From an uncultured archaeon (lineage in GTDB: Archaea; Aenigmatarchaeota; Aenigmatarchaeia; GW2011-AR5), in contig CAYJTG010000001.1 in assembly GCA_964373255.1 (NCBI GenBank), forward strand, positions 82,768 through 146,767: 64,000 nucleotides of DNA. Direction: 5' to 3'. The notes below the pieces were generated by a model. It saw only the letters and a program-made list of their open reading frames with translations. It searched no databases and had not been told where the DNA came from. The position numbers were made by a program, and so were the translations under genes. Of this stretch, positions 1-64,000 are shown one piece after another. The number at the start of each line of letters is the position of its first letter. Positions within the stretch are counted from its first letter, which is position 1.

Positions 1-621
1 ATTTCTTTCTGCCGCCCAACAACAGGATCCAGCTTGTCATCAGCAACTAGCTGGGTAATGTCTGTCAAAAACATTTTCAGCTCATCAGGCAACGAAAACG
101 CCTTTGGTCTTGTCTGTTGCGTAGGCTGAGAAACACCGTGTCGATGTTCAACCGTAGGCGTTCCAGGGCGCCTCAAGCTGACGTATCGCACATGTTCCTC
201 CAAGGCAGACGCATCCACACCGATTTCTTCTTCCAATTCTGTTCGTAATGAAGCAACATCGATCTTCTTGGCAACAACGTATCTTACAAATGTGCAACCT
301 CTATCAAGAATCAAGGCAAACAAAAATATCTCAGCAGATACATTCTGATGTGCAAGTGCAGCAATCTTTTGTGCCCGCTCAATAACGCGCGGTACATTCG
401 AAGTATTTTCTTGAAACTTTCGAAGCATTTGAAGATCGTGCATGACACCAGAATAAGAAAGCTTGAATTTGTCGCAGACATTCTTTACCGGCTGCTTGAG
501 AAATTCGTAGACAGCCAGAAAAATATGAAGTGTAGTCATCTGCACAAATCCAGTTCCGCTTGCAAGAGAGTTCGCCCTCTGAATGATAGAGCCTTGATCA
601 GCTTGAGTGTTCTCTGGCATA
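1..621 (-). CDS. Partial CDS (runs off window start): Clp/Hsp100-family AAA+ chaperone, N-terminal Clp_N repeat region ending in an LDPVVGR motif
   Basis: Minus-strand ATG at ~621 with an upstream GGAGAA. Translation MPENTQADQGS...HQNVSAEIFLFALIL...DKLDPVVGRQKE resembles the Clp_N repeats and the conserved LDPV(I/V)GR linker of ClpA/B/C. No stop inside the window, so it is absent from the ORF track. Confidence 0.45.
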
Positions 622-680
622 AAAGTAATTCTCCTTTCCAAAGTGTTATCTAAATTAGAAATTAGTGAAAATAAAGAAAT

Positions 681-2414
681 TTAACTAAAATCTGATTTTA
701 TCACGTGCTTTACAGTATTTACCCTGCCACACACGCATCGATCAGATTTCTTGTAGCTCACGATATCCTCGACACCGTAAGCCACGACCTGTCCTGGAAC
801 TGTCACGCCGTAAAGCCATTCGCTATTTTTTTCCGTCGCACGATTTCCACCAACAAGACAAGTCCTTTCCTTTTGAATCAGGTTCCTGAACCACGCGCCC
901 TGTAACCAAGATGGCTTAAGCAATTCGATACAAAGCCTCAACGTTAGGTGAACGCTCGGACACGTCTCAAATACAGTTGCAGGCTGGGTTCCTCCGTAAA
1001 ACATCTCCCTCTGTTCTTCGGAAAGATCAGGCGCATCGCCAAAATCAACAGGCAGCTTGCTGTTGAGGCACTCATAGCAAGGGCCATTTTTGCCATCAAC
1101 AACAATTGCCTTGTAGTGCGTAACGCCTGGAAATGCTGTGGGTATCACATGCTTGATGCCCTTTTTTCTCAATGCATCAGCAGCAGCAAAATTATCATCC
1201 TGGCTCCGCCCCATCGCAACAACAACAATATCAGGGCGAAATAAATCAAGATAGTGCTCGAATGTTGTTATACTGTCTGCATTGGTTGCTGATAAATTGA
1301 GATTGATTCCTGCAAAATAGTTGGCTGTATGGATATTTTTATAGATTGTACCGTGCGGAAATTCCTCTACAACCCACTCTTTGTCGTCAGCTATTCTTTC
1401 TGAAAGCTTCCGTGCAAGAACAAATGGCTTTAGCTCATTTTCTACTTCACTGACATCAACCCACTGTCGCACAGGGTTGTATATAGAAAATGGCTTGCAG
1501 TCGACAAGAATAACAGAATGAAAATAGTGCGCTATGTCTCGTGCAAGCAGACTGGCTGTACCGCATCCGATTATCATGATCTTTTTGTCGCTGAAGAATC
1601 CCAGGGGCTCGACAAATCTCCGCATAAATGTGAATCTCTTTCTGATATAATCCTTGCTTGTCAATGGATTAATGAAACTTACGTGCCAAGGCCACCGAGC
1701 GCTTCCCTTCAGAACAACGCATTTTCGCTCTTGAAAAAGAAGCCGTTCTATCTCATCTACGTTGTTTTGTGTTCCTCGAAGAAGCACTGCTTTTGCAAGC
1801 CTCATCGTCTCATCGCACGCATCCAACCAATTTATGTGTCGCTCAAGAGTCAAATCGCATGTGTCAATCATTGCTTCATGACCAAGCGTAAGAAGGAATT
1901 CTGTGAACGCTCTTGGCAAATTCTCGTTATGCACAAACACCGCAGAATTCACATCGCGATCCTTGACGAGAATGAAGCTTATAGCAGGAATATTTACCTG
2001 CTGGGCGATCTTCTCAATAAAACAAATATCCTGCACAGACCCTGCACCAATAATAAGATCGGCATTAAGAGATCTTAGCAAAGGGTCGTAGCTCGTATTT
2101 GGCCTTTCCCAGACGTAGAACTCCCACTCTTTCTCCAAGATGTTATGGGTCATAATAATGTCTCGGAGTGCATCGCAGTAGTTCTGTCCAACATATTTTT
2201 CCCCAAAGGTGTAGCAGAACATATCACCTGCTGCCACAGCGGCATCGTCAAAGAAAACAAATCTTTTGACGCCACAACGTGCAAATGCCTCAGCAACCAA
2301 AAAGGTATAAGGGAGGTTGAACAGTGCGATGGTCTTGTCGCGCAAATAATTCCCAACAACAGGAATTATCCGCTGAAAATATTCATCCAGTGTGTGCATA
2401 ACATTTCCTTTCAT
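681..2414 (-). CDS. E1-like ThiF/MoeB superfamily protein, 577 aa. Appears to have an N-terminal degenerate ThiF-like domain and a C-terminal active adenylation domain (IIGCGTASLLARDIA...LVD, PVRQ arginine, GPCYEC and CVCG zinc motifs)
   Basis: GxGxxG Rossmann motif followed by the conserved R-Q. CxxC...CxxC typical of E1 adenylating enzymes. A second, degenerate ThiF-like segment (GVKRFVFFDDAAV ... ADLIIGAGSVQD...IPAISF) lies N-terminal. Confidence 0.7.
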   Translation of the reverse strand: MKGNVMHTLDEYFQRIIPVVGNYLRDKTIALFNLPYTFLVAEAFARCGVKRFVFFDDAAVAAGDMFCYTFGEKYVGQNYCDALRDIIMTHNILEKEWEFYVWERPNTSYDPLLRSLNADLIIGAGSVQDICFIEKIAQQVNIPAISFILVKDRDVNSAVFVHNENLPRAFTEFLLTLGHEAMIDTCDLTLERHINWLDACDETMRLAKAVLLRGTQNNVDEIERLLFQERKCVVLKGSARWPWHVSFINPLTSKDYIRKRFTFMRRFVEPLGFFSDKKIMIIGCGTASLLARDIAHYFHSVILVDCKPFSIYNPVRQWVDVSEVENELKPFVLARKLSERIADDKEWVVEEFPHGTIYKNIHTANYFAGINLNLSATNADSITTFEHYLDLFRPDIVVVAMGRSQDDNFAAADALRKKGIKHVIPTAFPGVTHYKAIVVDGKNGPCYECLNSKLPVDFGDAPDLSEEQREMFYGGTQPATVFETCPSVHLTLRLCIELLKPSWLQGAWFRNLIQKERTCLVGGNRATEKNSEWLYGVTVPGQVVAYGVEDIVSYKKSDRCVCGRVNTVKHVIKSDFS

Positions 2415-2449
2415 TAGTTAAAGACTATAAGTTCATTTTCCTATTTGCT

Positions 2450-3349
2450 TTATTTAATTTTGTTCAAGAGGTTGAAGAGAAAATTATTATCGTCCAAAGA
2501 GGGTGCATTCTCACAAGGGTCAATATCACATACAACACCTTTCCCCTTCTTATAAATGCGCCCTCCGTCTTTCGGAAAGAAGGGTGAAAGTACAATAGAC
2601 ATATGACGATCTTTCCAAACAACATCGTATCGCCGCCACCCTCTTAACAATGCCGAAGCGCAAGGATTGCACCCTGCTCCGTTAAGAACCTGAAAATTCA
2701 GCTCTTCCCATAATTTTCCCTTTGTTGTATACCAAAATGGCAGCTGCCTTGCCTCTTCTGCGAAGATGTGGTCGTCTGGTATCAAAATGACATCGCCCAA
2801 GCTTGTATTGATGCCTATTTTATTCAGTGCAAAGCATCCGATGCGCCATCCATGTTCAGAAAAAGAAGGGATCATAATGAAGCTGAATGTCGTTGCAAAT
2901 CCAAGCCTGTAAGACAGATCAAAGGTTCTGTACACCGTAGCAAGATCTCCGCCAGAGAGCCATGGTTCTTGTGAGAATGGGTGGCTGTGCTGCTTTCCGA
3001 CGAGCTCTAGAAGTGGATTTCTGCTTATTATCTCCTCAATCTGATCGTTGAAAAATCTGTTAATCTTGTTGAGTTTCCTGCTCTTGAATCCGGCATGTCC
3101 TTCAGAGTAGTTCTTTGCCTCATCAGGCGGAATTGCCACGTCCATCACGATAACATGCCCGACCTCGTCAAGTCCGACCTTCTCAAGCGGTGTTTTTTTC
3201 ACATCGTGTCCAAGCTTGATATGCATAACAGGATACATGGCCGCCTCAAAAGGCCTTCCGCATTTCTGAATACCGAAATCAAAAAACTTCTTTGCCTCCT
3301 CAACTGCTTTGCTAAATGCTGATTCTATGTAAAAAATCAGAGGTTTCAT
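2450..3349 (-). CDS. JAB/MPN (JAMM) metalloprotease-domain protein with a C-terminal Cys-rich (CNPC...CDIDPC) extension
   Basis: HSHPFSQEPWLSGGD matches JAMM HxHx7-9Sx2D with an upstream Glu. The track ORF 2450..3496 begins with TTG directly after the upstream stop. The ATG at ~3349 (MKPLIFY) sits behind an AT-rich promoter-like stretch and is the likelier start. Confidence 0.65.
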   Translation of the reverse strand: MKPLIFYIESAFSKAVEEAKKFFDFGIQKCGRPFEAAMYPVMHIKLGHDVKKTPLEKVGLDEVGHVIVMDVAIPPDEAKNYSEGHAGFKSRKLNKINRFFNDQIEEIISRNPLLELVGKQHSHPFSQEPWLSGGDLATVYRTFDLSYRLGFATTFSFIMIPSFSEHGWRIGCFALNKIGINTSLGDVILIPDDHIFAEEARQLPFWYTTKGKLWEELNFQVLNGAGCNPCASALLRGWRRYDVVWKDRHMSIVLSPFFPKDGGRIYKKGKGVVCDIDPCENAPSLDDNNFLFNLLNKIK

Positions 3350-3492
3350 TGTGAAAATTCCTTTCTTAAAATTTCTTTTGTGACAATTGTAACTAGTGGC
3401 ATGAAGCGCCGCTAAGCAAAACAAGCCAAATTTTTTATGAATTTTATTTGAAAAGACGCAGGTCAAAGAAAGATAACCTGCGCCTTTTCTGA

Positions 3493-4332
3493 TCAATCAA
3501 TGTTCACGTACCGGTTGAATGCGTGCTGGAGTCTTTCACCCTTCTGAGGCCGCCCGATCGTGTTGTAGATGTCATGCATGCCGCCAACTTCCTGCAGCAC
3601 CCTATCAAGCTTGCCGACTATTTTCAAGTCAGCAATGATCAGGTCTATTCCAATGCGCGGCAACACACGGCTCTGGAGCACCATTCTCAATGGCTGTTTA
3701 TGATAGTGGGAAAAATTGCACAGCCTGTAATGGCCTCGTATATTCTCGCCTGCCGTGTGCGCAACTGGAATATCCAAGATCCTGAAGTAGTATTCTGACA
3801 GATAGGTAGACGACTCAGTCGAAGGGCCGCTCGATGCGTACACAGCAAGCACAGGAGGTGCAAAGTATATGGTATCCTTTGCATAGATGAAGTACGAATT
3901 AAAGATGTCTCTTTCATCGCCCTCATCCATCTCTTCTATGCGCTTATCCACAGACTTTAGAAATGGCCTTCCGCGCAATCGCTCGCCGTCACGCGTGCCT
4001 ATGTTGAAGACAAGCCTTCCGACGAATCCGAGCAAAGCGCTAGGATGCGGAGGGTATTCTCTTTCACAGGCAACGCACTCGAACCTGTCAGCAACTATAA
4101 TCAGGTTGCCACAGTTTGGGCATTCAGCAAATCCTTCGCCAGGGTTTGTGATGGAAGTGATAAAAGACGGGAAAAATCGCTTCATCTCCTCCATCTCTTC
4201 CACTAGGGCATCAGGATCCCGTCTTGCCCATGAGATGTGGCGTTGAATGACGTCCGGATTTACAATCCACGTTCTGGGTGACTCATCAGGGTGAACGAGC
4301 TTTTGCTGGGTGATATCCATGGCAGACCTCAT
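3493..4332 (-). CDS. Uncharacterized protein with internal zinc ribbon (CPNCG...CVAC), 279 aa; member of the E1/JAB operon
   Basis: ATGA start/stop overlap with the upstream 136-aa ORF. Stop overlaps a TTG in the JAB gene frame. Four-Cys knuckle. No family recognised by eye; it could be a divergent E2-like or adaptor protein. Confidence 0.55.
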   Translation of the reverse strand: MRSAMDITQQKLVHPDESPRTWIVNPDVIQRHISWARRDPDALVEEMEEMKRFFPSFITSITNPGEGFAECPNCGNLIIVADRFECVACEREYPPHPSALLGFVGRLVFNIGTRDGERLRGRPFLKSVDKRIEEMDEGDERDIFNSYFIYAKDTIYFAPPVLAVYASSGPSTESSTYLSEYYFRILDIPVAHTAGENIRGHYRLCNFSHYHKQPLRMVLQSRVLPRIGIDLIIADLKIVGKLDRVLQEVGGMHDIYNTIGRPQKGERLQHAFNRYVNID

Positions 4333-4739
4333 CCATAAAACTCATCCCGACGCAGATCAACGCGTTGTGTTGTGCTTGGCTTCTCATCGCCTGTGCTTGT
4401 GTCTGATGTACTCTCCTCGACCTTCATCTCTGCTACTGTATCAGGTGTTACGCTCGCGGTGACATCGACAACAACATTTCCGCCTTGATCTTTGACTACA
4501 CGACCTTCTTCTTCCACCCTCCATCCTTGGCGCCACACATATTTGTTGACATCCCATTCATAAACGTTGAATGGAGCTTCCTTGAGGCAGAGTGCAAATC
4601 GCGGAACACCGATGCCCTCAACAACGCCAAGATCTTTTCGAGGGAAGAGCTGGAACTTCGGATCGTGACAGTCGCACATCTGGCTTTTAGAAAGATCAAT
4701 TGTGCCAGTTGTGCCAGTTGCTTCTTGGAGTTTTTCCAT
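4329..4739 (-). CDS. Small protein (136 aa), first gene of the E1/JAB operon. Acidic Ser/Thr-rich C-terminal tail ending ...EFYG; candidate Ubl or E2-like partner
   Basis: ORF with ATGA coupling to the downstream gene. The protein ends in a single Gly immediately before the stop. Confidence 0.5.
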   Translation of the reverse strand: MEKLQEATGTTGTIDLSKSQMCDCHDPKFQLFPRKDLGVVEGIGVPRFALCLKEAPFNVYEWDVNKYVWRQGWRVEEEGRVVKDQGGNVVVDVTASVTPDTVAEMKVEESTSDTSTGDEKPSTTQRVDLRRDEFYG

Positions 4740-4869
4740 ATCTTACTTCTCCTTTCACAAATTAGAAATTATGAGTGTTTGGTTAATTAAAAAACAAAAT
4801 TAAAAAACAAAAATCAAAGTAGGTAGAGAAGATGGTACAAAATTTCTCTACCTACTTAGTAATACGGCA

Positions 4870-5598
4870 TCATCGCCTTCTTCGTTTGGTTCGTTTGTCC
4901 GTAAGACCCACTCCATGAGGGCCAACATCTAGACTCCCACTAAGTATTGCTGCATTTAATTCATCCGCAGTCATCTCAGTTTGAGTCGATTGTTCTGCTT
5001 CTTGTACTGCAGTGTGGTCAACATCCACTCCTGTCTTCGTTTCGGGTGCAGATACACCAACAAACTTGAACACGATTTCAGAAACAGGCGTGCCTTCAGG
5101 CTTCTTGTTGAAGTTGACCACAAGCTTCTTGTTGAGCAGGTCGAGAAGTATATTGTCAGCTTTTTCCGGATCAACACCAAGTTCTCGGACAAGAACCTGC
5201 GTTGTCAGATAGCCACGATACCTCTCGGCAATGAACATGAGCATGCGGGCGCTTGGAAACCTGTTCATCTCTATTATGAGAAGATAGATCCCAATCACCA
5301 GCAGAATTGCACTCACAACGAAAGCCCAGAAACCTACAAGCGGTATAGGATAGGGTGATCGAAAATCAGCTGCATTGACAATAGCCAGAGCAATCAGACC
5401 TATTCCCCACCATTTGACCTTCTTGCATGTTTTCATGTAGTTAGCTGGATTGCGATCGTAATCTTCATCGCGTCTTTGAAACATTTCTTTCTCCTTTCTT
5501 GTTAATGAATAATAGTTTTCTGAAGAAAAAGGGATGCGCCATCTCTTAGTAAGATCAACTAGATAACGCACCCCTTCTAAAGTAAGAGTCTTATTCAA
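4870..5598 (-). CDS. Membrane protein (two TM helices) with C-terminal soluble domain and poly-basic tail (KRTKRRRR)
   Basis: ORF with hydrophobic segments; start codon uncertain (several in-frame Met). Confidence 0.4.
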   Translation of the reverse strand: MNKTLTLEGVRYLVDLTKRWRIPFSSENYYSLTRKEKEMFQRRDEDYDRNPANYMKTCKKVKWWGIGLIALAIVNAADFRSPYPIPLVGFWAFVVSAILLVIGIYLLIIEMNRFPSARMLMFIAERYRGYLTTQVLVRELGVDPEKADNILLDLLNKKLVVNFNKKPEGTPVSEIVFKFVGVSAPETKTGVDVDHTAVQEAEQSTQTEMTADELNAAILSGSLDVGPHGVGLTDKRTKRRRR

Positions 5599-5605
5599 CT
5601 TACTT

Positions 5606-6859
5606 TTACTTCTCGTTGTCAGGCTTCATAATGCTCTTCAAGGCATTGATATTAAGCGCATCCCAAGAAAGAGCACTCGGCAAGCCCTTCGAGTCATTGA
5701 ATATGCGCAAGTTCGGGAAGGGTGTCTGTCCAGATTCATAAGCATTAGCAAGCACCCGATGACCGAACTTATAGGCTTCGAGATTCACGTCCAAGGCACG
5801 GTCTGCTTCGATTATTTTTCGCTTGTAGTAGGAGTCGCCTTCACCTTCCAGAATGTCCCTTATCTTGTTCTGCTCGGCTGCTTGTCTGTCAAACTGTGCA
5901 ACCTTAAGACCACCTTCTGCAAGTATTTCGACAACCTTTTTCTGCCTTTCAGCCCCGATAACCGTGACGATCTTTACCTTCTCGGCGTCGTATTTAGCAA
6001 TAGTGACGTTATATTTACCTTCCTCTTCTGCCTGAAGACGCTCGAATTGGGCTTGCTCGCCTCTCGCCCTTGCGGTTATGATGGCCATAATATTCGTTCG
6101 CTTGCTCGAAATTTGAGTCTCTATGCCTTCTTCGTAATCGATTTCCTTGATAACGAATTGGCTAAGGCCTATATTGTACTTTGCAAGCGGATTCTCTTTT
6201 CTCATGGGCTTGCCATCCTTATACCGCTTAACTACAACGCGCGAGCGAAGAGTCCGCTCATGTGTTGCTGGATCCTTTATAGTATCCTTTTTCTCCTCTG
6301 TTAAGTAAATACCGTACCGAACCTGATCCCAAGCCATCTCAGAGAAAGAACTTCTCTTCGTAGTGTAGCTCTCTTCTGACGCCATCAGAGCAGCTGTCAG
6401 AATAACTGCTTCTGATACAACCTGACGCACGGCTTGATTCACAAAGTTCTCATAAGAACGGAAACTCTTATGAAGACTAATTAGCATTGAATCATCATCA
6501 GGCAAGATGAAGCGAACATTACCGGTAATATTAGCCTGTCCACCGTCATTAAACCTGATAGGTATCGATTCTTCAAGGTCACCACCCTCGGCAAAGTGCT
6601 TGGAGAAGAAAAAGGTACCAGCTGCCTGATATTCGGATATCGTACCGAACATCTGCCAGTAGGTCTGTGGTCTTCGAATTGTGCTCATATCACCTGTTAC
6701 GGCTTCCTGCTTGACATGATATTTACTAAGATCAACTGTTTCCCAGATAAACGCTGAGAAAATGAATAAAATTACGCCAAGTACGCTGAATAACCAAAAA
6801 AGGGCCTTTCTGAGCGTGCTTCGACGTCCAGTATCAACTGAACTACCTAATGTAGCCAT
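5606..6859 (-). CDS. SPFH/band-7 (stomatin/flotillin-like) domain membrane protein
   Basis: N-terminal TM then an SPFH-like core and a long coiled-coil. Paralogous to the next gene (IRFNDGGQANITGNVRFILP vs VRFNDGGIAKISGNVRFRIP). Confidence 0.65.
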   Translation of the reverse strand: MATLGSSVDTGRRSTLRKALFWLFSVLGVILFIFSAFIWETVDLSKYHVKQEAVTGDMSTIRRPQTYWQMFGTISEYQAAGTFFFSKHFAEGGDLEESIPIRFNDGGQANITGNVRFILPDDDSMLISLHKSFRSYENFVNQAVRQVVSEAVILTAALMASEESYTTKRSSFSEMAWDQVRYGIYLTEEKKDTIKDPATHERTLRSRVVVKRYKDGKPMRKENPLAKYNIGLSQFVIKEIDYEEGIETQISSKRTNIMAIITARARGEQAQFERLQAEEEGKYNVTIAKYDAEKVKIVTVIGAERQKKVVEILAEGGLKVAQFDRQAAEQNKIRDILEGEGDSYYKRKIIEADRALDVNLEAYKFGHRVLANAYESGQTPFPNLRIFNDSKGLPSALSWDALNINALKSIMKPDNEK

Positions 6860-6922
6860 AGTAATTCTCCTCTTATTAATTGTTTTTGAGATTGTGATTT
6901 AGAAAAAATGAAATCTTTTCTC

Positions 6923-8206
6923 CTACTTACTCGATACGTCTTGCTTACCAGGCTTAAATGTAATCGGCTTGAACGTGAGATCAAGACCAAGATCTTTCTG
7001 CACGTGCTCATTGATAGCCAACAAAAGGCTATAACCGTTGTTATCGGCCTTATTGTTTCCAACCTCGATCTCTGGCGTTGGTCTGTGCTTGGCATAAGCA
7101 ACAGCCCAGTAACCGATTACTTCTTTATAAGTCTGAATGCGCTGCGCCAGTGCGCCATCTGCAAGCATAACCTTTCTGCGCTTTTCTGCTTCACCGTCAC
7201 CTTTCAGGATCTGCTCCATCTTGTACTGCTCTGCCTTCTGTCGGTTGAGTTTTGCAACTGATAATCGTGCCTGGGAAATTGTTATAGCAGAGTCTCTCTG
7301 CTGTTCAGCAACCACGATATCTCGTTGCATATCAACCCTGGCTGTATACTCAGCCTCGGTGACAGCTTTTTTTCCTGTCTCTTCAGCGGTTTTCTTATCC
7401 TGAATGGCCTTATCGGCAGCCGCCTTTGCAGTCGCAATAGCCTGCAAGGCCTCGCGTTTAGCCTTGATCTGGTTGAGTGTGGCTTGTTCGTAATCGATTT
7501 CCTTGATTATGAACTGGGCAATCTGAATACCATAATCTTCCAGCGGGTTTTCTTTTCTCACAGACTTACCATCAGGACCTCTCATTATATCAACTATTTC
7601 TTTCCTGACGGGTTCGCCTGTATCAGGATCTTTATCGAGTGTGATCCTCGATTCGGTCAGATAAACGCCATCCATAACTTGATCGCGGGACATCTCGGAG
7701 AATGCACTTCTCTTAGTCGTGTATGCTTCCTCAGAAGACATAAGTGCGGCTGTAAGGATAACTGATTCATTGACAAGCTGGAGAATGCATTCATGTACCA
7801 TCTCTTTATTCCCGCGGAAGTGCTTATGTATCTTAAACAAATACTCATCCACACGGGGTATTCTGAAACGGACGTTTCCGGATATCTTCGCTATGCCACC
7901 ATCGTTGAATCTGACATCAACCCTACTGTCGTTGTCGTCGTCCACCTTTACAAAATCATAGGCGTCCTCGATCTTGTACGTGTAGACATCTGCAAGCATT
8001 TTACGATACATGCCAGGATCGTAGCGCGCAGAAAGGCTGCCAGTGTAAAATGCCTCGACAATCTGGTAGTAGCCGTTGTTGTTGTCGCCGATCATGTTCA
8101 TACCAATACCAAGAACGGCAAGACCAACAACTGTCCATACCGCGATTCGAATGAATCGCTGGATGTTGCGAGGCACGTCGAATGTATCAAAGAATTTTTG
8201 TAACAT
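6923..8206 (-). CDS. SPFH/band-7 (flotillin-like) domain membrane protein, tandem paralog
   Basis: Same architecture and motifs as 5606..6859 (VILTAALMSSEEAYTTKRSAFSEM). Confidence 0.65.
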   Translation of the reverse strand: MLQKFFDTFDVPRNIQRFIRIAVWTVVGLAVLGIGMNMIGDNNNGYYQIVEAFYTGSLSARYDPGMYRKMLADVYTYKIEDAYDFVKVDDDNDSRVDVRFNDGGIAKISGNVRFRIPRVDEYLFKIHKHFRGNKEMVHECILQLVNESVILTAALMSSEEAYTTKRSAFSEMSRDQVMDGVYLTESRITLDKDPDTGEPVRKEIVDIMRGPDGKSVRKENPLEDYGIQIAQFIIKEIDYEQATLNQIKAKREALQAIATAKAAADKAIQDKKTAEETGKKAVTEAEYTARVDMQRDIVVAEQQRDSAITISQARLSVAKLNRQKAEQYKMEQILKGDGEAEKRRKVMLADGALAQRIQTYKEVIGYWAVAYAKHRPTPEIEVGNNKADNNGYSLLLAINEHVQKDLGLDLTFKPITFKPGKQDVSSK

Positions 8207-8423
8207 AGTACTATTCCTTTGAATTGTGAATAATGTGGTTTATTAGTTGGTTAGTTACAGAATTAGACTTACTTCACAAAAATTACTGCTTTACTGTTTA
8301 TTTGCTTCAGGTGTCGCTCGGCCGCTTGAACCTATCACTAAGCGCCCACCATCCACGCTCCTTTCTTGAAAAATGTGAATAGAATTAGTTGATTAAAAAA
8401 CTGATTGAGTTGACGACTCGATG

Positions 8424-8978
8424 TCACAACTCTTTACCTAACAGATGAATCACGCCAGGATAACGGCTTTTCAGGTTCATAGCGTAATCGACAAAATTGT
8501 GGCGCATGAGTTCATCGCACAAATGTCGCAGATCAACCTTGAAGCCTACAAGAACAAGATTTTGCTGTGTCCTGAGCTTCTTCATAAAACTTCCATTGTC
8601 GAACATCAGTTCAGCAAGAATCGTATCCATTGTGGTCACTTTTTCTTCTGAATCGAAAAGCTCGACGTACAGGGTTATGAAAGAGGACCTATAGTAGTCC
8701 TGCAAAATACTATCTGGAGGCAGACCTCTCATCGCAACAGCAGAGACAAGATATCCACCATCAAGCTTTGGGTCAAGGAATACAATAAGTCTTCCATCTA
8801 GTTTGACGCTGTCCCAGATGTCGGCCTGTTCATATCGCTCTGCTGGCTTTTCATTCTTTCTTGTTAAAGATATGACAGCCAAAACCGCAAGCACAACCAG
8901 ACTAAATACAAAGGTAAGGCGAAAGAACCCGCCTTTCTTTTCTGTCGTTTGTTGTGGGTTATGGTTAGTTATTTTCAC
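8424..8978 (-). CDS. Membrane-anchored protein of unknown function
   Basis: ORF with a single N-terminal TM segment. Confidence 0.4.
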   Translation of the reverse strand: MKITNHNPQQTTEKKGGFFRLTFVFSLVVLAVLAVISLTRKNEKPAERYEQADIWDSVKLDGRLIVFLDPKLDGGYLVSAVAMRGLPPDSILQDYYRSSFITLYVELFDSEEKVTTMDTILAELMFDNGSFMKKLRTQQNLVLVGFKVDLRHLCDELMRHNFVDYAMNLKSRYPGVIHLLGKEL

Positions 8979-9057
8979 TTTTAATTCTCCTTTCCGAGAA
9001 AAAGTTAATGATTAGTTATTAATTGTGATTTAATTTTTACAATCTTACTGCAAAAAC

Positions 9058-9354
9058 TCATTCATCCGTAAAGAAATCGCCCTGCTTTTTCTTGCGCGCG
9101 GTTGTGCGGGCTACTGACAATCGTTTCTTCTTGTTATCGATCCACCTGAGAACCTTGCTTATCAACGTCATATCAGAACCACTCATCATGTGTTTTTGCA
9201 GATTTTTGCCAGACTTTAGATTATTCAGTGTATCTAAGATTTTCTTTTGATCGATACCAGGGATTTCAATATCAGCGCGCACAACACGATAAAGAATTCT
9301 GCACTGACGTTTTGCTTTTCGTTTAAGCTCTTTCAATTTTAATTTTAGCACCAT
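9058..9354 (-). CDS. Small basic protein, unknown
   Basis: ORF with K/R-rich composition. Confidence 0.3.
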   Translation of the reverse strand: MVLKLKLKELKRKAKRQCRILYRVVRADIEIPGIDQKKILDTLNNLKSGKNLQKHMMSGSDMTLISKVLRWIDNKKKRLSVARTTARKKKQGDFFTDE

Positions 9355-9481
9355 AGAACATCCTTCTTAAAAATTATTATATATTGTTGGTTAGTTGATT
9401 GAAAATTAGTGCAAATTGAAGGTGGAATGCAAGATTTCAATTGTTTATAGTGAACCAACATTTACTGGGTTTACAATATAT

Positions 9482-10090
9482 TCATGAATTTACAGCGTTA
9501 CGATCGGCGAGTCTTTGCAGCGTTTCCTCCTCTTTGCCCAGTATCATAACATCATCAACGACTGGTAACGCGTTTGAGTAGGAATTTGCCCATTCAATTA
9601 TCGTTAATTCTCTGCTGCGCAGAACCTCAATGAAGCGCCTCGTGTGTACGCCGTTCGTCAGTGAAAAATCAGCTATAATAAATTGGGGCCTCGTTTCTCC
9701 AATCAGAACCAGTGCCTGAAAGACGTCATCAGATACTATAACTTTTGCGTGCTGAAACTTCTCCGAAATCATTCCACTGAGTTTCTCGACATACCCGTTC
9801 CTCAGAAAGCCGCTCTTCTGGACGATCAAAAATCGTACCTCCCTCTCATCGCTGCATTCGAAATTGATGGGTATCTTGTTTCTTGCCAGGAATTTTTTCA
9901 GCTCTATCGGCAAAATCCTGTGGTGTTTCTTATGTTTGCCTCCGGCTGTCCTGAATGAACGTAGCCCGCGCCCATATATCCAGTTCAGGATTGTTTTGTT
10001 GCATACTCCGCAGATGTCAGCAACCATCCCAACGCTCAGTGGCTGTGTTAAAATCTTTTTTGTTGATTTTGTAAGCACTGTTGTAGGCAT
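9482..10090 (-). CDS. DNA-binding protein: N-terminal MerR/excisionase-type HTH fused to a CheY-like receiver domain
   Basis: ICGVCNKTILNWIYGRGLRSFRT is HTH_17-like. KVIVSDDV...FIIADFSLTNGVH has the receiver acidic pocket and phospho-Asp position. Confidence 0.5.
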   Translation of the reverse strand: MPTTVLTKSTKKILTQPLSVGMVADICGVCNKTILNWIYGRGLRSFRTAGGKHKKHHRILPIELKKFLARNKIPINFECSDEREVRFLIVQKSGFLRNGYVEKLSGMISEKFQHAKVIVSDDVFQALVLIGETRPQFIIADFSLTNGVHTRRFIEVLRSRELTIIEWANSYSNALPVVDDVMILGKEEETLQRLADRNAVNS

Positions 10091-10492
10091 CTATGTTCTC
10101 CTTTCAAAATAATTGTTGAAATTGTTGATATAGTGAATTTGAAAAAATCATTTAAAAAATACTGTTCCTCTTATTCTTTCTTCCCGCTCAATGGCCCTCC
10201 GTTCTTCCTGACTATAATGCGTTTCTTATTAGAAACGCAGAAGTCGCGTCTGTGAATCGGCTGGAAAGATTTGAGAATGCGAACTTGGTGCTTTAGCCCA
10301 TTACCTAAACCTAAAGGTTTTTGAGAATAATTTTTTGGTTGCATACCTTTGTCCTTTTTGAATTTTCGAAAGATTCGTGGATTAAAGAAAAACTAATGAA
10401 ACCAAGGGCTCTGTAATGGCGTTGATTGGAGTTACAGAGCCCATTAAGAATCACAAACCACCGGATGGTTGCTGCTTGTCTTCAGAACTTAC

Positions 10493-11986
10493 TTAGACAT
10501 TCTTCAGCATCGCCACAAGGAAGTTCCAGAACTTCTCGACAGTATCTATATAGACCATCTCGCCCGGTGCGTGATTGCCTTTGATTGTCGGGCCAAATGA
10601 AATGGTATCAATATTGGGATGTTTCTGACAGATTATTGCGCACTCCAAACCAGCATGAACTGTTTTTACCTTTGGTTCTTCTCCAAACAGCTTGGTGTAA
10701 ACATCTTTTGCCGTTGCGAGAAGGGGTGAATTCATATTGGGCTGCCACGCTGGATATTCGCTTTTATATTCGACCGCCATTGCAAAACGTCCAAATAAAG
10801 CATCAACCTCTTCATTCAGTTCATCCAGTTCAGAAGTGCTCATGCTGCGCTGGCTTGTTGTGAACACGACGGAATCCTCCGTTGTCTTGACGATTGCAAG
10901 ATTCATCGACGTCTGGACAAGCCCTGGAATCTCAGACATCTTGATCACGCCGTGCCGTATATCATGAATTATAGAAAGAACCATCGATCTATCGCCACCA
11001 TCCATAACGCCCTTGCAATTTGCCTTCTCCTGCTCATTCAATTCTTCCAGCACGACAGCAAGTTCTGGATCCGTATTTGCATAAGTATCGCGAAATGTAT
11101 TGGTTGATTCTTCAACAACATTTTTCGCGTCCTCGACCCGGTTGCTAGGAATGAAAAGAAGTGCTTCGCATGACGATGGAATTGCATTGTGCTTTGACCC
11201 GCCGTTGATAGAAGACACCATAGCACCTGCTTCATCAACGAGTGTATCGATGATTTCACCGATGATTTTGATCGCGTTTCCACGGTTTTCATGGATTTCC
11301 AAACCGGAATGACCGCCTTTCAAGCCACTGACGCCAAGCTTATACAGCGCATGACCTTCAGGCAAATTCCGGAAAATTACAGGAAGTGTTCCGGCCGTTG
11401 TCCTGCCGCCTGCACAGCCAACAAAGATATCTGGCCAATCTTCCGAGTCCAGATTTATCATTTTTTTGCTCTCCAGTTCAAAAGCAAGGACCTTTACTCC
11501 GTTCAGACCCCTTTCTTCGTCTGTCGTGAACAAAAGCTCAAGCGGGCCGTGCTGGACATCCGGGTCGATCATGACAGCAAGCTCGGCAGCAACTCCAATG
11601 CCATCGTCTGCTCCGAGCGTTGTTTCAACCGCTTTTATGACGTTGCCCTCACGAATGAACCGGACAGGGTTCGCAGAGAAGTCATGACCCTTCGGCTCTG
11701 ATACCATGTCGATATGCGATTGCAAGCAAATCGGGTCGCGATCTTCATACCCAGGGGTTACCGGAACTCTGACAAGAACGTTGTGGGCTCCATCGGATTC
11801 TACGGTGCAGCCAAAACTATTTGCAAGGTCAATGATGTATTTGGCGATTTCCTCTTCATGCCCAGAATCTCTCGGTATGAGCGATATCTCCACGAGTTGA
11901 TCCCAAACGAATTGTGGTTTAAGTCCTATCACCGCCTGTAAATTATGCAGGCGTATGGACTCTCTGTTGTTTGTCACGTCTTTCAT
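10493..11986 (-). CDS. pepD: Aminoacyl-histidine (Xaa-His) dipeptidase, peptidase family M20C
   Basis: QSHIDMVSEP, TTLGADDGIGVAAELAV, ~495 aa, PepD-like throughout. Confidence 0.75.
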   Translation of the reverse strand: MKDVTNNRESIRLHNLQAVIGLKPQFVWDQLVEISLIPRDSGHEEEIAKYIIDLANSFGCTVESDGAHNVLVRVPVTPGYEDRDPICLQSHIDMVSEPKGHDFSANPVRFIREGNVIKAVETTLGADDGIGVAAELAVMIDPDVQHGPLELLFTTDEERGLNGVKVLAFELESKKMINLDSEDWPDIFVGCAGGRTTAGTLPVIFRNLPEGHALYKLGVSGLKGGHSGLEIHENRGNAIKIIGEIIDTLVDEAGAMVSSINGGSKHNAIPSSCEALLFIPSNRVEDAKNVVEESTNTFRDTYANTDPELAVVLEELNEQEKANCKGVMDGGDRSMVLSIIHDIRHGVIKMSEIPGLVQTSMNLAIVKTTEDSVVFTTSQRSMSTSELDELNEEVDALFGRFAMAVEYKSEYPAWQPNMNSPLLATAKDVYTKLFGEEPKVKTVHAGLECAIICQKHPNIDTISFGPTIKGNHAPGEMVYIDTVEKFWNFLVAMLKNV

Positions 11987-12071
11987 AAAAAATATCTCCT
12001 CAAAAAATTGTGAATAGTTAGTTGATTATAATTTGATTATAATTAAAAGATATTATAATATTCCCGATTAT

Positions 12072-12386
12072 TTATGTCAGTTTGCCTGTCTGCATTTTCC
12101 TTACAAATCTTTCTGCAACGAATGAGGAAATAATAATCGGTAGAAGAATGCACAGAAAATAGAAAGAGCCGATTAAGTCGTCTCCGATACGGGCGCTGAA
12201 TTGCCTTGCATATGCATCAAGCCTGCCCCATACAACAGCAAGCACAATAATGCTGAGGGACGCCAGAAACGTTCCGGCAAAAACAAGGGAAGTCGCCAGT
12301 ACTGTGCGCGCCCTGAGCTTCTGGCAGTTTTTGAAAGCAAGGTAAACTGCCACAAAACCTGCGGCGAATGTTACAATTGCGTTCAT
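12072..12386 (-). CDS. Small integral membrane protein
   Basis: ORF with three predicted TM helices. Confidence 0.35.
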   Translation of the reverse strand: MNAIVTFAAGFVAVYLAFKNCQKLRARTVLATSLVFAGTFLASLSIIVLAVVWGRLDAYARQFSARIGDDLIGSFYFLCILLPIIISSFVAERFVRKMQTGKLT

Positions 12387-12392
12387 CGCAGT

Positions 12393-13229
12393 TTACTCCT
12401 TTACAACCCTTCTGTAAAATTCTGCAACATCGATCCTAAAGAATGCCACTGCCCTCTCTTTGAACGTTTTTCCGAGTGGAAGTTTGGGATAATCACGTAT
12501 GAGAAAATTCGGGCTGTTGGGGGAATATCTAAGAGTGAAATAATTATCATCTATGTATATGCTCTTATAGATCCCGTCTTTTCCTACGTTAAGTTCGTAG
12601 TAATTGATATCTCCGTTGTTATCCAGTCCTATATATGCGGTTGTATCAGTGACGTTTCCATCGGTTGTTCCACAGTGCACAGAAAGCTTCTTGTCCAGTC
12701 CCATAACGTGTGCGCCCTTACCTTCACCTTCACCTTCTATTGTGTCCTCAGTCATCTTTACCATGTCAGGCTTTGACGGCAGGACCAGAAGCTCCTCAAG
12801 GGTCTTGTCAATGATCATGCGCGTATATTTCTTGTATTCGTCCTTTGCGTTTATATCGAACGGATATGTTGTGTTCGAACCAAGAACATTTCCAAAAGCG
12901 TCCATTTCTTTTACAACCATCGTGATCTGTCCGAATACTCCATTTTTCTGAGTGTACGTGACGGTTGTGTCAAATCCTGCTTTGCCACTTGACGAAACAG
13001 ACATAACATAGCTTGTATCCGGCATCTCTCTTAGACTGTATAATTTATTGTCGATAACACAAGCGATCGCGTTTGCTAGTATTGGCTCGCTCTTGTGTTC
13101 TTCTTGCTTTGCAGCTGTCGTGGATGATTGTTGTTCTTGCTGCTCCTGTTGCTTATCTCCACCGCACGACATCAAAGCAGCAAGAAGAAATGCAGCGATA
13201 ACAATAATATAAGATTTGAAGTTTTTCAT
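12393..13229 (-). CDS. Secreted/lipoprotein-like protein with Gln/Glu-rich linker (MKNFKSYIIVIAAFLLAALMSCGG...)
   Basis: Signal peptide with a Cys lipobox-like motif. Start placed at the internal Met preceding the signal peptide. Confidence 0.5.
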   Translation of the reverse strand: MKNFKSYIIVIAAFLLAALMSCGGDKQQEQQEQQSSTTAAKQEEHKSEPILANAIACVIDNKLYSLREMPDTSYVMSVSSSGKAGFDTTVTYTQKNGVFGQITMVVKEMDAFGNVLGSNTTYPFDINAKDEYKKYTRMIIDKTLEELLVLPSKPDMVKMTEDTIEGEGEGKGAHVMGLDKKLSVHCGTTDGNVTDTTAYIGLDNNGDINYYELNVGKDGIYKSIYIDDNYFTLRYSPNSPNFLIRDYPKLPLGKTFKERAVAFFRIDVAEFYRRVVKE

Positions 13230-13517
13230 AAAATATCTCCTCAAAAAATTGTGAATAGTTAGTTGATTAAAAAACTGTAAAAATAAAAAGCAGGGCATCG
13301 GGTTGTTCCAGAATGCCTAAATGTCCTCTGTCGGTGCCTGATCAGATTTAGGGTCCTGTGCGCAATGCCGATGCCGTGCATTGGTATCAAAAAAGCATGC
13401 TCCCGAACTTTCTATGGTTGTAAAACACGAGAAAAATCGCCAGGCCGCCCGATATAAAAATCACTGCGTTGGATATTATTTCTGTTATATTTATCATTCT
13501 AATCTTTTGCTCCTTTC

Positions 13518-13799
13518 TTACCATTTCTTTATCACAAGAATAAGCCCGGAAAATAAAAGTGCATACCCGACAATTTGCTGCCACACAATTCTTTGTGGAG
13601 GCATGATATCCGGCATTATTTTTCCAGCGACAAACAGCAACAGCACCGCTAAGCCATTGTACATAGCCCAGATTACCGTATTGTTAGAAGCTTCTGCAGG
13701 ATCTGACTGGATTGACAAAGCCGTCAACAGCACGCCACCGCATATCAGCAGGCCTGTCATTAAACCAGAAAACCATACACCACCAGGCGCATCGCCCAA
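13518..13799 (-). CDS. Small membrane protein
   Basis: ORF with hydrophobic helices. Confidence 0.3.
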   Translation of the reverse strand: MGDAPGGVWFSGLMTGLLICGGVLLTALSIQSDPAEASNNTVIWAMYNGLAVLLLFVAGKIMPDIMPPQRIVWQQIVGYALLFSGLILVIKKW

Positions 13800-13838
13800 G
13801 GCCGAGCAGCACGTTCAGTATCAAATCATGCGTAATGT

Positions 13839-14204
13839 TCATGCCGGTTTTCCTTTCAAAGATGGTGGATTGCGTTTATATCCTGCAGCCGCGATCGGAA
13901 GCTGACTCGTGCGCTCAATCTCCTTTCTGTCAGGCACAGCAAAGACGTACAGAAGTACAGTAATTGCAAACAGCACAGCAGCCAGAATAAAGCGGTTTCT
14001 CCTTGCGGAAAGCGGCACACGGTCGTTCAACGAGCTTCCGAAGATTATCGCAGACAAAACCAGAATCCATAAATAAATATCTATGTCCGCCAGAACCAAA
14101 AACACAAACACAACAACCACAAAGAACAGCGAAGCCCTCCAAAGAATTATATTTTTCCTCTCTTCTATATTTTTCTTTTCTTCTTCCATGGTAACTCCTT
14201 TCAT
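13839..14204 (-). CDS. Membrane protein
   Basis: ORF with 3 TM segments; the overlapping alternative ORF 13930..14421 is less likely. Confidence 0.35.
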   Translation of the reverse strand: MKGVTMEEEKKNIEERKNIILWRASLFFVVVVFVFLVLADIDIYLWILVLSAIIFGSSLNDRVPLSARRNRFILAAVLFAITVLLYVFAVPDRKEIERTSQLPIAAAGYKRNPPSLKGKPA

Positions 14205-14601
14205 TATTGATTATGTTGTTCAGAGTTATTCTGATCCTTCGATTTATGTCTGATGCCTGTGTACAGAATAAAGCATAAGGCAATACCGACAATTCCAACG
14301 ACAAGACTTTACTCCTTTCGTGATATTTGTTAGAAAATGTTAGAAAATAATTGAACCGAAATAAAAAGCTCCGCCAGGCGTTGAGGTACCAATTCAATGC
14401 CGTCTGAAAGGAGGAAACCAATCAGACACCCTAACAACCTTGAAAGGGCTTAGCGGAGCCATTAATCAAAGAGGCTGATTACTGTCCTGTCACTGCAGCT
14501 CACGGCTCAAAGTCATTGCCATAATAAGTAACAGCGTAGCGAATGGAATCCTTGTCAGCCGAAAGCCTGGATCAGGCGCTAAATGCGAGACACTGGGTAA
14601 G

Positions 14602-15732
14602 TCATTGCGCAAACGGCCTGCAGACCTTTGACTTTAGATCTATGAACCTAAGATATACAGTTCGACGATGTTTTGGCAAAGATTTGACGCCAACACCAAG
14701 AGAATAATCGCAAATGATGTCGCCAAACAATCTTTCACGCTCCTCTTGCAATCTTTTCCTTCTTTCCTCTTCTGCACGCAGTTCATGCAACTTGATCATT
14801 TCTATCGTAATAGATTGCAGCTTATTCAAGAGTAGCACAACCACAATGAAAGATAAGCTAAATACAACGAATTGCATCGGTATACCATAGGGAAGAAACA
14901 GTATACCATAGGGAAGAAACATATTTGTCAAGAATGAAAAAACAAAAAGACCAATCCACACAATAGGTGCAAATAAAATATAATAGAATGGTCTTTGATT
15001 TCCATCTTTATCTTTGACAAAAATGGAGCTTTCACGATAATACCATACATCATTAGGAGTGTCTCTGAGTGGGTGAAGGATAGGTTTGAAGTCAATACCA
15101 CGATATCCACAAAGAAGAAAGAAAATACCGCCAAACAGTTTTATTATTGTGACGATAGGAATCAAGATCAAGAACACTAAAATCGGTTGCAGCGTATAAG
15201 CAAGGATTCTTCGGCGTCGATAAGCGCACTGATCCGCGGGTTTGGTACTAAAAAAAATATTTACCCATTTATTTTCCCATTCTCGTGGCTCTTTTGCGAA
15301 GAATTCTTTTCCAACCACTATATCTATTGATGTGTGCTCGATCACACCAATATCACTTTCTTCCAGATAATTTTTCCTGAACTTCCCGGCACCATCAAAA
15401 ACTTTGTATTCGTAATTGTGGGTGCTCCTTTTGCTCAAGCAGAATATTTTCATCCAGTCAATATTTCGTGATTTCAGGTAAACTATAGCCGCATAAACCG
15501 TATATTTTCCTGGTCGAGAAAATTGGACATAATCCATGAGCTGATCAATCTCCAGAAGGCCTCGGTCAACTTCATAATTCGACGATCCTTCATTGCGGAG
15601 AACCACAACAAGAAGGCGTGGTTCTTTGTCGATCACATCTTTCAATCTTTCGATAGTGTCCGATGTCAAACACCATCGTAATGGCAGAACAGCGTCAGCT
15701 GCTTGCGGGTTATTTATAATAAGTTTAAGCAT
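14602..15732 (-). CDS. Polytopic membrane protein with C-terminal coiled-coil/basic tail; contains a tandem LPYGI duplication
   Basis: ORF; direct DNA repeat at ~14870-14915. Confidence 0.45.
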   Translation of the reverse strand: MLKLIINNPQAADAVLPLRWCLTSDTIERLKDVIDKEPRLLVVVLRNEGSSNYEVDRGLLEIDQLMDYVQFSRPGKYTVYAAIVYLKSRNIDWMKIFCLSKRSTHNYEYKVFDGAGKFRKNYLEESDIGVIEHTSIDIVVGKEFFAKEPREWENKWVNIFFSTKPADQCAYRRRRILAYTLQPILVFLILIPIVTIIKLFGGIFFLLCGYRGIDFKPILHPLRDTPNDVWYYRESSIFVKDKDGNQRPFYYILFAPIVWIGLFVFSFLTNMFLPYGILFLPYGIPMQFVVFSLSFIVVVLLLNKLQSITIEMIKLHELRAEEERRKRLQEERERLFGDIICDYSLGVGVKSLPKHRRTVYLRFIDLKSKVCRPFAQ

Positions 15733-15787
15733 GTCAAATATCCTTATGTTGTTATAAAAAGTGAATTCGAAAAATTGTAAATTAGAT

Positions 15788-17098
15788 CTAGAACGAATAA
15801 GTCAGCTGGCTGTTCCACCCGAGATCAGACGCCCAGCTCGTGCGCAAGCGGATGCCCTCGACAAGAACACTAAAGCCAGCTATATACCTTTCCCCACTAG
15901 ACAAGATGGGATGTCTGTCATAGTTTGCGGCGAGCTCCAGGAATGTCATCGGTCTTGCAATGCAGACGGCATAAAAATATGTGCCGTTATATGTATCGCT
16001 ACTGAACGGCGCTATTCCTGCTATCACGTTTACAAACCCTTTCTTAAGACTAGTCTGAAATACTACTCTCTCAAAGCTGTGATTCTTTTCGAAGCTCATA
16101 ATGATCTTAAAAGGATCGAATGTTTTTGAAGAAACAAATGAGAATCGTATCCTTGGATTCTGGGCGACCATAAATTTTGAATAGAAGTCGCTTCCAGTAT
16201 AAGCAACCATTACGCCGCGCAGTGTTATGTCCACATCACGCGCAATCAGGGGTGCATGAGCAAACGAACCGTCAGGCGAAGGAGGTACACCAGGGATAGG
16301 CGTATACTGCTGGCCGGCTGATACATCAATATTATTGCCAAGACTGTAGGAGACAAACGCCTGATTTAATTTTGGATTTAACGTAAGGTCGATATCAGAG
16401 ACGTACCTTACGCTGCCTTTTGTTCCTTCTACGCCAATAATCGCCCAATTAAAATTGAAATCAACCAGATTAAAAATTGTCTGGCCATATATTCTATTCT
16501 CGCTCTTTTCCTGGGTTCGCACAAAAGAGAAAGGCGCAGCAAGAAACGTCAATACGCTTGCTATAGCCAGTGCAAGCCTTGATTTATGCTCTATCGCTTC
16601 AGGCAATTCCTTTACAGCAAGAGCCATATTTTTGCCATTGCGTTGCAGTTCTTTTACGGCGCTTTCTGACAGCTCGCGCGCGGTATCGATGTGAATTCCA
16701 TGGTATTCGCGCCTTGACGTATATTCATTGAACCTGTCAAGCTCAAAGTGCCTTGAAAATGCCATCGGGCTGCTGCGAAAGAAACGCTGTACGTACAGCC
16801 ATACAAGCATGAACGGCCAGAAAACAAAAATTGCCCAGAATATAAATCCAGTCTTCCAGCCCGCCATTATCTCGCTGTAGACATATGCGTCCCAATGACC
16901 TGTACCGCTATTCTTCCCTGTAATATAGATCCGGAATGCGATTGTAAATACGCCCAAAGTCAAGGACAAAGACGTCCATAAAGGGCTATAGACAAAAAGC
17001 CCTGCATAAACGACCAGAATACAGAGCTTTGATATAAAATCTGCCAACGAATCATCATCGCATGAATAATGATTTGAATAACAATTAGAGTAATACAT
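15788..17098 (-). CDS. Membrane protein with N-terminal TM bundle and C-terminal extracytoplasmic domain
   Basis: ORF with hydrophobic N-terminus. Confidence 0.45.
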   Translation of the reverse strand: MYYSNCYSNHYSCDDDSLADFISKLCILVVYAGLFVYSPLWTSLSLTLGVFTIAFRIYITGKNSGTGHWDAYVYSEIMAGWKTGFIFWAIFVFWPFMLVWLYVQRFFRSSPMAFSRHFELDRFNEYTSRREYHGIHIDTARELSESAVKELQRNGKNMALAVKELPEAIEHKSRLALAIASVLTFLAAPFSFVRTQEKSENRIYGQTIFNLVDFNFNWAIIGVEGTKGSVRYVSDIDLTLNPKLNQAFVSYSLGNNIDVSAGQQYTPIPGVPPSPDGSFAHAPLIARDVDITLRGVMVAYTGSDFYSKFMVAQNPRIRFSFVSSKTFDPFKIIMSFEKNHSFERVVFQTSLKKGFVNVIAGIAPFSSDTYNGTYFYAVCIARPMTFLELAANYDRHPILSSGERYIAGFSVLVEGIRLRTSWASDLGWNSQLTYSF

Positions 17099-17343
17099 TT
17101 TTGGATTCCTTATAATTATAAAATGATTTGTTTAGAATTAGTTGATTTTTCAATAAACGTAAAAGCAGCGGACAGATGGCATCTCGTCCATAAAGGATAT
17201 ATTTGGTATCGTCCGCTGCTTTCGAAAAGTGGACATCGACAATATCATCCATAGAAAGGACAACAAGATAATCGTCCACTTTATGAAAATATCAGAAACA
17301 AATGCTACGCCGCCCGATTATTCTGTGTTTACATTATTTTACT

Positions 17344-17766
17344 TCACGCAAGCCTGACGATAGCATAAACAATACCATAAAATATACCGTACAAAGCTCC
17401 CGCCATTACCAGCACAGAGCACACAGCCGCAAATTTTGATATTTTCAGCTCCTCTGCTGCGAGTACTGCTACGAGTACTGCGAGTACTAGTACGGGTGCT
17501 GCAAGTGCTGGTGCGAATGCTGCGAATGCTGTGAATGCTGCTGCGAGTGCTGCTGGTGCGAATGCTGCGAATGCTGTGAATGCTGCTGGTGTGAATGCTG
17601 CTGCGAGTGCTGCTGGTGTGAATGCTGCTGCGAGTGCTGCTGGTGCGAATGCTGCGAATGCTGCATCTCTTGTCAGTACATAAACCACAAAAAACACACC
17701 ACTGCAAGCAACAGTCAAAACCCATTCGTATTTGAACAGCTTGCTGGCGAAGAATTGTTTTAACAT
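17344..17766 (-). CDS. Ala-rich tandem-repeat membrane protein (AAFTPAALA units)
   Basis: 27-nt tandem repeats at ~17455-17650, with TM segments at both ends. The alternative Ser/Thr/Arg-rich frame (17339..17725) was judged less likely. Confidence 0.35.
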   Translation of the reverse strand: MLKQFFASKLFKYEWVLTVACSGVFFVVYVLTRDAAFAAFAPAALAAAFTPAALAAAFTPAAFTAFAAFAPAALAAAFTAFAAFAPALAAPVLVLAVLVAVLAAEELKISKFAAVCSVLVMAGALYGIFYGIVYAIVRLA

Positions 17767-17823
17767 GCTAGACTCCTTTCCTGGAGGTTGTTTAGAATTA
17801 GTTGATTTTTGAAAAATTGTTTT

Positions 17824-18402
17824 TCAGAAATTTGATTTGAAATATGTCCTAAATACCAGAAAAAATACAGCGCCTATAATCAAAAACATGGCGACAGGAT
17901 ATACGACAATCGCAAACTCGAACTTATCTATTGCGACTAAATTCGCGATGCTTCCGGCAAAGAAAAGCAGCCATGCTGACTTGCTTTCGATCTGGGGATT
18001 GCAATATACCTTGCGTATCGTTGGCAATGCACCAGTCATGTCAACAGCTATGTTAATCAGCAAAGCTGGCAAAGGTGAGTTGAATATAAACCAAAGTAAA
18101 AGCCCAACAGCCGATATTATTAAACAAGTCCTGTCAAACGACGTCCAACCGCCTTCGCCGTACTTCAGTGAAAGCAGCGCAACTATTATCGTGCCTATAG
18201 AATAGGATACCAGAACAAATATTGTTGATTCTGCACCAGAAGAATGATAACTGGCCAGGATTATGATGTTCATTACAAGCCAAATCAACCACGAAGCCCT
18301 GTTTGGCTTTGTTGACCCCTTCAGAATTGAGGAGATATACGGTATGTAAGCGAGGATTGACAAAATCCCTGCTATTAATCCAAAAATTTTGGTATAATGC
18401 AT
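17824..18402 (-). CDS. Polytopic membrane protein
   Basis: ORF with 6 hydrophobic helices. Confidence 0.4.
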   Translation of the reverse strand: MHYTKIFGLIAGILSILAYIPYISSILKGSTKPNRASWLIWLVMNIIILASYHSSGAESTIFVLVSYSIGTIIVALLSLKYGEGGWTSFDRTCLIISAVGLLLWFIFNSPLPALLINIAVDMTGALPTIRKVYCNPQIESKSAWLLFFAGSIANLVAIDKFEFAIVVYPVAMFLIIGAVFFLVFRTYFKSNF

Positions 18403-18807
18403 TGAAGTGTCCTTTCACGGTGATTTTCAATTTATTTTTCAAAATTGTTTTCTTACTTGATTTTCTTTCCAAAGATTACTATGTTTCTTGATCAAACTTT
18501 TGGATAATAATTGATTCAATGTAATTTCTTTTAATCGACTTTTTCTTTTGGAAAGAAAAAGTCGCAAGACAACGCAAGACATTGAAAAGTCTGGTGTTGT
18601 ACAAAATTTTATGTAGCGAAGCGTAAAGAAATAGAAAAGGCAAGACATGCAGAAACCAGCTTTACAGGCTGATTTGATTAAGTTTTTTTCGTCTTGCTTT
18701 CTTCCCGTTAGAGAGCTTTCGACCCTACCGATCTAAGTAAGAAAAGACTGATTGCTCAATTTTTCTTATATTTGTGATCGGATTTGAATTTTGTGATTTT
18801 TCTTTGT

Positions 18808-20811
18808 TTATAGGTAAATATTCTCGAATGCGCCTGTGCCCATGAACTCATCGGCAAGCTGCACAAATATCTTCATGCCGCCCTTCTTTTTTGCGTACCG
18901 GCACGCCTGCTGCAGCAGTACGTTTTTCAAGGCTTCGTTTGCGCAAATATAATAGCCGTTGTTGTGGAGTGCCCTGTAAATTGGGTCGCGATCGTAATTC
19001 GTTATAAATGAAAGCTTTAACTCCTTATCGCCCTTTTTAAGCATTACTAATCCGCCTGAATCAGCCGCCTGCCCAACCTCGTAGCCGGATGACTCGAACT
19101 TCCATATTATGTGCTTTTTGTCCATTTTTTCCTGCCTTGGGGCGGTTTTTTCTATTTTATTGAATACACCCTCGCCGATGTCTGTCAAAAAGTAATAAAC
19201 GGCCTTGGTTTTCTTCACCTTCACGCCTTTCTGATCCACCAAACCAAGCTTTAGCAAAAGCTTCATGTTGTCGTTGAACGTCGAGCCGGACATCTTCAGT
19301 GCCTTATAGAGCTGCGACGTATAGAGGCCTTTGCCAGTGCCTATGGCTGTGATTATCTTCATCTCGCTTTCATTCAAGCCGTTGACATCAAAATCCACGT
19401 CAACATTCGCCCTGCCGATAGTTTTTATCTTGTCCCGCATCAGCTCGACGACGTCTTTATCGGTTATCTTCCCTTTCTCTATTTCCAGCTTTTCGAACTC
19501 AGCAAGGAACGGCTTTGAAAATTCTGAATTTCTTGCCAGCATAAATCCGTGCCCCACGGGCAGCCTTCGCAAATAAGAGCCTTCCTCATTATAGTCAAGC
19601 CCGAGCATGTTCGCAGCGTCCATTATGTCTGACGACTGCTTTGTGTCTAGTCCTAAATTCATGTATATGTGCGTTGACGTATTGCCCATAGCCGGATAGC
19701 TCACCAATGAAGGATGCTGGTCGATATAAATTATGCCCAGCCCCAATTCACGAACCTCACGGAACAATAAATCAATGACCGTCTCTGACCCGAGCTTCTT
19801 CGATTTTTCCCTGTTCAGAACGTGATGCGCCTCCTCAAGGATTATGGCGCCTGCTAATTTTTCCCTGCTCTTGCCTGCGAGCATCCAGTCGCGTATCCAC
19901 TGCAGCACAATCTCGATGAAAAACGTCTTGTCGTTTGTCGACAACGCGTCCAGTTCGAATATTGTGATCTTGCCCGGTGAAAATAATTGCGACAGATCAG
20001 AGAAGTCCGTATCAAAAACATCGTTCATTTCACGGAAGCAGAGCGATTCCAACGGACGCATTGCTGTTGCGACCCAGTTTCTTTCCCTTGACGATCCATG
20101 GCTATGGGAAAGGATTTCAACTGCGTCTTTCAGGTCAGCCAGCCTTGGGTTCTGCTTATTTTCGTACAAATCATTCATTGCCATCATAATTATGTGCTGC
20201 CCGCCCCCAAGCAGCCAGTAGGCGTGGTCGAATATGGATGCGAACTCCTTTATCCACTGCGACGCCGTTATGTCCTTGGGCGGCTTCAACGGGTTGAACC
20301 TGAACGGCGAGACATCACGACCGATCGTGTAAACCTCTATCCTGTCCCTTAATTCTGTTTGAAGTAGGTCACGGTAATTTCTTTTCGAGAAGTCAAATAT
20401 AATTACAGGTATATTCATCTCCGCCAAACTCTTCGCAAGCATAAAGGAGACGTTTGTCTTGCCGTACCCGGAAGACCCGAATATTCCTATGTGCGTAAGC
20501 AATGATTCTGCCTTTATTAAAAGTGGAAACAGTCTTTTTCTGCCGTAGTTGACGTGACCCAGCTTTATTTCCCCGCTGATCACTTCTCTTTCAGGCGGCT
20601 CGATGAGAACCGTGTCCCTCAATTCCTTGTCCGAGTTGACAGCCGCTTTCAGTATGTCGACCATCTCAATTATTCTTTTCCTCGTCTCCTCATCCGCCAA
20701 TAGATAAGTCTTTAACAACCGCTCGGCGTTCTGCCTGCCCATGACAGGCGTCATCTTCTTGATCTCGTCGCTTATCAGCTTTTCCTGGTAGTACATATTA
20801 ATCACGACCAA
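18808..20811 (-). CDS. HerA/FtsK-superfamily (DUF87-type) P-loop ATPase with C-terminal winged-helix and extra domain
   Basis: Walker A GSSGYGKT, Walker B IILEEAHH, 667 aa. C-terminal wHTH-like GKGLYTSQLYKALKMSG. Confidence 0.65.
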   Translation of the reverse strand: MVVINMYYQEKLISDEIKKMTPVMGRQNAERLLKTYLLADEETRKRIIEMVDILKAAVNSDKELRDTVLIEPPEREVISGEIKLGHVNYGRKRLFPLLIKAESLLTHIGIFGSSGYGKTNVSFMLAKSLAEMNIPVIIFDFSKRNYRDLLQTELRDRIEVYTIGRDVSPFRFNPLKPPKDITASQWIKEFASIFDHAYWLLGGGQHIIMMAMNDLYENKQNPRLADLKDAVEILSHSHGSSRERNWVATAMRPLESLCFREMNDVFDTDFSDLSQLFSPGKITIFELDALSTNDKTFFIEIVLQWIRDWMLAGKSREKLAGAIILEEAHHVLNREKSKKLGSETVIDLLFREVRELGLGIIYIDQHPSLVSYPAMGNTSTHIYMNLGLDTKQSSDIMDAANMLGLDYNEEGSYLRRLPVGHGFMLARNSEFSKPFLAEFEKLEIEKGKITDKDVVELMRDKIKTIGRANVDVDFDVNGLNESEMKIITAIGTGKGLYTSQLYKALKMSGSTFNDNMKLLLKLGLVDQKGVKVKKTKAVYYFLTDIGEGVFNKIEKTAPRQEKMDKKHIIWKFESSGYEVGQAADSGGLVMLKKGDKELKLSFITNYDRDPIYRALHNNGYYICANEALKNVLLQQACRYAKKKGGMKIFVQLADEFMGTGAFENIYL

Positions 20812-21169
20812 ACATCATTTTTCTTGTTCGTAATACAGTGCCTTTGTCTATGGTGTCGTATCTCAGGCTGTAGTTAACGTCACCCATGCATTCGACAAGG
20901 CTCTTGATGTCTTCGCCATAAAAATTGGTGTCCCTGTCAACAAAAGTAACGCATTCATTTGTTCCATCGGGGCGCTCTGGCCTGAACGTCACATTGTATG
21001 TTCCGTTATCCGTGACTTTCTGTACATAGACCCAAATCTTGTAGGGGCCCAGAATGGCCTTAGTGTTGGGAATAAGCCTTCCATCGTTATACGCAGCAAA
21101 AAAAAATTCAATACCTATAACATTTCCATTAATCAAATCGTCAATATCCCACATCTTATTCACCCTCAT
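20798..21169 (-). CDS. Small protein of unknown function, operon partner of the HerA-like ATPase
   Basis: ORF overlapping the ATPase start by 14 nt. Confidence 0.4.
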   Translation of the reverse strand: MRVNKMWDIDDLINGNVIGIEFFFAAYNDGRLIPNTKAILGPYKIWVYVQKVTDNGTYNVTFRPERPDGTNECVTFVDRDTNFYGEDIKSLVECMGDVNYSLRYDTIDKGTVLRTRKMMFGRD

Positions 21170-21698
21170 TCAGATTCTCGAATATCGAAGCAATCTTTCT
21201 TTCGGTCTCGTGCTGCTCTGTGAGCTGCTTCAGCTCCGTAGTGAGCTCCATGACGTCCTTCCAGAACTGGACATCCTCGTGCCGCTTCTCCTTCCGGAGC
21301 ACGGATACGTCCAGCTTCAGGTTCCTTCTTTCATTAGGGTCAGAAATAACAAGGCTCATGCTGTTCTTGTCGTCGATGTCCTTCTCTATCTCTTTTTCAA
21401 TGCTTCCGTGGAGCTGTGTCCTTACGTCTATGTTTTTTCTTATCTCGTCTATTCGCTGCTCCAGAAATTTTACTCGGTCAAAGATATTCCCGATGACATC
21501 AGAGCTGACAATCTTCAGCGGCTCTATCACATCATCCGTCATGCGCGGCATCGCCTGGTGCTCGACTACCGTAACTGTCTTCGGTCTTTTTGGCTCGTAT
21601 ATATCTTCGTCTGTCTTCTTTGCCTTCGCTGTCTTCTCTATGTCTTCTATTGTTTTGTACAGTCTTTCGTCTTTCTTGTACTTGTCAATTTCGTACAT
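21156..21698 (-). CDS. Coiled-coil protein, first gene of the HerA-like ATPase operon
   Basis: ORF, Glu/Lys-rich heptad-like sequence; overlaps the next gene by 14 nt. Confidence 0.4.
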   Translation of the reverse strand: MYEIDKYKKDERLYKTIEDIEKTAKAKKTDEDIYEPKRPKTVTVVEHQAMPRMTDDVIEPLKIVSSDVIGNIFDRVKFLEQRIDEIRKNIDVRTQLHGSIEKEIEKDIDDKNSMSLVISDPNERRNLKLDVSVLRKEKRHEDVQFWKDVMELTTELKQLTEQHETERKIASIFENLNEGE

Positions 21699-21779
21699 TT
21701 TACCACCTATAGATAGTTAACTTATATACGTTCCGCCGGAACGTATTTAAAGCTTTCGCCACTGCTTGGTGATATAAAC

Positions 21780-21960
21780 ATAATCCACCATCTAAAGATG
21801 GTGGTATTTCTTTGAAATACCACAAGATAATACATGGTGAAGCTACGCTTCACCTGTACAGGAGAATCTTCGATTCTCCATGTATTTGTGGATTATGTTA
21901 TACAGGTGAATACCATAATACCGCTGTTTCAAAACAGTGGTATTCACCATGTATAAAAAC
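21780..21960. repeat. Repeat family B copy 1 (~180 bp, internally palindromic: ccaccatctaaagatggtgg, ggagaatcttcgattctcc, catggtgaa...ttcaccatg)
   Basis: About 90% identical to the inverted copy at 38445..38620. A partial copy lies at 43905..43965. Confidence 0.7.
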
Positions 21961-21984
21961 TATTGCGTAAAAAAACTGCACGAT

Positions 21985-22135
21985 TGAAACAAACTGACGC
22001 ACGAAGTGCGTCTATCTGTATTGACAATGCCTCTAGCTGACAGTTGCAGAAAACGAAGTTTTCTGAACTCTTGGAAAGCTTCGCTTTCCACAGATATACG
22101 TCAACAGACGTATATGTCTACGTCGACCATGCTGT
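21985..22135. repeat. Repeat family C copy 1 (gaaacaaactgacgcacNNagtgcgtctatctg hairpin module + caatgcctctagctgac + acgtatatgtctacgtcgac module)
   Basis: Related copies at 23338..23483, 41755..41880 (inverted) and 47250..47355. Confidence 0.6.
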
Positions 22136-22209
22136 GAAGATCAGAGGTCTTCAAGCTCTCGACGAGCTACGCTCAGTCGCAGATGAACCCGTGGGTTCAA
22201 ATCTTAAAA

Positions 22210-22412
22210 GTGCTCCCGACGGGATTTGAACCCGTGTCCGCGACGGACTCCAACCATCTTCCAGTTTTCTTGATCAACCTTCTTTCCAAAAGAAGGTTGT
22301 GAGAGGCCGCTATCCTATCGGTTTTTCTTGATTGACCGGGATTTCCAACCTTTTCCTGGTTCTTTTGATTAATCTTTTCTTCCAAGAAAAGATTACTAGA
22401 CTACGGGAGCTT
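22210..22412 (-). tRNA. tRNA-like gene, apparently intron-rich or degenerate (canonical T-arm GGTTCAAATCC and 7-bp acceptor complementarity GCTCCCG...CGGGAGC-A ~200 nt apart)
   Basis: The 3' end reads ACGGGTTCAAATCCCGTCGGGAGCA. The 5' part reads GCTCCCGTAGTCTAGT, the same TA-GxxT-AGT architecture as the tRNA at 24148..24314. The body contains extended hairpins (aaccttctttNNNNaaagaaggtt). I could not fold a clean cloverleaf, so the isotype is undetermined. Confidence 0.3.
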
Positions 22413-22423
22413 CAATCTTACAC

Positions 22424-22514
22424 AGTATCTCCGAAAGTTGGATTACTGCCTGTTGGCAGTAATCCTCTACCGAGGTATACGCCAAGAGGCGTATACCTCA
22501 CTTTCGGAGATACT
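22424..22514. repeat. Repeat family A copy 1: ~90-bp element with 15-bp terminal inverted repeat (agtatctccgaaagt ... actttcggagatact) enclosing two perfect hairpins
   Basis: Copies at 39322..39413 and 48608..48698 (inverted), >90% identical. Confidence 0.7.
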
Positions 22515-22571
22515 ATTACAGAATTAAGCAGGAACGATTAAATAAATGAATTTTGTCGGCATTTATGAAAC

Positions 22572-23273
22572 TTACGCAACCGGAAATACCGACCCCAGAA
22601 GCAGCACAAATGCGGCGCCTAGGATAACAGAAATTATCACAACGGAATTGAATTTCTTATGGGCCTCCGGCAACAGGTCTGACGCGCCTATGTACAGGAA
22701 GTCTCCGGCCACAAACGCGAGCACCATTTCATTAAATCCGACTGGTATGATTCTTGACAGGGCTGCGCCTATCGGGTAAAGCACAGCCGCCACAGCAAGT
22801 ACTGCATATATTTTTGCCTTTGAGTAGCCGGCGTTCTTCATTATCACGCTGGACGCTATGCCTTGCGGGATCTCATGAACGACCACGCCTACCGTTATCA
22901 TCAAGCCTAAAAACGGGTTCAGCGCATAGCCGACAGCTATTCCTATCCCGTCAACTATGTTGTCCAACGCCATGCCAAAAACAGTTATTCCGCCGACCTT
23001 GTGTACCTCGCACTCGCTCTCGCCGCACGCGTGCAGCATCATAACCTTTTCAATTATGTAGAATGCAAAGAAGCCGACCATTACGATGGCTGCGTTGCTT
23101 GCTATGTTTATTTCAGGCAGTATGTCCACAAACGTCAGCGTTATCAGTATCCCGGCGGCAAACCCTATTATATATCTTGGCATTATCTTGCTGATCTTCG
23201 TGCTTCTGCCGAGCCAGCCGCCGAACAGGTCGGATAAGCCTGCTATTATCGCGTACAAGATCTCGAGAGCCAT
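22572..23273 (-). CDS. ZIP-family divalent metal (zinc) transporter
   Basis: HEIPQGIASSVIM and a His-rich TM signature typical of ZupT/ZIP. Confidence 0.7.
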   Translation of the reverse strand: MALEILYAIIAGLSDLFGGWLGRSTKISKIMPRYIIGFAAGILITLTFVDILPEINIASNAAIVMVGFFAFYIIEKVMMLHACGESECEVHKVGGITVFGMALDNIVDGIGIAVGYALNPFLGLMITVGVVVHEIPQGIASSVIMKNAGYSKAKIYAVLAVAAVLYPIGAALSRIIPVGFNEMVLAFVAGDFLYIGASDLLPEAHKKFNSVVIISVILGAAFVLLLGSVFPVA

Positions 23274-23337
23274 GGGTAGTAATTATGAAGCTGCAAATAT
23301 AAATTAGTGAAGGAAGACGTTCATATTCCTTTGTAGT

Positions 23338-23483
23338 TACCATCCTTCGGGCACTGTCAACTTAACGGCTGTTGAAACAAACTGACGCACTAAAGTGCGT
23401 CTATCTGCTTTGGCAACAGCCTTTTCTGGGTGGTTAGCAACAGCTAACCACCCTTAAGTTGACAGTGCCCATCCTTCGGGCGG
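23338..23483. mobile_element. MITE-like insertion: 12-bp direct repeats (ccatccttcggg) flanking 17-bp terminal inverted repeats (gcactgtcaacttaa...) around a family-C hairpin core
   Basis: The target-site-duplication-like flanking repeats and the inverted repeats are visible directly. The right inverted repeat supplies the last codons and stop of the glycosylase gene. Confidence 0.45.
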
Positions 23484-24071
23484 CTTTGTCTCTATGGATT
23501 TCCAGAGGTACAGCGACGCGTAGCTCCTGTAAGGTTTCCACCTTCTTGAGAATTTGTCCAGGTTCTTTGAGGACGCATCATTCATTTTGTATAACCTGGC
23601 TATAGCTTTTTTTATTCCGAGGTCGTCCGCGGGAAATACGTCCTGCCGTCCAAGAGAAAACATCAGGAACATCTCAGCTGTCCACCTGCCTATTCCTTTT
23701 ACCTTGACGAGCTCTTCCAGGACCTGCTCGTCAGACTGAAAATGAAATTTGTGCGGGTTTATTTCTTTCTTGATAAATTTTTCTGCAAGGTCTTTAATGT
23801 AAGACACTTTTGGGTACGAGAAACCTGCTTTTCGGATCTGCCCAGGCCTCAGCTTTGCAATATTCCAGGGCGTGATACTTCCACCGCACATCTTTTTCAG
23901 GCGTCCGTATATCGTGTCAGCCGCTTTGCCGGAGAGCTGCTGGTTTGCTATGGACAGCACGAGTACGTTAAAATAATCGCTCCTCTTTCTCAACGTCTGG
24001 ACGCCGTTGACGTCTATAATGGCCTTTAGTCTTCTGTCGTTCCTGAGAAATTTAGCGGCCTTCTTTGACAT
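23454..24071 (-). CDS. HhH-GPD superfamily DNA glycosylase (AlkA/3-methyladenine DNA glycosylase II-like)
   Basis: VKGIGRWTAEMFLMF...D helix-hairpin-helix Gly/Pro-Asp signature. Confidence 0.7.
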   Translation of the reverse strand: MSKKAAKFLRNDRRLKAIIDVNGVQTLRKRSDYFNVLVLSIANQQLSGKAADTIYGRLKKMCGGSITPWNIAKLRPGQIRKAGFSYPKVSYIKDLAEKFIKKEINPHKFHFQSDEQVLEELVKVKGIGRWTAEMFLMFSLGRQDVFPADDLGIKKAIARLYKMNDASSKNLDKFSRRWKPYRSYASLYLWKSIETKPPEGWALST

Positions 24072-24147
24072 CGTACCACCATATTTTTTACTTTCTTCAT
24101 TAGGAGGAAGTAAGACCTTAGAAGGAACCTAGGTTCCTTCTCGGTAG

Positions 24148-24314
24148 CGGGCCTGGAGGGATTCGAACCCCCGACTTCCACGTCCGAAGCGTGGCGCTAT
24201 GGACCCTTTTGGTCTATCCTGGTTTCTCTACCATCCCTAATATTTTATGAAGTTTCTTGGGGTTCACCAAGACCTTCTTTTCAAAGAAGGGATTGGTAAC
24301 TAAGCTACAGGCCC
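24148..24314 (-). tRNA. tRNA-Arg (anticodon TCG) with a ~95-nt non-canonical intron in the D-loop/D-arm
   Basis: Acceptor GGGCCTG/CAGGCCC + discriminator G. Anticodon arm CCACG-CTTCGGA-CGTGG. Variable loop AAGTC. T-arm GGGGG-TTCGAAT-CCCTC. Exon 1 is GGGCCTGTAGCTTAGTT and exon 2 starts ...GGTCCATAGCG. No encoded CCA. Confidence 0.6.
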
Positions 24315-24353
24315 GTAAATAGAAATTAAATTAGCAAACTTAAAAAGAAACTA

Positions 24354-25739
24354 TCACTTCAAAAATCTCTGCAAAATTCGCCTTATCGTCTCAGAGTCAC
24401 CGCGACCGTGCGTCTTCCTCATGATCTGGCCGACGAGGAAATTAATCGCCTCTTTCTTGCCGGATTTGTAATCAAGGATGGCGTTTGCGTTTTCACCGAG
24501 AACCTGCTCAACAACAGGTGTCAAGGCGACCTCGTCATAAATTCTCGACACGTTTTCTCGCTCGAGCAATACCTGAGGATCCTCGGGCCTGACAATCATC
24601 TCCCTCAGTATAAGCTCTGCGCTTGCCTCGGTTATGACTTTTCTTTTTACAAGGTCGAGTAGATTAATTATGTGCTCTGCTTTCACCTTCGTGTCCTTTA
24701 TTCTCAGGCTGTTGTAGTTCAGTGTTTTTTTGACCTCGCCTGCAAACCACTTTGCAGCAAGCAGCGGGTCGGCTTTCTTTATTACCGTCTCGAACATCGC
24801 AGCCAGGTCGGGCTCTGACGTGATGGAAATGGCAAGATCCAAACCTACGCCCAGTTCCTTTACATATCTCTCCAGTTTCTCTTCGGCGAGCTCTGGAATT
24901 GACGCCTCTATCTCTTCAATCCTGTCTCTAGGTATTGTTATGCGTGGCAGGTCTGTTTCTATGATGTAGCCGTAGTCCTCTTCCTCTTCTTTTGTGCGCA
25001 GGCTTCTTGTCACGCCTGCGTCAGCGTCCCAGCCGCGCGTTTCCCTGACGATAGACTTGCCTTTCGACAGCAGATTTTTCTGTCGCAGTATCTCATAATT
25101 CAGCGCCTTTTCCACGTCCTTGAATCCTGATATGTTTTTTACCTCAACACGGGCTTCGCCCAGGGATATGTTTGCGTCCACGCGCATCGAGCCTTCTGTG
25201 TTAGGATCGAAGACATCCAAGTACTGAAGCACGCTCGACAGCTCCTGCAGAAACAACCTCGCCTCGCGTGACGATGAAAACTCGGGCTCTGTAACAATCT
25301 CGCACAACGGCACGCCTGACCTGTTATAGTCGAGAAGAAGGTATTCTGCACGTGTGATTGTGCCGATGTGAACGATCCTTGCCGGATCCTCTTCAGCATT
25401 AATTCTGGAAATTTTTATTTTTTTGTTTCCTACTTTCAAAAAACCGTTCTGCGCAATCGGCACCTCGTATTGAGTTATCTGGAAATTCTTTCCCATGTCC
25501 GGATAGAAGTAAGTCTTGCGCGAGAAAAACATCTCCCGTGGAATTTTGCAGTGAAGCGCGATTCCTATCTTGAGCGCGTACTCTACGGCTTTCTCGTTCA
25601 GCCGCGGCTTTGTGCCAGGCAGCCCGATGCAGTAATCGCACGTCTGCGTATTTGGCTCGGCTGCAAATTTGTTGGTGCATCCGCAAAACAACTTTGTCTT
25701 TGTCTTCAATTGGACGTGACATTCTAATCCGATTTTCAT
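24354..25739 (-). CDS. gatB: Asp-tRNA(Asn)/Glu-tRNA(Gln) amidotransferase subunit B
   Basis: MKIGLECHVQLKTKTKLFCGCTN N-terminus with GatB-like sequence throughout. Confidence 0.85.
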   Translation of the reverse strand: MKIGLECHVQLKTKTKLFCGCTNKFAAEPNTQTCDYCIGLPGTKPRLNEKAVEYALKIGIALHCKIPREMFFSRKTYFYPDMGKNFQITQYEVPIAQNGFLKVGNKKIKISRINAEEDPARIVHIGTITRAEYLLLDYNRSGVPLCEIVTEPEFSSSREARLFLQELSSVLQYLDVFDPNTEGSMRVDANISLGEARVEVKNISGFKDVEKALNYEILRQKNLLSKGKSIVRETRGWDADAGVTRSLRTKEEEEDYGYIIETDLPRITIPRDRIEEIEASIPELAEEKLERYVKELGVGLDLAISITSEPDLAAMFETVIKKADPLLAAKWFAGEVKKTLNYNSLRIKDTKVKAEHIINLLDLVKRKVITEASAELILREMIVRPEDPQVLLERENVSRIYDEVALTPVVEQVLGENANAILDYKSGKKEAINFLVGQIMRKTHGRGDSETIRRILQRFLK

Positions 25740-25740
25740 A

Positions 25741-26304
25741 TTATTTCAGCACCTTGTACATCAAAATATCATCCATATATTTTCCTTTGCGCTTTATGCC
25801 GCGTGGTATTTTACCTGAATACACAAAACCAATTTTTTTATAAAGGTTCTGAGCGACTTTGTTTTTGTCATAGACCCACAAAAAAGCTATCTCTGATTTC
25901 AGGTTCTTCTTTGCTAATTCTAAAATCATCTGTGAGAATTTTTTGCCCAGTCCGATTCCCGTATATTCCTGAAGGATGCATATACCAAAGTTACATATGT
26001 GTTTGTTGGTCTCTGCTTTTGGAGTAAATGCAGTAGAGCTTCCTATTATTTTTCCATTATGCTCGGCGAGCAGGCAAACAGACATTTTATTTTTGTTTTC
26101 CTTAATCATATTTTTGACCCACTCGGCTTCGTCTTTTCTTTTTACAGGAGTAATTCTTGAAAGAAATTCGGTCTCCTTAATGACTTTATTGTAGAATTTC
26201 ATTATTTTGTCAACGTCGTTTTTTCTCGGTGCTCTGACAATTACTTCTATCATTTTTCCTTTCTTCTGCAAAAATAATCTGCTTGTAATATGACCTTCTT
26301 TCAT
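25741..26304 (-). CDS. GNAT-family N-acetyltransferase, inserted between gatA and gatB
   Basis: Acetyl-CoA binding motif GIGLGKKFSQMILELAKK. 2-nt spacing to the gatA stop and to the gatB start. Confidence 0.65.
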   Translation of the reverse strand: MKEGHITSRLFLQKKGKMIEVIVRAPRKNDVDKIMKFYNKVIKETEFLSRITPVKRKDEAEWVKNMIKENKNKMSVCLLAEHNGKIIGSSTAFTPKAETNKHICNFGICILQEYTGIGLGKKFSQMILELAKKNLKSEIAFLWVYDKNKVAQNLYKKIGFVYSGKIPRGIKRKGKYMDDILMYKVLK

Positions 26305-26306
26305 TT

Positions 26307-27710
26307 CTAATCACTCTTCTTCATGGAATTTTCAAAAGCCGATCCGATTTCTATCAGTTTCTTTTCGTTGAGATGGTCGGCAATCAGATGCAATCCGACG
26401 GGCAGATTTTTTGCAAATCCACAAGGCACGCTCATATGCGGCACGCCAGCAAGGTTAGGCGCCACGGTAAGCACGTCCATCTGGTACGCCTGCAGCGGCG
26501 ACAATTTTTTGATTTCTGAGAACTTCGGCGGCAGTATGGGCATGGTAGGCGCGGCTATGGCATCAAACCGCCTGAAGATTTTCTTGAAGTCGTTTATTAT
26601 GAGCGTGCGGACCTTCATGGCCTTTATATAAAATTTGTCTCTGTACCCGCTCATGCGGGCAAATGTTCCCAGCATAATTCTTCGCTTTGCTTCCTCGCCG
26701 AAGCCGTCTGTCCGTACTTTTGAAAAATATTCGTCGAAATTCCCGTGCAGTTCTTTGTGCAGGCCGTAGCGCAGCCCACAGAATTTTGCCAGGTTCGTAG
26801 ACGCCTCGGCCGTGGCGATAATGTAGTAAGCAGGCAGCGCGTATTTTGTCATCGGCAGTGAAACTTCTTTGCACTTCGCTCCCGATTCCTCCAGCTTCTC
26901 TATTGCTTTCCACACGCACTTTTCGACGCTTTTGTCTATATTCCTGAAATACTCCTTTGGCACGGCAATAGTTTTTCCCCGCACGTCATCTCTCACGTGA
27001 GCGGTGTAATCGTATTTTTTCGTGTTTATTGATGTGAAATCCCTGCTGTCGTGCCCGGAAATCACAGACAAAACCAGCGCGGTATCGAAAACATTTTTGC
27101 CTATAACTCCTATCTTGTCAAGGCTGTTCGCATAATCAATAAGGCCGTACCGCGACACAAGTCCGTAGGTCGGCGTCAGCCCTACAACGCCGCAGAACGA
27201 CGCGGGGCACGATATCGAGCCGCCTGTGCTTTCTGCCAGCGCAACGTGCGGAAAATTAGCAGCCGCCGTTAGTCCGGCTGCTCCGCCAGACGAGCCGCCG
27301 CACGTCCGCTGCGGGTCGTGCGGATTTTTCGGGATGCCGTAGGCCGAGTTCACAGAAAACGTTCCAAAGCCGAACTCGTCCTGGTTTGTCTTGCCGAGAA
27401 TGTTTCCGCCTGATTCCTTTATTTTTTTTACAGGCGTCGCGTCCATTGGCGGCATATAGTCCTCGAGGATTTTAGACCCCGCCCTGCTCGGCACGCCGGC
27501 AACGCATATGTTGTCCTTGACAGATACGGGCAGCCCAAAAAGGTTGTAAGAGAACGTTACATTTACAAAATTATCAAGATGCGCAAAAAAATTATACTTC
27601 TCGTTCAGCTTCTTTGACTCATCCAGAACGTGGTGCAGAAAATCAGCTCGGTCGAATCGCTTGTCTTCTGCCTGCTTCAGGTATTGTTCGACAGAAATAT
27701 TGTAGTTCAT
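26307..27710 (-). CDS. gatA: Asp-tRNA(Asn)/Glu-tRNA(Gln) amidotransferase subunit A (amidase signature family)
   Basis: GGSSGGAAGLTAAAN amidase signature, 467 aa. Confidence 0.85.
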   Translation of the reverse strand: MNYNISVEQYLKQAEDKRFDRADFLHHVLDESKKLNEKYNFFAHLDNFVNVTFSYNLFGLPVSVKDNICVAGVPSRAGSKILEDYMPPMDATPVKKIKESGGNILGKTNQDEFGFGTFSVNSAYGIPKNPHDPQRTCGGSSGGAAGLTAAANFPHVALAESTGGSISCPASFCGVVGLTPTYGLVSRYGLIDYANSLDKIGVIGKNVFDTALVLSVISGHDSRDFTSINTKKYDYTAHVRDDVRGKTIAVPKEYFRNIDKSVEKCVWKAIEKLEESGAKCKEVSLPMTKYALPAYYIIATAEASTNLAKFCGLRYGLHKELHGNFDEYFSKVRTDGFGEEAKRRIMLGTFARMSGYRDKFYIKAMKVRTLIINDFKKIFRRFDAIAAPTMPILPPKFSEIKKLSPLQAYQMDVLTVAPNLAGVPHMSVPCGFAKNLPVGLHLIADHLNEKKLIEIGSAFENSMKKSD

Positions 27711-27989
27711 GCTTCATAACTTGGCTCAAACGGATTTAATGTTAATGTGCTACAAGGAATGAACCGGTATACCAAATTCCTTGTGCACAGTACATGGTAA
27801 AGCAAAGCTTTACCTGTAATTTGAAAATCCTCCAGATTTTCAATTACAATTCGAATTCCTGGAATTCGAAATTGTACAAGCGAAACTTTGTTTCGCTATG
27901 TACTGTGATCCAAATCTATATAGCCCGATTCTTTATTTGGATCACATTAATTTCTGAAAAATCGTTCCTTAAAAAGAATATAGTAACGC

Positions 27990-28018
27990 TTAAATACTAT
28001 AGAATACTATAGAATACT
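27990..28018. promoter_or_regulatory. Three direct repeats (tagaatacta) immediately upstream of the antitoxin gene; probable operator
   Basis: atactatagaatactatagaatactatgg is visible directly. Confidence 0.4.
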
Positions 28019-28237
28019 ATGGTAACAACAATACAGATAAGCGAGAAGTTGAAAGAAAGGCTGGAAAAGAGGAAGCTTTACAAAAATGAGACTTACGAAG
28101 ATGTTCTTTTGGATTTGTTGGAAGACAGTATGGAATTATCCGATGAGACCAAGAAAAATATAGCACAAGCAGAAAAAGAGATCAAAGAAGGTAAAGGCAA
28201 AACTCTTGAACAGGTGAAGAAGGAGTTAGGTCTATGA
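28019..28237 (+). CDS. Type II antitoxin (RelB/ParD-like), 72 aa
   Basis: Small ORF overlapping the toxin gene by 4 nt (ATGA). Confidence 0.5.
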   Translation: MVTTIQISEKLKERLEKRKLYKNETYEDVLLDLLEDSMELSDETKKNIAQAEKEIKEGKGKTLEQVKKELGL

Positions 28238-28491
28238 CGTATGAAATAATAATCCTTCCTGTTGCCCAGCGCCAGTTAGAGAGGCTTGAAAAAAATGTTC
28301 AAGAAAGAATACTTAATTCTTTGGAAAGAATAAAAATTCGCCCGTATGATTTTGTTAGGAAACTCACAGGCTCGCCATTTTATAAATTACGTGTGGGTGA
28401 CTATAGGATTATTCTGAAAATTTTAAATGAGACCATGATAATTTATGTAGTGGAAGTTGGCAATAGAAAAAACATATACAAAAATATCTGA
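28234..28491 (+). CDS. relE: RelE/ParE-family type II toxin
   Basis: ...FYKLRVGDYRIILKILNETMIIYVVEVGNRKNIY matches the RelE consensus (YRLRVGDYRIIY...IGHRK.Y). Confidence 0.7.
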   Translation: MTYEIIILPVAQRQLERLEKNVQERILNSLERIKIRPYDFVRKLTGSPFYKLRVGDYRIILKILNETMIIYVVEVGNRKNIYKNI

Positions 28492-29055
28492 ATCATTTTT
28501 TTATATTTTTCTTCTTTTTCTTTTCAAAGCTCTTGAGAAGGATTGGGAGATCGTCCACGTTACTAACGACGTGGTCAAAGAAATTCATAGCGAGCCTCGA
28601 AAATGCAAAAAAATAATACACGTCTTCAGAGACCTCAATATAACGGTCAAAACGATATACGCGAAGAGGATTGGCTAGCTTACCTGCACGCCACTAGGCA
28701 TTATACGCATGGCGACAGTTTCCTGAACAATCATCCGCTGGCGTCAACGCAGGCGTAGGCGTTGCCTGAACCTGATAATTGTGAAACACTTAGATTATTA
28801 TTGACATCTAAGCGACCGCCTATCGAAACATCTGGTATCAATTTTATCAGAGGAGTCGTTCCTGGGCGCCCTCCGTCAGCGACTTCTCCGAATTGCTTCG
28901 CAATTCTCGACTTTTTCTTTCAGAAAAAGGGACTTAACAGCGCTTATACGGTTCCGCCTTCGCTCTGCCGCTCGGCTCCACTCCAATTTTCTCTACGAGA
29001 AAACTGCGCATAAGCCCGATGTTGTACGCAATCGGTCTCTCGGGCGCACTGAATA

Positions 29056-29742
29056 TTACTTCAATATATGATCTACAGTTGCATCAGCAAAAATCTTCAT
29101 TGTATCGTATATGTTGAGTTTATGTTGTGGTATTAGAAGCTGTAAATCTGTACAAGCTAATATTACATTTTTAACTCCTTTTTCTTCGAAATTGTCTATT
29201 ATTTTAAGAAGCTCTTGTCTATCCTTATTTGCATGTCTGTTCAAAACAATATTGTTTATTATCTTTCCTATTTTAGCTTGGTCAAACTCATCAGGTAAAA
29301 CTTGCTCTATACATTCTTTTTTTAGGGCATCCTCATATAGTTTATTTTTTATAATACTTGGTGTTGCTAAAATACCGACTTTTGATATTTTTTTGTTTTT
29401 TAGAAATTTGACAGTTTCTTCTATAATGCTTAATACAGGTATTTTTACTGATTTTCTAATCTCTTTAATAAATATATGAAGTGTATTACATGGCATAACT
29501 AAAAAATCAGCACCAGCTTTTTCTAACATTTTTGCAGCTTTAGTGAGATACGGAATATATCTGTCTTCTCCTCTTGCTTCTACCTGTGCTTCTTTTTCAA
29601 TTTTGTAACTTTGTGGGATATTCCAGATTAAAATTCCGGGTCTTCTCTCTTTATTTTTTTGATAACAACCGAAACTTAATTCTAAATAAAACTCAGCTGT
29701 TGTTTCAGGTCCTAAACCGCCAATTATGCCAACTGTTTTCAT
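29056..29742 (-). CDS. Aspartate/glutamate racemase family protein
   Basis: GGLGPETT, MPCNTLH, ILACTDL catalytic-Cys motifs. Markedly AT-rich compared with its neighbours. Confidence 0.65.
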   Translation of the reverse strand: MKTVGIIGGLGPETTAEFYLELSFGCYQKNKERRPGILIWNIPQSYKIEKEAQVEARGEDRYIPYLTKAAKMLEKAGADFLVMPCNTLHIFIKEIRKSVKIPVLSIIEETVKFLKNKKISKVGILATPSIIKNKLYEDALKKECIEQVLPDEFDQAKIGKIINNIVLNRHANKDRQELLKIIDNFEEKGVKNVILACTDLQLLIPQHKLNIYDTMKIFADATVDHILK

Positions 29743-29927
29743 ACAACTAGTTTTATATTCAATTCTTTATAAAACTTCTCAAAAAAACGCGCCCGAGACC
29801 GACTCTTCGGAAGCTTCGCTTCCTCGTCCTCACTTTATTCGGAGCCTCACTGTTTGCTTACAATCCTAAAAAAGAAAAAGTAAAAATATGCTTTTGGTCT
29901 GAAGTAAGCTTCACTATTCTAAGAAAG

Positions 29928-31070
29928 TTATGGTATATAGTTTACCGCTCCATATGCATCTACTCTGCCCCAACCGTAACTTGAATCCCAACCAGACTTT
30001 CCTAGATCCTTAGCTGTTTTGAACAATGCATTCTCTATCTGAGATACTGTATATTCAGGATGAGCAAATTTTATTAGCGCCGCTGTTCCACTAACCATTG
30101 GAGTTGCCATGCTGGTGCCGCTGGCAGTGGCATAAGAAGTACCGAGCCATGTTGAAAACAGACTAACGCCGGGTGCCGTCACGTCAACAGCACTGCCTCT
30201 TCCTGAAAATCTTGCAATTTTATCAGAGCTATTAACTGCGCCAACTGTTGTGGAATAGCTTATGCAACCTGGAATTGAAACGCCCGCGCCTCCACTATTG
30301 CCTGCTGCAACAATAACAGCAACATTTCTGTCTCTTGCATATTTTATAGCATTAGTTAAACTTGGTAAAACATTATCGCAGAATCCTTTGTAAGTATAAG
30401 GCTGTGATGTGCCGAGGCTCATGCTTATCCCATCTGCATTAAAATCATCTGGTGTTCCATAAATTCCATCAGGTCCATCTACTGCCCAGTAAATTGCAGC
30501 AACAACATCGCTAAAGTATCCTGAACCGGAAGAAGATAAAACTTTTCCAGCAACAATTCCAGCATCTGGACTAACTCCCTTAGCAGAAGCCAAAACTCCG
30601 TCAGCAGTTATAATTCCAGCGACATGACTCCCATGGCCATTATCATCAAACGGATCATCATCATTATTAACAAAATCTTTTCCTCCAAGATAGCTCGAAC
30701 TTAATTCTGGATGATTATAATTGTAACCTGTGTCAAGGATAACAATTTTCCTTCCTGCTCCGTTGTTACTAGATGACTGCACTGTGTCTGCTCTTATCTG
30801 TTTATTAGCGTTTGAATCCATTGCAAACACTTTAATATCTTCTTGTAAACCTAATGAAGAAGCAACATCAGCTGAACAAACCAGGGCCTTTAGTGTTCTG
30901 GCCTCCCTAACTTTCTCACAACCCTTTGCTAATGCATCTGAAACTTCTTTATCTGTATGAGCGATTACTCTTACTTTCTCTTTGCCTTGTGCTGAAACCA
31001 CCACAACTGACGATACTAACAATAATAATATCATCACAACATAAACCCAGCTTTTAATTTGTATTTTCAT
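29928..31070 (-). CDS. Secreted subtilisin-like serine protease (peptidase S8)
   Basis: Catalytic triad motifs ILDTGYNYNHPE (Asp), HGSHVAGI (His), GTSMATPMVSG (Ser). Start placed at MKIQIKSW, which begins a signal peptide. The longer track ORF overlaps aspS. Confidence 0.75.
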   Translation of the reverse strand: MKIQIKSWVYVVMILLLLVSSVVVVSAQGKEKVRVIAHTDKEVSDALAKGCEKVREARTLKALVCSADVASSLGLQEDIKVFAMDSNANKQIRADTVQSSSNNGAGRKIVILDTGYNYNHPELSSSYLGGKDFVNNDDDPFDDNGHGSHVAGIITADGVLASAKGVSPDAGIVAGKVLSSSGSGYFSDVVAAIYWAVDGPDGIYGTPDDFNADGISMSLGTSQPYTYKGFCDNVLPSLTNAIKYARDRNVAVIVAAGNSGGAGVSIPGCISYSTTVGAVNSSDKIARFSGRGSAVDVTAPGVSLFSTWLGTSYATASGTSMATPMVSGTAALIKFAHPEYTVSQIENALFKTAKDLGKSGWDSSYGWGRVDAYGAVNYIP

Positions 31071-31111
31071 GATATATTCTATTGAGCATATCATATATTT
31101 AAATCTCTTTT

Positions 31112-32389
31112 TCAGGGGTACGCCCTGTTTATCACGCGCGGGAAAGGCATGGCGTCGCGTATGTGCTCCAGCTTCAGGATCCAGCGCATGAACCGCTCTA
31201 CGCCCAAGCCGAAGCCTGAGTGCGGGACCGACCCGTACTTTCTCAGGTCCAGGTACCATTGGTAGTTTTTCAAATCTGCGTTCTGCTTCTTTAATCGTGC
31301 AACAAGCTTGTCGTAGTCTGTCTCGCGCTCTGAGCCGCCGATGATCTCACCGTAGCCCTGCGGCGCGAGCATGTCTGCGCACAAGACAGTCCTTGCATCA
31401 GCGGGATTCTCTTTCATGTAGAACGCCTTTGCCTCTAATGGATAGTTTACGACGAAGATAGGTTTTTCCTCTTTCTCCGTTAGAATCCGTTCGTCCTCTG
31501 TACCTAGGTCATCGCCCCACTTTATCGGCGAATTATTTTTTTGCAGGATTTTTATTGCGTCGTTGTAATCGAGCCGCCTGAATTGGGGCTTTATCGAAGA
31601 CAAATAATCTGGCTGGCCTTCAAGCTCCAGAATTTTTAATTCGCCTTTCATCCCGCTTACTTTTTCGCACAGGTAACTTATGAGATTTTCTTGTATCTTC
31701 ATGTTCTCCTCGTGATCGACAAAGGCCGCCTCTGGCTCCAGGTGCCAGTATTCAGCCAGATGCCTCACCGTCCGGGACTTTTCTGCGCGGAAGGATGGCG
31801 TTATGGCGTACACGCGTTCCAGGCCGAAGATCAGCGCTTCCTGATAGAGCTGGGCTGACTGTGATAAATAAGCAGTAGAATCAAAGTACTTGAACTCAAA
31901 AAGCGTTGACCCGCCCTCGACGCCTGACGTGGTAATTATGGGCGGCGTTGTCTCAATGAATCCGGAATCGTCGAGAAACTCGCGGGCTGCTTTCATTATT
32001 CCTGCTTTTATTTTCATAACGGCTGTCTGCTTTCTCGAGCGCACCCACAAATGCTTCTGGTCGAGAAGCAGTTCGGTTGATTTGTCCTTTGTAATAGGAA
32101 AAACATCAGATGAATGTATTATCTTCAGCCCTTCTGCCTCGATTTCGTAGCCCGTAGGCGCACGCTCGTCCTTCTTGACTACGCCACTTACAATGACGCT
32201 GGATTCTATCAGCAGTTTTTCTGATTCCCTGAAATGGGGGCTGGAATCGCGAATTGTGCACTGGATAATGCCTGTAACGTCCCGAACAACCATGAAAACG
32301 ACATTTTTGCTCGACCTTATTCTGTAGATCCAGCCGCGGACCTCTGCTGATTTTCCCACACAGCCGTCATTTATGTCAGAGATTTTCAT
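31112..32389 (-). CDS. aspS: Aspartyl-tRNA synthetase, short archaeal/eukaryal type (likely non-discriminating, given gatCAB)
   Basis: 425 aa; N-terminal OB domain VRGWIYRIRSSKNVVFMVVRD; class II motifs (FRAE, GLGVERF). Confidence 0.85.
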   Translation of the reverse strand: MKISDINDGCVGKSAEVRGWIYRIRSSKNVVFMVVRDVTGIIQCTIRDSSPHFRESEKLLIESSVIVSGVVKKDERAPTGYEIEAEGLKIIHSSDVFPITKDKSTELLLDQKHLWVRSRKQTAVMKIKAGIMKAAREFLDDSGFIETTPPIITTSGVEGGSTLFEFKYFDSTAYLSQSAQLYQEALIFGLERVYAITPSFRAEKSRTVRHLAEYWHLEPEAAFVDHEENMKIQENLISYLCEKVSGMKGELKILELEGQPDYLSSIKPQFRRLDYNDAIKILQKNNSPIKWGDDLGTEDERILTEKEEKPIFVVNYPLEAKAFYMKENPADARTVLCADMLAPQGYGEIIGGSERETDYDKLVARLKKQNADLKNYQWYLDLRKYGSVPHSGFGLGVERFMRWILKLEHIRDAMPFPRVINRAYP

Positions 32390-32754
32390 GGCTCAATCAC
32401 TCTTTTTGAAAAGAAATACACACAGGCAAACCACTTGTACTTGTTTCTTCCGTCTATCTGCAGATCTGCATCAACAGGTACCTCGAACTTACGAAAAAAT
32501 TTGCTGTGGTATTTGGGTACTTCACGCCCGTCCTCTACTCCTGCAAGATTAAATTCGTAGACAGACGCCTTACTAGCTACGTGTAGTGTTATGCGCCCAT
32601 CTATAGAAGGAATCTTTGCTGTAAGCAGGTTCGTGTTTCTTAGTGTTAGTCTCTTTATCATCTCTTCTGTCTTCTCTACGTCGAGGCTTTCTGCATCTGG
32701 TATAGTTTCGAGATATCCTGGCAAGTCTGAATAATATATTTCTTTACCATCCAT
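32386..32754 (-). CDS. Uncharacterized protein, translationally coupled upstream of aspS
   Basis: ORF with 4-nt overlap of the aspS start. Confidence 0.4.
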   Translation of the reverse strand: MDGKEIYYSDLPGYLETIPDAESLDVEKTEEMIKRLTLRNTNLLTAKIPSIDGRITLHVASKASVYEFNLAGVEDGREVPKYHSKFFRKFEVPVDADLQIDGRNKYKWFACVYFFSKRVIEP

Positions 32755-32832
32755 TGTAGAAATAATAGATATAACTTATTAAAAACCTTATGTAATACTT
32801 TCTTGATTAAACTTCTTTTACAAAGAAGTTTA

Positions 32833-33141
32833 TTACACAGCTCGTGGTCCCTTGAAGAAGCCGTCTTCCTTGTGTTTTGTGTTCGCCAGCGCCTGTTCTC
32901 TTGTCAGCGACTGTTCAGGCTCGTCCTTGCGAAGAACGTCCTTGACGTCGATGGGATGAAAAGAAGGCTTTACGTTTGCTTTTGCCTTGTCGAGCTCCCT
33001 GAAAGCCAAAATTATCTCATTTAATTCTTTCTGGTATTTTTTTGCCGCGGCTGGCGTGAGGTTTATGCGGGCAAGCCTGGCGACGTGCATGACCGTATCC
33101 AGCGATATCGCGCCGTTTTTCCGGCTTTTCTGTTTTTTCAT
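32833..33141 (-). CDS. gatC: Asp-tRNA(Asn)/Glu-tRNA(Gln) amidotransferase subunit C
   Basis: LDTVMHVARLARINLTPAAAKKYQKELNEIILAFRELDK is GatC-like. Start placed at an internal Met; the track ORF extends to 33186. Confidence 0.65.
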   Translation of the reverse strand: MKKQKSRKNGAISLDTVMHVARLARINLTPAAAKKYQKELNEIILAFRELDKAKANVKPSFHPIDVKDVLRKDEPEQSLTREQALANTKHKEDGFFKGPRAV

Positions 33142-33205
33142 CATGAATATTTGGAAAGAAAGTATAAAAACTATCAAAATCAACAAAAAAATAAAATACT
33201 AGAAA

Positions 33206-33664
33206 CTACTCCTTTGCAAAGTAGCCGTTGATCAGACCGAGCAGCCCGAGGACGAGCGCGCCGTAGATGAAGTACCCTGTCACAGGAACAAGCAGTGCGC
33301 TGAAAAGGTATATTACGCCTAAACCCATCCCTGACACGTCGTTCATCTTCTGGCCGCCGACAAACAGCGCAGCACCCAGCAGGATTAGCCACAGGGACAT
33401 CAGCCAGTAGTACGGGAATGCCACGAGATTGGCCGCGAGCGCTACCGTCACCAAAAAGCCGAATACGCCTGCCTGCATCCACACATTTCCGATATCCTTT
33501 GGCATCTTTTTCATGGTCTTGCCGACGGCATAGTTCAGGATGTTTAAGATTATTGCCCATGCCACCCACAAGGTCGCTTCGCTGTAGCCTGCCTTGAGCG
33601 CGTAGTCAGACGCCCAAAGACCGACCAACAGAACTAAACCCCATCCGATTACAGATGTTTTCAT
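33206..33664 (-). CDS. Integral membrane protein (4 TM)
   Basis: ORF with hydrophobic helices. Confidence 0.45.
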   Translation of the reverse strand: MKTSVIGWGLVLLVGLWASDYALKAGYSEATLWVAWAIILNILNYAVGKTMKKMPKDIGNVWMQAGVFGFLVTVALAANLVAFPYYWLMSLWLILLGAALFVGGQKMNDVSGMGLGVIYLFSALLVPVTGYFIYGALVLGLLGLINGYFAKE

Positions 33665-34235
33665 TAAATAACTATTTGTCTGGCCGGTATTTATAGTTCT
33701 ACATTAAGGGAAACCCAGGTTTCCCTTATAACACGCAAAGAACCAAAGGTTCTTTGGTGCACCAGAAAGCTTTGCTTTCTGTGTGTCTAGACTTAATCCT
33801 TTCCTAAGCTAGAACTTAATCCTTTCCTAAGCTAGAAATTGTAATAATTTTCTCAAAATAATTTTTCTTGATTGACCTTTTGATAATAAATTTATCCTGA
33901 TAATTTTTCTTGATTGACCTTCTTTTTTGAAAGAAATTTTTTTGATTAACCTTTTTTCCACTTTAGTTAATACAAAAAAGGTTAAAAGAAAGAGTCGGCA
34001 GCCGGCAAGCCACTCAGCATACCATTGAAGGCCTGCCTTATGATCTCACCGACTGCCTATCTTTGGGGTGTGGTCAGCATAAGACGAAAACCTAGGTTTT
34101 CATTCTTATCAACTTCCTTTCCTAGGTGACTTTCGCCATATTATTTTCTACTTATTTTCTTTAGGGTTCACCAATCCTTTTCTTTTCAAAAGAAAGGGAT
34201 TGGCAATGACGAAAACGCCCCAAATAATTTCGCCA

Positions 34236-35357
34236 TCACTTCAGCATCTCTATGCCCAGTTCACTCTGCACTTTTTGCAGCGTAGCTGTTCTTTTTCCTG
34301 TTGGACCCAGTATGTACGGCGACTTGACGCCTGTAATGATCGTGATAACCTGTATCTTGTGCTCGAACTCTGGCAGAACCCTTGCGCCCCAGATGACCTG
34401 CGCGTTAGCCGCCAGCTGTTGCTGGACAGCTTCTCCGATGACATTTATCTCATCTAATTTCATGTCCGGCCCGCCGACGACCTGGATCAAAGCGCCTGTC
34501 GCGCCTGAATAGTCAACCTCTAGCAGCGGGTGCGACAATGCCTTTGTTATGGCGTCCAAAGCACGATTGGGCGCTTCGCTCTCGCCCACGCTTATCGTGG
34601 CGACGCCGCCTGCGCGCATTATCGCACGCACGTCAGCGTAATCCAGATTAACAAGCGAAGGGACCGAGATCGTTTCTGTTATGCCCTTTATCATCGTGGC
34701 TATGAGTCCATCAGCAATGCCGAACGCCTCTTTCAACGGCTTATTCCCGGCAAGTTCGAGAAGCCTCTGGTTTTCAATAACTATTACAGTGTCCGTGCTC
34801 TCCCTGAGCTGTGCAAGGCCTTCTTCTGCCTTTATGAGCCGTGCGCCTTCCAGCCTGAAAGGCATTGTAACAGCCGCGATAACAATCGCGCCTGTTTCCT
34901 TTGCCAGCTTTCCTATGACAGGCGCAGCACCGGTTCCTGTTCCGCCGCCTAAGCCGCACGTCAGAAAGAGTAAATCAACGCCCTCGAGCATTTTTCTGAT
35001 GTCGTTCTTGCTCTCCAGCGCTGCCTGTTTTCCAATATCAGGGTAGCCGCCTGCTCCCATGCCCTTGGTGAGATTTCTTCCAATAAGCACCTTCTGGTGC
35101 GCCTTGCTTATTGAAAGGTGTTTTGCATCCGTGTTGACAGCCACAACGGTCGCGCCCTCTATGCCCTTGTTGAACAACGCGGTTGCTGTGTTGTTCCCGC
35201 CGCCGCCTGCGCCAACAATCATTATTTTTGCCTTATGAACATCCAAATCTCCCTGGACATTAGCGAAGTCATGGTCCACAATAGTCACATCCTGTTTTTG
35301 CGTAATTTCTGCACAATTTTCGCATAATCTATATAGTGCAATATATATTTTTGTCAA
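34236..35357 (-). CDS. ftsZ: Cell-division GTPase FtsZ (tubulin/FtsZ family)
   Basis: GAGGGGNN, GLGGGTGTGAAPV tubulin signature, and a T7 loop region. The start may lie downstream of the first Met. Confidence 0.8.
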   Translation of the reverse strand: MTKIYIALYRLCENCAEITQKQDVTIVDHDFANVQGDLDVHKAKIMIVGAGGGGNNTATALFNKGIEGATVVAVNTDAKHLSISKAHQKVLIGRNLTKGMGAGGYPDIGKQAALESKNDIRKMLEGVDLLFLTCGLGGGTGTGAAPVIGKLAKETGAIVIAAVTMPFRLEGARLIKAEEGLAQLRESTDTVIVIENQRLLELAGNKPLKEAFGIADGLIATMIKGITETISVPSLVNLDYADVRAIMRAGGVATISVGESEAPNRALDAITKALSHPLLEVDYSGATGALIQVVGGPDMKLDEINVIGEAVQQQLAANAQVIWGARVLPEFEHKIQVITIITGVKSPYILGPTGKRTATLQKVQSELGIEMLK

Positions 35358-35633
35358 GCGAAAACTGTTTTTATACTACGATATATATTAAACTCTAGAA
35401 ATAGTGCAATTGTCCACCAAAATCGATTGTCCAGATCGACTAGGTAATAGTTCTATTACACGTTGTCCAGACGTGTAATTACTTTTTATATCATTGTTTA
35501 GTCTTAAGAATATTTGTATTATGCAAACGTATATTTTACAGAATATAGGTTACTGATATATCCACCAAAAATCATATCTCTTTGACGAGAACGAGCCTGT
35601 CTTTGCCCTCTATGTAAAAATTTTTGTCAATTT

Positions 35634-35948
35634 TCAGATTTTTGAATCCCGTTTTATAATAAAATTTTCGCGTTTCCTCTTCTGAACAGTCATTAACAGC
35701 GTTTTGCCAATGCCTTTTCTTCTGTAATTTGGTAAGATACCCATCCACATTATCTCAGCCATATATTTCCATGTGCGGTACATAACAAAGCCGACAATTT
35801 TACCTTTGTCGGAGGCAACAAAACACCGCTGGCTTTTGAAAGCATTTCTTATGCCTCTTCTTCCTCTTGCCGTAAACCACTTGGAAAGCGACCTGGCGAT
35901 CGTCATTATTTCTTTCAGGTCGGATTTTTCCGCTTTTTTTATTTTCAT
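35634..35948 (-). CDS. GNAT-family acetyltransferase, possibly frameshifted/truncated at the C-terminus
   Basis: RRKGIGKTLLM acetyl-CoA motif. A plausible continuation (NFYIEGKDRLVLVKEI) lies in another frame at ~35580-35645. Confidence 0.45.
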   Translation of the reverse strand: MKIKKAEKSDLKEIMTIARSLSKWFTARGRRGIRNAFKSQRCFVASDKGKIVGFVMYRTWKYMAEIMWMGILPNYRRKGIGKTLLMTVQKRKRENFIIKRDSKI

Positions 35949-36000
35949 AGATTTAATTAAGCATCATCAGAATTTATAGTTCAGATTCCAGAATTAAATC

Positions 36001-36630
36001 ATGAAGCTGACAATCCTGCTAATTCTGATTGCGATAGCTGTTTTTTTCATAAGCTTCAGCTTGGACACAGAATCAGTCTTCAATACGTATGGTTTCTCCG
36101 GCAAAAACATGCTGGCAAATCCTGTTGTTCTAATAACATCCATCTTCCTGCACGCCTCGCTCATCCACCTGCTTTCAAACATCCTGATATGGTTCTTCTT
36201 CGGCTCGGCCGTCGAGAAGGAACTGGGCGCGGCAAAGACGCTGGCTATATTTTTCCTGGGCGCATTCGCCGGCAGCTTTTTGTCACTTCTTTTCTACCCG
36301 TTCGACACCATAGGCATAGGCGCGTCGGCAGGCATTTTTGCCCTCGTGGGCACGGGCATGCTCGTCAAGCCGATGGACCTTTCATTCTATCCGCTCATCG
36401 TGCCCGTCCCGCTCATCTTTCTGGGCATCCTGTACGCGGTCTACAACGTCTACGCATTTTTCATGGGCATCGATCAGTCTGTATCGTACGTCGCGCATTT
36501 CGGCGGATTGATCGTAGGCCTTGTGTTCGGCTTCAGGACGACCGGCGTCAAGCACGGGCTGAAAATAATTCTGCTTGCGATCGGCGTCATGGCGCTTATA
36601 CCGATATTGTGGAAGCTGCTGTTCGGGTAG
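36001..36630 (+). CDS. Rhomboid-family intramembrane serine protease
   Basis: GASAGIFALVG (GxSG) and AHFGGLIVG (catalytic His) in TM helices. Confidence 0.7.
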   Translation: MKLTILLILIAIAVFFISFSLDTESVFNTYGFSGKNMLANPVVLITSIFLHASLIHLLSNILIWFFFGSAVEKELGAAKTLAIFFLGAFAGSFLSLLFYPFDTIGIGASAGIFALVGTGMLVKPMDLSFYPLIVPVPLIFLGILYAVYNVYAFFMGIDQSVSYVAHFGGLIVGLVFGFRTTGVKHGLKIILLAIGVMALIPILWKLLFG

Positions 36631-36672
36631 AGGTGATGAAGAAATGAAAACAAAATTATAATTAGAAGCGTC

Positions 36673-37062
36673 CTAAACAGGGTAAATTTTCTGCTGCTGA
36701 AAATAAACAGAATGAATTAGTCCTCTTTCAAGCTCGATATTTTTAGATGAATAAAATCCATCCTTTTTAAGTTTCTTATGTAGTCTTTCGGCTTTTTTAG
36801 TTAGTATTAAATATGAAGAATAACCGCCTTCTCTGGTATTCCATGGATCACTAACAGAAACGTACTTTACTAGTCCAAGCCTCTTCCAAATACTCGTATC
36901 ATCGTCTCCAAAAAGACGATATCTACCATTAACTTCGGGGAATTTAGATTCTATAGGCCTACATTGAAAGCTAGTATCTAAGTTTGAAGCAATATAATTT
37001 ACTAGTTCGTCGATATCAATCTTTTCATTAATTAGCTTTCGAAGTTCTTCTTTTGCTTGCAT
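36673..37062 (-). CDS. Uncharacterized protein (AT-rich gene)
   Basis: ORF; composition differs from the flanks. Confidence 0.35.
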   Translation of the reverse strand: MQAKEELRKLINEKIDIDELVNYIASNLDTSFQCRPIESKFPEVNGRYRLFGDDDTSIWKRLGLVKYVSVSDPWNTREGGYSSYLILTKKAERLHKKLKKDGFYSSKNIELERGLIHSVYFQQQKIYPV

Positions 37063-37119
37063 ATGATTGCTATCACAGTAAAGTTTATAAATCTCTGAAT
37101 AAATAGAATCTCTTTCTTT

Positions 37120-38355
37120 TCATATCGCCACAGGGCTCGAGCCGGCGTGCCACGACTGTCGCGGGCGGACGCGGATCTTATAGATACGCTCCGAGTTGTC
37201 GTCCAGCACGATAGCCGCGCCCTTAACCTTTGGCAGCTCGTTGATGTATTTCCCTATGCCGAATATCAGGTACGTCTGCATGATTCCCTCCAGCGCCTCG
37301 ACGTCTGATTTTGCCGTCATGCTGTGCGATATCACGATGTCAGCCTGCGTGAGCGCATCAGGGCTGAGCTTGTTTGGCTGCTGGCTGATAAGGACAAGCG
37401 TTATCCCCGGCTGGCGGCCTTCTTTCACAACGGTGTTCAGGATATCTGTGGCAGCTGTTTTTCCAGTGTCCGGCAAAAAATTATGGGCCTCGTCGATAAA
37501 TATCCATGGAATGGGCGTCCTTTTTGCCGTTGACACCTCTATGATAGACTGCTCTTCCTTTCTGCGCGCCTTTGTCCTGTCTACAAAAATTTTCCTGCAC
37601 ACGATCCCGATAAGAAGCGCCCTCACTCCTTGTGGTGTCAAACTAACGTCGAGCACTGTGGACTTTCCTGGAACAAGTATGTCAGGTATCTTCTCATCGC
37701 CAAAGATGCCCCAGGATTCGGCTGCGTCAAACCTGTTTTGCAACGCGAGCTTCTCGTGCTCAAAGCCTTCCTCTTTTGAGATAGCAGAAATTATAGTATC
37801 GATGCCAAATTCCCTGTCGCCAAGTTTTTTGTACACCCTCTGGAGCAGTATGCCCAACGGGTCGTTCTGATTTATTGCAAAGACCGAGAGCCAGTCTTCC
37901 GCGGTCATCTGCGACGGCTTCACGGAGAAGACGCCGTCGTACTCAACGCCCGCCTCTGAGAACATTTCGGCCTGGCCCTCCGGAACGTAGACGTTCACGT
38001 CAAACCCCTTTGGCTTCATGCCCCACTCGTTGAGCAGCACAGCCTCGCGCTCGTTCGGCGTCTTCATGGTCCAGAATATTCCCTGCGTGTCGACGATGAG
38101 CGAGCACAGGTTGTTTCTTACGTTGGCCTGCATCATCTGCATCTCCTCGACCATGACGCCTGCATCAAACGACTTGCCGGTGCCTCTCTTGCCCGTGATT
38201 ACTATCAGGTGCGGCCGCAGGGCGTCGAGAAAAAGCGGTGTTGTGAGGTGCGTCTCATCGCCTGTCCCGACGATATGCTTCCCAAGAAAGAGCGTTCCAG
38301 TATCGCCGAACCTCTTTGCGTCTTCATCGTCACGGCCAACAACAATCTCTGTCAT
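37120..38355 (-). CDS. DUF87/HerA-like P-loop ATPase (second copy in window)
   Basis: Walker A GKRGTGKS, Walker B IFIDEAHNF. Start placed at MTEIVVGRDD; the track ORF extends to 38466 into repeat B. Confidence 0.6.
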   Translation of the reverse strand: MTEIVVGRDDEDAKRFGDTGTLFLGKHIVGTGDETHLTTPLFLDALRPHLIVITGKRGTGKSFDAGVMVEEMQMMQANVRNNLCSLIVDTQGIFWTMKTPNEREAVLLNEWGMKPKGFDVNVYVPEGQAEMFSEAGVEYDGVFSVKPSQMTAEDWLSVFAINQNDPLGILLQRVYKKLGDREFGIDTIISAISKEEGFEHEKLALQNRFDAAESWGIFGDEKIPDILVPGKSTVLDVSLTPQGVRALLIGIVCRKIFVDRTKARRKEEQSIIEVSTAKRTPIPWIFIDEAHNFLPDTGKTAATDILNTVVKEGRQPGITLVLISQQPNKLSPDALTQADIVISHSMTAKSDVEALEGIMQTYLIFGIGKYINELPKVKGAAIVLDDNSERIYKIRVRPRQSWHAGSSPVAI

Positions 38356-38444
38356 GAATATCACAAGTAAACTGAACAAAAATCTCCCTTTTCTTTGGGG
38401 CTTACAAAGACCTTTCTTTTGAAAAAGAAAGGGATTTGTATTGT

Positions 38445-38620
38445 ATTTATACATGGTGAATATCACTGTTTTGAAGCAGTGGTATTATAGTATTCACCTG
38501 TATAATACAATCCACGAATACATGGAGAATCGAAGATTCTCCTGTACAGGTGAAGCGTAGCTTCACCATGTATTATCTGTGGTATTTCAAAAAAATACCA
38601 CCATCTTTAGATTGTGGATT
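38445..38620. repeat. Repeat family B copy 2 (inverted relative to copy 1), immediately upstream of the DUF87 ATPase gene
   Basis: About 90% identity to 21780..21960 in reverse complement. Confidence 0.7.
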
Positions 38621-38927
38621 GTATTTATATGCTTATCTTATAAATAAAATAACAAAACAGATACTAACAAAATAATCTAGAAGGCTTGAACAATATGTTG
38701 TCAGAAGCGGGGAAAATAAAAGTAGAATATCATAATAAAATGTCTAAACATCACTTATCTAGATACGATAAAATTTACGATGAAAACAGCTGGAGACCAG
38801 TTTTTAATCCCGCTATTTATTTTCATACGATTGCTTGGATTTTGCATAATGGAGCAGCTGAATTATATAAACTTCTTCACGACAAAGATTATATGAGCAG
38901 ACAAGAGTTATACTGCTAATTTTCAAA

Positions 38928-39224
38928 GTGGTAACAATGAAGATAGCTGAAATAAAAGACGACTCGAGAAAAATAAACGTCGAGGCCAAGGTCGTCGAGA
39001 AAGAAGACACGAGAGACGTCACAACAAAGTTCGGCACAACCCTGAAGGTTGCGAACGCCGTCCTCGAGGACGATTCAGGCAGCATCCAGCTCACGCTCTG
39101 GGGCGACGACGCCGACAAGGTCAAGCAGGGCGACACCATAAAGATAGAGAACGGCTTTGTCAAGGAATGGAACAACTCGCTGCAGCTCTCTGTTGGAAAA
39201 TACGGTAAATTGACTGTGCTATAA
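38928..39224 (+). CDS. OB-fold nucleic-acid-binding protein (RPA/SSB-like single OB domain)
   Basis: KIAEIKDDSRKINVEAKVV...FGTTLKVANAVLEDDSGSIQLTLWGD...GDTIKIENGFVKEWNNSLQLSVGKYGKLTV matches the archaeal RPA-like OB pattern. Confidence 0.55.
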   Translation: MVTMKIAEIKDDSRKINVEAKVVEKEDTRDVTTKFGTTLKVANAVLEDDSGSIQLTLWGDDADKVKQGDTIKIENGFVKEWNNSLQLSVGKYGKLTVL

Positions 39225-39321
39225 TTTTTCAAGTCTTCGGAAGGCTTTTTCTGATGAAAAAAGATTAGTCAAGAAAAATTACCGCTTCTTTGAATTCTTC
39301 TGAAAACCGCTGACTCTGTCC

Positions 39322-39413
39322 AGTATCTCCGAAAGTTGGATTACTGCCTCTTTGCAGTAATCCTCTACCGAGGTATACGCCAAGAGACGTATACCTCACT
39401 TTCGGAGATACTA
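39322..39413. repeat. Repeat family A copy 2, abutting the stop of the M50 protease gene
   Basis: Same terminal inverted repeat and both internal hairpins as copy 1. Confidence 0.7.
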
Positions 39414-39421
39414 CTATCCGT

Positions 39422-40027
39422 TCACAAAACCACAAACATCGCTATCAGGATTACGAAGACCGCTGCGAATATTCTCCTGTCCCACGCAAAGACTTTTGAT
39501 CCGTCCAGAGGCGGTATTGGCAGCATGTTGAACAAGGCCAGCCAGATGTTTATGCTCGTCCCCATCTGCCATAATTTTGACGGAGAAAACATATTTAGTG
39601 CAAAGAACACAAGCCCCAGTATAATATTGACAACAGGGCCTGCAAGCGATATTATCCCGTACTTCTTTTTTGTGATTGGCTTCGTGTCGCCCCACAAGTC
39701 AGGGCGGCCGCCGATAACAACAGCGCCCGGCGCTGCAAACACAAACCCCGCAAATGAAAATACCAAAGCGATCAACAAGCCTGTTTTCCACATCTTGAAT
39801 TCAGCGTAGTAATTATACCTCTGCGCAAACAGCTTGTGCCCGATCAGTTCGTGCGCTATGAATCCTATGCCTACAACCACAAAGGAAAATGCTATCGAAA
39901 TTGGCAGCTTCTCTATGCTTGCCATTGCCCTGAGACCACCTGAGAACACTATTCCAAACGCCACAGAAAGAACTATCGTTGCTATTAGTATCTCTTTGAT
40001 TTCCTGAGTCGAGAACGTCAGCTTCAT
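39422..40027 (-). CDS. M50-family (site-2 protease-like) membrane metalloprotease
   Basis: HELIGH (HExxH) in TM and the downstream MLPIPPLDG motif. Confidence 0.7.
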   Translation of the reverse strand: MKLTFSTQEIKEILIATIVLSVAFGIVFSGGLRAMASIEKLPISIAFSFVVVGIGFIAHELIGHKLFAQRYNYYAEFKMWKTGLLIALVFSFAGFVFAAPGAVVIGGRPDLWGDTKPITKKKYGIISLAGPVVNIILGLVFFALNMFSPSKLWQMGTSINIWLALFNMLPIPPLDGSKVFAWDRRIFAAVFVILIAMFVVL

Positions 40028-40547
40028 AATACCCTCACTTCGTGAGTCTATACCATATTATTATTTTTTTTCCTCAATTAATTTCTTTTGATTAATCTTT
40101 TCTTTTTCCGCTACAATTTTTCTTACTCAATTTTCTTTAGAAAAGAAAATTGAGTGGAGGCGCGTCCTCGGTGGAAGCCGCCTGCAAAAATGGTTTGTCC
40201 GGCACCATTGCTCCGCCCAGTTTTCCCATGAGCATTGCAAATATAACTTATGTCTGCTACGTTCCCGTTCTCATTCCCCAGCCTTTTCAATTCTTTGCAA
40301 AAAGTCTTTCGCTTTTTGCAGATTTCCCAAGGCTTTTCTTTTGCGAAAGAAAAGGCTTACAGGTTCGCTATACTTGTAATCCCACAGGTCTGGACTTCTA
40401 CGCTCTGATGCTGGGCCATGATTGCAATCAGAATCGCCCTCGAACTTCGGTCCCGCCTATAGCGGATTGACGGCAACAGGTGTCCGCTACCCACCCGACC
40501 TAGCCTCCAAGATTAATTATAGGGAAATGCTTAAGAAGAAAGTGAAA

Positions 40548-41003
40548 TTACACGCACTTTGCCCCTTTCTTGTAGGTATCGGATACCCCGCCACAGTTTG
40601 TGGTCACCGTCACGTAGGCGAAATCACCACAACTTGGCACGCTAAGGTTTGAGAACGTCAGCGTCACAACCTCGCCGACATCGAAGTCTATTACAGGCAT
40701 GCTAGAAGCAGAAAAGCTCGTGCCTGTTCTGTTCGTCAGTACGCCGTTAACTATAATCATGTCGTCCTTCAGCCCGTTGTTGATGGCGCTCACGCGGGCC
40801 GTACCCGCTGTGCCGTTGGTCAGAAACACGTCTGATATGCTTACAGACGCGCCGGAGCACTCAGCAGACGTGCCAGTCCTGTTTTGAATTGTCTCTGTCG
40901 AGCTTGTTACAAGGTCTGTACTGAATGTTGTTATGATTGTTGCAAGAATAACGACTATAACAACAAGAAGCACTGTTGCAATCAGCGGCGAAACTCCTTT
41001 CAT
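40548..41003 (-). CDS. Archaeal type IV pilin-like protein with class III signal peptide (MKGVSPLIATVLLVVIVV)
   Basis: KG|VSPLIA prepilin peptidase-type signal then a hydrophobic helix; Thr/Ser-rich body. Confidence 0.6.
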   Translation of the reverse strand: MKGVSPLIATVLLVVIVVILATIITTFSTDLVTSSTETIQNRTGTSAECSGASVSISDVFLTNGTAGTARVSAINNGLKDDMIIVNGVLTNRTGTSFSASSMPVIDFDVGEVVTLTFSNLSVPSCGDFAYVTVTTNCGGVSDTYKKGAKCV

Positions 41004-41222
41004 AGTCTATCGTTGTTATTACTACACCACAGAGCAATATTTATAGGTTGTGGGTATCTCTAAAACCTGAATGATAATTTATGTCCAAATCAACCAAAAT
41101 TGTGAAAAATCTTTTCGCCTGCTCGCAAGACATAAATTTTGGAATGAAGTTTGTGAAATTTCATAGAAGCTGTGCTCAAGCATCTCTGCTATTGCACACG
41201 AAAAACTTTGTTTCACTATATC

Positions 41223-41714
41223 TCAGCAGTTTGCGAACGTGACTTCGCTCCCTGGAATGGAATTGGCACCCTGGCTGGGGCAGTTGACGCTGTTCACGGT
41301 TATCTTGTCGACCGTCCTGTTGATGCCTGTGCACGTGCCTGTGCTCGCGTTCGACAGCGTGACCGTGGAGCCTGCATCAATCGTTGTGTCATTCAAACCA
41401 AATGCAAATACCGTGCCTGTCGTATTCTGGATATAAATCCTGTTCATAAGCAGCGATACCCTGCCTGAATTTTTGACGCTCAGCGTAACGGTGTGTGTGG
41501 TTCCGGATGCGCAGTTATTTGAGCAGTTGTACGTAGCCGACTTTATAAAAAGATTGCTGAACTCGCACCTGAGCTGCTCGTTCGTGAGGTTTTTTATCGA
41601 GGCCGTGCGCTCGCTCGACAACGACGGCAGCCACCCGATTACGATCGCCGACAGCCCTACGCCCATGACGACTAGCATCAATGCCTCTATGAGCGGGCTG
41701 ACACCTTTTTTCAT
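41223..41714 (-). CDS. Archaeal pilin-like protein (class III signal MKKGVSPLIEALMLVV)
   Basis: Paralog of 40548..41003. Start moved to the internal Met; the upstream part of the track ORF overlaps repeat C. Confidence 0.55.
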   Translation of the reverse strand: MKKGVSPLIEALMLVVMGVGLSAIVIGWLPSLSSERTASIKNLTNEQLRCEFSNLFIKSATYNCSNNCASGTTHTVTLSVKNSGRVSLLMNRIYIQNTTGTVFAFGLNDTTIDAGSTVTLSNASTGTCTGINRTVDKITVNSVNCPSQGANSIPGSEVTFANC

Positions 41715-41754
41715 ACGCATGATTAGCACCTGCACGATTGAATTCCATATTCGT

Positions 41755-41880
41755 ATGATGATGGTCGACGTAGACATATACGTCTGTTGACGTATATGTC
41801 AGCTAGAGGCATTGTCAATACAGATAGACGCACTTCGTGCGTCAGTTTGTTACAATGCCTCTCACGTCGACCATCATACT
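41755..41880. repeat. Repeat family C copy 3 (inverted), between two pilin genes
   Basis: tgtcagctagaggcattgtcaatacagatagacgcacttcgtgcgtcagtttgtt plus the cgtcgacgtagacatatacgtc module. Confidence 0.6.
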
Positions 41881-42054
41881 TTAATGGAATTCAATCCACC
41901 TGCACTGTTTATAGATATACATTGTTTATAGATATAGTTAGCCATATAGATAAAATTAGCGCATGACAAAATTGCCGTAAACATTGCATATTTCTTATCA
42001 GTCACTATCAAGAAATCGAAAGTGCGCATGCTATTTTATCCGCTATTTTCGCAT

Positions 42055-42492
42055 TCACCTGAACTTCAGCGATATTATTTCCTGCGGGCAGTTTGTCGCC
42101 ACGACCTCTATCTTATCGGGCTTTGCCGTGTTGCCTGTGCTGACAACAAAGAACGTAGCCGTTACAGGCGGCAGAGGGTCCGTGACGTTGTAGTCCTTCA
42201 GCGTATAAACCTTGTTTTTCGTCACGTCGCCATACTCGACGGTGGCCTTCAGGTCTGTAAGATTCATATATCCGCTTGTGTTTCTTATCTTTACGCTTAT
42301 TGTACCGTTGTTGAAAGAAAGCGAGCTCAGATCCAGCACTCCGAGGCAGTCTGCAGCTGCCGTGGCCGAAGCGAGCCTCTGGGCGGAAAACGTGTTCGCC
42401 CACGCAGCCATGATGCCTGCTATAACCATGGTGAAGGCGATGAGCAAAACCGTTGCTATGAGCGGTGACACGCCCTTGAAACGCTGCTTCAT
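42055..42492 (-). CDS. Archaeal pilin-like protein (MKQRFKGVSPLIATVLLIAF)
   Basis: Class III signal paralog; start at an internal Met. Confidence 0.55.
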   Translation of the reverse strand: MKQRFKGVSPLIATVLLIAFTMVIAGIMAAWANTFSAQRLASATAAADCLGVLDLSSLSFNNGTISVKIRNTSGYMNLTDLKATVEYGDVTKNKVYTLKDYNVTDPLPPVTATFFVVSTGNTAKPDKIEVVATNCPQEIISLKFR

Positions 42493-42853
42493 GATAAACC
42501 TACCTTTTTCCTGCCTCTTCATTTCTGATGCAATTAATTATGCAAGGGCTATATAAATAATTTTTCGGACGCAGGAGAAACCCATTGCAGCCGATCAATA
42601 AGGCAAAACAAACCGGACTTGCAAAGCGGCCGAATTTCTCGTTGCTTTGCCTATGATTTGTAAACAGAAAGCGAAATCTTTTACTCTATTAATGTGCTAC
42701 AAGATAGGATAGTCAACAATTCATCCGCACGCTGAAGCAATCGGCGTTCTTGTCGATGATAGTAAATGTGATGCACTTATGGTTTGCTAACGCCGCTAAA
42801 CAAAAAATCAAGACAAAAACAAAAAGAGAAACGGTTCAGCTCGCTTCAGGTCT

Positions 42854-43261
42854 TTAGCAGGTCCTGGTGTCTGAAAATGCTGCCGTAGTTACCTTAAGTG
42901 TGCCGCCTGAAGAACAAGATGCAGTTAATGTACAGGTAGCTAGCCCTGATGAATTTATAATTATGCCATCAGTAGCAGGACCGAAGGTACATGTTTTCAG
43001 GGCATTATCTACATAAAACCCTAGTACAGTGCTATTTATGGGTGGGTTTCCGCTGTTTCTTAGGACAACCGTTGTGCCACTTACGCCGTCTATAGTTATT
43101 GCTTGTCGAATATTTTTAGTTAGATCCTCTAGCCCTGTTGACGTTACATTTGCCGCTGCACCGAATAGCTTCTGGAAGAACCCGAAGCTGTAGCCAACTA
43201 TTGCTATAGTGATGATGAGCAACAGGATGGTCGCTATGACAGGCGTTATTCCTTTTTTCAT
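42854..43261 (-). CDS. Archaeal pilin-like protein (MKKGITPVIATILLLIIT)
   Basis: Class III signal paralog. Confidence 0.6.
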   Translation of the reverse strand: MKKGITPVIATILLLIITIAIVGYSFGFFQKLFGAAANVTSTGLEDLTKNIRQAITIDGVSGTTVVLRNSGNPPINSTVLGFYVDNALKTCTFGPATDGIIINSSGLATCTLTASCSSGGTLKVTTAAFSDTRTC

Positions 43262-43339
43262 GAAAATCCCCTAATTACGTTGCCATTAATTGTGTACAGG
43301 TCATATAAATAACTTACTGTAATTTTTCCAAAATTGTAT

Positions 43340-43807
43340 TTATGAGCATTTTGGTGTTCCATCGAATACGTTGGAAATGCCGCCGCAGTTCGTGGTTACA
43401 ATCACTTTCGAGAATGCATTCGGGCAGCTCGCCGAAGAGAAGCTCACATTGCTGAACGTGAGCGTTACTATGTTTCCGCGGTCAAAGTTTGTGACCGGCG
43501 TGTCCGGCGTGCTGAAGTTGCTTCCCGTCTTGTTGAATACCTGGCCGTCCTGGACGACCAGGTCGTCTGTGTAGCCCGAGTTCTTCACTATCGCCCTCAC
43601 GGTCGACGAGCTCGAGGACCCGCTTATGAAGACGTCCTGTATGCTCACAGACGCCGAAGTGCACTCCACGGTCTTGGCGGACGTGTTGGACGTTATCGCC
43701 GTGCTCGACCTAATCGTCGTCGACAGCGACCCGTAAATTATTGTCGCGATTGTCATCGACACTACTATAAGCATGACCGCGGCTATGAGCGGTGATACGC
43801 CTTTCAT
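43340..43807 (-). CDS. Archaeal pilin-like protein (MKGVSPLIAAVMLIVVSM)
   Basis: Class III signal paralog; closest to 40548..41003. Confidence 0.6.
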   Translation of the reverse strand: MKGVSPLIAAVMLIVVSMTIATIIYGSLSTTIRSSTAITSNTSAKTVECTSASVSIQDVFISGSSSSSTVRAIVKNSGYTDDLVVQDGQVFNKTGSNFSTPDTPVTNFDRGNIVTLTFSNVSFSSASCPNAFSKVIVTTNCGGISNVFDGTPKCS

Positions 43808-43861
43808 ATATAATTATTTGCACGCAAGCCATATAAGTAGAATACACATGTGGTCTCGATA

Positions 43862-43968
43862 TTATTATGAAGCAAGTAAATGATCTGGATATTATAACTT
43901 GCTTCATATACATGGAGAATCGAAGATTCTCCTGTACAGGTGAAGCGTAGCTTCATCATGTATAGCAA
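43862..43968. repeat. Repeat family B partial copy 3, directly upstream of the pilin gene 43340..43807
   Basis: catatacatggagaatcgaagattctcctgtacaggtgaagcgtagcttcatcatgtat matches the central part of copies 1 and 2. Confidence 0.6.
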
Positions 43969-44122
43969 ACAAGAAATATAATATCTGATTCTTTTCTTGT
44001 TTAGCTATAATAGCGATAAAATTTTGTTTTGTCAATTGCCCGCCACCAAAGCGGCGGGCGTGAGTAGGACAAAGCAAGCCTGCTATTTAGATTTTAATTT
44101 TATGGAACTCATGTTTGTAAAT

Positions 44123-44917
44123 TCAACGTATATTCCTGACGTCCATTACAAGAAAGTCCGCCCCCGCGTAAAGCTTGTAGTAGACGTCGTAGCTCAGCGA
44201 TGTCGCGTTGACAAAGAAATGCGCCGTGCACGCGGGCAGCAGCGTGCCGTTCCTCTGCAGCTCGCTGTAGCCGCGGCCGCTTGACGTGGATACGTTGCTG
44301 TCTATCGTGATGGACGAGTTTGCAAACGTTATGGTCGTGTTGCCCGTCTTCTCGACAAGCCTGATGAGGTTTGACGACGTGCTTATGTTCGAGAGGTTTA
44401 CGTTTTTGGCGACCCTCTGGAAAACCGCCTTCAGGAAAGAATTTTCAACGACAAGGTCGGCGATTCCGTCGTTATTTCCGTCCGTCTCAGAGCACTGGAC
44501 GTCGTCGCCGCCTATGAATAATATATTATTTTTCATGCTGCGCGTTAGGTACTCAACGCCAAAGACGTTTGTGCCCTCTTTCTTGAACTCGATTGAGTCC
44601 TCTGATGGTATGGACTCAAACCTTTCCGAAGTCGTAAACGACACGACCCGAGTTGCGTTGAACCCTTCCGCCATGACCTCCCTCATGCCATTGTCAATCA
44701 GCTGCAGTATGTCTTCCACCTTGCTGACCTCCACGAACGACGTGGACGATTGCACGGCCGACCGGCTCGTGACCAGGACTATCGTGATCGCGGCTATTAC
44801 TATGACAATCGTGAGGACAAACGAGAAAGTCGATGCTATGCCCTTTGAATAGACAGAACAAGATTCTTTTGATGCTTTTGGTTTTGTTTTGTCCTTTTCT
44901 TTAATCATTTTCACCAC
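44123..44917 (-). CDS. Pilus-associated/minor pilin-like protein with KG|IASTF class-III-type signal
   Basis: ORF; N-terminal basic region then a hydrophobic helix; part of an overlapping operon. Confidence 0.45.
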   Translation of the reverse strand: MVKMIKEKDKTKPKASKESCSVYSKGIASTFSFVLTIVIVIAAITIVLVTSRSAVQSSTSFVEVSKVEDILQLIDNGMREVMAEGFNATRVVSFTTSERFESIPSEDSIEFKKEGTNVFGVEYLTRSMKNNILFIGGDDVQCSETDGNNDGIADLVVENSFLKAVFQRVAKNVNLSNISTSSNLIRLVEKTGNTTITFANSSITIDSNVSTSSGRGYSELQRNGTLLPACTAHFFVNATSLSYDVYYKLYAGADFLVMDVRNIR

Positions 44918-45522
44918 GTCCTGTTGTACGTCTCCTTCCTGTTTATCGAAGACCTCTCGCCCCTCAGAGTCACGTCAAAAATGCCTGCCGTCGAATTTCT
45001 CCCAGCTGCCGCGAGGGAAAATATTTCCGTAACGTCTTCAGCCCCTTTTTTGTAGTAAACCGTGATGTTCACGGTGCCGTTGACGCTTGACGAAAAGTAG
45101 AGCGACGAGCTTTGTTTGTCGCCAAGAAATGTATAATTGCTCGAAGGCGTCGAGCTCGTGGCGTTCACGGTCACGTTTACAGCCCTGTCCAGGTAGTTTC
45201 CCACAATTACAGAATACCTCTGGTCTGATTTGTTATACAGGGCTACCACGTAAAATACGTTGCTGTCAAATTCGCTGCGCATGTAAGCTGAAAAATTCGA
45301 CATGGCTCTTTTCACCGCCTCGTCGGGCGTGCTGCTGAGCGTTGCCGCGCCGAGGGAAAATATATATTCGTTCATGACATTCTTTATGTTTTTCTCAGGC
45401 ACCATGGTGTCCTGAAATCTTTTTTCCTCGGTTATGTGCGGCGCGCCGACAACGTTAAACACAAGAACTATGCCCGTTATGATGATTATCGCAGCGAGCA
45501 GAAACATCTGTCCTTTCATCAT
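44911..45522 (-). CDS. Minor pilin-like protein (MMKGQMFLLAAIIIITGIVLV)
   Basis: ORF with 7-nt overlap with the downstream gene; Asn/Ser/Thr-rich body (N-glycosylation sequons). Confidence 0.45.
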   Translation of the reverse strand: MMKGQMFLLAAIIIITGIVLVFNVVGAPHITEEKRFQDTMVPEKNIKNVMNEYIFSLGAATLSSTPDEAVKRAMSNFSAYMRSEFDSNVFYVVALYNKSDQRYSVIVGNYLDRAVNVTVNATSSTPSSNYTFLGDKQSSSLYFSSSVNGTVNITVYYKKGAEDVTEIFSLAAAGRNSTAGIFDVTLRGERSSINRKETYNRTW

Positions 45523-45953
45523 GAACTACCCCACATCCAGAGCTTTATCTTCTTGGTAAAAAACGCGTCCCTGTATCCTGACACGTAATAGTCAACGGTG
45601 ATGATGCTCGTGCCAGACGGCACGTTGCCCGCGCACACGTCCGTGCATACGTCTGTCTCGAGCGATATCGATGACGGCAGAAGCGCCTTCAGCTTCTCCT
45701 CAAGCGTTATTTCATTTCCAGAGAACGCCAGGAACCTCAGCTCGCCCGCCTGATCAAGATACTCCAGCGCCTCAAACCCCTGCTTCTTTATGAGGGCTGT
45801 TTTTGCCGACGCCGGGGCCTGCGTCGAGCTGAAGATAATGACCATCGAGACCATTATTAATGACACAGCTATGATGACCTCAAGCGTAAACAGGTAGCCC
45901 TTGTGATGATTATTTTTTAGTGCATTACCACGTCTGTACCACGATCTTTCCAT
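45519..45953 (-). CDS. Small pilin-like/membrane protein
   Basis: ORF with 4-nt overlap; hydrophobic N-terminal helix after a basic stretch. Confidence 0.4.
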   Translation of the reverse strand: MERSWYRRGNALKNNHHKGYLFTLEVIIAVSLIMVSMVIIFSSTQAPASAKTALIKKQGFEALEYLDQAGELRFLAFSGNEITLEEKLKALLPSSISLETDVCTDVCAGNVPSGTSIITVDYYVSGYRDAFFTKKIKLWMWGSS

Positions 45954-46767
45954 CGATTACCCCTCCTGTTGAGTTCTGAAAGAGTGCATAGCGCTGCACG
46001 CTTACGACATTTTCCGCCCTCGACACCTCTCCGCCGTACTCGAAAAAGACGGTGTTTGGCGAGACCTCTGTGTTGTACAGCGTTATCCTGAAGTCCCTGC
46101 CCTGCAGCGACGGCATTACGGCAGAGTAGTTTGAGCTGTTGAGCGCCTGAAGCTTTTTGTGCTGTACGACTGTCAGCGGATAGGCAGGATAGATTGTCTC
46201 GCCTATAACGTTGCTGCCCGTTATGTTTGTGGACCTGCTTGAGAAGTTGCTGTCGTCGTCGAAATAGAGAATGAAGACCTTAATGGCGTTCGCGCTTATG
46301 TCTCTCCTGAATGTTATAGCGCTGCCGTTTATCTGGTAAGGCACCTCTGTCGAGCCGTCGTAGATCACTGTTGAATTGACATCTATCCCGGAAAATCCCA
46401 TGTCACTATAATTAAAAGACACGAGCTCATTGCTGAGGTCGGTGACGCTCTGGCTCTGGTTGATGAGAAAGGACTGGTTGTTGCTCATGATTATTTCAAG
46501 CCTGTACGACCTGGTCGAAAGCCCGATCCTCTGGACGTCGCCCGTACCGTTCCATCCTGCTGGCGTGAATTCAAAATCCGCGACGCCCAAAAGGCTCAGC
46601 GCGTGCGCCGTGAGCACCTCCGTCTGCGACGTACTCTCCACGGTCGTGAAGAATGCGGTTATCGTCTGGACAACAACCGCAAACACGACTATGAACACGG
46701 CGATGGCTATGATGAAATCTATCTGTATGGCGCCTTTCTTTCTGCTCTGTAGAAAACCTATGATCAT
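45925..46767 (-). CDS. Pilin-like secreted protein (RKKGAIQIDFIIAIAVFIVV class III signal); many NxS/T sequons
   Basis: Start placed at an internal Met, giving an ATGA overlap with the upstream gene stop (46764). Confidence 0.45.
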   Translation of the reverse strand: MIIGFLQSRKKGAIQIDFIIAIAVFIVVFAVVVQTITAFFTTVESTSQTEVLTAHALSLLGVADFEFTPAGWNGTGDVQRIGLSTRSYRLEIIMSNNQSFLINQSQSVTDLSNELVSFNYSDMGFSGIDVNSTVIYDGSTEVPYQINGSAITFRRDISANAIKVFILYFDDDSNFSSRSTNITGSNVIGETIYPAYPLTVVQHKKLQALNSSNYSAVMPSLQGRDFRITLYNTEVSPNTVFFEYGGEVSRAENVVSVQRYALFQNSTGGVIDGKIVVQTW

Positions 46768-47399
46768 ACACTTTTCATCTCGACAGCGTCTGAAGTTGTG
46801 TTGCGCAGGAATGATATCCTCGTCAGTCCGCCTGATGTATGTCCGGAGTACGTCGCGTTGAGCCCTACGACGCACGTGGCGTTGAAATAAAGCCCCGACG
46901 TCTCTAACCTTATGGACGCGTTCTGGAACTTTGCGGTATATTCTGCATCAGCCAGCTTGTCGGGCAGGTTGACATCGAGCGAGCTTCTGGAAGCCGCGGG
47001 CGACCTGTACGAAGACGCGTAGAAAATTTTCTCAACGCCCCCACGCAGTGTAAGGCAAAGCTGGTCGATCTCGCTCTCCGCCGCGAACAGCTGAAAATCT
47101 TCGTGCAGCGATACGAACGTATTCACGATGACGAGTATGAAGAATATTACAAAGCCAAGCAGAAGCGTATGAGTCAGGAGCGTTGCCTGGCCTTTTCTAC
47201 AGAGCTTTGATTCTGTTTTTTTGCCTCTGTTGAAATTCTCAACAAAAGCGTCGACGTGAGAGGCATTGAAACAAACTGACGCACGGAGTGCGTCTATCTG
47301 TTCAGACAATGCCTCTAGCTGACCCATACGTCGATAGACGTATGGGTCTACGTCGACACTTTTGACATAGGTTTTTAACAGAGCTGGTTTTTTCATCAT
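46764..47399 (-). CDS. Pilin-like protein whose N-terminal ~45 codons are encoded by a family-C repeat copy; true start uncertain
   Basis: ATGA coupling to the upstream gene. Class-III-like RKG|QATLLTHTLLLGFVIFFILV segment after the repeat-derived region. Confidence 0.4.
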   Translation of the reverse strand: MMKKPALLKTYVKSVDVDPYVYRRMGQLEALSEQIDALRASVCFNASHVDAFVENFNRGKKTESKLCRKGQATLLTHTLLLGFVIFFILVIVNTFVSLHEDFQLFAAESEIDQLCLTLRGGVEKIFYASSYRSPAASRSSLDVNLPDKLADAEYTAKFQNASIRLETSGLYFNATCVVGLNATYSGHTSGGLTRISFLRNTTSDAVEMKSV

Positions 47400-47983
47400 A
47401 TCACGGCTGCAGATATATTGAATATATTTCCGATCCTTCCCTGGTTTCTGATAAGGAGCTTCACGGGCCCGTTCATGACGGTCTTGTTATGTATGTCGGC
47501 GTTCTGGTATTCGAGCCGCATGAAAAAGAAGAATGTGCCTGCAACGGGCAGCACAATATTCCCAAAGGTCCTTGAAATTAGCCTGAAGTCCTCTGCGTCC
47601 TTTGCGTGGGCGTCTATATTGTTCCACGTGCCGCTCGTAAATGCAAGAAGGAATCTGTTGTTGTACGCCTCCTGCGTCATGCGGAGCAAATACTCACTGG
47701 AAGAATAAGACGTGTTTATGTGGATATTCAGAAATTCCGACCCCGCGAACGCAAGGCCAAAAACCTTGCCGTTCCTCTCAGAGGATACGAACTTCTTGTC
47801 CATCGTTGGGAATGTTATCTCACTTGTCTGGCTTCCTGAAAAGTCTGTCCCGTTTGTGCGTATCGTGTCCGACTTGTCGCCGCCGATATTGAACGCAAAG
47901 TTCATGGATACGCTCCTCGCGTAAGCTGTGGGCAATAATATAGTCAATAGAAGAAACGCCAGAAGAAATACGCGTATATTCAT
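47396..47983 (-). CDS. Secreted protein with Sec-type signal peptide (MNIRVFLLAFLLLTILLPTAYA)
   Basis: ORF; first gene of the overlapping pilus-associated operon. Confidence 0.45.
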   Translation of the reverse strand: MNIRVFLLAFLLLTILLPTAYARSVSMNFAFNIGGDKSDTIRTNGTDFSGSQTSEITFPTMDKKFVSSERNGKVFGLAFAGSEFLNIHINTSYSSSEYLLRMTQEAYNNRFLLAFTSGTWNNIDAHAKDAEDFRLISRTFGNIVLPVAGTFFFFMRLEYQNADIHNKTVMNGPVKLLIRNQGRIGNIFNISAAVI

Positions 47984-48172
47984 GAGTCATTTATTCATTC
48001 GGAATAATAAATGGTTTTGCTTGTGCATTGAAAGATTGAATTCCATTAAAGTATGATCGTCAGCGTGAGCACCATCGCCTTCCTGGCAATGGTGCTAGCT
48101 GCGGTATACATCAAAAGACGTATATCGCTACGCTGACGATCATCATACGAATATGGAATTCAATCCAAAAAA

Positions 48173-48544
48173 TCACAGTATAACATTCCTTACGGCAAAC
48201 ACGTTGACGATGCGCTTATTTTCGAAATCGTATATAACAATCAGAGAATCCGCTGCGCCCTCAAAAACGACAAGATAATCCCCTGCAGCTGCGCCGCTGT
48301 ACACAACGGGCTGCTCGGCCTTCAGACTTGCCAGCTCTGTCTCATCAAGCAACCTCACGTTCACCGTGGCGTTTTCGAACGGCTTTATTTCAGCGTTCTT
48401 CAAAAGCTCTGTGGTTATAGATTGTTTGATATTTTTGCTGTCCACGCTGCCAGAAGTGCTGTAATTATTAAGTAAGACGGACACGACCAGCGCGGCAATA
48501 ACAATCACAATAACCGCAATGGTAAGCAATTTTCTGTTAAGCAT
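48173..48544 (-). CDS. Small membrane-anchored protein
   Basis: ORF with an N-terminal TM. Confidence 0.4.
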   Translation of the reverse strand: MLNRKLLTIAVIVIVIAALVVSVLLNNYSTSGSVDSKNIKQSITTELLKNAEIKPFENATVNVRLLDETELASLKAEQPVVYSGAAAGDYLVVFEGAADSLIVIYDFENKRIVNVFAVRNVIL

Positions 48545-48607
48545 TCTATAAATTAGAGTAATAAACTTAATAAATACTACGATACAGAGAAATTCAAAAA
48601 TTAGAAT

Positions 48608-48698
48608 AGTATCTCAGAAAGTGAGGTATACGCCTCTTGGCGTATACCTCGGTAGAGGATTACTGCCAACAGGCAGTAATCCAACTTTCGGAGATACT
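48608..48698. repeat. Repeat family A copy 3 (inverted; one mismatch in the terminal inverted repeat)
   Basis: agtatctcagaaagtgaggtatacgcctcttggcgtatacctcggtagaggattactgccaacaggcagtaatccaactttcggagatact. Confidence 0.7.
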
Positions 48699-48777
48699 GT
48701 AGAAAGAATCAAAATTATTTCTACATCTCGACATACCTGCAAAAAGTGTTAAGAGAAAAAGTGCGCTTTCCTTTGCT

Positions 48778-49392
48778 TTACGCTATCGTTCCGTTTGCCG
48801 TCATGTAGCAGCCGGTGTTCTGCTCGAACCATGCGCGGTTGAGCGGCCCGGCAATAACAGGAACAGCGCCGTTGAATATCGCCGGTATGCTTGTAATGTT
48901 CAGTTGTAAGCACAGCGGCAGGCTCTGCCCGCTGCAGTCTACGTATATGCGCGGTGAGAATGCGCCCAATTCCTGCAGCTGCACCTGAGTTGCCGTATCG
49001 TTGGCAAGCCCCAAGATACGCACATTCTTGTCGAACAGGCACTGCACGAATGCGCTCTGGTTCTTGAGAGAAGACTTCTGGCCCTCTATCTCGACAAGCC
49101 TGTCTGTCAGGAATAATCCGTTTTTTGTTACGAATACGTCTGCCAGCGTGTCCCGGCCGGTCGCGTCCTTGACCCTGAGCGTTACCTTGTAAAGCCCGTT
49201 TTCGTCGACAGTCTTTATTACCTCTGCAGGGCTTCCACTCACGATCTCATAGAGCGCCTTTACACTCTCTTCGGCCTTGCTGGCGTCTCCTGTCACCTGC
49301 GCCGGCTTTTGTGTAACAAAGTATCCAATAACAAGAAGAAGGACTATAATAATACCAATATATTTGTAGTTTCCTGTCTTTTCTGCTGCCAT
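48778..49392 (-). CDS. Membrane-anchored extracytoplasmic protein
   Basis: Start placed at MAAEKTGNYKYIGIIIVLLLV; the track ORF extends to 49539. Confidence 0.4.
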   Translation of the reverse strand: MAAEKTGNYKYIGIIIVLLLVIGYFVTQKPAQVTGDASKAEESVKALYEIVSGSPAEVIKTVDENGLYKVTLRVKDATGRDTLADVFVTKNGLFLTDRLVEIEGQKSSLKNQSAFVQCLFDKNVRILGLANDTATQVQLQELGAFSPRIYVDCSGQSLPLCLQLNITSIPAIFNGAVPVIAGPLNRAWFEQNTGCYMTANGTIA

Positions 49393-49651
49393 CTGACCAC
49401 ACTTGACAAATTTTTCTTTTTCTCTACTCTGCACACAAAAGTTTAAATATGTATATATTTTTTGTGGAATGAAATCCTGCAATTTTTCATTCATCCCTGT
49501 AATGCTTTTGTAATTGAATTGTAATTCGTGCCGTCCCAACGAACTTCTCCAGTGCAGCCAGCCTTGCTTTCAATTCCGCATTCTCGGTAAAATTTTATGT
49601 TGCTCAAAATGTAACGAAATGTTTATAAATAGTAAACAATAAGTTTATTGT

Positions 49652-50188
49652 ATGGCAGCACTTTTTCAAAAAGAAATGTATAGGATAATAGAATTTATTT
49701 TGGATAGTACATCAAAGACAACAAAGGTAAGGGAACTGGCAAGGCTGCTGAATCTAAGCCCTGCTCACGTCAGCAGAACTCTGAAAACTCTGGAGAGGCA
49801 CAAAATTATTAAAAATGGTTCTGTGGATTTGTCCAATCCTTACGTGAAGGCATTAAAGATCTTTTTTAATATACAAAAACTGACTGACAGCAATGTTATA
49901 AGGATATTAAAAAAAATAGAACCAGCAGGTGCGGGTATTTATGGCTCGTGGGCGAATGGGACGAATAACGAAACTAGTGATGTTGATATTTGGATTAAAG
50001 TAGAAAAAAAGGCAAACGAAACCAAAATAGCGGTTTTATCGAGTAAGATGAGAAAAGCCCTCCGTAGAAACATACAATTATTGGTGCTCACGCCAGAGAG
50101 GATAGGCAGGCTAAAAAGAGATGACCCGATTTTCTATTATTCGCTCGTCTTTGGCTCTATAAACATTTATGGTGAATCCCTTGAATGA
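49652..50188 (+). CDS. Minimal nucleotidyltransferase (MNT) antitoxin-like protein with N-terminal wHTH
   Basis: GIYGSWANGTNNETSDVDIW (GSx9-13DxD) nucleotidyltransferase motif. Confidence 0.6.
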   Translation: MAALFQKEMYRIIEFILDSTSKTTKVRELARLLNLSPAHVSRTLKTLERHKIIKNGSVDLSNPYVKALKIFFNIQKLTDSNVIRILKKIEPAGAGIYGSWANGTNNETSDVDIWIKVEKKANETKIAVLSSKMRKALRRNIQLLVLTPERIGRLKRDDPIFYYSLVFGSINIYGESLE

Positions 50189-50606
50189 ATTGGAAAAATG
50201 TTTTGAAAAAGGTTTGATAAGAAAAACGCTTCCATCAATAGAAAAGTCGTTGAAGGGTGTTAAGAAAGCTAAAAAATGGCTGGAAGAGGCTAAGAAGAAT
50301 TTTGAATTTGGTCTTTTTGACAGCTGTTTGGTTTCTTCCTATTCCGCTATGTTTCACGTCTCAAGGGCTTTGTTGATGAAGGATGGATTCAGGGAGAAAA
50401 GCCATTACTGTGTTGTAAGATACATTGAAGAAAAATATGTCAATACAAAAAAGCTAAACCATATTATTGTAGATCTATTGGACAGGTTCAGAGAGCTCCG
50501 GCATGAAGACCTCTATGAACTGGACTTCTTTGCAACAAAAGACGACGCAAAAGAAGCGATCAAGAATGCGGAGATCATCATAAAAGAAATAGAAAAGCTT
50601 ATTTGA
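50169..50606 (+). CDS. HEPN-domain protein (toxin partner of MNT)
   Basis: RELRHEDLY (Rx4-6H) HEPN motif; 20-nt overlap with the MNT gene. Confidence 0.6.
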   Translation: MVNPLNELEKCFEKGLIRKTLPSIEKSLKGVKKAKKWLEEAKKNFEFGLFDSCLVSSYSAMFHVSRALLMKDGFREKSHYCVVRYIEEKYVNTKKLNHIIVDLLDRFRELRHEDLYELDFFATKDDAKEAIKNAEIIIKEIEKLI

Positions 50607-50608
50607 AT

Positions 50609-50762
50609 TTTCTTCACTTCCCGCCCAGCACCGCGACATTAATACCAAGCTTCTTCTCAATCGCCGCCAGCCTTGATTTCAGATCACTCATCTCTGACCT
50701 GAGCTCTGTGTTCTCCGCCTTCAGCTTTGCTAGCTCGTCAAGCGCCTGCTTGAAGAAAAAGT
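50609..50762 (-). repeat. Copy A of the giant-gene 3'-end repeat (encodes ...KQALDELAKLKAENTELRSEMSDLKSRLAAIEKKLGINVAVLGGK* with no start codon)
   Basis: About 99% identical over ~115 bp to 52443..52557. Lacks an ATG, and abuts the stop of the DUF2283-like gene. Confidence 0.7.
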
Positions 50763-50984
50763 CTAGAGCTCTTTTACAAGGAATTTCATCTCTGGTATCA
50801 AGTCCTTCTCGTGCTGCACATTAAACTTCTCGAAGCCTATAACTTCACCTGTTTTAATGTCTTTTTTTATAATGAACTCTTCTTCCGTTTCTTCGCATAT
50901 GGCTTTTCTAGGCTTCACAAACCATACGTCCAGCGTGTTGCCCTCTTTGTCAAAAATTACTGTTATTTCGTTTCTTTTTTCCAT
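50763..50984 (-). CDS. DUF2283-like small protein (antitoxin-like partner)
   Basis: ITVIFDKEGNTLDVWF resembles the DUF2283 YDxExDxLYI core; 22-nt overlap with the upstream gene. Confidence 0.45.
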   Translation of the reverse strand: MEKRNEITVIFDKEGNTLDVWFVKPRKAICEETEEEFIIKKDIKTGEVIGFEKFNVQHEKDLIPEMKFLVKEL

Positions 50985-51277
50985 ACGATATCACCTTTCT
51001 TCATCTTGTCCGCCATGTAAGCTGTTATGATAACTCCCGCTCCGTCAAGATGCCTTATAAGTACGCAGACATAATACTTGTACTTCTTATAATAAAGGTA
51101 TACGTTCTTATCCTTTTTGCTTCTGCGCACTTCATCTGGCTCTTTCAGCGTTTCCTTGACTTCCTTTTCGTAGTCGGCCATAATAGGGTGCTTGAATTCT
51201 GATATAAGTGCCCAGCGCATTTCTGTTATTACAACTTTCTTACCCAACACAGAAATGACTTCGAATCTAATCTTCAT
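50963..51277 (-). CDS. DUF4258-like small protein (toxin-like partner)
   Basis: About 100 aa with basic composition; operon with the DUF2283-like gene. Confidence 0.45.
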   Translation of the reverse strand: MKIRFEVISVLGKKVVITEMRWALISEFKHPIMADYEKEVKETLKEPDEVRRSKKDKNVYLYYKKYKYYVCVLIRHLDGAGVIITAYMADKMKKGDIVWKKETK

Positions 51278-51370
51278 TTATTTCTCCTGTATAATCATTT
51301 TACAGATACGTATAAAAAATAGCAGGTACTTCTCAAAATTATGCCGATGACACAATGTATTTTGTTTTCT

Positions 51371-51556
51371 TTACTTCCCGCCCAGCACCGCGGCATTAAT
51401 ACCAACCTTCTTCTCAATCGCCGCCAGCCTTGATTTCATATCACTCATCTCTGACCTGAGCTCTGTGTTCTCAGCCTTCAGCTTTGCTATCTCGTCGAGC
51501 GCCTGCTGGCTATTCGCCGCTGCTGTCTCATTCACCGCATCAATCTTGCTATTCAA
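51371..51556 (-). CDS. 61-aa coiled-coil ORF = copy B of the giant-gene C-terminus (MNSKIDAVNETAAANSQQALDEIAKLKAENTELRSEMSDMKSRLAAIEKKVGINAAVLGGK)
   Basis: The last 45 codons are near-identical to the giant protein's C-terminus. It has its own ATG. Confidence 0.4.
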   Translation of the reverse strand: MNSKIDAVNETAAANSQQALDEIAKLKAENTELRSEMSDMKSRLAAIEKKVGINAAVLGGK

Positions 51557-51858
51557 TTATTTGGTTGCATTGACAGTGGTATTTCTATGCAGAGAATCTA
51601 CTCTGACAATTTTTTATAGTCATTTCTTGCTTTTACAAGTGAATTATTGAAGTCTTTCTTGTTCATTTTTGCCATATCTTCTCTAGCTTTGTGTATTCTT
51701 TTCATTATTTTTGATTCTTTCATTCGAGCACCTCTTCTGGTGTATTTATCATAATTTCCGAATATCCCAATTCTCGGTTTATCTTATTTACGCCTACAAT
51801 AGTTTTCAGTTTCACAAGTTTAAATATATAGATAATTATTGTTATGTGGGTGAAAACT

Positions 51859-52041
51859 ATGAAACCGCTAGAGGAGAAGTTAGATCTGATTGAAAAAGAA
51901 ATCAACGAATTGAAAATTATAGTTATGCGGCAAAATACACCAAAAACTAAGGTTTCTTTAAAAGGGTCTTTGAAAGGCCTTAAAATTGATGAGAACGAGA
52001 TAGAAAAGGTAAAAAAATCGATATTTAAATCTGGTGCATAA
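51859..52041 (+). CDS. Antitoxin-like small coiled-coil protein upstream of the PIN gene
   Basis: Overlaps the PIN gene start by 8 nt. Start at MKPLEEKL (the track gives 51844). Confidence 0.4.
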   Translation: MKPLEEKLDLIEKEINELKIIVMRQNTPKTKVSLKGSLKGLKIDENEIEKVKKSIFKSGA

Positions 52042-52432
52042 AATGATTTATGTTACCGACACGCATTCATTTCTTTGGTACTTATCAGGAGACAAAAGAC
52101 TTGGCAAAGGTGCAAAATCTGTTTTTGACAAAGCTGAGAACGGAGATGCAACTATAGTTATCCCAACCATAGTTCTTGCAGAATCTTTGTACATCCTTGA
52201 AAAAGAAAATGCTATTATGAAATTCAAGGACATCATAAAGAAGGTTGAAATTGGTTGGAACTATACAACAATTTCACTGGACATGCAAATCATTAAAAGA
52301 ATAGAAGACCTTACAAAGCTCTCCGAATTGCACGACAGAATAATAGTGGCATCAGCCGACATTCTGAATGCAGATCTGATAACAAAAGATGAAAACATAA
52401 AGAAAAGTGGTTACGTTAAAACGATCTGGTAA
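52034..52432 (+). CDS. vapC: PIN-domain ribonuclease toxin (VapC-like)
   Basis: Conserved acidic residues (VTDTH, LAES, HDRIIVASAD, TKD) at PIN positions; 132 aa. Confidence 0.65.
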   Translation: MHKMIYVTDTHSFLWYLSGDKRLGKGAKSVFDKAENGDATIVIPTIVLAESLYILEKENAIMKFKDIIKKVEIGWNYTTISLDMQIIKRIEDLTKLSELHDRIIVASADILNADLITKDENIKKSGYVKTIW

Positions 52433-52442
52433 GTCTGTTCTT

Positions 52443-55400
52443 TCACTTCCCGCCCAGCACCGCGACATTAATACCAAGCTTCTTCTCAATCGCCGCCAGC
52501 CTTGACTTCAGATCACTCATCTCTGACCTGAGCTCTGTGTTCTCCGCTTTGAGCTGCTCAACCTGTTGCTGCTGCTGTTGAATCGCGTTGACTAAGACTG
52601 GTGCGAAAAGATCATATTCTAGGCCCCAGAGTGTTCTATTCTCATCAGCCGGTTTATCAACAAGTTCTGGCATAATGGGATAGACATCTTGAGCCACTAA
52701 ACCAATGATTTCCTTGCCGGAGTTTTCCACCACAAGCGTATTGTTATCAAAATGGGAGTTTTGATAGAAATAGCGTTTTGGAGTGAGTTTCAATACTTCA
52801 GCGAGACCATAATTGAGCGGTTGTTGATTGCTCTTTACCCGACTATCGGAAGTACTCCACCATTGCCAAGCCCATCCTTGACCGCTTGCATCAGCTGTAG
52901 TTGGAAGCTCTAAACGATGCGTTGGGCTGGTCATCCCGATGCCGACGTAGCCGCTTGGTGTAATTTCCATCACATTAATGCCATCGGCGTCATTCCTAAT
53001 ATTGAAGTTGCCCACTCGGCCTGATACTCCGCTTCCTAGTGTCCGTACTCTCCATTGCTTACCACCTGAGCCTGTATTTGCAAATTCTATGCCTGTTTCA
53101 ATAGTATTTGCATCAGCAAGTTCAAGGAGCATATCTGGCGCCAGAACCCCGATGCCGACTTTGCCGGTTGTTCCAGTAATTACAATGCCTGCAACCCCTG
53201 CACCTCCCGAATTTGTGCTAAGAAGTATTTTGCCTCCATTTGTTCTGTAAACAATATCTCCGAGAACAGAACCTGTAGCATAAGCATCATTAAAGGTAGG
53301 AAGCGCGATATAACCCCGAACTGTCCCTGATGTTTTCAATACTATTGCTGGATATTGTGTTCCATCAAGAGTAATCCCATCACCTCCTGTGGTGGTGTAA
53401 ACACTGAGTTTAGTGCCTGGGTTTGTAATCCCGATGCCGACGTTGCCTTGGTTAAAATACACGCTTCCGCTGTTCGGGATGGCCCAGCTGTTGCCAGATA
53501 AGTCGGCACCGCGGAAGTAAACAGGCCTTCCTGCGGTACCATCAGTAATGTAGTGCGTTGGAGAGTACAGATAAGTCGTACTGATACTATTCCTAACGTA
53601 GAACCCCCACCCAGCTACCGAACCATCAACCACCAGGCCAGTTACACCATCAACTACCGTACTGCCTCCAATATAGTTGTCGAACCTGGAGGTGCCAACC
53701 ACATGTAACTTCGCCCCAGGCCCCGTCGTCCCGATGCCGACGTTGCCGTTTATGTTGGAAAGAATCGATGTTCTCGAATAAGTAGTTCCAGTATCTGGAA
53801 TGGCAGCGTACTGGGTGAGATCCCCGGTGTTTAATGATACAGACCCATAGTATTGAGCTGTCCATGGAACTCCGCCCAGCCAGCTAGCGCTTGCCTGTGC
53901 CCAAATAGACAGATAATTCGGGCCGAGACCGGTTCCGCTGCGGCGGACTACTTTTACATCTGCGATGGTATACTCGCTGCCCCCAGTTACTTCATGCTCA
54001 ATGTTATAAGTACTTTCTATGTCAGATCCGCCATTCCTGAACTGCACCGAGATCGTCTCTACCGAGTCGCCATGGTTTGGGTTTGTCGGAAATACGCTCC
54101 ATACAACGCCTGCCGCACTGTAAGCCCCATTAACAGTCAGCTCTCCAATCTTGATCCACTTGCCACTGCTGTCGCCGTTCGTATGGAGCCATGTCCAGTG
54201 CCCGCTTTGCATGAGAGTGCCGCTGCTTCCTGCCAGCCGGAATGAGCCTGCAACATCCAATTTACTCCCCGGATTCGTCGTCCCGATGCCGACGTTGCCG
54301 CTGGTTACCATCAACCCTTTCCCATTGACAATCTCAACGTAACTCTTGTCATAACCTGTCCCAACTCCTGTGCCCGCGCCTAGCTGAATTCCTGTATCAA
54401 AGTTTATCCTCAATTGCTGATAGGTATTTGCTGTCCACGCGCCGGACATCCGGTAAATTCCGTAGGCTGCGCTAGGCGTCACCCCTGAGACGTGCCAATA
54501 AATACCATAGGTCCCATCCGTGGCTACCGACCCTCCGCTAGGCTGTAACACAATGCTGTTAAGGTTTGTCCCGATATTCCCACTGACCTCAAGCTTATAG
54601 TTTGGTCCCGTCGTCCCGATGCCGACGTTGCCGCCGTTAAGAATTGTCATTTTTGTAGTCGGACTACTAGCAGCACCAGCAGTTGTTCCAGTTCCTGTGT
54701 CAAAATTGAAAGCTCCATCTACCATTCCAAGAATAACTGATTTATAGACACTATATTTATTTACCCATCCAGCGGCGGTGTATTGAGTATTTCCAGTTAT
54801 ATAACTATCGTAAGCATTTCTAAACAAAACTCCAAAAGCTCCAGCATGCATTTCACTATATGCTGCATTTGTAGCAGAAAAGCTCCCCGCACCAAGTTGA
54901 AGAAGTCCAGCAGGTGCCGTCGTCCCGATGCCGACGTTGCCGGTATTCATAATTCTCATTCTTTCTGTAATTTCATTTCCGCCAGATGCTTTTGTCCCGA
55001 AAAGTAAATCAACACCATAGTTACCAACCTGCTTGCCAACGATAGCTCCGCCAGCATAATTTTCCAGAGCATTGTGAAAGATTAATCCTTTTTTACCAAC
55101 CAAATCACCTATCGCATCATTTAGAGTTCCTAAAGCAGTTACTCTGCCAATATCCAGAGTGAACACAGGACTCGTCGTCCCGATGCCGACGTTGCCGTCA
55201 TTTTGAATCCTCATCCGTTCTCCGGCATTGAAAGTTGTACCAGTGAGGAATCGAATGGATGCTGCTTGCAAATTCTGGATGTTGAATTGATTATTGTCCC
55301 GCTCAGAGAAAACTACCCCCATCTGGTTTCCGCTATTAATCCAACGTATCCCCGAGGTTACTCCTACTCCATTAGCCGCAGATGGGTTGTCCACAACAAT

Positions 55401-58400
55401 CTGTTCAGACCGTCCAGCAACTGAGTTTTCAACCTCGAGTCTATCTACTGGACTCGTCGTCCCGATGCCGACGTTGCCGCTACTTAACACAACAACAGCT
55501 GGTGTCGAAAAGGTTGAACCCCCATTTGCCGTTGATGGAGTTATTTCAAATCCATTGTTGACATTAAATTGTCCACCTATAAGCCAGTTTCTTGTCGCAC
55601 CGTCTGTTTGAACAAATGTAAGTCTTGTATTGCCATCGGTTGTAGCTAATGTCAGTTTCGTAAGCGGACTCGTCGTCCCGATGCCGACGTTGCCTGTTGT
55701 TCTATCTAAATACATTTTCCCATCATCAAAATTAATATTATCATTATCACCTAATCTTAGAATAGAACCGCCACCCGAAGCATAAAGATAAGTATCATTA
55801 TCAATAACGATATTACCTCCCACAACGCTTAACTTTGCCGCCGGACTCGTCGTCCCGATGCCGACGTTGCCGTTGCCTAAAACTGTGAAACTCGTGTCAG
55901 CCGGCGCACCTGCATTGGCAAGAGATAAATAAAATCTTCCAGTCTGAACATTATTACCATTCTGAAGAATACCAAATTCTCCAAGCAAATTTTTCGTTGC
56001 TCCGCCGTCCGTGTAAGAACGGATTGAATATCCTGCGCCATTAGCAGAATTTGCGTGATAAGTTGATATATAACCATCTTGAACTTGTAATTTTGTATTT
56101 GGACTCGTCGTCCCGATGCCGACGTTGCCGTCGCCATTGATTCGAAACGCTGTATTCGGCATTCCAACACCGTAACGCACATTCAATAAAGCAAACCCAT
56201 TTCCAGATGATTCGCTTCCAATATCAACGACAGTGCCGGTGTATGATGCGCTTGAAGCGTACAGCCGTGCAGCCCCTTGACTCGTATCCGAAGTAAAGAC
56301 TTCGAATTTTCTAGCAGGCCCCGTCGTCCCGATGCCGACGTTGCCGCTTGTATCTATTCTCATTCTCTCAGTATTACCGCCAGTACCAAATCGGATAACT
56401 CCACCGGTACCAGCACTTGCTAATAAATTTAATCCGCCAGATGTAGTAGAGTCAGCTTCTAAAGTTACACTATCTTGAACATACAAACCAGATGTCGTAT
56501 AGGCACTTCCAAATGTATATAAATATGCATTAGCGGCATCTGACGCTATTTGTATAGATGCGAACGAATTATTCGTTGTTTTAGATAAATGCAATAATGA
56601 TGCAGGCCCCGTCGTCCCGATGCCGACGTTGCCTGAAGATGTGGCAAGAAGCGTCTGCCCAGAGACGTTGAGAAGGCTTGTCGCGATTGAAGAAGGCGAG
56701 AAGATGCCTGCAAGCAATGTGCCTGTTATGTTAGCGTCGCCCACGACAACCAGCTTCTGATTAGGCGCCGTCGTCCCGATGCCGACGTTGCCTTCACCTA
56801 ATGGGTCGCCAGCTGGGGTGATAGTAAGATAATCACTAGCACCAGCAGTCTGACCCCCTCCTACTTTAAATCGATAACCATCTGAATAGTCTAATCCCAT
56901 ATGCCAACCGACGACATCATTAGAATTCAATGCTACGGTGGCATCACCAGCCATCTTTCTTAATGTCAATATTTCTCCCGGCGCCGTCGTCCCGATGCCG
57001 ACGTTGCCTGAAGAGTCTATCCGCATCCGCTCAGTCAATACCGAAGGTGTAGCAGTGTTAGCAGTAAAAAAGGTCATTAATCCGGGGACACTGTTATCAG
57101 CGATTGTTCCTTCTGTTCTGAATGCTATCCTCGCAGCCAATTTATACCCCGATGTAGCACCTGAATATCCGTATCCATTTATTATTAAAGGATAATCTCC
57201 AGTGGTGATAACCAACGGAACTGCGTTTGTTCCTCTTGATTTGTACGAATCAATCGCCAAACCTTGAACATTATTATCAGCGGCAAACGCCGTAACCATA
57301 GACAGCGTGCTCGGGTCATCCGATGAAAGTGTAAGGCTTCGACCATGTGCAGTGCTTGATAATGTGCCAGTCTGTATATCAAGTTTTGATGTCGGTGTCG
57401 CCGTCCCGATGCCGACTCTTCCTGTATTATTATCGACAAACAAAACGTTGTTGCTCACAGTGAGGTTTCTTGTAACAACCAAGTTCTCAGGAAACGTATA
57501 AGCCGTTGTTCCGCCAAATGTACCGACAGTTATGTTAGCGGCAGGAAGTGATGTAGTCGCTGGCGGTATCGTCGGTGTGTTTGTCAGGTTGGAATAGTCT
57601 AATTTTATCTTGTTATTCAGTGTTGTTCCGTAATCGCCAGTTATGTTTTGTATCGGCAGGCTTGTAGTAGCAGGCGGTATCCCTGTTGTATTGGCATAAG
57701 CGATTGTAAGCTTATTGTTCCATGTCGATAAATCGCCTGTGATGTTTGCAGCAGGGAGCGACAGTCCGTTCAATGCTATCGTGACGGTGTTTCCTGACTT
57801 TGATGTCAGTATCGCGCCCAGCCCTGATATTGTTGTAAGCACCGAAGAGCCGCCAATCAAGACGTCTGTGCCAAAGTACCCGCGCCTCCATGTCCTCGAC
57901 GTGAAGCCTATGTCAAAGGTGTTGTCGAATACAGAAGGCGGCAGTATCGAGCCGTTGACAGAAAGATTATTGACATTCGTGTTCGTGAGGTTGCCCAGCA
58001 GGAATAGGTTCCTGTTTATAATAACGTCATTGTCAAACGTCCACACACCTGTCACTGTTTCTGTTACACCTTTTCTCGGCACGACAGACGTGTCTATTGC
58101 AACATCGTCTGCGTTTATGGTTATCCCTGTGCCCGCACCAACAGTTAATGTGCCCGAGCCGCCCAATGCGATAGACCCGCCACCGCTCAATCCAGAGCCT
58201 GCCGTGACCGTGAGCGATGAATTGACAAGGTCCTGATTAGCTACGCTGCTGTCTGTTAAATTAGCTCCAGACAGTCCGCTCACGCCGCCATACCCAGCGT
58301 CAGCTACGCAAATTGATGAAGAAGTGCCGTCTATTAATGTTACATTCCTTAAAAATTGTCCTACTGCGCATTGTTGTGAGAATCCGCCTGTCACGTTCGC

Positions 58401-61400
58401 TATTGGAATTGTTGATCCGCCTGCTCCCTGGTCAGCCACGCACTGCAAAGTACCATTGGCTGTCGTGCTCAATACTTGCCCTGATGAGCACTTTGTGGCG
58501 TGAAGCACAACGCCAGACGTGAAGTTCTGCAGGGCCGTGAACTTCTGGTTATCCCTGTTCAATAAAGCGGCATTGATGCTTAGCCGTGCATCTGCCAGTA
58601 TTCCGCTTGTTATGTTCGTAGCGTCTAGTGTTATCTTGTTGTTCCAGAATGACAGGTCGCCGGAAATGTTCTGCGCCAATAATGTGATCTTGTTGTTCCA
58701 GAATGACAGATCGCCGGAAATGTTCTGCGCCAATAATGTGATCTTGTTGTTCCAGAATGACAAGTCTCCGCTGATGTTCTGCGCCAGCAGTGTCAGCTTG
58801 TTGTTGCCGTTGCCCCAGACAATTGTCGGGTTCGGGTACGTTCCTGAGAGGTCGCCGCCTGATGACTGCCCCTCATTTATGTACGTCGTGTTGCCGTATC
58901 CGCTGTCAAAAAATACAGTGCCTGATGTTGTTATAGGATTAGGACTCAATATTATTCCCAGACCTTGGCTTATGCTCGTGACCGTGCCATTGCCCTGGCT
59001 GACGATCTGATTATCCACGTAAGTTTTCGTAGCCGCATCGCTTCCCTGCGTAGGCGTGCCAAGGTTGGTTATTCTTTTTGCCCCAAGGTTGATATTTTCC
59101 GAGAACGTCACGTTGCCTATGGTTATATTTGGAATTATGACAGATTTCCCTGTTAGTGTGCTCAGCACCGGCCCGATAGTGCCTTCTATGCTGATGCGCA
59201 GTTCAGACGTCGCCCCTAAATCCTGGCCGACCGCCCTCAGCCCGCGGTTGCCGAAAAGCTCTATGTATATTGCTGACGGCATATAGTTGCCGCCCCAGTT
59301 ATATCTGGGGTCATTCATGTAATTTGTGTCTAATCCGCCCCAGCCAGGATCGCCACCGTATGAAAACTCGATCTGTCTGGTGCGTACAGACTTGTCTACC
59401 GTAAGAACGCCGCCGCGGTCAGCCCCTGTTCTCTGCAGGCGCAGGCCTCCGTATATGGTCTGGTCGCCCACGCCTATTATAGGCGTATCCTGGTATTCGC
59501 TGATCACATTGCCGGAATTCATCTGGACAGCGTCAAAATAGCCAAAGCCTCCGCTTGAAGGGCCAATAGCCTTGAGCTCGATATGAATGACATCGCTCGG
59601 GTTCATCGTTGCCTTTGTCGTGAACTTGCCAGTGATAAGCGCCCAGTTTGTCGAGGTGCTGGACTGCTCTGTGAAACCAGACACGAGCGCTGTGCCTGTT
59701 ACATTTAATCTTACGCTTACCGTCCCGTTCCTCTTTGCCCACACGCCCACGCTGTACGTCTTGTTCGGCTGCAGTTTGTACGCGAGTATGTCCTGCGAGA
59801 TTTTTCCAAGATTGCCGCCGCCCGGGTCGAGCTTTAGCGCGTTGTAGCCTTGAAATACGTCTGTTCCAACAAAATAAGAAGCAGGCGCGTACTGGTAAGC
59901 AGTTCCGCTGTTCTGTATCCAGCCGTCGGCAATAGCAGAAATCTGGTCGCCGCTCCACGACGAGCCGCCGCTGAAGCTCTCGAATCCGCCATTCCTCACT
60001 AGATTGGAGAAATCCTGCTTGATCTTGCCGCCCGAGAACTGGAATTCCTGAGTGTTTGTGTCGAACTGCAGCGTCTGCGCGCTGCTGCCTGAACCGAACG
60101 TGATCGTAGGCGGCGATGCGCCAAGCACGCTCAAAGAGCCGTTCACTTCAACGCTCGCGCCGAATGAGATCGGATATGTCGCGCTTGCGTTGAACACTAT
60201 CGCCTTCTGCCTTGATGTATTTGTTGGCTGCGCCGGGTCGTAGAATGTTATAGCAGGCGAGCTTGCCGCTATCTGAAGCGGCGCGCTGAAAATAAATTTT
60301 CCGTTGCTGCCAAGCGTGGTATCGAATGTTATGTTCTCCCACCCGTCACTTGTTTTTCCAAGAATGATGGTGCCGTTTGACGTTGTTGCCGCAGGCGCAA
60401 GCACGGCATACAACACGCCTGATATGTTTACAGCGCCTATTACTTCAAGTGTGTTCTGCGGGGCTGTCGTCCCAATCCCAACCCGTCCCGTATTATTGTC
60501 AACGAACAGGATATTATTGCTCACGGTGAGATTTCTTGTAACAACAAGGTTTTGAGGAAATGTATAAGCCGTAGTGCCGCCAAAAGTCCCGGCTGTTATA
60601 TTTGCCGCGGGCAGCGTCGAGCCGCCTGCTCCCTGGTCTGATACGCACTGAATTGTTCCGTTTGCCGTTGTCGACAAGACTTGTCCGGCAGAGCACTTCG
60701 ATCCGTGGACAATGACACCTGAAGAAAGATTAGTTGTCCCCACGACCTGGAGCGTGAACAGCGGCGAAGTCGTCCCAACGCCGACGCTGCTTGTCCCATT
60801 GCTCACAAACAGGACGTTGTTGCTCACCGTGAGGTTCCTTCCGATCACGGTATTGCCAGACGCATCAACATTCGTGAATGACTGACTGCCGACATACAAG
60901 GTTCCTGTGACATTGGCATCGCCAGCTACAGTTAATGCTTGCGTCGGGTTAGTCGTTCCTATGCCGATGCGGCTGCTTGATTCATAAATAACAGAATTTC
61001 CCTGCGACGTTGACCCGGTCCATTTTGGTATGTAGTTTGACGAACCGGTTCCTGTAATATTTCCTGTCACAGCCACGCCTCCTACGTAGAGCGCGCCTGT
61101 GATATTTGCGTCGCCCGAGACCGTCAACTCGTGCGTAGGCAATATGCCAATGCCAACCCTCCTGTTCGCCGTGTCAACGATAAGTATCTGCGTGCCTGTG
61201 GAGTTAAAAATCCTAAAAGCACTTGTGGAGTCAGAAGCAGGTGTGAAGTTTGCTGTGCCCACGACCGCAAATGTCTGCTGCGGGCTCAATGTCCCTATTC
61301 CAATCCGGCCTGTATTGTTGTCGACAAAAAGAATATTATTGCTCACAGTGAGGTTTCTTGTAACAATCAAATTCTCTGGGAACGTGTATCCACCAGAGCC

Positions 61401-63170
61401 GAATGTGCCTGATGTGATGTTGGCGGCTGGCAGTGACGGGACATTAGATACTGACCCAGTTATGTTTGCGAATGATATTGATAATTTATTATTCCAGCTC
61501 GACAAGTCCCCGCTGATGTTCTGAGCTAATAATGTGATCTTGTTGTTCCAGAATGACAGGTCGCCGGAAATGTTCTGCGCCAGCAATGTCAGCTTGTTGT
61601 TAAGAAATGCGATGTTCAGAAGCTTCAATGCATCAACCATGTCTATAGTGGCGTTTGTGACGTTGCCAGCAGCTATCTTTGCTGTCGTGACCGATGAGTC
61701 TGCTAATTCTGAAGTGTCGATCTGGCCGGAAGGCAGCGAGACTGTCCCAGAAGAAACAGTCAATCCCGTGGATGTTATTGTGCCCGCTACGTCCAGCGCG
61801 GTTGACGGGTTCGTGGTAAGAATGCCCACGCGTGCTGTTCCGTTGCTCACGAACAGAACGTTGTTGCTCACCGTGAGGTTTCTTCCGACAATCAGGTTGC
61901 CGGCTGCGTCTACATTCGTGAATGATTGCTCACCAACGTAAAGCGTCCCTGTGACGTTGGCGTCGCCCACGACCACAAGCTTCTGGCCCGGGCTCGTCGT
62001 TCCTATTCCAATCCGGCCTGTATTGTTGTCGACAAAAAGAATATTATTGCTGACAGTGAGATTTCTTGTAACAATGAGGTTCACAGGAAAAGTAAAGCTT
62101 CCGGAGCCGAACGTACCTGATGTGACATTAGCAGCCGGAATTGTTCCTTGATACGAGCCGACTATTGTGCCGTATATAAACCCTGTGACGTTCGCGTCGC
62201 CCACGACCGTGAGCAGATGTGTAGGCGCCGTAGTATTGATGCCCACCCTTCCTTCTGTATCTATCGTTACCCTGTCTGCGTTGTTTGTGTAAAATCTCAG
62301 CTGGTTGTTTGTTATCGTGCCCAGGCTCGCTCCGACGCCTCCGCCTGACAGCGTCCCAAGATACACGCCAAACGACCGTGAGCTGTCATTCACTAAAAGC
62401 ATGGTTGAATTCGTAGATCCAAGAACTGCCAGTGCGTTAGCCGGCACAACGCCCACACCGATCCTTCTGTTTATGGTGTCAACAACAAGAACGCTCGCGC
62501 CCGTGGAGTTCTGGACCTGCAAAGCCGTCGTCGAATCCGTGAGCGGCCGCTGAACAATAGTGCCGTTGAACGTGGCTGTCCCGCCGACAAGATTAAACAG
62601 CGACACAGGCGAGGTCGTGTTTACGCCGACGTTCCCGCCAACCGTTATGACATTCATTTTTCCGCCGGCGAAATTCTGTATCTCCAGAATATTAGCTGTT
62701 TGTCCGGATGAGTGCGGCTTGATGACAAACGTCCCGGCTGCTGTAGCGTTGTCGGCAATATAATTAGTGAAGTTTGTCCTGAACGTGTAGGCCGTCGACC
62801 CGATAGTGTACCTCGGAATCAGCGTCTCGCCGTTGATGACAAGCTCCAGGAAATAGTCTTCGCTGAACGTGAGGTTTAACACCGTGACAGACCCGAGCAG
62901 CGTGGCGAAAAGCCCCTGGCTGCTTGTATTGAGTTTTTTTGTCTCCTGCCACAAAGGCAACCCGCCCGTCTCGGCGTTGTACATCTTGAATATGAACGTG
63001 TACTCGCCCGCGAGGGGTTCATCGTTTATGTTCGTCAGTTTTCCCTGCACGTTCAGAAGGTTTGGTATCGCCATGGAGGCTGCAGAAAATAATACGAGTA
63101 CGAACAGGATGAGTACGCCGATCCTCTTATTAAAAAAGCCGCTAAAGCCGGAAGAAATTAGCCGCATCAC
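52443..63170 (-). CDS. Giant secreted fibre/adhesin-like protein (3575 aa): N-terminal signal/TM, >25 'GNVGIGTT(S/A)P' repeats, tandem LTLLAQNISGDLSFWNNKIT repeats, C-terminal phage tail-fibre-type intramolecular chaperone domain (peptidase S74-like, SDSRVKSNQ...) ending in a coiled coil
   Basis: Single 10.7-kb ORF. Nucleotide repeat cgtcgtcccgatgccgacgttgcc recurs ~17 times between 52.9 and 57.4 kb, with diverged copies up to 62.6 kb. The C-terminal 130 aa match the endosialidase-chaperone consensus start (S-D-x-R-x-K) followed by a heptad coiled coil. Confidence 0.8.
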   Translation of the reverse strand: MMRLISSGFSGFFNKRIGVLILFVLVLFSAASMAIPNLLNVQGKLTNINDEPLAGEYTFIFKMYNAETGGLPLWQETKKLNTSSQGLFATLLGSVTVLNLTFSEDYFLELVINGETLIPRYTIGSTAYTFRTNFTNYIADNATAAGTFVIKPHSSGQTANILEIQNFAGGKMNVITVGGNVGVNTTSPVSLFNLVGGTATFNGTIVQRPLTDSTTALQVQNSTGASVLVVDTINRRIGVGVVPANALAVLGSTNSTMLLVNDSSRSFGVYLGTLSGGGVGASLGTITNNQLRFYTNNADRVTIDTEGRVGINTTAPTHLLTVVGDANVTGFIYGTIVGSYQGTIPAANVTSGTFGSGSFTFPVNLIVTRNLTVSNNILFVDNNTGRIGIGTTSPGQKLVVVGDANVTGTLYVGEQSFTNVDAAGNLIVGRNLTVSNNVLFVSNGTARVGILTTNPSTALDVAGTITSTGLTVSSGTVSLPSGQIDTSELADSSVTTAKIAAGNVTNATIDMVDALKLLNIAFLNNKLTLLAQNISGDLSFWNNKITLLAQNISGDLSSWNNKLSISFANITGSVSNVPSLPAANITSGTFGSGGYTFPENLIVTRNLTVSNNILFVDNNTGRIGIGTLSPQQTFAVVGTANFTPASDSTSAFRIFNSTGTQILIVDTANRRVGIGILPTHELTVSGDANITGALYVGGVAVTGNITGTGSSNYIPKWTGSTSQGNSVIYESSSRIGIGTTNPTQALTVAGDANVTGTLYVGSQSFTNVDASGNTVIGRNLTVSNNVLFVSNGTSSVGVGTTSPLFTLQVVGTTNLSSGVIVHGSKCSAGQVLSTTANGTIQCVSDQGAGGSTLPAANITAGTFGGTTAYTFPQNLVVTRNLTVSNNILFVDNNTGRVGIGTTAPQNTLEVIGAVNISGVLYAVLAPAATTSNGTIILGKTSDGWENITFDTTLGSNGKFIFSAPLQIAASSPAITFYDPAQPTNTSRQKAIVFNASATYPISFGASVEVNGSLSVLGASPPTITFGSGSSAQTLQFDTNTQEFQFSGGKIKQDFSNLVRNGGFESFSGGSSWSGDQISAIADGWIQNSGTAYQYAPASYFVGTDVFQGYNALKLDPGGGNLGKISQDILAYKLQPNKTYSVGVWAKRNGTVSVRLNVTGTALVSGFTEQSSTSTNWALITGKFTTKATMNPSDVIHIELKAIGPSSGGFGYFDAVQMNSGNVISEYQDTPIIGVGDQTIYGGLRLQRTGADRGGVLTVDKSVRTRQIEFSYGGDPGWGGLDTNYMNDPRYNWGGNYMPSAIYIELFGNRGLRAVGQDLGATSELRISIEGTIGPVLSTLTGKSVIIPNITIGNVTFSENINLGAKRITNLGTPTQGSDAATKTYVDNQIVSQGNGTVTSISQGLGIILSPNPITTSGTVFFDSGYGNTTYINEGQSSGGDLSGTYPNPTIVWGNGNNKLTLLAQNISGDLSFWNNKITLLAQNISGDLSFWNNKITLLAQNISGDLSFWNNKITLDATNITSGILADARLSINAALLNRDNQKFTALQNFTSGVVLHATKCSSGQVLSTTANGTLQCVADQGAGGSTIPIANVTGGFSQQCAVGQFLRNVTLIDGTSSSICVADAGYGGVSGLSGANLTDSSVANQDLVNSSLTVTAGSGLSGGGSIALGGSGTLTVGAGTGITINADDVAIDTSVVPRKGVTETVTGVWTFDNDVIINRNLFLLGNLTNTNVNNLSVNGSILPPSVFDNTFDIGFTSRTWRRGYFGTDVLIGGSSVLTTISGLGAILTSKSGNTVTIALNGLSLPAANITGDLSTWNNKLTIAYANTTGIPPATTSLPIQNITGDYGTTLNNKIKLDYSNLTNTPTIPPATTSLPAANITVGTFGGTTAYTFPENLVVTRNLTVSNNVLFVDNNTGRVGIGTATPTSKLDIQTGTLSSTAHGRSLTLSSDDPSTLSMVTAFAADNNVQGLAIDSYKSRGTNAVPLVITTGDYPLIINGYGYSGATSGYKLAARIAFRTEGTIADNSVPGLMTFFTANTATPSVLTERMRIDSSGNVGIGTTAPGEILTLRKMAGDATVALNSNDVVGWHMGLDYSDGYRFKVGGGQTAGASDYLTITPAGDPLGEGNVGIGTTAPNQKLVVVGDANITGTLLAGIFSPSSIATSLLNVSGQTLLATSSGNVGIGTTGPASLLHLSKTTNNSFASIQIASDAANAYLYTFGSAYTTSGLYVQDSVTLEADSTTSGGLNLLASAGTGGVIRFGTGGNTERMRIDTSGNVGIGTTGPARKFEVFTSDTSQGAARLYASSASYTGTVVDIGSESSGNGFALLNVRYGVGMPNTAFRINGDGNVGIGTTSPNTKLQVQDGYISTYHANSANGAGYSIRSYTDGGATKNLLGEFGILQNGNNVQTGRFYLSLANAGAPADTSFTVLGNGNVGIGTTSPAAKLSVVGGNIVIDNDTYLYASGGGSILRLGDNDNINFDDGKMYLDRTTGNVGIGTTSPLTKLTLATTDGNTRLTFVQTDGATRNWLIGGQFNVNNGFEITPSTANGGSTFSTPAVVVLSSGNVGIGTTSPVDRLEVENSVAGRSEQIVVDNPSAANGVGVTSGIRWINSGNQMGVVFSERDNNQFNIQNLQAASIRFLTGTTFNAGERMRIQNDGNVGIGTTSPVFTLDIGRVTALGTLNDAIGDLVGKKGLIFHNALENYAGGAIVGKQVGNYGVDLLFGTKASGGNEITERMRIMNTGNVGIGTTAPAGLLQLGAGSFSATNAAYSEMHAGAFGVLFRNAYDSYITGNTQYTAAGWVNKYSVYKSVILGMVDGAFNFDTGTGTTAGAASSPTTKMTILNGGNVGIGTTGPNYKLEVSGNIGTNLNSIVLQPSGGSVATDGTYGIYWHVSGVTPSAAYGIYRMSGAWTANTYQQLRINFDTGIQLGAGTGVGTGYDKSYVEIVNGKGLMVTSGNVGIGTTNPGSKLDVAGSFRLAGSSGTLMQSGHWTWLHTNGDSSGKWIKIGELTVNGAYSAAGVVWSVFPTNPNHGDSVETISVQFRNGGSDIESTYNIEHEVTGGSEYTIADVKVVRRSGTGLGPNYLSIWAQASASWLGGVPWTAQYYGSVSLNTGDLTQYAAIPDTGTTYSRTSILSNINGNVGIGTTGPGAKLHVVGTSRFDNYIGGSTVVDGVTGLVVDGSVAGWGFYVRNSISTTYLYSPTHYITDGTAGRPVYFRGADLSGNSWAIPNSGSVYFNQGNVGIGITNPGTKLSVYTTTGGDGITLDGTQYPAIVLKTSGTVRGYIALPTFNDAYATGSVLGDIVYRTNGGKILLSTNSGGAGVAGIVITGTTGKVGIGVLAPDMLLELADANTIETGIEFANTGSGGKQWRVRTLGSGVSGRVGNFNIRNDADGINVMEITPSGYVGIGMTSPTHRLELPTTADASGQGWAWQWWSTSDSRVKSNQQPLNYGLAEVLKLTPKRYFYQNSHFDNNTLVVENSGKEIIGLVAQDVYPIMPELVDKPADENRTLWGLEYDLFAPVLVNAIQQQQQQVEQLKAENTELRSEMSDLKSRLAAIEKKLGINVAVLGGK

Positions 63171-63412
63171 GACCCCCTCCTGCTGACTAATTTCATGTTG
63201 CCGAAGCTGACGATCTTTATCTTATTTTCAGCTTCGAGAACGTAGCAATATTTAGAAGCAGTGGCTATCGATATTCCGCACCCTTGGGCAATCTTGTGGA
63301 TAGGCGTGCCGTCTCCTTTCTTCACAACTTCAAGAATCTGCTCTTTTACGCCCTTCTTGTACACTCTTTCTGCCCGCTCTGACCACGGATACCGCTCTTT
63401 CTGTCCGACCAA
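63167..63412 (-). CDS. Small winged-HTH transcriptional regulator, translationally coupled to the giant gene
   Basis: GTPIHKIAQGCGISIATASKYCYVLEAENKI is HTH-like; ATGA overlap with the giant gene start. Confidence 0.5.
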   Translation of the reverse strand: MVGQKERYPWSERAERVYKKGVKEQILEVVKKGDGTPIHKIAQGCGISIATASKYCYVLEAENKIKIVSFGNMKLVSRRGS

Positions 63413-63591
63413 GTAATGTTTTCGTAATTTTACATCTATACAATAAATATATTGACTAGACCTAGTATATAAAATTACCTTTTAAATTTACCGAATAAAT
63501 ATACAATATTATATGTGATGGTGCGCGCCGTCTTGGGCGGAAAAAAATTTTATATATTGCGGCTGCGCACAATTATAATGGAGAAACAAAA

Positions 63592-64000
63592 ATGACCGTA
63601 GAAAAAAACGACTTCATCCTAACTTTATCGCTTTTTGGAATCCTGCTTTCTTTACTTGTTCAAGTGTCGTACGCGCAGAATATAAAGAGCGGGAATTTCT
63701 CTGCTGTCATAATTATCGACGAGGCCGGCGGACTTTCGAACAGCTCCAGCTTCAAGATGGCACTCTCAGCGGGCTCTACGCTTGGTCTATCGAACTCTAC
63801 GACGTACAGGGCGTGCCTGGGCTACATGTGCGTCGAGTTCGGGCCGCGCGGTGAAATACTGAGCGTGCGGTTCCTCCTAGAGTTCAACATAAGCGGCGCA
63901 TCGGGCGACCAGGGCTTTGTCGGCAACAACGGCACAGGGCTGTACAGCCCGAAAGATATAGCGCAGCTCTTTGTCTGCGTGCAGGACCCGACCCTTACAG
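63592..64000 (+). CDS. Partial CDS (runs off window end): secreted protein with N-terminal signal peptide
   Basis: ATG at 63592 (MTVEKNDFILTLSLFGILLSLLVQVSYAQ...). Open to the window end, hence absent from the ORF track. Confidence 0.35.
   Translation, partial: MTVEKNDFILTLSLFGILLSLLVQVSYAQNIKSGNFSAVIIIDEAGGLSNSSSFKMALSAGSTLGLSNSTTYRACLGYMCVEFGPRGEILSVRFLLEFNISGASGDQGFVGNNGTGLYSPKDIAQLFVCVQDPTLT

Follow-up and report, generated by a model that had tools for sequence, protein, structure and literature searches.

A rare gene set combining E1-, E2- and JAMM-like proteins with a Clp ATPase, a candidate protein-tagging system of Parcubacteria, DPANN archaea and Myxococcota

BilABCD (Type I/II), the bacterial ISG15-like antiviral ubiquitination system, is encoded in the order Ubl-E2-JAB-E1, and its E1 comprises an inactive and an active adenylation domain (IAD-AAD), of which the IAD contributes an active-site arginine (PMC10557695, PMC11601596). 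In the Bub (6E/DUF6527) system, the E1 uses a crossover-loop Tyr (PMC11601596), and in Type II CBASS, the protein conjugated by Cap2 is no Ubl (PMC10557695). Tagging is also carried out by the archaeal SAMP/UbaA/HvJAMM1 system and the Caldiarchaeum Ub operon, both linked to proteolysis (PMC4895103), and by the Pup-proteasome system of Actinobacteria (Pup, PafA/Dop, Mpa). Here we describe a locus at the left end of a 64,000-nt stretch of DNA from an uncultured archaeon of the Aenigmatarchaeota (the window). It is best read as a rare, undescribed set of five genes, for a small protein, an E2, a JAMM peptidase, an E1 and a Clp ATPase (Table 1); a literature search found no published description of this cassette.

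Four open reading frames were verified, all on the minus strand, encoding the 136-aa small protein, a 279-aa protein, the JAB protein and the 577-aa E1. An earlier note made from the sequence had taken these four for the whole set and overlooked the fifth gene, for the Clp ATPase, at the left edge of the window. It had also described the four as chained by overlaps. The ATGA overlap between the 136-aa and 279-aa genes stands and is the sole such junction among these four; a 143-nt spacer follows the 279-aa gene, and JAB and E1 are separated by a 35-nt gap with no overlap. The supposed TGATTG junction rests on a spurious TTG start of the full JAB ORF (2450-3496, minus strand), which we rejected: the 49 residues it adds are missing from 14/14 homologues. 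The conserved JAB start is the ATG at 3349, preceded by AAGGAA, and the spacer between genes 2 and 3 therefore remains. The fold of this spacer (3350-3492) has -40 kcal/mol (z = -4.5), a value that none of 200 shuffles equalled, and the E2/JAB junction of CPR/DPANN homologues also contains a spacer, of 14-183 nt. Its strong hairpin in the window is a candidate attenuator or terminator that would set the first two genes apart from those for JAB, E1 and Clp.

The E1 gene as a whole occupies 681-2414 (minus strand), with a possible alternative start at ATG 2399. Its C-terminal half matches Pfam ThiF (residues 277-454, E = 4.6e-5) and carries adenylation motifs that are invariant in 27 sequences. 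Of the intact GxGxxG, Arg-Gln and two CxxC pairs described previously, NPVRQ and CYEC were found, together with DDN; the loop reads GxGxxS (GCGTAS) and the last pair is CxC. The closest relative of the active half is ATG7 (family profile against the PDB: ATG7 1.4e-5, MccB 2e-4, MoeB 3e-3). Conservation analysis identified no invariant cysteine outside the zinc site. The N-terminal half lacks the nucleotide loop, NPVRQ and DDN and retains invariant Y12 and R15. It had rightly been suspected of being a degenerate ThiF-like domain: the two halves align with each other in hhalign over 223 columns (probability 87%, E = 4e-6), and both match one and the same region of the PADLOC E1-E2 models, the N-terminal half through residues 40-130.

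A confident structure model predicts a UBC-superfamily fold for the 279-aa protein, in line with the suspicion that it might be an E2; Foldseek scores of the model were not significant. Cys205 follows a strand (201-204) and precedes a long helix (215-238), as in UBC enzymes, and the conserved His and Cys stand in the canonical UBC register. The zinc ribbon CPNCG...CVAC noticed earlier is present (C71, C74, C86 and C89); conservation is 90% or higher at C71, C86 and C89, and the model has beta-hairpins there. The gene caller preferred a start 12 nt downstream (ATG at 4320, 275 aa). The UBC-fold protein and the small protein are strictly co-inherited.

In the JAB protein, the reported JAMM motif was present, and the catalytic residues E35, H121, H123, S132 and D135 show no variation across 15 sequences. 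All five are in register with Rpn11 in hhalign, at a weak score (E = 0.002), and searches against Pfam, PDB and PADLOC HMMs gave no match. On the basis of this motif and weak score, the protein is a putative JAMM peptidase. The cysteines of its extra C-terminal domain, which had been called Cys-rich, are not conserved.

In the small protein, an all-beta domain (residues ~20-95) is joined to a conserved C-terminal tail by an acidic, disordered linker. Identity as a beta-grasp Ubl, a fold for which a check had been proposed, was rejected: the protein has an all-beta CxC...C domain instead and no GG end. In the 24 family members that we read, the tail is [VT][DN]LxxDx[FY]Y with 0-12 variable residues after it, and 5 of the 24 stop exactly at the motif Tyr. 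The terminal Gly of the ...FYG end noted earlier is unconserved; it is the Tyr just before it that is invariant. In sister operons, Hsp70 accompanies the same small protein, E2 and E1, and JAB is absent from 3/4 of these loci; their small proteins end exactly at the corresponding conserved position in 4/4.

The Clp gene starts at 620 and continues beyond the window; the full-length protein has 764 aa on a contig with an identical locus (L019). It has a ClpA-like layout without the ClpB middle domain (NCBIfam, Pfam). Its best PDB match is ClpC, and its IGF loop aligns with VGF of B. subtilis ClpC; an IGF-type loop is conserved in 11/11 homologues where our script located it, and in the window copy, inspected by eye. 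Clp is the next gene downstream in 21/28 loci and at most 7 kb away in 23/28. The sole Clp of L034 is 7 kb from E1, L009 and L039 have none within the fetched sequence, and L024 carries Hsp70 and Clp together. ClpP is rare in archaea, and no ClpP gene was found in the window, nor in the 10 kb around any locus.

The cassette occurs in 14/185,579 species genomes, with Parcubacteria, DPANN archaea and Myxococcota as hosts, and the E2-like protein has only 68 representatives among 1.84 billion proteins. No cassette homologue was found in the viral contigs searched. The order small-E2-JAB-E1 is kept in 21 of the 22 loci with enough upstream sequence. The flanks are housekeeping genes, syntenic within subclades, and the neighbourhood comparison revealed no E3 or obvious target gene conserved across loci. 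As noted before, no CD-NTase or cofactor-biosynthesis genes are neighbours; neither MoaD/ThiS nor sulfur-transfer genes are adjacent.

In CPR/DPANN loci, the cassette is in synteny with two SPFH genes and a membrane-protein gene, also overlooked earlier. The SPFH genes lie upstream, and the two-TM protein gene is syntenic in these loci only. This position of the cassette behind scaffold and membrane-protein genes hints at membrane action in CPR/DPANN.

Table 1. Features of the cassette and its upstream neighbours, in window coordinates.
Feature	Position	Strand	Basis or remark
ClpC/ClpA-like double-AAA+ ATPase, first 206 codons	1-620	minus	translation, NCBIfam/Pfam matches
E1 C-terminal half, active adenylation domain (AAD)	681-1664	minus	Pfam ThiF, PDB profile, conservation
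E1 zinc site, CYEC + CVC	1068-1079 + 729-737	minus	conservation
E1 crossover loop, invariant Tyr473	996-998	minus	conservation
E1 NPVRQ	1464-1478	minus	conservation
E1 nucleotide loop GCGTAS	1551-1568	minus	conservation
E1 N-terminal half, inactive adenylation domain (IAD)	1665-2414	minus	hhalign, PADLOC, alignment
Putative JAMM/MPN+ metallopeptidase, 299 aa, extra C-terminal domain of ~110 aa	2450-3349	minus	invariant catalytic residues
JAMM motif HSHPFSQEPWLSGGD	2945-2989	minus	sequence, alignment
16-bp hairpin then U tract	3450-3489	minus	directly 3' of E2-like stop codon
E2-like (UBC-fold) 279-aa protein with zinc-ribbon insert	3493-4332	minus	structure model
Candidate E2 active site, His192 to Cys205	3718-3759	minus	conserved His + Cys
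Zinc ribbon of E2-like protein, C71/C74/C86/C89	4066-4122	minus	conservation, model, weak Pfam zinc-ribbon matches
Small 136-aa putative modifier	4329-4739	minus	CxC[C/H]...C all-beta domain, acidic linker, conserved tail
C-terminal motif VDLRRDEFY of small protein	4335-4361	minus	proposed mature C-terminus Tyr135, then one codon, Gly136
Two-TM protein, basic C-terminus, 242 aa from TTG (gene caller: 204 aa)	4870-5598	minus	synteny, 9 loci
Two paralogous SPFH/Band-7 genes (5606-6859, 6923-8206)	5606-8206	minus	Pfam Band_7, phrog_11908; synteny, 8 loci

Like BilABCD (PMC10557695, PMC11601596), the cassette has the order modifier, E2, JAB, E1, with E1 and E2 as separate proteins, a four-Cys zinc site split between crossover loop and C-terminus, an N-terminal Arg in the inactive domain and a JAMM peptidase that, by analogy, may trim the modifier. 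Unlike in BilABCD, the putative modifier is non-beta-grasp and ends in Tyr, not Gly; the E1 lacks the alpha-helical CYS insertion (~80 aa) and an invariant catalytic Cys, and its active half is nearer ATG7 than canonical E1s, BilD being absent from the PDB profile matches; and the E2 has a zinc-ribbon insert, a Clp ATPase is included and the context is not defence-like. With Type II CBASS Cap2/Cap3 the cassette shares an ATG7-like adenylation domain and a JAB partner and, by analogy, perhaps a conjugated protein without the ubiquitin fold, activated via its C-terminus. Its E1 and E2, however, are separate genes, its E1 is a tandem pseudo-dimer rather than a homodimer, no CD-NTase or effector is present, and its matches to the PADLOC E1-E2 models are marginal (E of 4e-4 or weaker). 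Bub has a similarly diverged E1, with a conserved crossover-loop Tyr and no catalytic Cys (PMC11601596), whereas the cassette E2 retains Cys and His, not Ser, and the cassette lacks a BubE/DUF6527 protease and fusions of the Ubl-E2 or JAB-E1 kind; the modifier of Bub has the beta-grasp fold and ends in Gly. SAMP and the Caldiarchaeum operon offer E1-dependent tagging with a JAMM peptidase in prokaryotes, but their modifiers have the beta-grasp fold and a GG end, UbaA, a ~270-aa E1 with one domain, works with no E2, the operon of Caldiarchaeum includes a RING E3, and neither has a Clp partner. Pup is alike by functional analogy only, as a small, mostly disordered tag of non-ubiquitin fold beside an AAA+ unfoldase; ligation there uses glutamine-synthetase-like PafA/Dop and a side-chain carboxylate, without E1, E2 or JAMM, and unfolding falls to Mpa, working with the 20S proteasome, rather than to a Clp ATPase. 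The earlier view of a conjugation-type E1, E2 and JAMM set that matches no characterised type was borne out.

We give about an even chance to the locus being a ubiquitination-like tagging pathway that feeds an unfoldase. The small protein would be made with a short variable extension, which the JAMM peptidase would trim to the invariant ...D-x-F-Y carboxylate; the peptidase may also undo conjugation. Fold and motifs of the E1 are those of an intramolecular IAD-AAD pseudo-dimer, in which Arg15 of the IAD probably completes the single ATP site, and the small-protein C-terminus would be the substrate that it adenylates. Because the E1 has no invariant Cys outside its zinc site, the activated tail may reach Cys205 of the UBC-fold E2 either directly or via the invariant crossover-loop Tyr473. 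The E2 would then join the small protein to target proteins, and the associated ClpC/ClpA-like unfoldase, as a hexamer, would recognise the tag and unfold or extract the tagged proteins. Since Clp has an IGF loop of the ClpP-docking type, it may hand them on to ClpP. This reading is favoured by the conserved gene order, the features of the five proteins, the chaperone link of the sister operons, the housekeeping flanks, the lack of homologues on viral contigs and the Bil, Bub and CBASS precedents. The fold and Tyr end of the small protein, the weakly recognised JAB, the non-significant Foldseek scores, the lack of a nearby ClpP gene, the loci with absent or distant Clp and the lack of a conserved E3 or target gene speak against it.

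A role in anti-phage defence or conflict, after the manner of Bil, CBASS or Bub, seems unlikely, if well short of far-fetched. On infection, the small protein would be conjugated to a phage protein or host effector, and Clp would be an effector or a regulator, perhaps one that unfolds phage assemblies or switches on a toxin. All bacterial E1/E2/JAB operons characterised so far are defence systems (PMC11601596, PMC10557695), the gene order is identical to that of BilABCD, and ClpN domains are combined with a Ubl-conjugation set in Aravind's FtsH ternary conflict systems (PMC7159879). The SPFH genes match a phage protein family, and the sparse, patchy spread over bacteria and archaea (14/185,579 species) is as expected on this reading, the few E2-like representatives suggesting horizontal transfer. 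However, the small protein, E2 and JAB match no defence model and the E1 has weak E1-E2 matches only. The flanks inspected contain no defence genes or CapH/CapP- or CapK-type regulators, and none are conserved across loci; the neighbours are PBP, phosphoesterase, GatAB, AspRS and FtsZ, and no toxin-like effector is conserved. Myxococcota subclades have syntenic flanks, unlike variable defence islands, and the cassette is kept in very small CPR/DPANN genomes.

It is quite improbable that the small protein is no transferable tag and is instead the end product or carrier in chemistry at its C-terminus, on the pattern of MccB/microcin C or LysW, or a Clp adaptor or substrate, in which case E1 and E2 would modify another protein such as the Clp ATPase or membrane protein. 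The E1 profile also matches MccB, a modifier of a non-Gly peptide C-terminus, and the missing catalytic Cys would fit. Against this, such chemistry has no role for a co-inherited UBC-fold protein in which His and Cys are conserved, the neighbourhoods show no conserved ATP-grasp, exporter or biosynthetic enzymes, and C-terminal conservation is lacking in Clp as in the other cassette proteins. A ThiS/MoaD/CysO/QbsE-type sulfur-carrier or cofactor pathway in which the JAMM peptidase processes the carrier would share the E1-like adenylation domain and zinc site of MoeB and ThiF and the JAMM peptidase that accompanies carriers in the CysO and QbsE systems, but is largely refuted and given almost no credence by us: the small protein is neither beta-grasp nor GG-ended, no flank has rhodanese, cysteine desulfurase, MoaE, ThiG or related genes, and the conserved partners are E2 and a Clp ATPase instead.

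If the tagging pathway holds, a small protein that ends in Tyr and is not beta-grasp would be an unprecedented E1 substrate. Alternatively, this protein could be an adaptor or target. The cassette suggests a new microbial route of tagging proteins for unfolding or degradation.

The cassette runs on the minus strand from the small-protein gene through the E2-like, JAB and E1 genes to a gene for a Clp ATPase. The earlier note had read the first four as a chain coupled by overlapping start and stop codons. The four ORFs were confirmed but the chain was not: an ATGA stop/start overlap is found only at the first junction, where the start predicted by a gene caller on the identical public contig is a different ATG, 12 nt downstream of the overlapping one. 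At the second junction (TGATTG), initiation at the TTG would extend JAB by 49 residues that have no counterpart in any of 14 homologues, and we rejected this start. The JAB start is instead an ATG preceded by AAGGAA, giving a 299-aa product conserved in homologues. The resulting spacer of 143 nt contains a 16-bp hairpin with a U tract behind it, and its predicted folding energy of -40 kcal/mol (z = -4.5) was equalled by 0 of 200 shuffled sequences. With one ATGA overlap, this spacer and a 35-nt gap between JAB and E1, the cluster is compact and operon-like, but does not form a four-gene coupled chain.

Coordinates of the cassette genes, of other features in the window and of homologous loci (locus handle before the colon)
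Feature	Position	Strand	Basis or remark
Small protein, 136 aa	4329-4739	minus	ORF reading
E2-like protein, 279 aa	3493-4332	minus	ORF reading
ORF with JAMM motif	2450-3496	minus	ORF reading; conserved start at 3349
JAB residues ~185-299	2450-2900	minus	C-terminal domain
E1, 577 aa	681-2414	minus	ORF reading
Fifth gene (Clp/Hsp100)	starts 620, continues beyond window	minus	translation
Two-TM protein gene	4870-5598	minus	poly-Arg C-terminus
Two paralogous SPFH/Band-7 genes	5606-8206	minus	phrog_11908 matches
HerA/DUF87-type ATPase gene	18808-20811	minus	
HerA/DUF87-type ATPase gene	37120-38466	minus	
tRNA-like element, 59 nt	24148-24206	minus	Rfam tRNA, 35.2 bits
Low-GC patch	28001-30000		GC 0.36
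Low-GC patch	50001-52000		GC 0.38
Giant ORF, 3575 aa	52443-63170	minus	CBM_4_9, Peptidase_S74
Archaeal cassette locus	L009:2931-6813		no downstream Clp
Sister operon	L021:3231-9384		Hsp70-type, without Clp or JAB
Sister operon	L023:1723-7678		Hsp70-type, without Clp or JAB
Sister operon	L025:5026-9423		Hsp70-type, without Clp or JAB
Hybrid operon	L024:3160-13451		Hsp70 and Clp together
E2 fusion P0054, 817 aa	L022:7001-9454		rejected; frameshifted assembly

A search of 5.8 billion clustered proteins yielded 28 homologues of the E1, 550-600 aa long and 34-42% identical. In an alignment of 27 sequences, the nucleotide loop G283xG285T286xS288 (GxGTxS, 283-288), the NPVRQ motif at 313-317 (N313, R316 and Q317), which has the form seen in ATG7, K329 and the DDN at 406-408 are invariant or nearly so. 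D305 and K307 are also conserved in this C-terminal half, and a four-Cys zinc site is formed by CYxC (446/449) and CxC (560/562). The protein therefore has the features of E1-type adenylation, namely a Rossmann-type nucleotide loop, an arginine motif and a Mg-binding Asp in the DDN. The Pfam ThiF model matched at E = 4.6e-5, under its gathering score. When the family profile was compared with the PDB, ATG7 was the best match (1.4e-5), followed by MccB (2e-4) and MoeB (3e-3); a ThiF-type protein, TcdA and Cap2 were also matched. A search with the single sequence returned neither a PDB nor a phage-genome match, PHROG and NCBIfam gave none, and PADLOC gave marginal E1-E2 matches for this protein of the cassette only.

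The degenerate second ThiF domain suspected in the N-terminal half found good support, as the two halves align by hhalign over 223 columns (probability 87%, E = 4e-6) and converge on one segment of the PADLOC E1-E2 models. All nucleotide motifs are absent from the N-terminal half, in which Tyr12 and Arg15 are invariant. At the sequence level, the E1 is a pseudo-dimer of an inactive and an active adenylation domain (IAD-AAD). In BilD, an N-terminal Arg of the inactive domain is donated to the single active site (PMC10557695). The crossover loop of the cassette E1 (450-473) comprises ~24 residues, is free of Cys and has not been expanded by a Cys domain. Cys columns that reach 90% conservation in the family are confined to the four zinc ligands; C519, considered as a catalytic Cys, was rejected (89% conserved, with V, S or T in three sequences). 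Asp457 and Tyr473 of the loop are invariant. Since the Cys-less Bub E1 forms an oxyester on a crossover-loop Tyr (PMC11601596), Tyr473 may by analogy serve as the oxyester-forming residue.

Word-indexed homologue searches returned only three matches for the 279-aa protein and one for the 136-aa protein, and both families were gathered through genomic neighbours, an exhaustive search of representatives and exact look-ups. The exhaustive search, covering 1.84 billion representatives, found 68 relatives of the E2-like protein. Sequence libraries recognised only its zinc ribbon, with no match in PHROG, NCBIfam or PADLOC, and a PDB profile search with the family found nothing. The best matches of the structural model were UFC1 (6.7), Ubc13 (6.7) and Citrobacter BubB (6.6), with further matches to a CdnG-associated E2 (6.4), UBE2O, Cap2 (5.0) and Atg3 (4.3), and members of the UBC/UEV/RWD superfamily made up 38 of the 40 best. 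Foldseek retrieved the same families with E-values that were not significant. Across 38 aligned sequences, His192 and Cys205 each reach at least 90% conservation. In the model, a strand is followed by Cys205, a loop and a long helix, which puts His192 and Cys205 at the positions of the UBC HPN-His and catalytic Cys; in a weak hhalign match to UBE2D2 they pair with His75 and Cys85. Within its N-terminal part, the protein has the zinc ribbon (C71, C74, C86, C89) as an insert. The protein thus combines the alpha/beta fold, the Cys some 8-13 residues after an HPN-type His and the long alpha-2 helix expected of a UBC/E2. The modelled UBC fold and the two conserved residues bear out the earlier suspicion, and on the predicted structure the 279-aa protein is an E2.

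Residues E35, H121, H123, S132 and D135 of JAB are invariant in 15 sequences and make up a JAMM motif of the form E...HxHx(7-8)SxxD. The motif HSHPFSQEPWLSGGD is similar to that of Rpn11 / CSN5 (HSHPGFGCWLSGVD), and a weak hhalign match to Rpn11 (E = 0.002, probability 13%) has the five residues in register. Because the HMM libraries did not recognise the protein, with no Pfam match for any of 15 members and none to PDB profiles, PADLOC, PHROG or NCBIfam, its assignment as a putative JAMM peptidase is made at the motif level. The C-terminal domain had been described as Cys-rich; the cysteines of the window's copy are not conserved, and the conserved motifs are RGWRRY and LPPDFP. By hhalign, this region (residues ~185-299) weakly resembles the flap of the E2-like family (E = 0.0012, probability 19%), and it may be a non-catalytic UEV/RWD-like domain.

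The small protein consists of a variable N-terminus, a CxC[C/H]xP...A[LI]C segment, a beta-rich region, an acidic or Gly-rich low-complexity linker and a tail. C22, C24 and C51 are invariant in the family alignments, as is the tail RP..[HR][VT][DN]LxxDx[FY]Y. Beyond the tail, homologues carry 0-12 variable residues: none in five cases and, in the others, extensions such as G, R, S, I, RS, RI, SN, QP, RAP, GAR, LGS, SRGR and HRASSTL. The still longer tail of the small protein at locus L012 is probably a read-through or frameshift. The terminal Gly of the window's copy is one of these variable extensions past the invariant tail. Precursors of ubiquitin and Ubls likewise have a conserved end, ragged extensions and a JAMM peptidase nearby, but they differ in fold and terminal residue. 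A beta-grasp fold, for which the earlier note had proposed a check, was rejected when the fold checks came out negative. Pfam found only a DUF3659 motif, in two of 12 members, and PHROG, NCBIfam and PADLOC gave no match.

The full-length Clp protein, taken from the identical contig (L019), has 764 aa and two AAA+ modules, with Pfam matches to AAA, AAA_lid_9, AAA_2 and ClpB_D2-small. It aligned to the ClpA model as one stretch and to the ClpB model as two that skip the middle (M-)domain; all Clp model scores were under the equivalog cut-offs. The D2 region is nearest to B. subtilis ClpC (3.7e-36); downstream of sensor-1 it has an IGF tripeptide where ClpC has VGF in the alignment. This loop docks ClpP in ClpA, ClpC and ClpX and is absent from ClpB. 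An IGF-type loop was present in 11 of 11 homologues in which a script could locate the site and, by eye, in the window copy. The protein thus has two AAA+ modules, lacks a long ClpB middle domain and carries an [LIV]-G-[FL] loop after the D2 sensor-1, as do class I partners of ClpP. A search with E. coli ClpP found no ClpP gene, neither in the window nor at a distance of up to 10 kb from any locus.

Loci were collected by exact-protein look-ups, from 185,579 species genomes (14 loci) and from metagenomes (15 loci), and tabulated by ORF and HMM. The small, E2 and JAB genes lie upstream of E1 at 21 of the 22 loci with enough sequence, and a Clp/Hsp100 gene is immediately downstream at 21 of 28 and within 7 kb at 23 of 28. 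At one archaeal locus (L009), the four genes are present, the small gene having been recognised by eye, and no Clp gene follows. The sole Clp match at L034 is 7 kb away, and at L039 a 30% identical E1 lacks all partner genes. The hosts are Parcubacteria, DPANN archaea and Myxococcota, and the nearest relatives of the window's cassette are at a Woesearchaeota locus (L016) and another archaeal locus (L007). No further gene is conserved at all loci, and none encodes an E3, RING, CD-NTase or sulfur-transfer protein; the earlier remark that CD-NTase and cofactor genes are not adjacent extends to the loci as a group, from which effector genes are also absent. At every CPR/DPANN locus, and only there, not in Myxococcota, the cassette is preceded by two SPFH/Band-7 genes (phrog_11908 matches at 1e-52 and 1e-60 in the window) and a two-TM protein gene. 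This synteny suggests a connection of the cassette with a membrane microdomain in CPR/DPANN.

The window is cellular chromosome and not of phage origin, since it carries GatA, GatB, a class II Asp/Asn-tRNA synthetase (AspRS), FtsZ and other cellular genes, among them a ZIP transporter and a subtilase; weak matches to archaeal DUF families were also obtained and, together with the nearest cassette relatives, suggest that the DNA is from a DPANN archaeon. The minus strand carries almost all of the long ORFs, GC skew is negative throughout and there are two low-GC patches. One of two HerA/DUF87-type ATPases has a weak MarR-like match. A tRNA-like element, the only tRNA candidate found in the 64 kb, lacks the whole D-arm, has the anticodon loop CUUCGGA (UCG) and was not called by ARAGORN. 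The giant ORF, which combines a CBM_4_9 carbohydrate-binding domain with a Peptidase_S74 domain (endosialidase intramolecular chaperone) at the C-terminus, probably encodes a huge surface fibre protein.

Distant E2-like relatives of ~225-237 aa led to sister systems. Their operons encode Hsp70, an isochorismatase-like protein, an FN3/CxCC protein, a homologous small CxCC protein with 76-87 aa, an E2-like protein and a tandem E1. A hybrid operon (L024) contains Hsp70, small, E2, a JAB-like protein, E1, Clp and isochorismatase genes. An apparent 817-aa E2 fusion (P0054) came up in the search of representatives but was rejected, since it results from frameshifts in a high-GC assembly of separate small, E2-like and JAB genes. 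The recurring partner of the E1/E2 pair is a chaperone or unfoldase. The sister small proteins end in IDLSRESYS, IDLSLYGYS, IDLSRSGYA or IDPTTEDFA, with the terminus exactly at the position of Tyr135. As three of these operons (L021, L023, L025) have no JAB, the aligned sequences indicate that the C-terminal position is fixed, as expected of a carboxylate that reaches an adenylation site.

The nearest known system is BilABCD, which shares the gene order and the IAD-AAD E1. Its modifier is a beta-grasp protein ending in Gly, whereas the cassette's small protein is neither, and Bil and eukaryotic E1s have a catalytic-Cys (CYS) domain in the crossover loop that the cassette E1 lacks. CBASS Cap2 has in common with the cassette an ATG7-like adenylation domain and a non-Ubl substrate, but Type II CBASS has an E2-E1 fusion, a CD-NTase and an effector, whereas the cassette has separate E1 and E2 and neither of the other two. 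Bub shares the Cys-less E1 with a crossover-loop Tyr, yet has a DUF6527 serine protease (BubE), for which Pfam found no match in the cassette or neighbouring genes, and a catalytic-Ser E2 where that of the cassette has Cys. The cassette lies outside both CBASS and Bub. To our knowledge, in every characterised prokaryotic E1/E2/JAB system the conjugated protein is either a CD-NTase or a Ubl of beta-grasp fold, and the role is phage defence. The cassette is probably a prokaryotic ubiquitination-like conjugation system, and its putative modifier and conserved link to unfoldases are unprecedented. In a full-text search of the literature, no account of an E1/E2/JAB cassette partnered by Clp or Hsp70 came up; the nearest is a distinct Ubl system, associated with FtsH/ClpN, from conflict operons (PMC7159879).

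The analyses showed which domains and folds can be assigned to E1, E2 and Clp, that the catalytic motif of JAB is conserved, how the small protein is organised at its C-terminus and that the genes are linked. On this basis we propose a pathway. JAB would trim the small protein to ...FY-COOH, and this C-terminus would be adenylated by the active E1 domain with a contribution from Arg15 of the IAD. The activated protein would pass to Cys205 of the E2, directly or via Tyr473, and from there be conjugated to targets. Tagged targets would be recognised by the Clp N-domain, unfolded and possibly degraded with ClpP. That the small protein is conjugated in an E1- and E2-dependent manner is, in our judgement, likely; for the whole chain including the hand-off to Clp, we put the chances at about even.

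The main rival is that the cassette is an antiviral system in the style of Bil or CBASS, as its characterised counterparts would suggest. However, the flanks consist of housekeeping genes that are syntenic within subclades, defence genes or regulators are neither found in the inspected flanks nor conserved across loci, a scan of viral contigs found no cassette E1, and the cassette is kept in minimal genomes; we regard an antiviral role as unlikely. Carrier or RiPP-like chemistry on the small protein is a good deal less probable still, fitting poorly with an E2 that conserves Cys and His. A sulfur-transfer pathway is very improbable, since it shares that poor fit and the small protein has no beta-grasp or Gly-Gly end, nor sulfur-transfer or cofactor genes as neighbours.

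The cassette retains the enzymology of the known systems and differs from them in its putative Tyr-ending modifier of unrelated fold, its Cys-less E1 and its ties to protein-unfolding machines, Clp here or, in relatives, Hsp70. Tentatively, and with rather more doubt than confidence, we consider that it may be a third protein-tagging route to an unfoldase, of independent evolutionary origin, beside ubiquitin and Pup, with a zinc-binding tag of non-ubiquitin fold and invariant C-terminal Tyr, an ATG7-like tandem E1 without catalytic Cys, a zinc-ribbon E2 and a ClpC-like ATPase, or Hsp70 in the sister systems. A cassette this compact lends itself to reconstitution in vitro and so to a direct test of the idea. 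The idea touches on the origin of the coupling between ubiquitin signalling and AAA+ unfoldases and on proteostasis in the tiny cells of CPR and DPANN. If the tag sends proteins to the unfoldase, bacteria and archaea would have, in E1/E2 parts, an analogue of ubiquitin-proteasome logic. The range of substrate chemistry known for E1 enzymes would then be widened, and E1/E2 enzymology would have served chaperone- and protease-linked proteostasis in CPR, DPANN and Myxococcota through a modifier outside the beta-grasp fold.

Follow-up and report, generated by a model that had tools for sequence, protein, structure and literature searches.

A hairpin repeat upstream of HerA, DUF87 and pilin genes in an archaeal genome is probably a composite around a miniature TA-inserting mobile element

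Copies of the repeat in the window

A coiled-coil/HerA operon, a DUF87 ATPase gene and a pilin gene, all on the minus strand of the window (the whole 64-kb stretch of DNA analyzed here), each have a copy of the hairpin-rich repeat family B a short distance upstream. The original prediction took this placement as a sign that the three are co-regulated, either by a cis-regulatory module in common or by a MITE carrying a promoter, perhaps in DNA transfer. The locus raises the question of whether family B is a regulatory module, a structured RNA, or a piece of mobile DNA.

The repeat family itself is real. BLAST aligned copy A (21771-21963) with copy B (38440-38631) at 92.7% identity over 192 nt in opposite orientation. 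The inverted arms comprise 139 nt that are 94% complementary (21825-21963 and 38440-38578) and 53 nt that are 92% complementary (21772-21824 and 38578-38630), and a third copy segment at 43905-43963 matches the center of both copies over 59 nt at 97%. The hairpins that had been described are present in the sequence, and copy B folds with -74.8 kcal/mol (z = -8.8) on the plus strand and -70.6 kcal/mol (z = -9.1) on the minus strand. The distances from element to start codon, put at within approximately 100 bp, were measured as 74 nt for copy A (start at 21698), 85 nt for copy B (38355), and 59 nt for copy C (43807).

Copies A and B are atypical composites, and their nest of hairpins was found only in this genome within the collections searched. 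Copy A, on the minus strand and approximately 193 nt long (model R1, 75 bits), is made up of a large TACATGG...CCTGTA hairpin enclosing another hairpin, the family core, and two further hairpins, GGTATTTC/GAAATACC and CCACCATCT/AGATGGTGG. Its core, a 52-nt double hairpin with two flanking TA dinucleotides (21831-21884, minus strand; pattern match, nhmmer E = 2.9e-18), runs in the order TACATGG-GGAGAATC hairpin-CCTGTACAGG-GGTGAAGC hairpin-CCATGTA. Copy B is the same composite on the plus strand (model R1, 81 bits), with its core and flanking TA dinucleotides at 38519-38572 on the plus strand (pattern match and nhmmer), and lies in the divergent spacer between the DUF87 ATPase gene (37120-38355, minus) and an OB-fold Ssb-like gene (38928-39224, plus). 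A 10-12-nt direct repeat flanking copy B, ATTGTATTTATA, was considered as a target duplication and dropped; it is also present at copy A, and the AT-rich spacers of relatives could not be aligned reliably.

The third copy had been called partial, which holds only by comparison with A and B. Against the family as a whole, copy C (43866-44009, plus strand, 144 nt) is a complete canonical member and represents the common form, with hairpin X at 43866-43911, the core at 43909-43962, and an inverted hairpin X' at 43961-44009. It is the best match to model R1 in the window (147 bits, E = 9e-29), covers the full model from 1 to 164, and can be aligned over its whole length with 36 copies found in other genomes; both X modules were matched by nhmmer. 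A generalised core pattern gave four matches in the window, corresponding to two sites (the cores of A and B) each found on both strands, with 0.00 matches expected in shuffles of the window. The core of copy C is one base off this pattern and was recovered by repeat search, profile, and CM.

In all, the window holds three cores and two variants, the latter absent from the earlier list of copies. The first variant, at 27747-27945 in the gap upstream of GatA (26307-27710, minus), is a degenerate expanded member recognized from its sequence, by nhmmer, and by model R1 (67 and 59 bits). Like copies A and B it is a mosaic, in the order X-like hairpin, TACA...TGTA unit, two extra hairpins at the central TA, second unit, and X'-like hairpin. 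The other, at 33692-33826 on the plus strand and upstream of an uncharacterised gene, has the same architecture (model R1, 36.6 bits, E = 1.7e-5) with CACG/CACAC...GGTGCACC...GTGTG at its junctions instead of TACAW...CCTGTACAGG...WTGTA, a type also found in L109 and L143.

Anatomy, distribution and probable mobility of the family

Only the center of the A/B composite belongs to the family at large. In the core, two related hairpins form an inverted doublet with the consensus TA/CAWGG-hairpin-CCTG-TA-CAGG-hairpin-CCWTG/TA and terminal inverted repeats of CAWGGNGAANC... and its complement; the TA flanks and junction motifs were fixed by the search pattern, and ascertainment accounts for part of their invariance. 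In the usual form of approximately 148 nt the core is set between a TATAG-hairpin X and an inverted hairpin X' closed by CTATA, each X module reading TA/TAG-arm-conserved loop-arm-CTA/TA. The 50 distinct canonical copies have a modal length of 148 nt (alignment A2), and the lengths matched by model R1 fall into three classes, approximately 111, 164, and 217 nt. Elements range from 52 to 220 nt and have no coding capacity. The conserved feet TACA/TGTA and TATAG/CTATA are paired or common to neighboring modules. A single 26-nt hairpin was considered as the mobile unit and rejected, as the hairpin units occur as 142 doublets versus 45 mostly degenerate singles.

A wider search returned further copies. 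The generalised pattern was found in 104 genome stretches from approximately 23 MAGs, all labelled Aenigmatarchaeota or unlabelled archaeal, so that among the collections searched the family is confined to this lineage and such unlabelled MAGs. The more specific pattern was found in 41 metagenome stretches, and two patterns searched against viral contigs gave no matches. The exact 37-nt core also gave none in the genome contigs, where the genome of the window is not a species representative. Over 744 kb of loci, model R1 made 289 strand matches at approximately 150 places, and MAG DATDXH alone has at least 15 pattern matches. Many pattern matches lie at contig ends. No description of the family was found in the literature searched, and it is not described in a census of prokaryotic MITEs in which the highest archaeal densities were those of DPANN genomes (PMC11602168).

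Copies with and without the core, recovered with model R1, were compared within one subfamily, partly within the same MAG. The difference between them is exactly 54 nt, made up of the core and a single TA (alignment A4), with core-less copies reading ...CACA-TA-TAGC... and core-bearing copies ...CACA-TA-core-TA-TAGC.... These are paralogous copies rather than alleles, and in such a filled/empty comparison insertion and precise excision look alike, as do a TA duplication and an element simply ending in TA. The empty copies have no footprint. Second cores are found at TA inside X loops, for example within the X' loop of L107 at GTAA-TA-...-TA-TCC. Among 118 non-redundant cores there are at least 45 different flank contexts having TA alone in common, and the flank logo of the 148-nt unit is symmetric, T/TATAG...CTATA/A, with no conservation beyond. 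Near-identical 148-nt units stand between unrelated flanks in L005/L104 (one place), L073, and L102, all from one MAG, with an additional metagenome copy in L016. Between the genes of one orthologous pair, L023 has no spacer and L042 has 191 nt without the element, while L052 carries X-core-X' and L005 carries X-X' at a different position. Pairing flanks among the loci as a route to empty sites returned only duplicates of the same contigs.

Family B shares the properties of MITEs in being small, non-coding, and dispersed at high copy, in having terminal inverted repeats, and in its presence or absence among relatives (at copy A, copy B, and the one gene-pair spacer). Its occurrence at TA without further target specificity is as found for IS630/Tc1-mariner MITEs, with the qualification that an element ending in TA would look alike. 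We consider it likely that family B is composite and has at its center a miniature mobile DNA element that is non-coding, lineage-specific, nested, TA-inserting, and MITE/REP-like. The 52-nt core would behave as a non-autonomous transposon inserting at TA and leaving TA on each side, with a preference for TA sites within other small hairpin modules, the X modules. Such insertions would produce chains and nests of TA-delimited hairpins, some of which may spread as units, as suggested by the 148-nt X-core-X' form; copies A and B would be two placements of one such nest. The elements would fill whatever non-coding DNA is left by a compact genome that is approximately 84% coding.

Several unusually long intergenic regions in this compact DPANN genome are accounted for by these elements. 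Promoters, small RNAs, or regulons should be inferred there only after the elements have been masked. Since so many matches lie at contig ends, the elements probably break MAG assemblies, and as markers they could be used to type strains and to link contigs to the Aenigmatarchaeota lineage. With length classes 54 nt apart, the family is also a clean case of TA-site nesting.

Neighboring genes and the fold of the stems

The proposal of a shared regulatory module for HerA, DUF87, and pilin genes draws on the three copies all lying 59-85 nt upstream of start codons, and on the element ends TTATAG/CTATAA and TTTATA, which resemble archaeal TATA boxes; single insertions could alter expression. However, 50 of the 58 ORFs in the window are on the minus strand, so any intergenic element would be found upstream of a minus-strand gene. 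The proximity to gene starts would follow from this strand bias together with the confinement of the elements to non-coding gaps. The two variant members lie upstream of GatA and the uncharacterised gene, and in other genomes members adjoin unrelated genes with no 5'-end bias. The gaps holding cores were 47 tandem, 18 divergent, and 14 convergent, compared to a background of 672, 231, and 231 (gene calls from a crude ORF picker), and the core had the same orientation as the flanking genes in 14 cases and the opposite in 14. Both placement and orientation are thus unbiased in the stretches surveyed. The outcome is essentially the one that the original prediction itself had set against a regulatory role, random placement with target-site duplications, the flanking TA being a putative duplication.

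Orthologous sites were examined at copies A and B, hence for two genes of the three, and are without the element. The spacer between the DUF87 and OB-fold genes is 572 nt in the window and only 65, 179, and 130 nt in L148, L149, and L150, where it holds no module. The HerA operon of L152 lacks copy A but has kept the promoter block AAGCTTTAAATAC...GTATATAA...GGTGGTAA. The corresponding native promoter/leader of the coiled-coil/HerA operon in the window (21699-21756, minus strand) is outside copy A and is no part of the element; it has TTTAAATA and TATATAA boxes followed by GGTGGT before the ATG, and is 79% identical over 66 nt to the block preceding the L152 operon. In the case of copies A and C, the element does not include the TATA-like boxes closest to the start codons. 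In the stretch separating copy B from the DUF87 start no such box was seen, and TATAAATA occurs at the end of copy B itself, approximately 88 nt from the ATG. Copies A and B present opposite ends to their downstream genes. The neighboring genes are ordinary conserved chromosomal genes, with 2130 and 1077 homologues, and adjoin genes for FtsZ, a class II aminoacyl-tRNA synthetase (D/K/N type), rhomboid, and GatAB; the neighborhood is housekeeping chromosome, and nothing suggestive of a DNA-transfer island was noticed in passing. Co-regulation of the HerA-like operon, the DUF87 ATPase, and the pilin by a shared module is thereby already largely refuted, and we regard it as very improbable. The MITE part of the promoter-carrying MITE reading has found support, while its promoter and co-regulation part has not. 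No new regulatory link between HerA-type ATPases and pili is revealed, and any effect of the elements on neighboring genes would be incidental.

The stability of the fold, with z near -9, raises another possibility, that the element is or encodes a structured RNA, either as a family of small RNA genes or as a signal acting at the RNA level in UTRs, in which case selection for RNA folding would maintain the three-way junction and the flanking hairpins. The stems do compensate extensively. In the helices of the core, pairing is 99%, with as many as four kinds of Watson-Crick pair in a single column. Of 46 pairs, 40 have changed on both sides, and the covariation extends to the closing stem (A:U 20, U:A 13). 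Pairing reached 90.5%, compared to 69.9% in shuffles and no more than 43% when partners were slid. The X hairpins have conserved bulges that make gapless counting of stem positions unsuitable, and were therefore assessed by folding, duplex energies, and CM alignment. Although the X arms are only 56% identical between copies, an arm forms a duplex with its own partner at a mean of -13.8 kcal/mol versus -4.7 kcal/mol for arms of different copies. Junction nucleotides and X loops are conserved, and bacterial REPs are often transcribed (PMC3733652), both in keeping with an RNA. Against this, covariation is heavy but G·U pairs make up only about 1%, a combination that is unusual in RNA whose structure is under selection. 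Neither strand folds better than the other, and for most copies model R1 gives a score to each of them. Orientation relative to flanking transcription is even, close relatives differ through gain and loss of copies, and copies nest in each other's loops. No credible Rfam match was obtained on the element at gathering or permissive E-values, the best being STnc100 at 24.6 bits versus a gathering score of 47; the sole Rfam match in the window was a tRNA at 24148-24206. The covariation analysis that had been proposed for telling RNA structure from a protein-binding site thus returned strictly Watson-Crick, compensating stems, and we find the RNA reading improbable.

The possible moving enzyme and the relation to known repeats

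If family B is mobile DNA, its movement would be transposition in trans by a host-encoded or IS-encoded enzyme, and the family raises the question of what enzyme could act as mover in archaea with genomes of approximately 1 Mb. The TA-only target favors an enzyme of the IS630/Tc1-mariner type, and many Tc1/mariner ends have CAGG or CAWGG directly after TA, as does the family B core. The hairpin compensation favors recognition of a folded single strand, for example by an IS200/IS605-type Y1 transposase. A sequence-specific DDE transposase leaves the covarying variable stem positions unexplained. No transposase was found in the window, and no autonomous partner with the same ends was found in the window or in the approximately 1 Mb of loci, a few percent of each genome, where searches for a long element with core-type ends gave only chance matches.

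A tblastn search with a Y1 transposase gave no matches in the window and matches only in L125 and L140. These score 76.8 bits (L125, gene at 5360-5815) and 85 bits (L140) against NF033573, which has a cutoff of 55 bits, and the L125 gene lies approximately 105 nt from a core. In L125, L140, and L149, the Y1 genes are matched by the IS200/IS605 model, and each has its own end hairpins. The same mobile element might accordingly be REP/BIME or REPIN-like and be moved by a Y1 (HUH) enzyme of the IS200/IS605/RAYT kind acting on folded single-stranded DNA, with TA as a cleavage or junction dinucleotide instead of a staggered-cut duplication. The stems that vary yet stay complementary and the conserved X' bulge and loops would fit such structure recognition, and the core is a REPIN-like inverted doublet. 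The host MAGs do contain IS200/IS605 TnpA genes (L125, L140), and, in keeping with the seamless excision expected of HUH enzymes, the empty copies lack a footprint. In addition, the IS-end hairpins of L125, CCACTGGTC...GACCAGTGGTATTTAT and CACCAGTC...GACTGGTGGA, resemble the hairpins CCACTG...CAGTGGTATTAT and CCACCATCT...AGATGGTGGA within copies A and B, but over stems of just 6-9 nt. The Y1 proteins are of the IS200 type and not RAYT (54.6 bits with NF047646, cutoff 80). None of the Y1 genes in the sampled loci has cores on both sides, and two to three such genes in approximately 1 Mb is no enrichment. IS200/IS605 elements are asymmetric and strand-specific, whereas family B elements are symmetric. 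The asymmetric ends and one-sided conserved tetra- or pentanucleotide target of IS200/IS605-derived PATEs were not seen, the flanks being symmetric with TA alone in common. We therefore regard a Y1-driven origin as doubtful. A somewhat bolder suggestion, to which we give slightly less weight still, is that the TA-delimited hairpin chains are the substrate of an undescribed structure-recognising transposition system of DPANN archaea. This might be an archaeal counterpart of REPIN-RAYT driven by an IS200/IS605-like Y1 enzyme, or a recombinase needing only TA and a folded hairpin. Such a system would explain how stems drift freely with perfect Watson-Crick pairing and how the family has persisted across a phylum-level lineage with tiny genomes.

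The likely mobile element centered on the TA-inserting core has counterparts among several known repeats. With the Correia elements (CREE/NEMIS) of Neisseria and Stowaway-like MITEs of the IS630/Tc1-mariner type, such as MITEEc1, it shares small size, a non-coding nature, high intergenic copy number, inverted ends, flanking TA that is single at element-free sites, frequent nesting, and a lineage-restricted distribution. Unlike in these, two hairpins spanning just 52 nt make up the mobile core, variable positions within each end co-vary, the host is a DPANN archaeon, and there is no sequence similarity. Similarly, REP/BIME/REPIN sequences are short imperfect palindromes with a conserved foot, are arranged as inverted doublets and intergenic hairpin mosaic clusters, form sub-families with alternative complementary stem residues, and persist for long periods in one lineage, with IS200/IS605-family Y1 genes present in the host lineage as well. 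Family B differs in having no unpaired GTAG or CGTC tag, by which bacterial REPs are defined (PMC3733652), no repeat-flanked single-copy RAYT-type gene in the limited loci sampled, and no preference for gene 3' ends. G·T pairs are common in GTAG REPs and rare in family B, and REPs were found in bacterial phyla only in that survey (PMC3733652).

BOX from Streptococcus pneumoniae, RUP, and ERIC are also modular, with end modules and internal modules in varying number, have a stable secondary structure, and are dispersed between genes. BOX-type repeats have occasional incidental effects on neighboring genes. Their sequences are unrelated to family B, whose modules are TA-delimited and whose internal module, a 54-nt block, is demonstrably there in some copies and missing in others. 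Archaeal MITEs, such as the SM families of Sulfolobus and those of haloarchaea, are likewise non-autonomous and occupy archaeal intergenic DNA. The classical examples derive from known IS elements by internal deletion and have long inverted ends of specific sequence, whereas family B consists of chains of short compensating hairpins.

Copies in the window and the canonical element

The inverted repeat pair reported in the original prediction is real: copy A (21771-21963, minus strand) and copy B (38440-38631, plus strand) gave one 192-nt BLAST match at 92.7% identity. A repeat search of the window paired 21825-21963 with 38440-38578 (139 nt, 94% complementary) and 21772-21824 with 38578-38630 (53 nt, 92% complementary). 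The hairpins quoted in that prediction are legible directly in the sequence. Both copies carry the family core, a 52-nt double hairpin (h2 plus h3) bracketed by TA, with other hairpins surrounding it; read from the sequence, they contain a large unit, TACATGGTGAATA...TATTCACCTGTA, with an inner hairpin, and the hairpins GGTATTTC/GAAATACC and CCACCATCT/AGATGGTGG. Copy B folds at -74.8 kcal/mol versus -39.9 ± 4.0 for shuffles (z = -8.8), and its opposite strand folds nearly equally (z = -9.1). The third copy had been described as partial. Its 43905-43963 stretch does match the centre of A and B (59 nt, 97%, repeat search), but it proved to be a complete canonical member at 43866-44009 (copy C, plus strand) and the top match in the window, with 147 bits across the full model, to R1, our covariance model of the element. 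A degenerate, expanded mosaic relative was found at 27747-27945 (nhmmer, R1 and sequence), and a variant relative with junctions GGTGCACC and CACAC/GTGTG at 33692-33826 (R1 and sequence).

The canonical element is about 148 nt long (the mode among 50 distinct copies) and runs in the order (T)TATAG, X, TACAWGG, h2, TGTACA, h3, CCWTGTA, X', CTATA(A). Typically h2 reads GGAGAAYC...GRTTCTCC, and h3 is a GGTGAAGC-type hairpin followed by CCWTGTA. X' is an inverted X-type hairpin in which the loop AAGAATCYGGAYATGAT reads ATATCCAGATT, so that the entire element is pseudo-palindromic. TA brackets every module: TA/TAG-X-CTA/TA/CAWGG-h2-CCTG/TA/CAGG-h3-CCWTG/TA/TAG-X'-CTA/TA.

Other repeats were noted in the window. 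A second family (22422-22517, 39314-39413 and 48605-48706; ~96-100 nt, 93-99% identity) has a core-like design, an outer stem AGTATCTCCGAAAGT/ACTTTCGGAGATACT around two inner hairpins, in unrelated sequence, and a further element of this design lies in the related locus L147. A third family of hairpin mosaics (21983-22042, 22094-22130, 41736-41896, 47250-47357 and 48034-48165; for example ATATACGTCAACAGACGTATAT and GACGCACGAAGTGCGTC) is common to several pilin-region spacers and the spacer of copy A. Downstream of the minus-strand FtsZ gene, in the spacer that adjoins its stop codon at 34236, are direct repeats (33786-33953; also 18505-18542 and 40062-40099), with CTAGAACTTAATCCTTTCCTAAG twice in tandem and TAATAATTTTCTCAAAATAATTTTTCTTGATTGACCTT three times, that could be candidate protein-binding iterons. 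The mosaic at 27747-27945 adjoins a plus-strand pair, within the AT-rich 28-30 kb stretch, of a DUF7557 gene (28019-28237) and a ParE-family toxin gene (28234-28491), likely a toxin-antitoxin module.

Covariation, probable mobility and distribution

Covariation in the element is strong. In A2, a MAFFT alignment of 37 of the 50 distinct canonical copies, 84.7% of cells were paired, versus 76.2% in shuffles and at most 46% with slid partners, and 25 of 46 pairs changed on both sides. The corresponding values in A3, a model-fitted alignment that is biased toward structure and includes both strands of many copies, were 90.5%, 69.9% and at most 43%, with both-sided change in 40 of 46 pairs. Covariation extends to the W positions of the closing stem (A:U 20, U:A 13, other 4). 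Between copies, X arms share only 56% identity, and an arm forms a duplex of -13.8 kcal/mol with its own partner versus -4.7 with the arms of other copies. Core helices are 99% Watson-Crick and about 1% G·U, with up to four pair types in single columns. This scarcity of G·U, the similar folding and scoring of both strands, the lack of orientation bias, the lack of any Rfam family matching the element, and its nesting in loops point to DNA palindromes rather than RNA.

Model R1 matched about 150 places in 744 kb of loci fetched from related MAGs and metagenomes, and the match lengths fell into three classes: ~111 nt (X-X' without a core), ~164 nt (one core) and ~217 nt (a second core-type double hairpin within the X or X' loop). 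In alignment A4 of same-subfamily copies, some from the same MAG, loci L067, L064 and L123 lack the core, versus L076 and L052 for the first and L102 and L073 for the other two, which carry it. Between these paralogous copies, filled and empty sites differ by exactly 54 nt, the core plus one TA, and the empty site reads ...CACA-TA-TAGC.... An extra core in L107 sits in the X' loop (GTAA-TA-[...]-TA-TCC). The 118 non-redundant cores sit in 45 or more distinct 4-nt flank contexts, including the loops of unrelated hairpins (contigs Ga0315289_10000005 and _10000006), with TA, which the search pattern imposed, alone in common. In the copies compared, the core is present or absent as a single block. 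Whole nests appear to spread as units: near-identical 148-nt units with unrelated flanks occur in one MAG at L005/L104 (one place), L073 and L102, and another at the metagenome locus L016. One conserved gene pair has no spacer in L023 and a 191-nt spacer without the element in L042; its spacer holds X-core-X' in L052 and, at a different position, X-X' in L005.

Only the central ~54 nt is shared beyond the genome of the window. An exact 37-mer of the core had no match in species-representative genomes, a pattern of one hairpin plus the central junction matched 41 metagenome stretches, and the generalised pattern TACAWGG-N14-20-CCTGTACAGG-N13-22-CCWTGTA, which itself imposes the TA flanks and junction motifs, gave 104 matches among genome contigs from about 23 MAGs, GW2011_AR5 included. 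All records of the 104 stretches are labelled Candidatus Aenigmatarchaeota or are unlabelled "archaeon" MAGs; pattern searches of viral contigs matched nothing. This distribution places the window in the genome of an Aenigmatarchaeota (DPANN) member. BLAST matches of copy B to the fetched loci were confined, bar a few short weak ones, to query positions 75-141, and the ~190-nt composite that A and B represent is therefore known, in the collections searched, only from this genome. MAG contigs often terminate at these repeats. A prokaryotic census reported that some DPANN genomes have high MITE densities (PMC11602168), and no published account of this hairpin family was found in the literature searched.

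Placement relative to the HerA, DUF87 and pilin genes

The original prediction placed the copies close to gene starts, and this is correct: A ends 74 nt upstream of the ATG at 21698, B 85 nt upstream of that at 38355, and C 59 nt upstream of that at 43807. However, the minus strand holds 50 of the 58 window ORFs of at least 90 aa, so that any intergenic element lies upstream of a minus-strand gene. Across the sampled DNA, with crude gene calls from a simple ORF picker, the coding share was ~84% and the median spacer 262 nt where element-bearing versus 65 nt overall. Cores occupied 47 tandem, 18 divergent and 14 convergent spacers, matching the background of 672/231/231, so cores are not enriched at promoters or terminators. 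Orientable cores in tandem spacers were in the same orientation as the flanking genes in 14 cases and opposite in 14. The flank preference extends to the adjacent base only (T/TATAG...CTATA/A, 70% and 76%).

The DUF87 ATPase (37120-38355; 2130 homologues, the closest 60-73% identical) and the winged-helix HerA-like ATPase (18808-20811; 1077 homologues) are encoded next to ordinary chromosomal genes: GatA, GatB, an HhH-GPD glycosylase, a ZIP transporter, a class II aminoacyl-tRNA synthetase (D/K/N type), FtsZ, rhomboid, an M50 protease, an OB-fold Ssb-like gene and several archaeal type IV pilins. The divergent DUF87/OB-fold spacer is 572 nt in the window, where it contains copy B, and 65, 179 and 130 nt, with zero family modules, in three relatives. 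Locus L152 encodes a HerA-like protein 72% identical to that of the window, in the common order GatB, HhH-GPD, ZIP, spacer, 183-aa gene, 119-aa gene, HerA; two small additions, a PIN gene and a 73-aa ORF, separate HhH-GPD from ZIP in L152. The block preceding the ATG of the HerA operon, AAGCTTTAAATAC...GTATATAA...GGTGGTAA (window 21699-21756), is kept there, and copy A is not present. The pilin gene has a TTATAT box ~27 nt before its ATG, outside copy C; no separate TATA-like box was found between copy B and the DUF87 start, and TATAAATA stands at the copy's own end, ~88 nt from the DUF87 ATG. Given the unbiased placement, the absence of copies at the orthologous A and B sites examined, and the opposite ends that A and B present to their downstream genes, the proposed co-regulation of the HerA, DUF87 and pilin genes is not supported. 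Nothing characteristic of a DNA-transfer island came to light in passing. The ends of the element look like archaeal TATA boxes, so an individual insertion may affect its neighbour incidentally.

Roughly one in ten of the nearest homologues of the DUF87 ATPase is ~557-575 aa long, versus 410 aa, and contains intein/Hint domains (PF14890, PF01079), so an intein invades this ATPase in some Aenigmatarchaeota. A tRNA-like gene with seemingly several introns, each with a hairpin, lies at ~22208-22430 (minus strand) and at ~2545-2820 in L152, which keeps the pieces GCTCCTGTAGTCTAG...GTCGGCCTCTCAA...GGGGTTCAAA...CCCCTCAGGAGCA; its 3' part reads ...GGACACGGGTTCAAATCCCGTCGGGAGCA. ARAGORN made no call for it in the window, and its only Rfam match was to the tmRNA/tRNA clan (22208-22321, 20 bits, E = 7.7e-6). 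The sole gathering-level Rfam match of the window, a 59-nt tRNA across the whole model (24148-24206, minus strand, 35.2 bits), likewise had no ARAGORN tRNA call and may represent a tRNA that is atypical, in its short length or in some other respect. A single 3575-aa ORF with many internal repeats (52443-63170, minus strand) has at least 14 occurrences of the DNA motif GTCGTCCCGATGCCGACGTTGCC, equivalent to G-N-V-G-I-G-T-T on the coding strand, and probably specifies a giant surface protein of repetitive sequence.

Candidate mechanisms and known elements

TA is the sole common flank, and element-free paralogous copies have a single TA, which would be the signature of TA-duplicating IS630/Tc1-mariner-type cut-and-paste elements. 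The element ends start with CAGG/CAWGG straight after TA, as do many IS630/Tc1-mariner-type ends. This model would leave unexplained the variable positions that co-vary inside each 26-nt end, and the conserved bulge in X' likewise falls outside it. Both features suggest instead that folded single strands are recognised, as by IS200/IS605 or RAYT Y1 enzymes, although arm-to-arm correction within palindromes could also have produced them. IS200/IS605 TnpA genes are present in these MAGs at L125 (5340-5990, 76.8 bits) and L140 (1560-2060, 85 bits), above the NF033573 cutoff of 55, and at L149 (2300-3110, 42.6 bits), between DUF87 and rhomboid genes in a region syntenic with the window. The RAYT model scored below its cutoff for these genes; hairpins occur in the flanking DNA of each. 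The L125 TnpA gene is ~105 nt from a core, and its end hairpins are similar to two that lie within copies A and B, a possible link to the element that we treat as no more than a lead. The sampled DNA, which covers a few percent of each genome, yielded no autonomous element bearing the family's ends.

The nearest known parallels to the element are Correia elements and other TA-flanked MITEs in target and nesting, REP/BIME/REPIN in hairpin doublets, mosaics and compensating sub-families, and modular repeats such as BOX. Unlike REP/RAYT members, which are defined by a GTAG/CGTC tag (PMC3733652), it lacks that tag, and no flanking RAYT gene was found for it in the sampled DNA. We rate the family as lineage-specific, very small, nested, and MITE- or REP-like. 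In two MAGs (L107 ~3380-3410 and L145 ~2380-2400), a canonical element starts 0-15 nt from the apparent 3' end of a tRNA gene, with the junction ...GGTTCAAATCCGGGCGAGCCCA/TTTATAG....

Follow-up and report, generated by a model that had tools for sequence, protein, structure and literature searches.

Why should the 3' end of a giant fibre gene recur downstream of that gene, with unrelated toxin-antitoxin (TA) cassettes between the copies? This is the question raised by the locus studied here, which we analyzed within a stretch of 64,000 nucleotides from an uncultured archaeon of the Aenigmatarchaeota, referred to as the window. The fibre gene (52443-63170, reverse strand; 49% G+C) appears in the ORF list with a product of 3575 aa, which is predicted to be a secreted or anchored surface fibre. 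A hydrophobic signal or anchor at the N-terminus is followed by about 23 'GNVGIGTT'-type repeats, and a CBM_4_9 domain (Pfam E 4e-7) and a Peptidase_S74 domain (residues 3441-3504; Pfam E 9.5e-9, 35.9 bits, cut-off 22) were detected. The SD.R.K motif, which is invariant across the S74 alignment, is present as 'TSDSRVKSN'. A terminal coiled-coil helix closes the protein after the Peptidase_S74 intramolecular-chaperone motif; in an AlphaFold model of the last 154 aa, whose confidence was low overall, the helix spans residues 102-144 (pLDDT 75-87). It is this C-terminal helix of the chaperone domain that the repeated segment encodes. Archaeal pilin genes adjoin the fibre gene.

The S74 domain above the Pfam cut-off, the motif and the terminal helix liken the protein to the Peptidase_S74/endosialidase-type chaperones of phage tailspikes and fibres, and a distant bacterial S74 protein (L008) shares its '...QLKAEN...L..RL..IE..L' type of end. 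Unlike the phage proteins, it is an archaeal cellular surface protein of 3,575 aa and not part of a phage tail, and its autocleavage is only putative.

A repeat search of the window placed three direct copies, in a common register of 143 nt, at 50608-50750 (copy A), 51365-51507 (copy B) and 52437-52579 (copy C), all on the reverse strand. Over this register, B was 95% and C 87% identical to A. For comparison of their boundaries, the copies were re-registered on their stop codons and positions were counted from the stop. Copy C is the functional end of the 3575-aa reading frame, and the original prediction that this end recurs twice downstream was borne out, with copies 95-99% identical. The homology of A and B covers the 141 nt between -133 and +8, 7 of which differ, whereas that of A and C extends only from about -103 to +3 (52442-52548 in C). 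Within this core, A and C were about 99% identical, as predicted, with one difference at -61, the -103 position being the edge. The additional 30 bp said to be common to A and B (-133 to -104) were also recovered, with matches at 28 of 30 positions compared to 16 of 30 in C. Divergence between A and C leaps from about 1% to 47% across -103 and, because of this jump, the boundary is, as read from the sequence, a recombination breakpoint. The protein upstream of it reads QQQQQQVEQ in C and QQALDELAK in A.

Homology begins abruptly on the 5' side, at -103 in C or -133 in A and B, and runs out no more than 8 nt past the stop codon. Five core changes are private to B, among them three conservative amino-acid changes (L>M, L>V, and V>A) and the conversion of the stop codon from TGA to TAA. 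The peptides encoded by the copies are near-identical, with 0-3 conservative changes. The G+C content of the copies (51-52%) is fibre-like and that of the DNA between them is 29-37%, a contrast that makes the copies islands of fibre-gene sequence in foreign DNA. All copies, including a degenerate remnant (D, below), follow the orientation of the fibre gene, and each adjoins a cassette; the tandem direct repeats are spaced 757-1109 nt apart.

The orphaned copies differ in how much of the gene end they retain. Copy B (51365-51556, reverse strand) has a unique 49-nt extension and contains a 61-aa reading frame, ORF B (51371-51556, TAA stop), which matches the final 61 residues of the fibre in an alignment without gaps; its N-terminal extension, KIDAV..., pairs in the same gap-free way with EYDLF... 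at the end of the fibre S74 region. ORF B was thought to have its own ATG, but it starts with TTG (51556), with a GTG 7 codons later. A search of 1.84 billion representative proteins returned no family for it, only ORF B itself, the fibre and generic coiled coils. Copy A (-133 to +8), which lacks an in-frame start codon, begins 13 nt past the stop codon of a DUF2283-like gene, and its own stop lies 7 nt from that of a HEPN gene. Remnant D (49535-49588, reverse strand), a degenerate fourth S74-type coiled-coil end that reads TENAELKARLAALEKFVG, lies in an AT-rich spacer with the MNT gene start on one side and the next chromosomal gene on the other. The repeat search gave 73-78% identity over 37 nt for D, and tblastn over the whole window found it at E 0.015. 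Its local DNA score of 17 (8.6 +/- 1.2 for shuffled sequence) was reached by none of 2000 shuffles and none of 446 other blocks of the window, and it matches the family motif SRLAALE of a distant S74 protein (P0002). The gap-free alignment of B to the fibre and the S74-end motif in D indicate that both derive from S74 gene ends.

Each of the three TA cassettes is a self-contained module, and their families are unrelated to one another. The VapBC-like pair (51844-52432, forward strand) is convergent with the fibre gene and consists of a called gene for a VapB-like antitoxin of 65 aa (51844-52041) and a PIN toxin (52034/52043-52432; Pfam PIN E 2e-9) whose stop codon lies 10 nt from that of the fibre gene. 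The pair had been predicted and stands with its start corrected to 51844; an archaeal TATA-like element, TTTAAATA, lies about 20 nt 5' of the VapB-like ATG. The second cassette, on the strand of the fibre gene, had been described as a DUF4258/DUF2283-like pair. A pair it is, but no DUF4258 match was found: the 104-aa toxin (50963-51277) has a predicted BECR fold (PBECR-like), with a PBECR2 match under the Pfam cut-off (E 1.5e-4) and a 63%-identical homologue that carries PBECR3, and the match of its 73-aa partner (50763-50984) to DUF2283 is likewise below cut-off (E 0.002). The two genes overlap by 22 nt and have their own AGGAG ribosome-binding site. In Methanophagales and other metagenomes, homologues (63% identical for the toxin and 68% for the partner) overlap in the same two-gene arrangement; the Methanophagales pairs are found either between cas2 and cas1 or next to a Csm6-like gene. 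The occurrence of this two-gene unit in unlike contexts marks it as a mobile module. The third cassette (49652-50606, forward strand) is convergent with the fibre orientation and is the predicted HEPN/MNT pair. It comprises an MNT antitoxin (49652-50188; Pfam Polbeta/NTP_transf_2 and HTH) and a HEPN toxin (50169-50606; Pfam HEPN E 9e-19; Rx5H motif RFRELRH), which overlap by 20 nt and correspond to PADLOC PDC-M05A/B, with an NCBIfam MntA match below cut-off. Two of the three cassettes, VapBC-like and MNT/HEPN, thus lie opposite to the fibre gene. Cassette genes are separated from the repeats by 7-13 nt.

The sequence is a metagenome-assembled contig and the original prediction had raised the possibility that the repeats are an assembly artefact. 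In such an artefact, strain variants with different cassettes would have been concatenated wrongly via a shared repeat. Logan contigs from two runs matched the window at 100% identity: L003 (ERR4904390) over 48677-50642 and L004 (ERR4904392) over 51443-52544, the latter with the same VapBC gene calls. L003 reproduces the junction of the last 35 nt of A with HEPN, L004 links the unique upstream flank of B to the VapBC cassette and, across the PIN junction, to a C-type core, and the MNT/HEPN cassette is matched at 100% identity by L003 and L006. The SNPs that distinguish the copies are at most 62 nt apart, which is under normal read length, and B is further tagged by its extension. Alternative alleles would make bubbles that rejoin a common right flank, rather than re-enter a second, SNP-tagged copy. 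On the other side, the Logan contigs end inside the repeats, and the PBECR-like toxin protein is on record only from the NCBI assembly, unlike the HEPN and PIN proteins. As two per-run assemblies reproduce several junctions exactly, we regard an artefact as very improbable.

The first conserved chromosomal gene beyond the array (48778-49494, reverse strand; called as 238 aa, although its true start is probably later, giving a product of about 200 aa) provided an anchor for comparison with relatives. Upstream of its orthologues (55-62% identity) sit genes for UPF0175, DUF3368, an RHH-like protein and an IS200-type transposase; no coiled-coil remnant precedes the orthologues, though TA-like genes are there. 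No closely related locus was recovered, and the relatives searched offered neither an intermediate state nor an empty site or recombinant junction. Homologous cassettes in other genomes have no long flanking repeats, and two other S74 loci examined have no duplicated gene ends. The arrangement may therefore be a one-off.

The array is most simply read as a set of scars left where recombination captured TA cassettes, one after another, at a conserved gene end, rather than as a new molecular machine, and we judge this explanation, which the original prediction had proposed, to have a somewhat better than even chance of being correct. The G+C contrast, the abrupt boundaries, the autonomy of the cassettes, the TA-like genes at the equivalent position in relatives and the lack of a protein family for ORF B all support it. 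On three or more occasions, AT-rich foreign TA modules would have entered immediately behind the fibre stop codon, each time via homology in the conserved coding segment of about 105-135 nt, and each event would have left one further copy of the gene end. Addition could have occurred by a single (Campbell-type) crossover with a small circular or episomal DNA bearing a related fibre end and a cassette, or by incoming DNA of this kind displacing the resident end, as proposed for orphan Rhs/CdiA modules; we infer both the route and the order of events. Copy C alone would be part of a working gene, with B, A and D as relics in increasing states of truncation or decay. Cassettes would be lost if the direct repeats recombined with one another, and the TA modules should penalize such losses, so it is plausible that addiction maintains the array, which is probably stabilized in this way. 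Several observations weaken the capture explanation. No closely related locus was recovered, and we know of no circular form or donor molecule with a fibre end and a cassette. The near-identity of the A and C cores, with differing flanks, calls for gene conversion or a further unseen step, and B, with its open frame, stop position and only conservative substitutions, could still be used. The tight packing and uniform 3' boundary are more orderly than random illegitimate joins and would also fit a site-specific mechanism.

Under site-specific integration, small elements that carry a copy of the gene end and restore the gene would use the coiled-coil end of the fibre gene as their attachment site, repeated integrations building a tandem array as do elements that target the 3' ends of tRNA genes. 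Every insert is flanked left and right by direct repeats of the target 3' end, with all repeats pointing the same way; this agrees with such a mechanism, as do the uniform boundary at the stop codon and the small, tightly packed cassettes (0.76-1.1 kb), each with its own promoter-like signals. The recombinase could be encoded elsewhere, or have been lost as the elements decayed to addictive TA cores; decayed mobile elements typically leave TA modules as survivors. However, no integrase, transposase or other recombinase was found among ORFs of at least 110 aa in the 64-kb window, the repeats lack hairpin potential (DNA fold z 0 to +0.9) and are absent around homologous cassettes elsewhere, and the homology extents (-103, -133, and at least -186) define no single fixed att boundary. 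Decay of three independent elements to exactly one TA pair each would also be unparsimonious, and we consider this route unlikely. Local segmental duplication, in which unequal crossing-over or slippage multiplied the gene end with its spacer and each spacer of a region that tolerates insertions then received its own TA module independently, is less likely still. It would account for the tandem direct repeats and for the gathering of TA-like genes, free of coiled-coil repeats, at the orthologous site in relatives. Yet the spacers share no similarity in the repeat search of the window save a 30-nt AT-rich promoter-like match, which speaks against a simple tandem duplication; the cassettes sit so close to the repeats that the original spacer is gone, the 5' extents of the copies differ, and the upstream type of A and B, unlike that of C, fits different source alleles better than duplication in place.

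A functional arrangement, to which we give even less credence, would use the copies as swappable 3' ends, ORF B as a free coiled-coil peptide acting on trimerization of the chaperone domain, or antisense RNA from convergent TA operons that read into the repeats and couple fibre and TA expression. ORF B keeps an open frame with conservative changes only and is called by independent gene callers, and the PIN and HEPN genes end 7-10 nt from the repeats, leaving no room for terminators. On the other hand, swapping ends would change almost nothing, since the copies encode nearly the same peptide, and the chaperone domain that contains the segment is removed by cleavage at maturation, after folding, in characterized relatives (PMC12632334). 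These points, together with the opposite strand of two of the three cassettes, the missing start codon of A and the absence of a small-protein family for ORF B, make the predicted C-terminal tip-switching unlikely. The TTG of ORF B has no evident ribosome-binding site or promoter, and the repeats gave no Rfam match and no RNA or DNA structure signal.

The literature searched described no precedent for this exact architecture, which resembles known att-duplication and orphan-module patterns. In att-type arrays, such as those at tRNA genes, direct repeats of the target 3' end flank the inserts, the gene stays intact and older copies lie further away and are more decayed. The direct repeats of the fibre 3' end and the intact fibre gene are alike, but here no integrase was found in or near the inserts among ORFs of at least 110 aa, the inserts are only 0.76-1.1 kb, homology extents differ between copies, and it is a coding segment for a coiled coil in a giant fibre gene that serves as target. 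Orphan modules behind rhs and cdiA are likewise truncated fragments of the main gene, downstream and in the same orientation, each beside a toxin and protector pair. These modules are regarded as displaced ends; most have no start signals, and recombination with the main gene can occur (PMC3967940, PMC3482391), for orphan rhs-CT modules via 522 bp of 95% identity (PMC3967940). Archaea seldom carry classical polymorphic toxin systems (PMC3482391). In contrast to the rhs/cdiA orphans, the fragment here is the extreme gene end, including the stop codon, with no variable toxin domain fused, the toxins are of the free-standing intracellular TA type (PIN, HEPN, and BECR-like) and two of the three pairs lie on the opposite strand, so recombination would leave the exported protein unchanged. 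Short cassettes in an array, with direct repeats of about 100-140 nt between them, are also the layout of sedentary chromosomal integrons; one account describes their TA cassettes as regulating cassette recombination, with their own promoters, some inverted, and as penalizing cassette loss (PMC13108822), and integrons have been reported in Archaea (10.1101/2022.02.06.479319). The present array differs in that a structural gene end marks its start, its repeats are coding and show no attC-like folding, and no integron integrase or attI was found in the window. Reverse transcriptases were not detected in the window, nor was an adenine-specific mismatch pattern seen.

Between the VapB promoter and copy B lies a basic ORF of 41 aa (51598-51723, reverse strand) with no Pfam match. 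It is also called in the Logan contig and carries a GAGGTG Shine-Dalgarno-like motif, and the surrounding 287 nt have a G+C content of 29%.

A repeat search of positions 48000-64000 recovered a three-member family of direct repeats, all on the strand of the fibre gene (52443-63170, minus strand), bearing out the original prediction that the 3' end of this gene recurs in near-identical form. In a common 143-nt register the members are copy A (50608-50750), copy B (51365-51507; 95% identical to A) and copy C (52437-52579; 87%), the last being the fibre gene's own end, and the core of the repeat is GAGAACACAGAGCTCAGGTCAGAGATGAGTGAT. A weaker, four-member family adds a segment at 49536-49572. When the copies were put in register on their stop codons, A and B were homologous from -133 to +8, with seven differences in 141 nt, and the homology of C to A was shorter (about -103 to +3) and contained a single internal difference, at -61. 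Over the adjoining 30 nt, upstream of -103, C differs from A at 14 positions and A from B at two, and the divergence of C from A jumps from about 1% to 47% at -103. Five core changes are private to B; three are conservative replacements (L>M, L>V and V>A) and one turns the stop codon TGA into TAA. The G+C content is 51-52% in the copies, 49% in the fibre gene and 29-37% in the cassettes and spacers.

The 61-aa open reading frame on copy B (ORF B, 51371-51556, minus strand) aligns gap-free to the last 61 residues of the fibre protein and starts with TTG, where an ATG had been assigned. A HMMER scan for its family among 1.84 billion representative proteins returned only ORF B itself, the fibre protein and generic coiled coils. 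The additional member of the weaker family belongs to a degenerate remnant, D (49535-49588, minus strand), which translates to TENAELKARLAALEKFVG and matches the SRLAALE motif. The local DNA alignment score of D was 17; dinucleotide shuffling of the 270-nt spacer, done 2,000 times, gave 8.6 ± 1.2, and the score of D was reached by none of the shuffles and by none of 446 other blocks of the window; tblastn over the whole window gave an E value of 0.015. Since B is gap-free against the fibre terminus and D fits the motif, A, B and D are read here as the ends of Peptidase_S74 (S74) genes cut to different lengths: at least 186 nt in B, 133 nt in A and about 54 nt in D.

The parent gene encodes a 3,575-aa protein with a CBM_4_9 domain and a Peptidase_S74 domain (PF13884) at residues 3441-3504 (E 9.5e-9; 35.9 bits against a cut-off of 22). 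The cleavage-site motif at the start of this domain, a conserved Ser-Asp followed by Arg or Lys, reads TSDSRVKSN in the fibre protein, and its S, D and K are invariant in an alignment with two S74 proteins. Endosialidase-type proteins are known to release the S74 domain by autoproteolysis once the trimer has folded (PMC12632334). The repeated segment corresponds to the final 35-45 residues or so, a heptad-like helix downstream of the S74 motif; a long terminal helix was predicted with a pLDDT of 75-87 within an AlphaFold model that was poor as a whole (pLDDT 53.6). A distant, Bacteroidota-like S74 protein of 692 aa (contig L008) ends similarly, with ...QIEQLKAENTKLQNRLMRIEASL..., as do two small S74 proteins with ...DLQSRLAALEAG and ...LEEKIDELLWLLKKK, and a PDB sequence search with the fibre C-terminus gave non-significant matches only. 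Within the fibre gene (52896-62255), a conserved motif of 29-68 nt that encodes GNVGIGTT-type turns is dispersed in about 23 copies, and two blocks of 54-nt tandem repeats (58572-58859 and 61476-61655) encode NNKITLLAQNISGDLSFW. Both kinds of repeat probably lend themselves to recombination within the gene and to variation in its length.

Three two-gene toxin-antitoxin (TA) cassettes, annotated with Pfam, NCBIfam and PADLOC, lie between and beyond the copies. The first (49652-50606, plus strand) consists of a helix-turn-helix nucleotidyltransferase (MNT) gene and a HEPN gene that overlap by 20 nt. The HEPN toxin (E 9e-19) carries the Rx5H motif RFRELRH, read in the sequence, where the family is defined by Rx4-6H. 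Its partner matches Polbeta (E 3.5e-9) and NTP_transf_2 (E 4e-7) and has a GS...SDVD motif; its match to NCBIfam MntA, at 31 bits, is below the equivalog cut-off of 60. The pair matches the PADLOC candidate system PDC-M05A/B and, as a HEPN gene with Rx4-6H preceded by an overlapping minimal nucleotidyltransferase gene, has the make-up of a predicted type VII TA system. The second cassette (50763-51277, minus strand) consists of 104-aa and 73-aa genes overlapping by 22 nt. The toxin, originally described as DUF4258-like, gave no detectable DUF4258 match and instead matched PBECR2 weakly (22.4 bits, below the cut-off of 27.1); a homologue 63% identical to it carries a weak PBECR3 match. The DUF2283 assignment of the partner was recovered, yet as a weak match below the cut-off (18.7 bits against 23).

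The third cassette (51844-52432, plus strand) has a 65-aa gene directly upstream of a PIN gene (E 2e-9, Pfam), the two separated by 1 nt or overlapping by 8 nt depending on the start chosen. The 65-aa antitoxin-like protein had no match in Pfam, NCBIfam or PADLOC; a PIN gene preceded by a small adjacent or overlapping antitoxin gene is the layout of VapBC, and we regard the pair as VapBC-like on this layout. Between copy B and the VapB promoter is a 41-aa open reading frame that has a good ribosome-binding motif and no family match. Two AT-rich segments of 30 nt, 49436-49465 and 51813-51842, match each other at 83%, and the match includes TTTAAATA; the second segment immediately precedes the VapB start, and the first is near the start of a 238-aa gene (48778-49494, minus strand), the first chromosomal gene beyond the array. 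Both are probably archaeal TATA-box promoters that resemble each other and do not belong to the repeat system.

The 104-aa toxin has its closest homologues (63% identity) in Methanophagales and other metagenomes, where they form an overlapping 105-aa and 74-aa pair whose smaller member is 68% identical to the partner (E 1e-31). In several assemblies the module lies between cas2 and cas1 of a type I CRISPR-Cas locus. Homologous modules were located on Methanophagales and other metagenome contigs (L012, 5640-5957; L013, 6001-6524; L014; L015) and on contig L016 (164-687), where the module adjoins a Csm6/CARF-like gene. No long flanking repeats were found around the Methanophagales module. Because the pair occurs in other contexts without long flanking repeats, its distribution marks it as a portable two-gene module to which the repeats do not belong.

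A misassembly of collapsed or misjoined repeats could produce alternating copies, and the array was compared with contigs assembled independently from single sequencing runs, which were retrieved by exact-protein look-ups. Contig L003 (run ERR4904390) equals window positions 48677-50642 with 100% identity and runs from the downstream chromosomal gene through remnant D, MNT and HEPN into the end of copy A. From run ERR4904392, L004 equals 51443-52544 with 100% identity and physically links the unique upstream flank of B, the 41-aa open reading frame, VapB, PIN and a C-type core; L006 equals 48677-50210 with 100% identity apart from its terminal base. Records of HEPN and PIN come from both the NCBI assembly and Logan, those of the PBECR-like toxin from the NCBI assembly alone, and exact look-ups of the 104-aa toxin, its 73-aa partner and the GTG-start form of PIN returned no contig; the gap in Logan may simply reflect a contig shorter than 800 nt. 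Against an artefact, the sites at which the copies differ are no more than 62 nt apart, and alternative strain alleles would be expected to appear as bubbles and would not give paths leading back into another, SNP-tagged copy of the repeat. We therefore consider an assembly artefact very improbable. L006 stops 22 nt past the MNT stop codon, inside the HEPN gene (50210/50211), with a terminal base that mismatches the window, whereas the contig from ERR4904390 continues to copy A; this end may reflect a population variant in HEPN.

The original prediction proposed serial cassette capture at, or recombination between, duplicated gene ends. The abrupt homology edges and the jump at -103, together with copies that resemble the fibre gene in composition and spacers that are unrelated to one another, show that the fibre-end sequence and the cassettes were in all probability joined by recombination at or near the edges of a conserved segment; to this extent the prediction holds, and its proposal of TA stabilization is a matter of interpretation. 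In one route, a small circular DNA that carries a cassette and a related end would undergo a single crossover with the resident end, and the homologous segment would be duplicated around the insert. Alternatively, incoming DNA composed of an end and a cassette would displace older ends, as has been proposed for orphan rhs-CT modules, which look like fragments that were displaced and which recombine through a 522-bp stretch of 95% identity (PMC3967940). Both routes fit, and neither the route nor the order of events is separable from one genome. That A and C are nearly identical must also reflect either gene conversion or a recent event in which both took part. Direct repeats of this kind could delete the DNA between them, and the TA modules would keep them in place; TA cassettes are described as regulating cassette recombination in chromosomal integrons (PMC13108822), and by analogy the persistence of the deletable repeats is plausibly due to the TA modules.

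Several known systems share features with the array. For an integron, attC-like folding would be expected, and the three copies gave DNA fold z-scores of -0.08 to +0.93 on both strands, with no inverted repeats; Rfam had no match in 49000-53000 at E values up to 1. No integrase, recombinase, transposase or reverse transcriptase domain was detected in window ORFs of at least 110 aa, the window including only 830 nt upstream of the fibre gene, and the integron array was rejected. A diversity-generating retroelement was set aside on the same lack of a reverse transcriptase domain and on the mismatch pattern, which is not adenine-specific: the copies differ by only one to seven changes, adenine occurs in any one copy at only three of six variable core sites, and dozens of shared adenines are unchanged. 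Invertible or shufflon-type switching does not fit copies that are all direct and lack inverted repeats. Switching of the fibre tip, raised originally as a possibility, is unlikely, given that the peptides encoded by the copies are nearly identical, that two of the cassettes point in the opposite direction, that copy A lacks a start codon and that characterized relatives lose the C-terminal chaperone domain by cleavage at maturation (PMC12632334).

The likeness to an Rhs/CdiA orphan array is that B, A and D lie on the fibre strand, each followed by a cassette or gene, but each copy has its own stop codon and the toxins are encoded by genes of their own, two of the three being on the opposite strand. 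With no toxin fused to a repeated fragment, a polymorphic-toxin locus is not supported. An integrative element with a duplicated target 3' end would differ in that the inserts here are only TA pairs and the 41-aa open reading frame, with no integrase. The pattern is recognizable as a blend of orphaned fragments at polymorphic loci, duplicated target ends and TA-stabilized cassette arrays. Literature searches turned up no account of TA cassettes flanked by S74 gene ends, in agreement with the original remark that the architecture is not recognized from described systems, although its parts resemble known phenomena. It is doubtful that the coiled-coil-coding end of this giant gene is a genuine capture site, at which circles of gene end plus TA module integrate and excise by homologous recombination or an unrecognized recombinase; if it were, the locus would amount to a platform that resembles an integron but lacks attC hairpins and an integron integrase, with TA modules guarding against the loss of cassettes. 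If joining by recombination is the right reading, several successive events are preserved in one place, with a conserved module of a hypervariable surface-fibre gene as the landing pad and selfish TA modules as cargo and probably also as the lock of the array. It would connect the modular exchange of S74 ends and TA-stabilized cassette arrays, both well studied, in an uncultivated archaeon. As it stands, this is a single-genome observation known from sequence. It gives a searchable signature: orphaned gene ends with the composition of their parent gene, alternating with AT-rich TA pairs.

Searches for a second example or a close relative of this gene end found none in genomes, metagenomes, viral contigs and two protein collections. 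A scan of genome contigs with the 135-aa fibre C-terminus detected only two distant bacterial loci, and the repeat alignment, scanned against metagenomes, matched nothing but a single distant S74 end and a spurious coiled coil. In scans of viral contigs, neither the repeat, queried as DNA and as peptide, nor the PBECR toxin nor MNT had a match. A word-index homologue search of the fibre C-terminus returned two distant S74 proteins, and no duplicated ends were found at two other S74 genes. Orthologues of the 238-aa gene (55-62% identity) are preceded in related archaea by fragments and pairs of other TA-like genes, namely a UPF0175 fragment, a PIN C-terminal fragment, an RHH-like gene with a small membrane protein, and DUF3368, and by an IS200-type Y1 transposase (contig L010, 1-2200, and the contig of protein P0004). 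No coiled-coil remnant was found beside these genes. Their presence suggests that the position beyond the array collects TA-like modules in this lineage and may be a lineage-wide insertion hotspot. The orthologue in GCA_964372825.1 was rejected for comparison because it lies at a contig end beside ribosomal protein genes and is not syntenic.

The gene content of the window (GatA/B/C, AspRS, FtsZ, HerA-like ATPases, a subtilase, and rhomboid and M50 proteases) is chromosomal and archaeal. Archaeal type IV pilin-like genes (Pilin_N, DUF7287) occur at 40548-43807 and 45925-46875, a few kilobases from the fibre gene, and with this cluster nearby the whole 40-63-kb stretch looks like a region for cell-surface structures. 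A sharply bounded element of about 93 nt is present in three almost identical copies, at 48607-48702 (plus strand), 22420-22514 (minus strand) and about 39330-39420 (minus strand). It folds as a Y, with a 15-17-bp closing stem and two perfect 11-12-bp hairpins (RNA folding energy -58 to -67 kcal/mol; z-scores -12 to -14), has no Rfam family and could be either a small structured RNA or a repeat of the MITE type. The 48.6-kb copy lies about 75 nt past the stop codon of the gene beyond the TA array, and contigs L003 and L006 both break inside it. A 59-nt Rfam tRNA match at 24148-24206 (minus strand; 35.2 bits, above the gathering score), where ARAGORN reported none, may represent a fragment of a tRNA or else an archaeal tRNA that is atypical or split.
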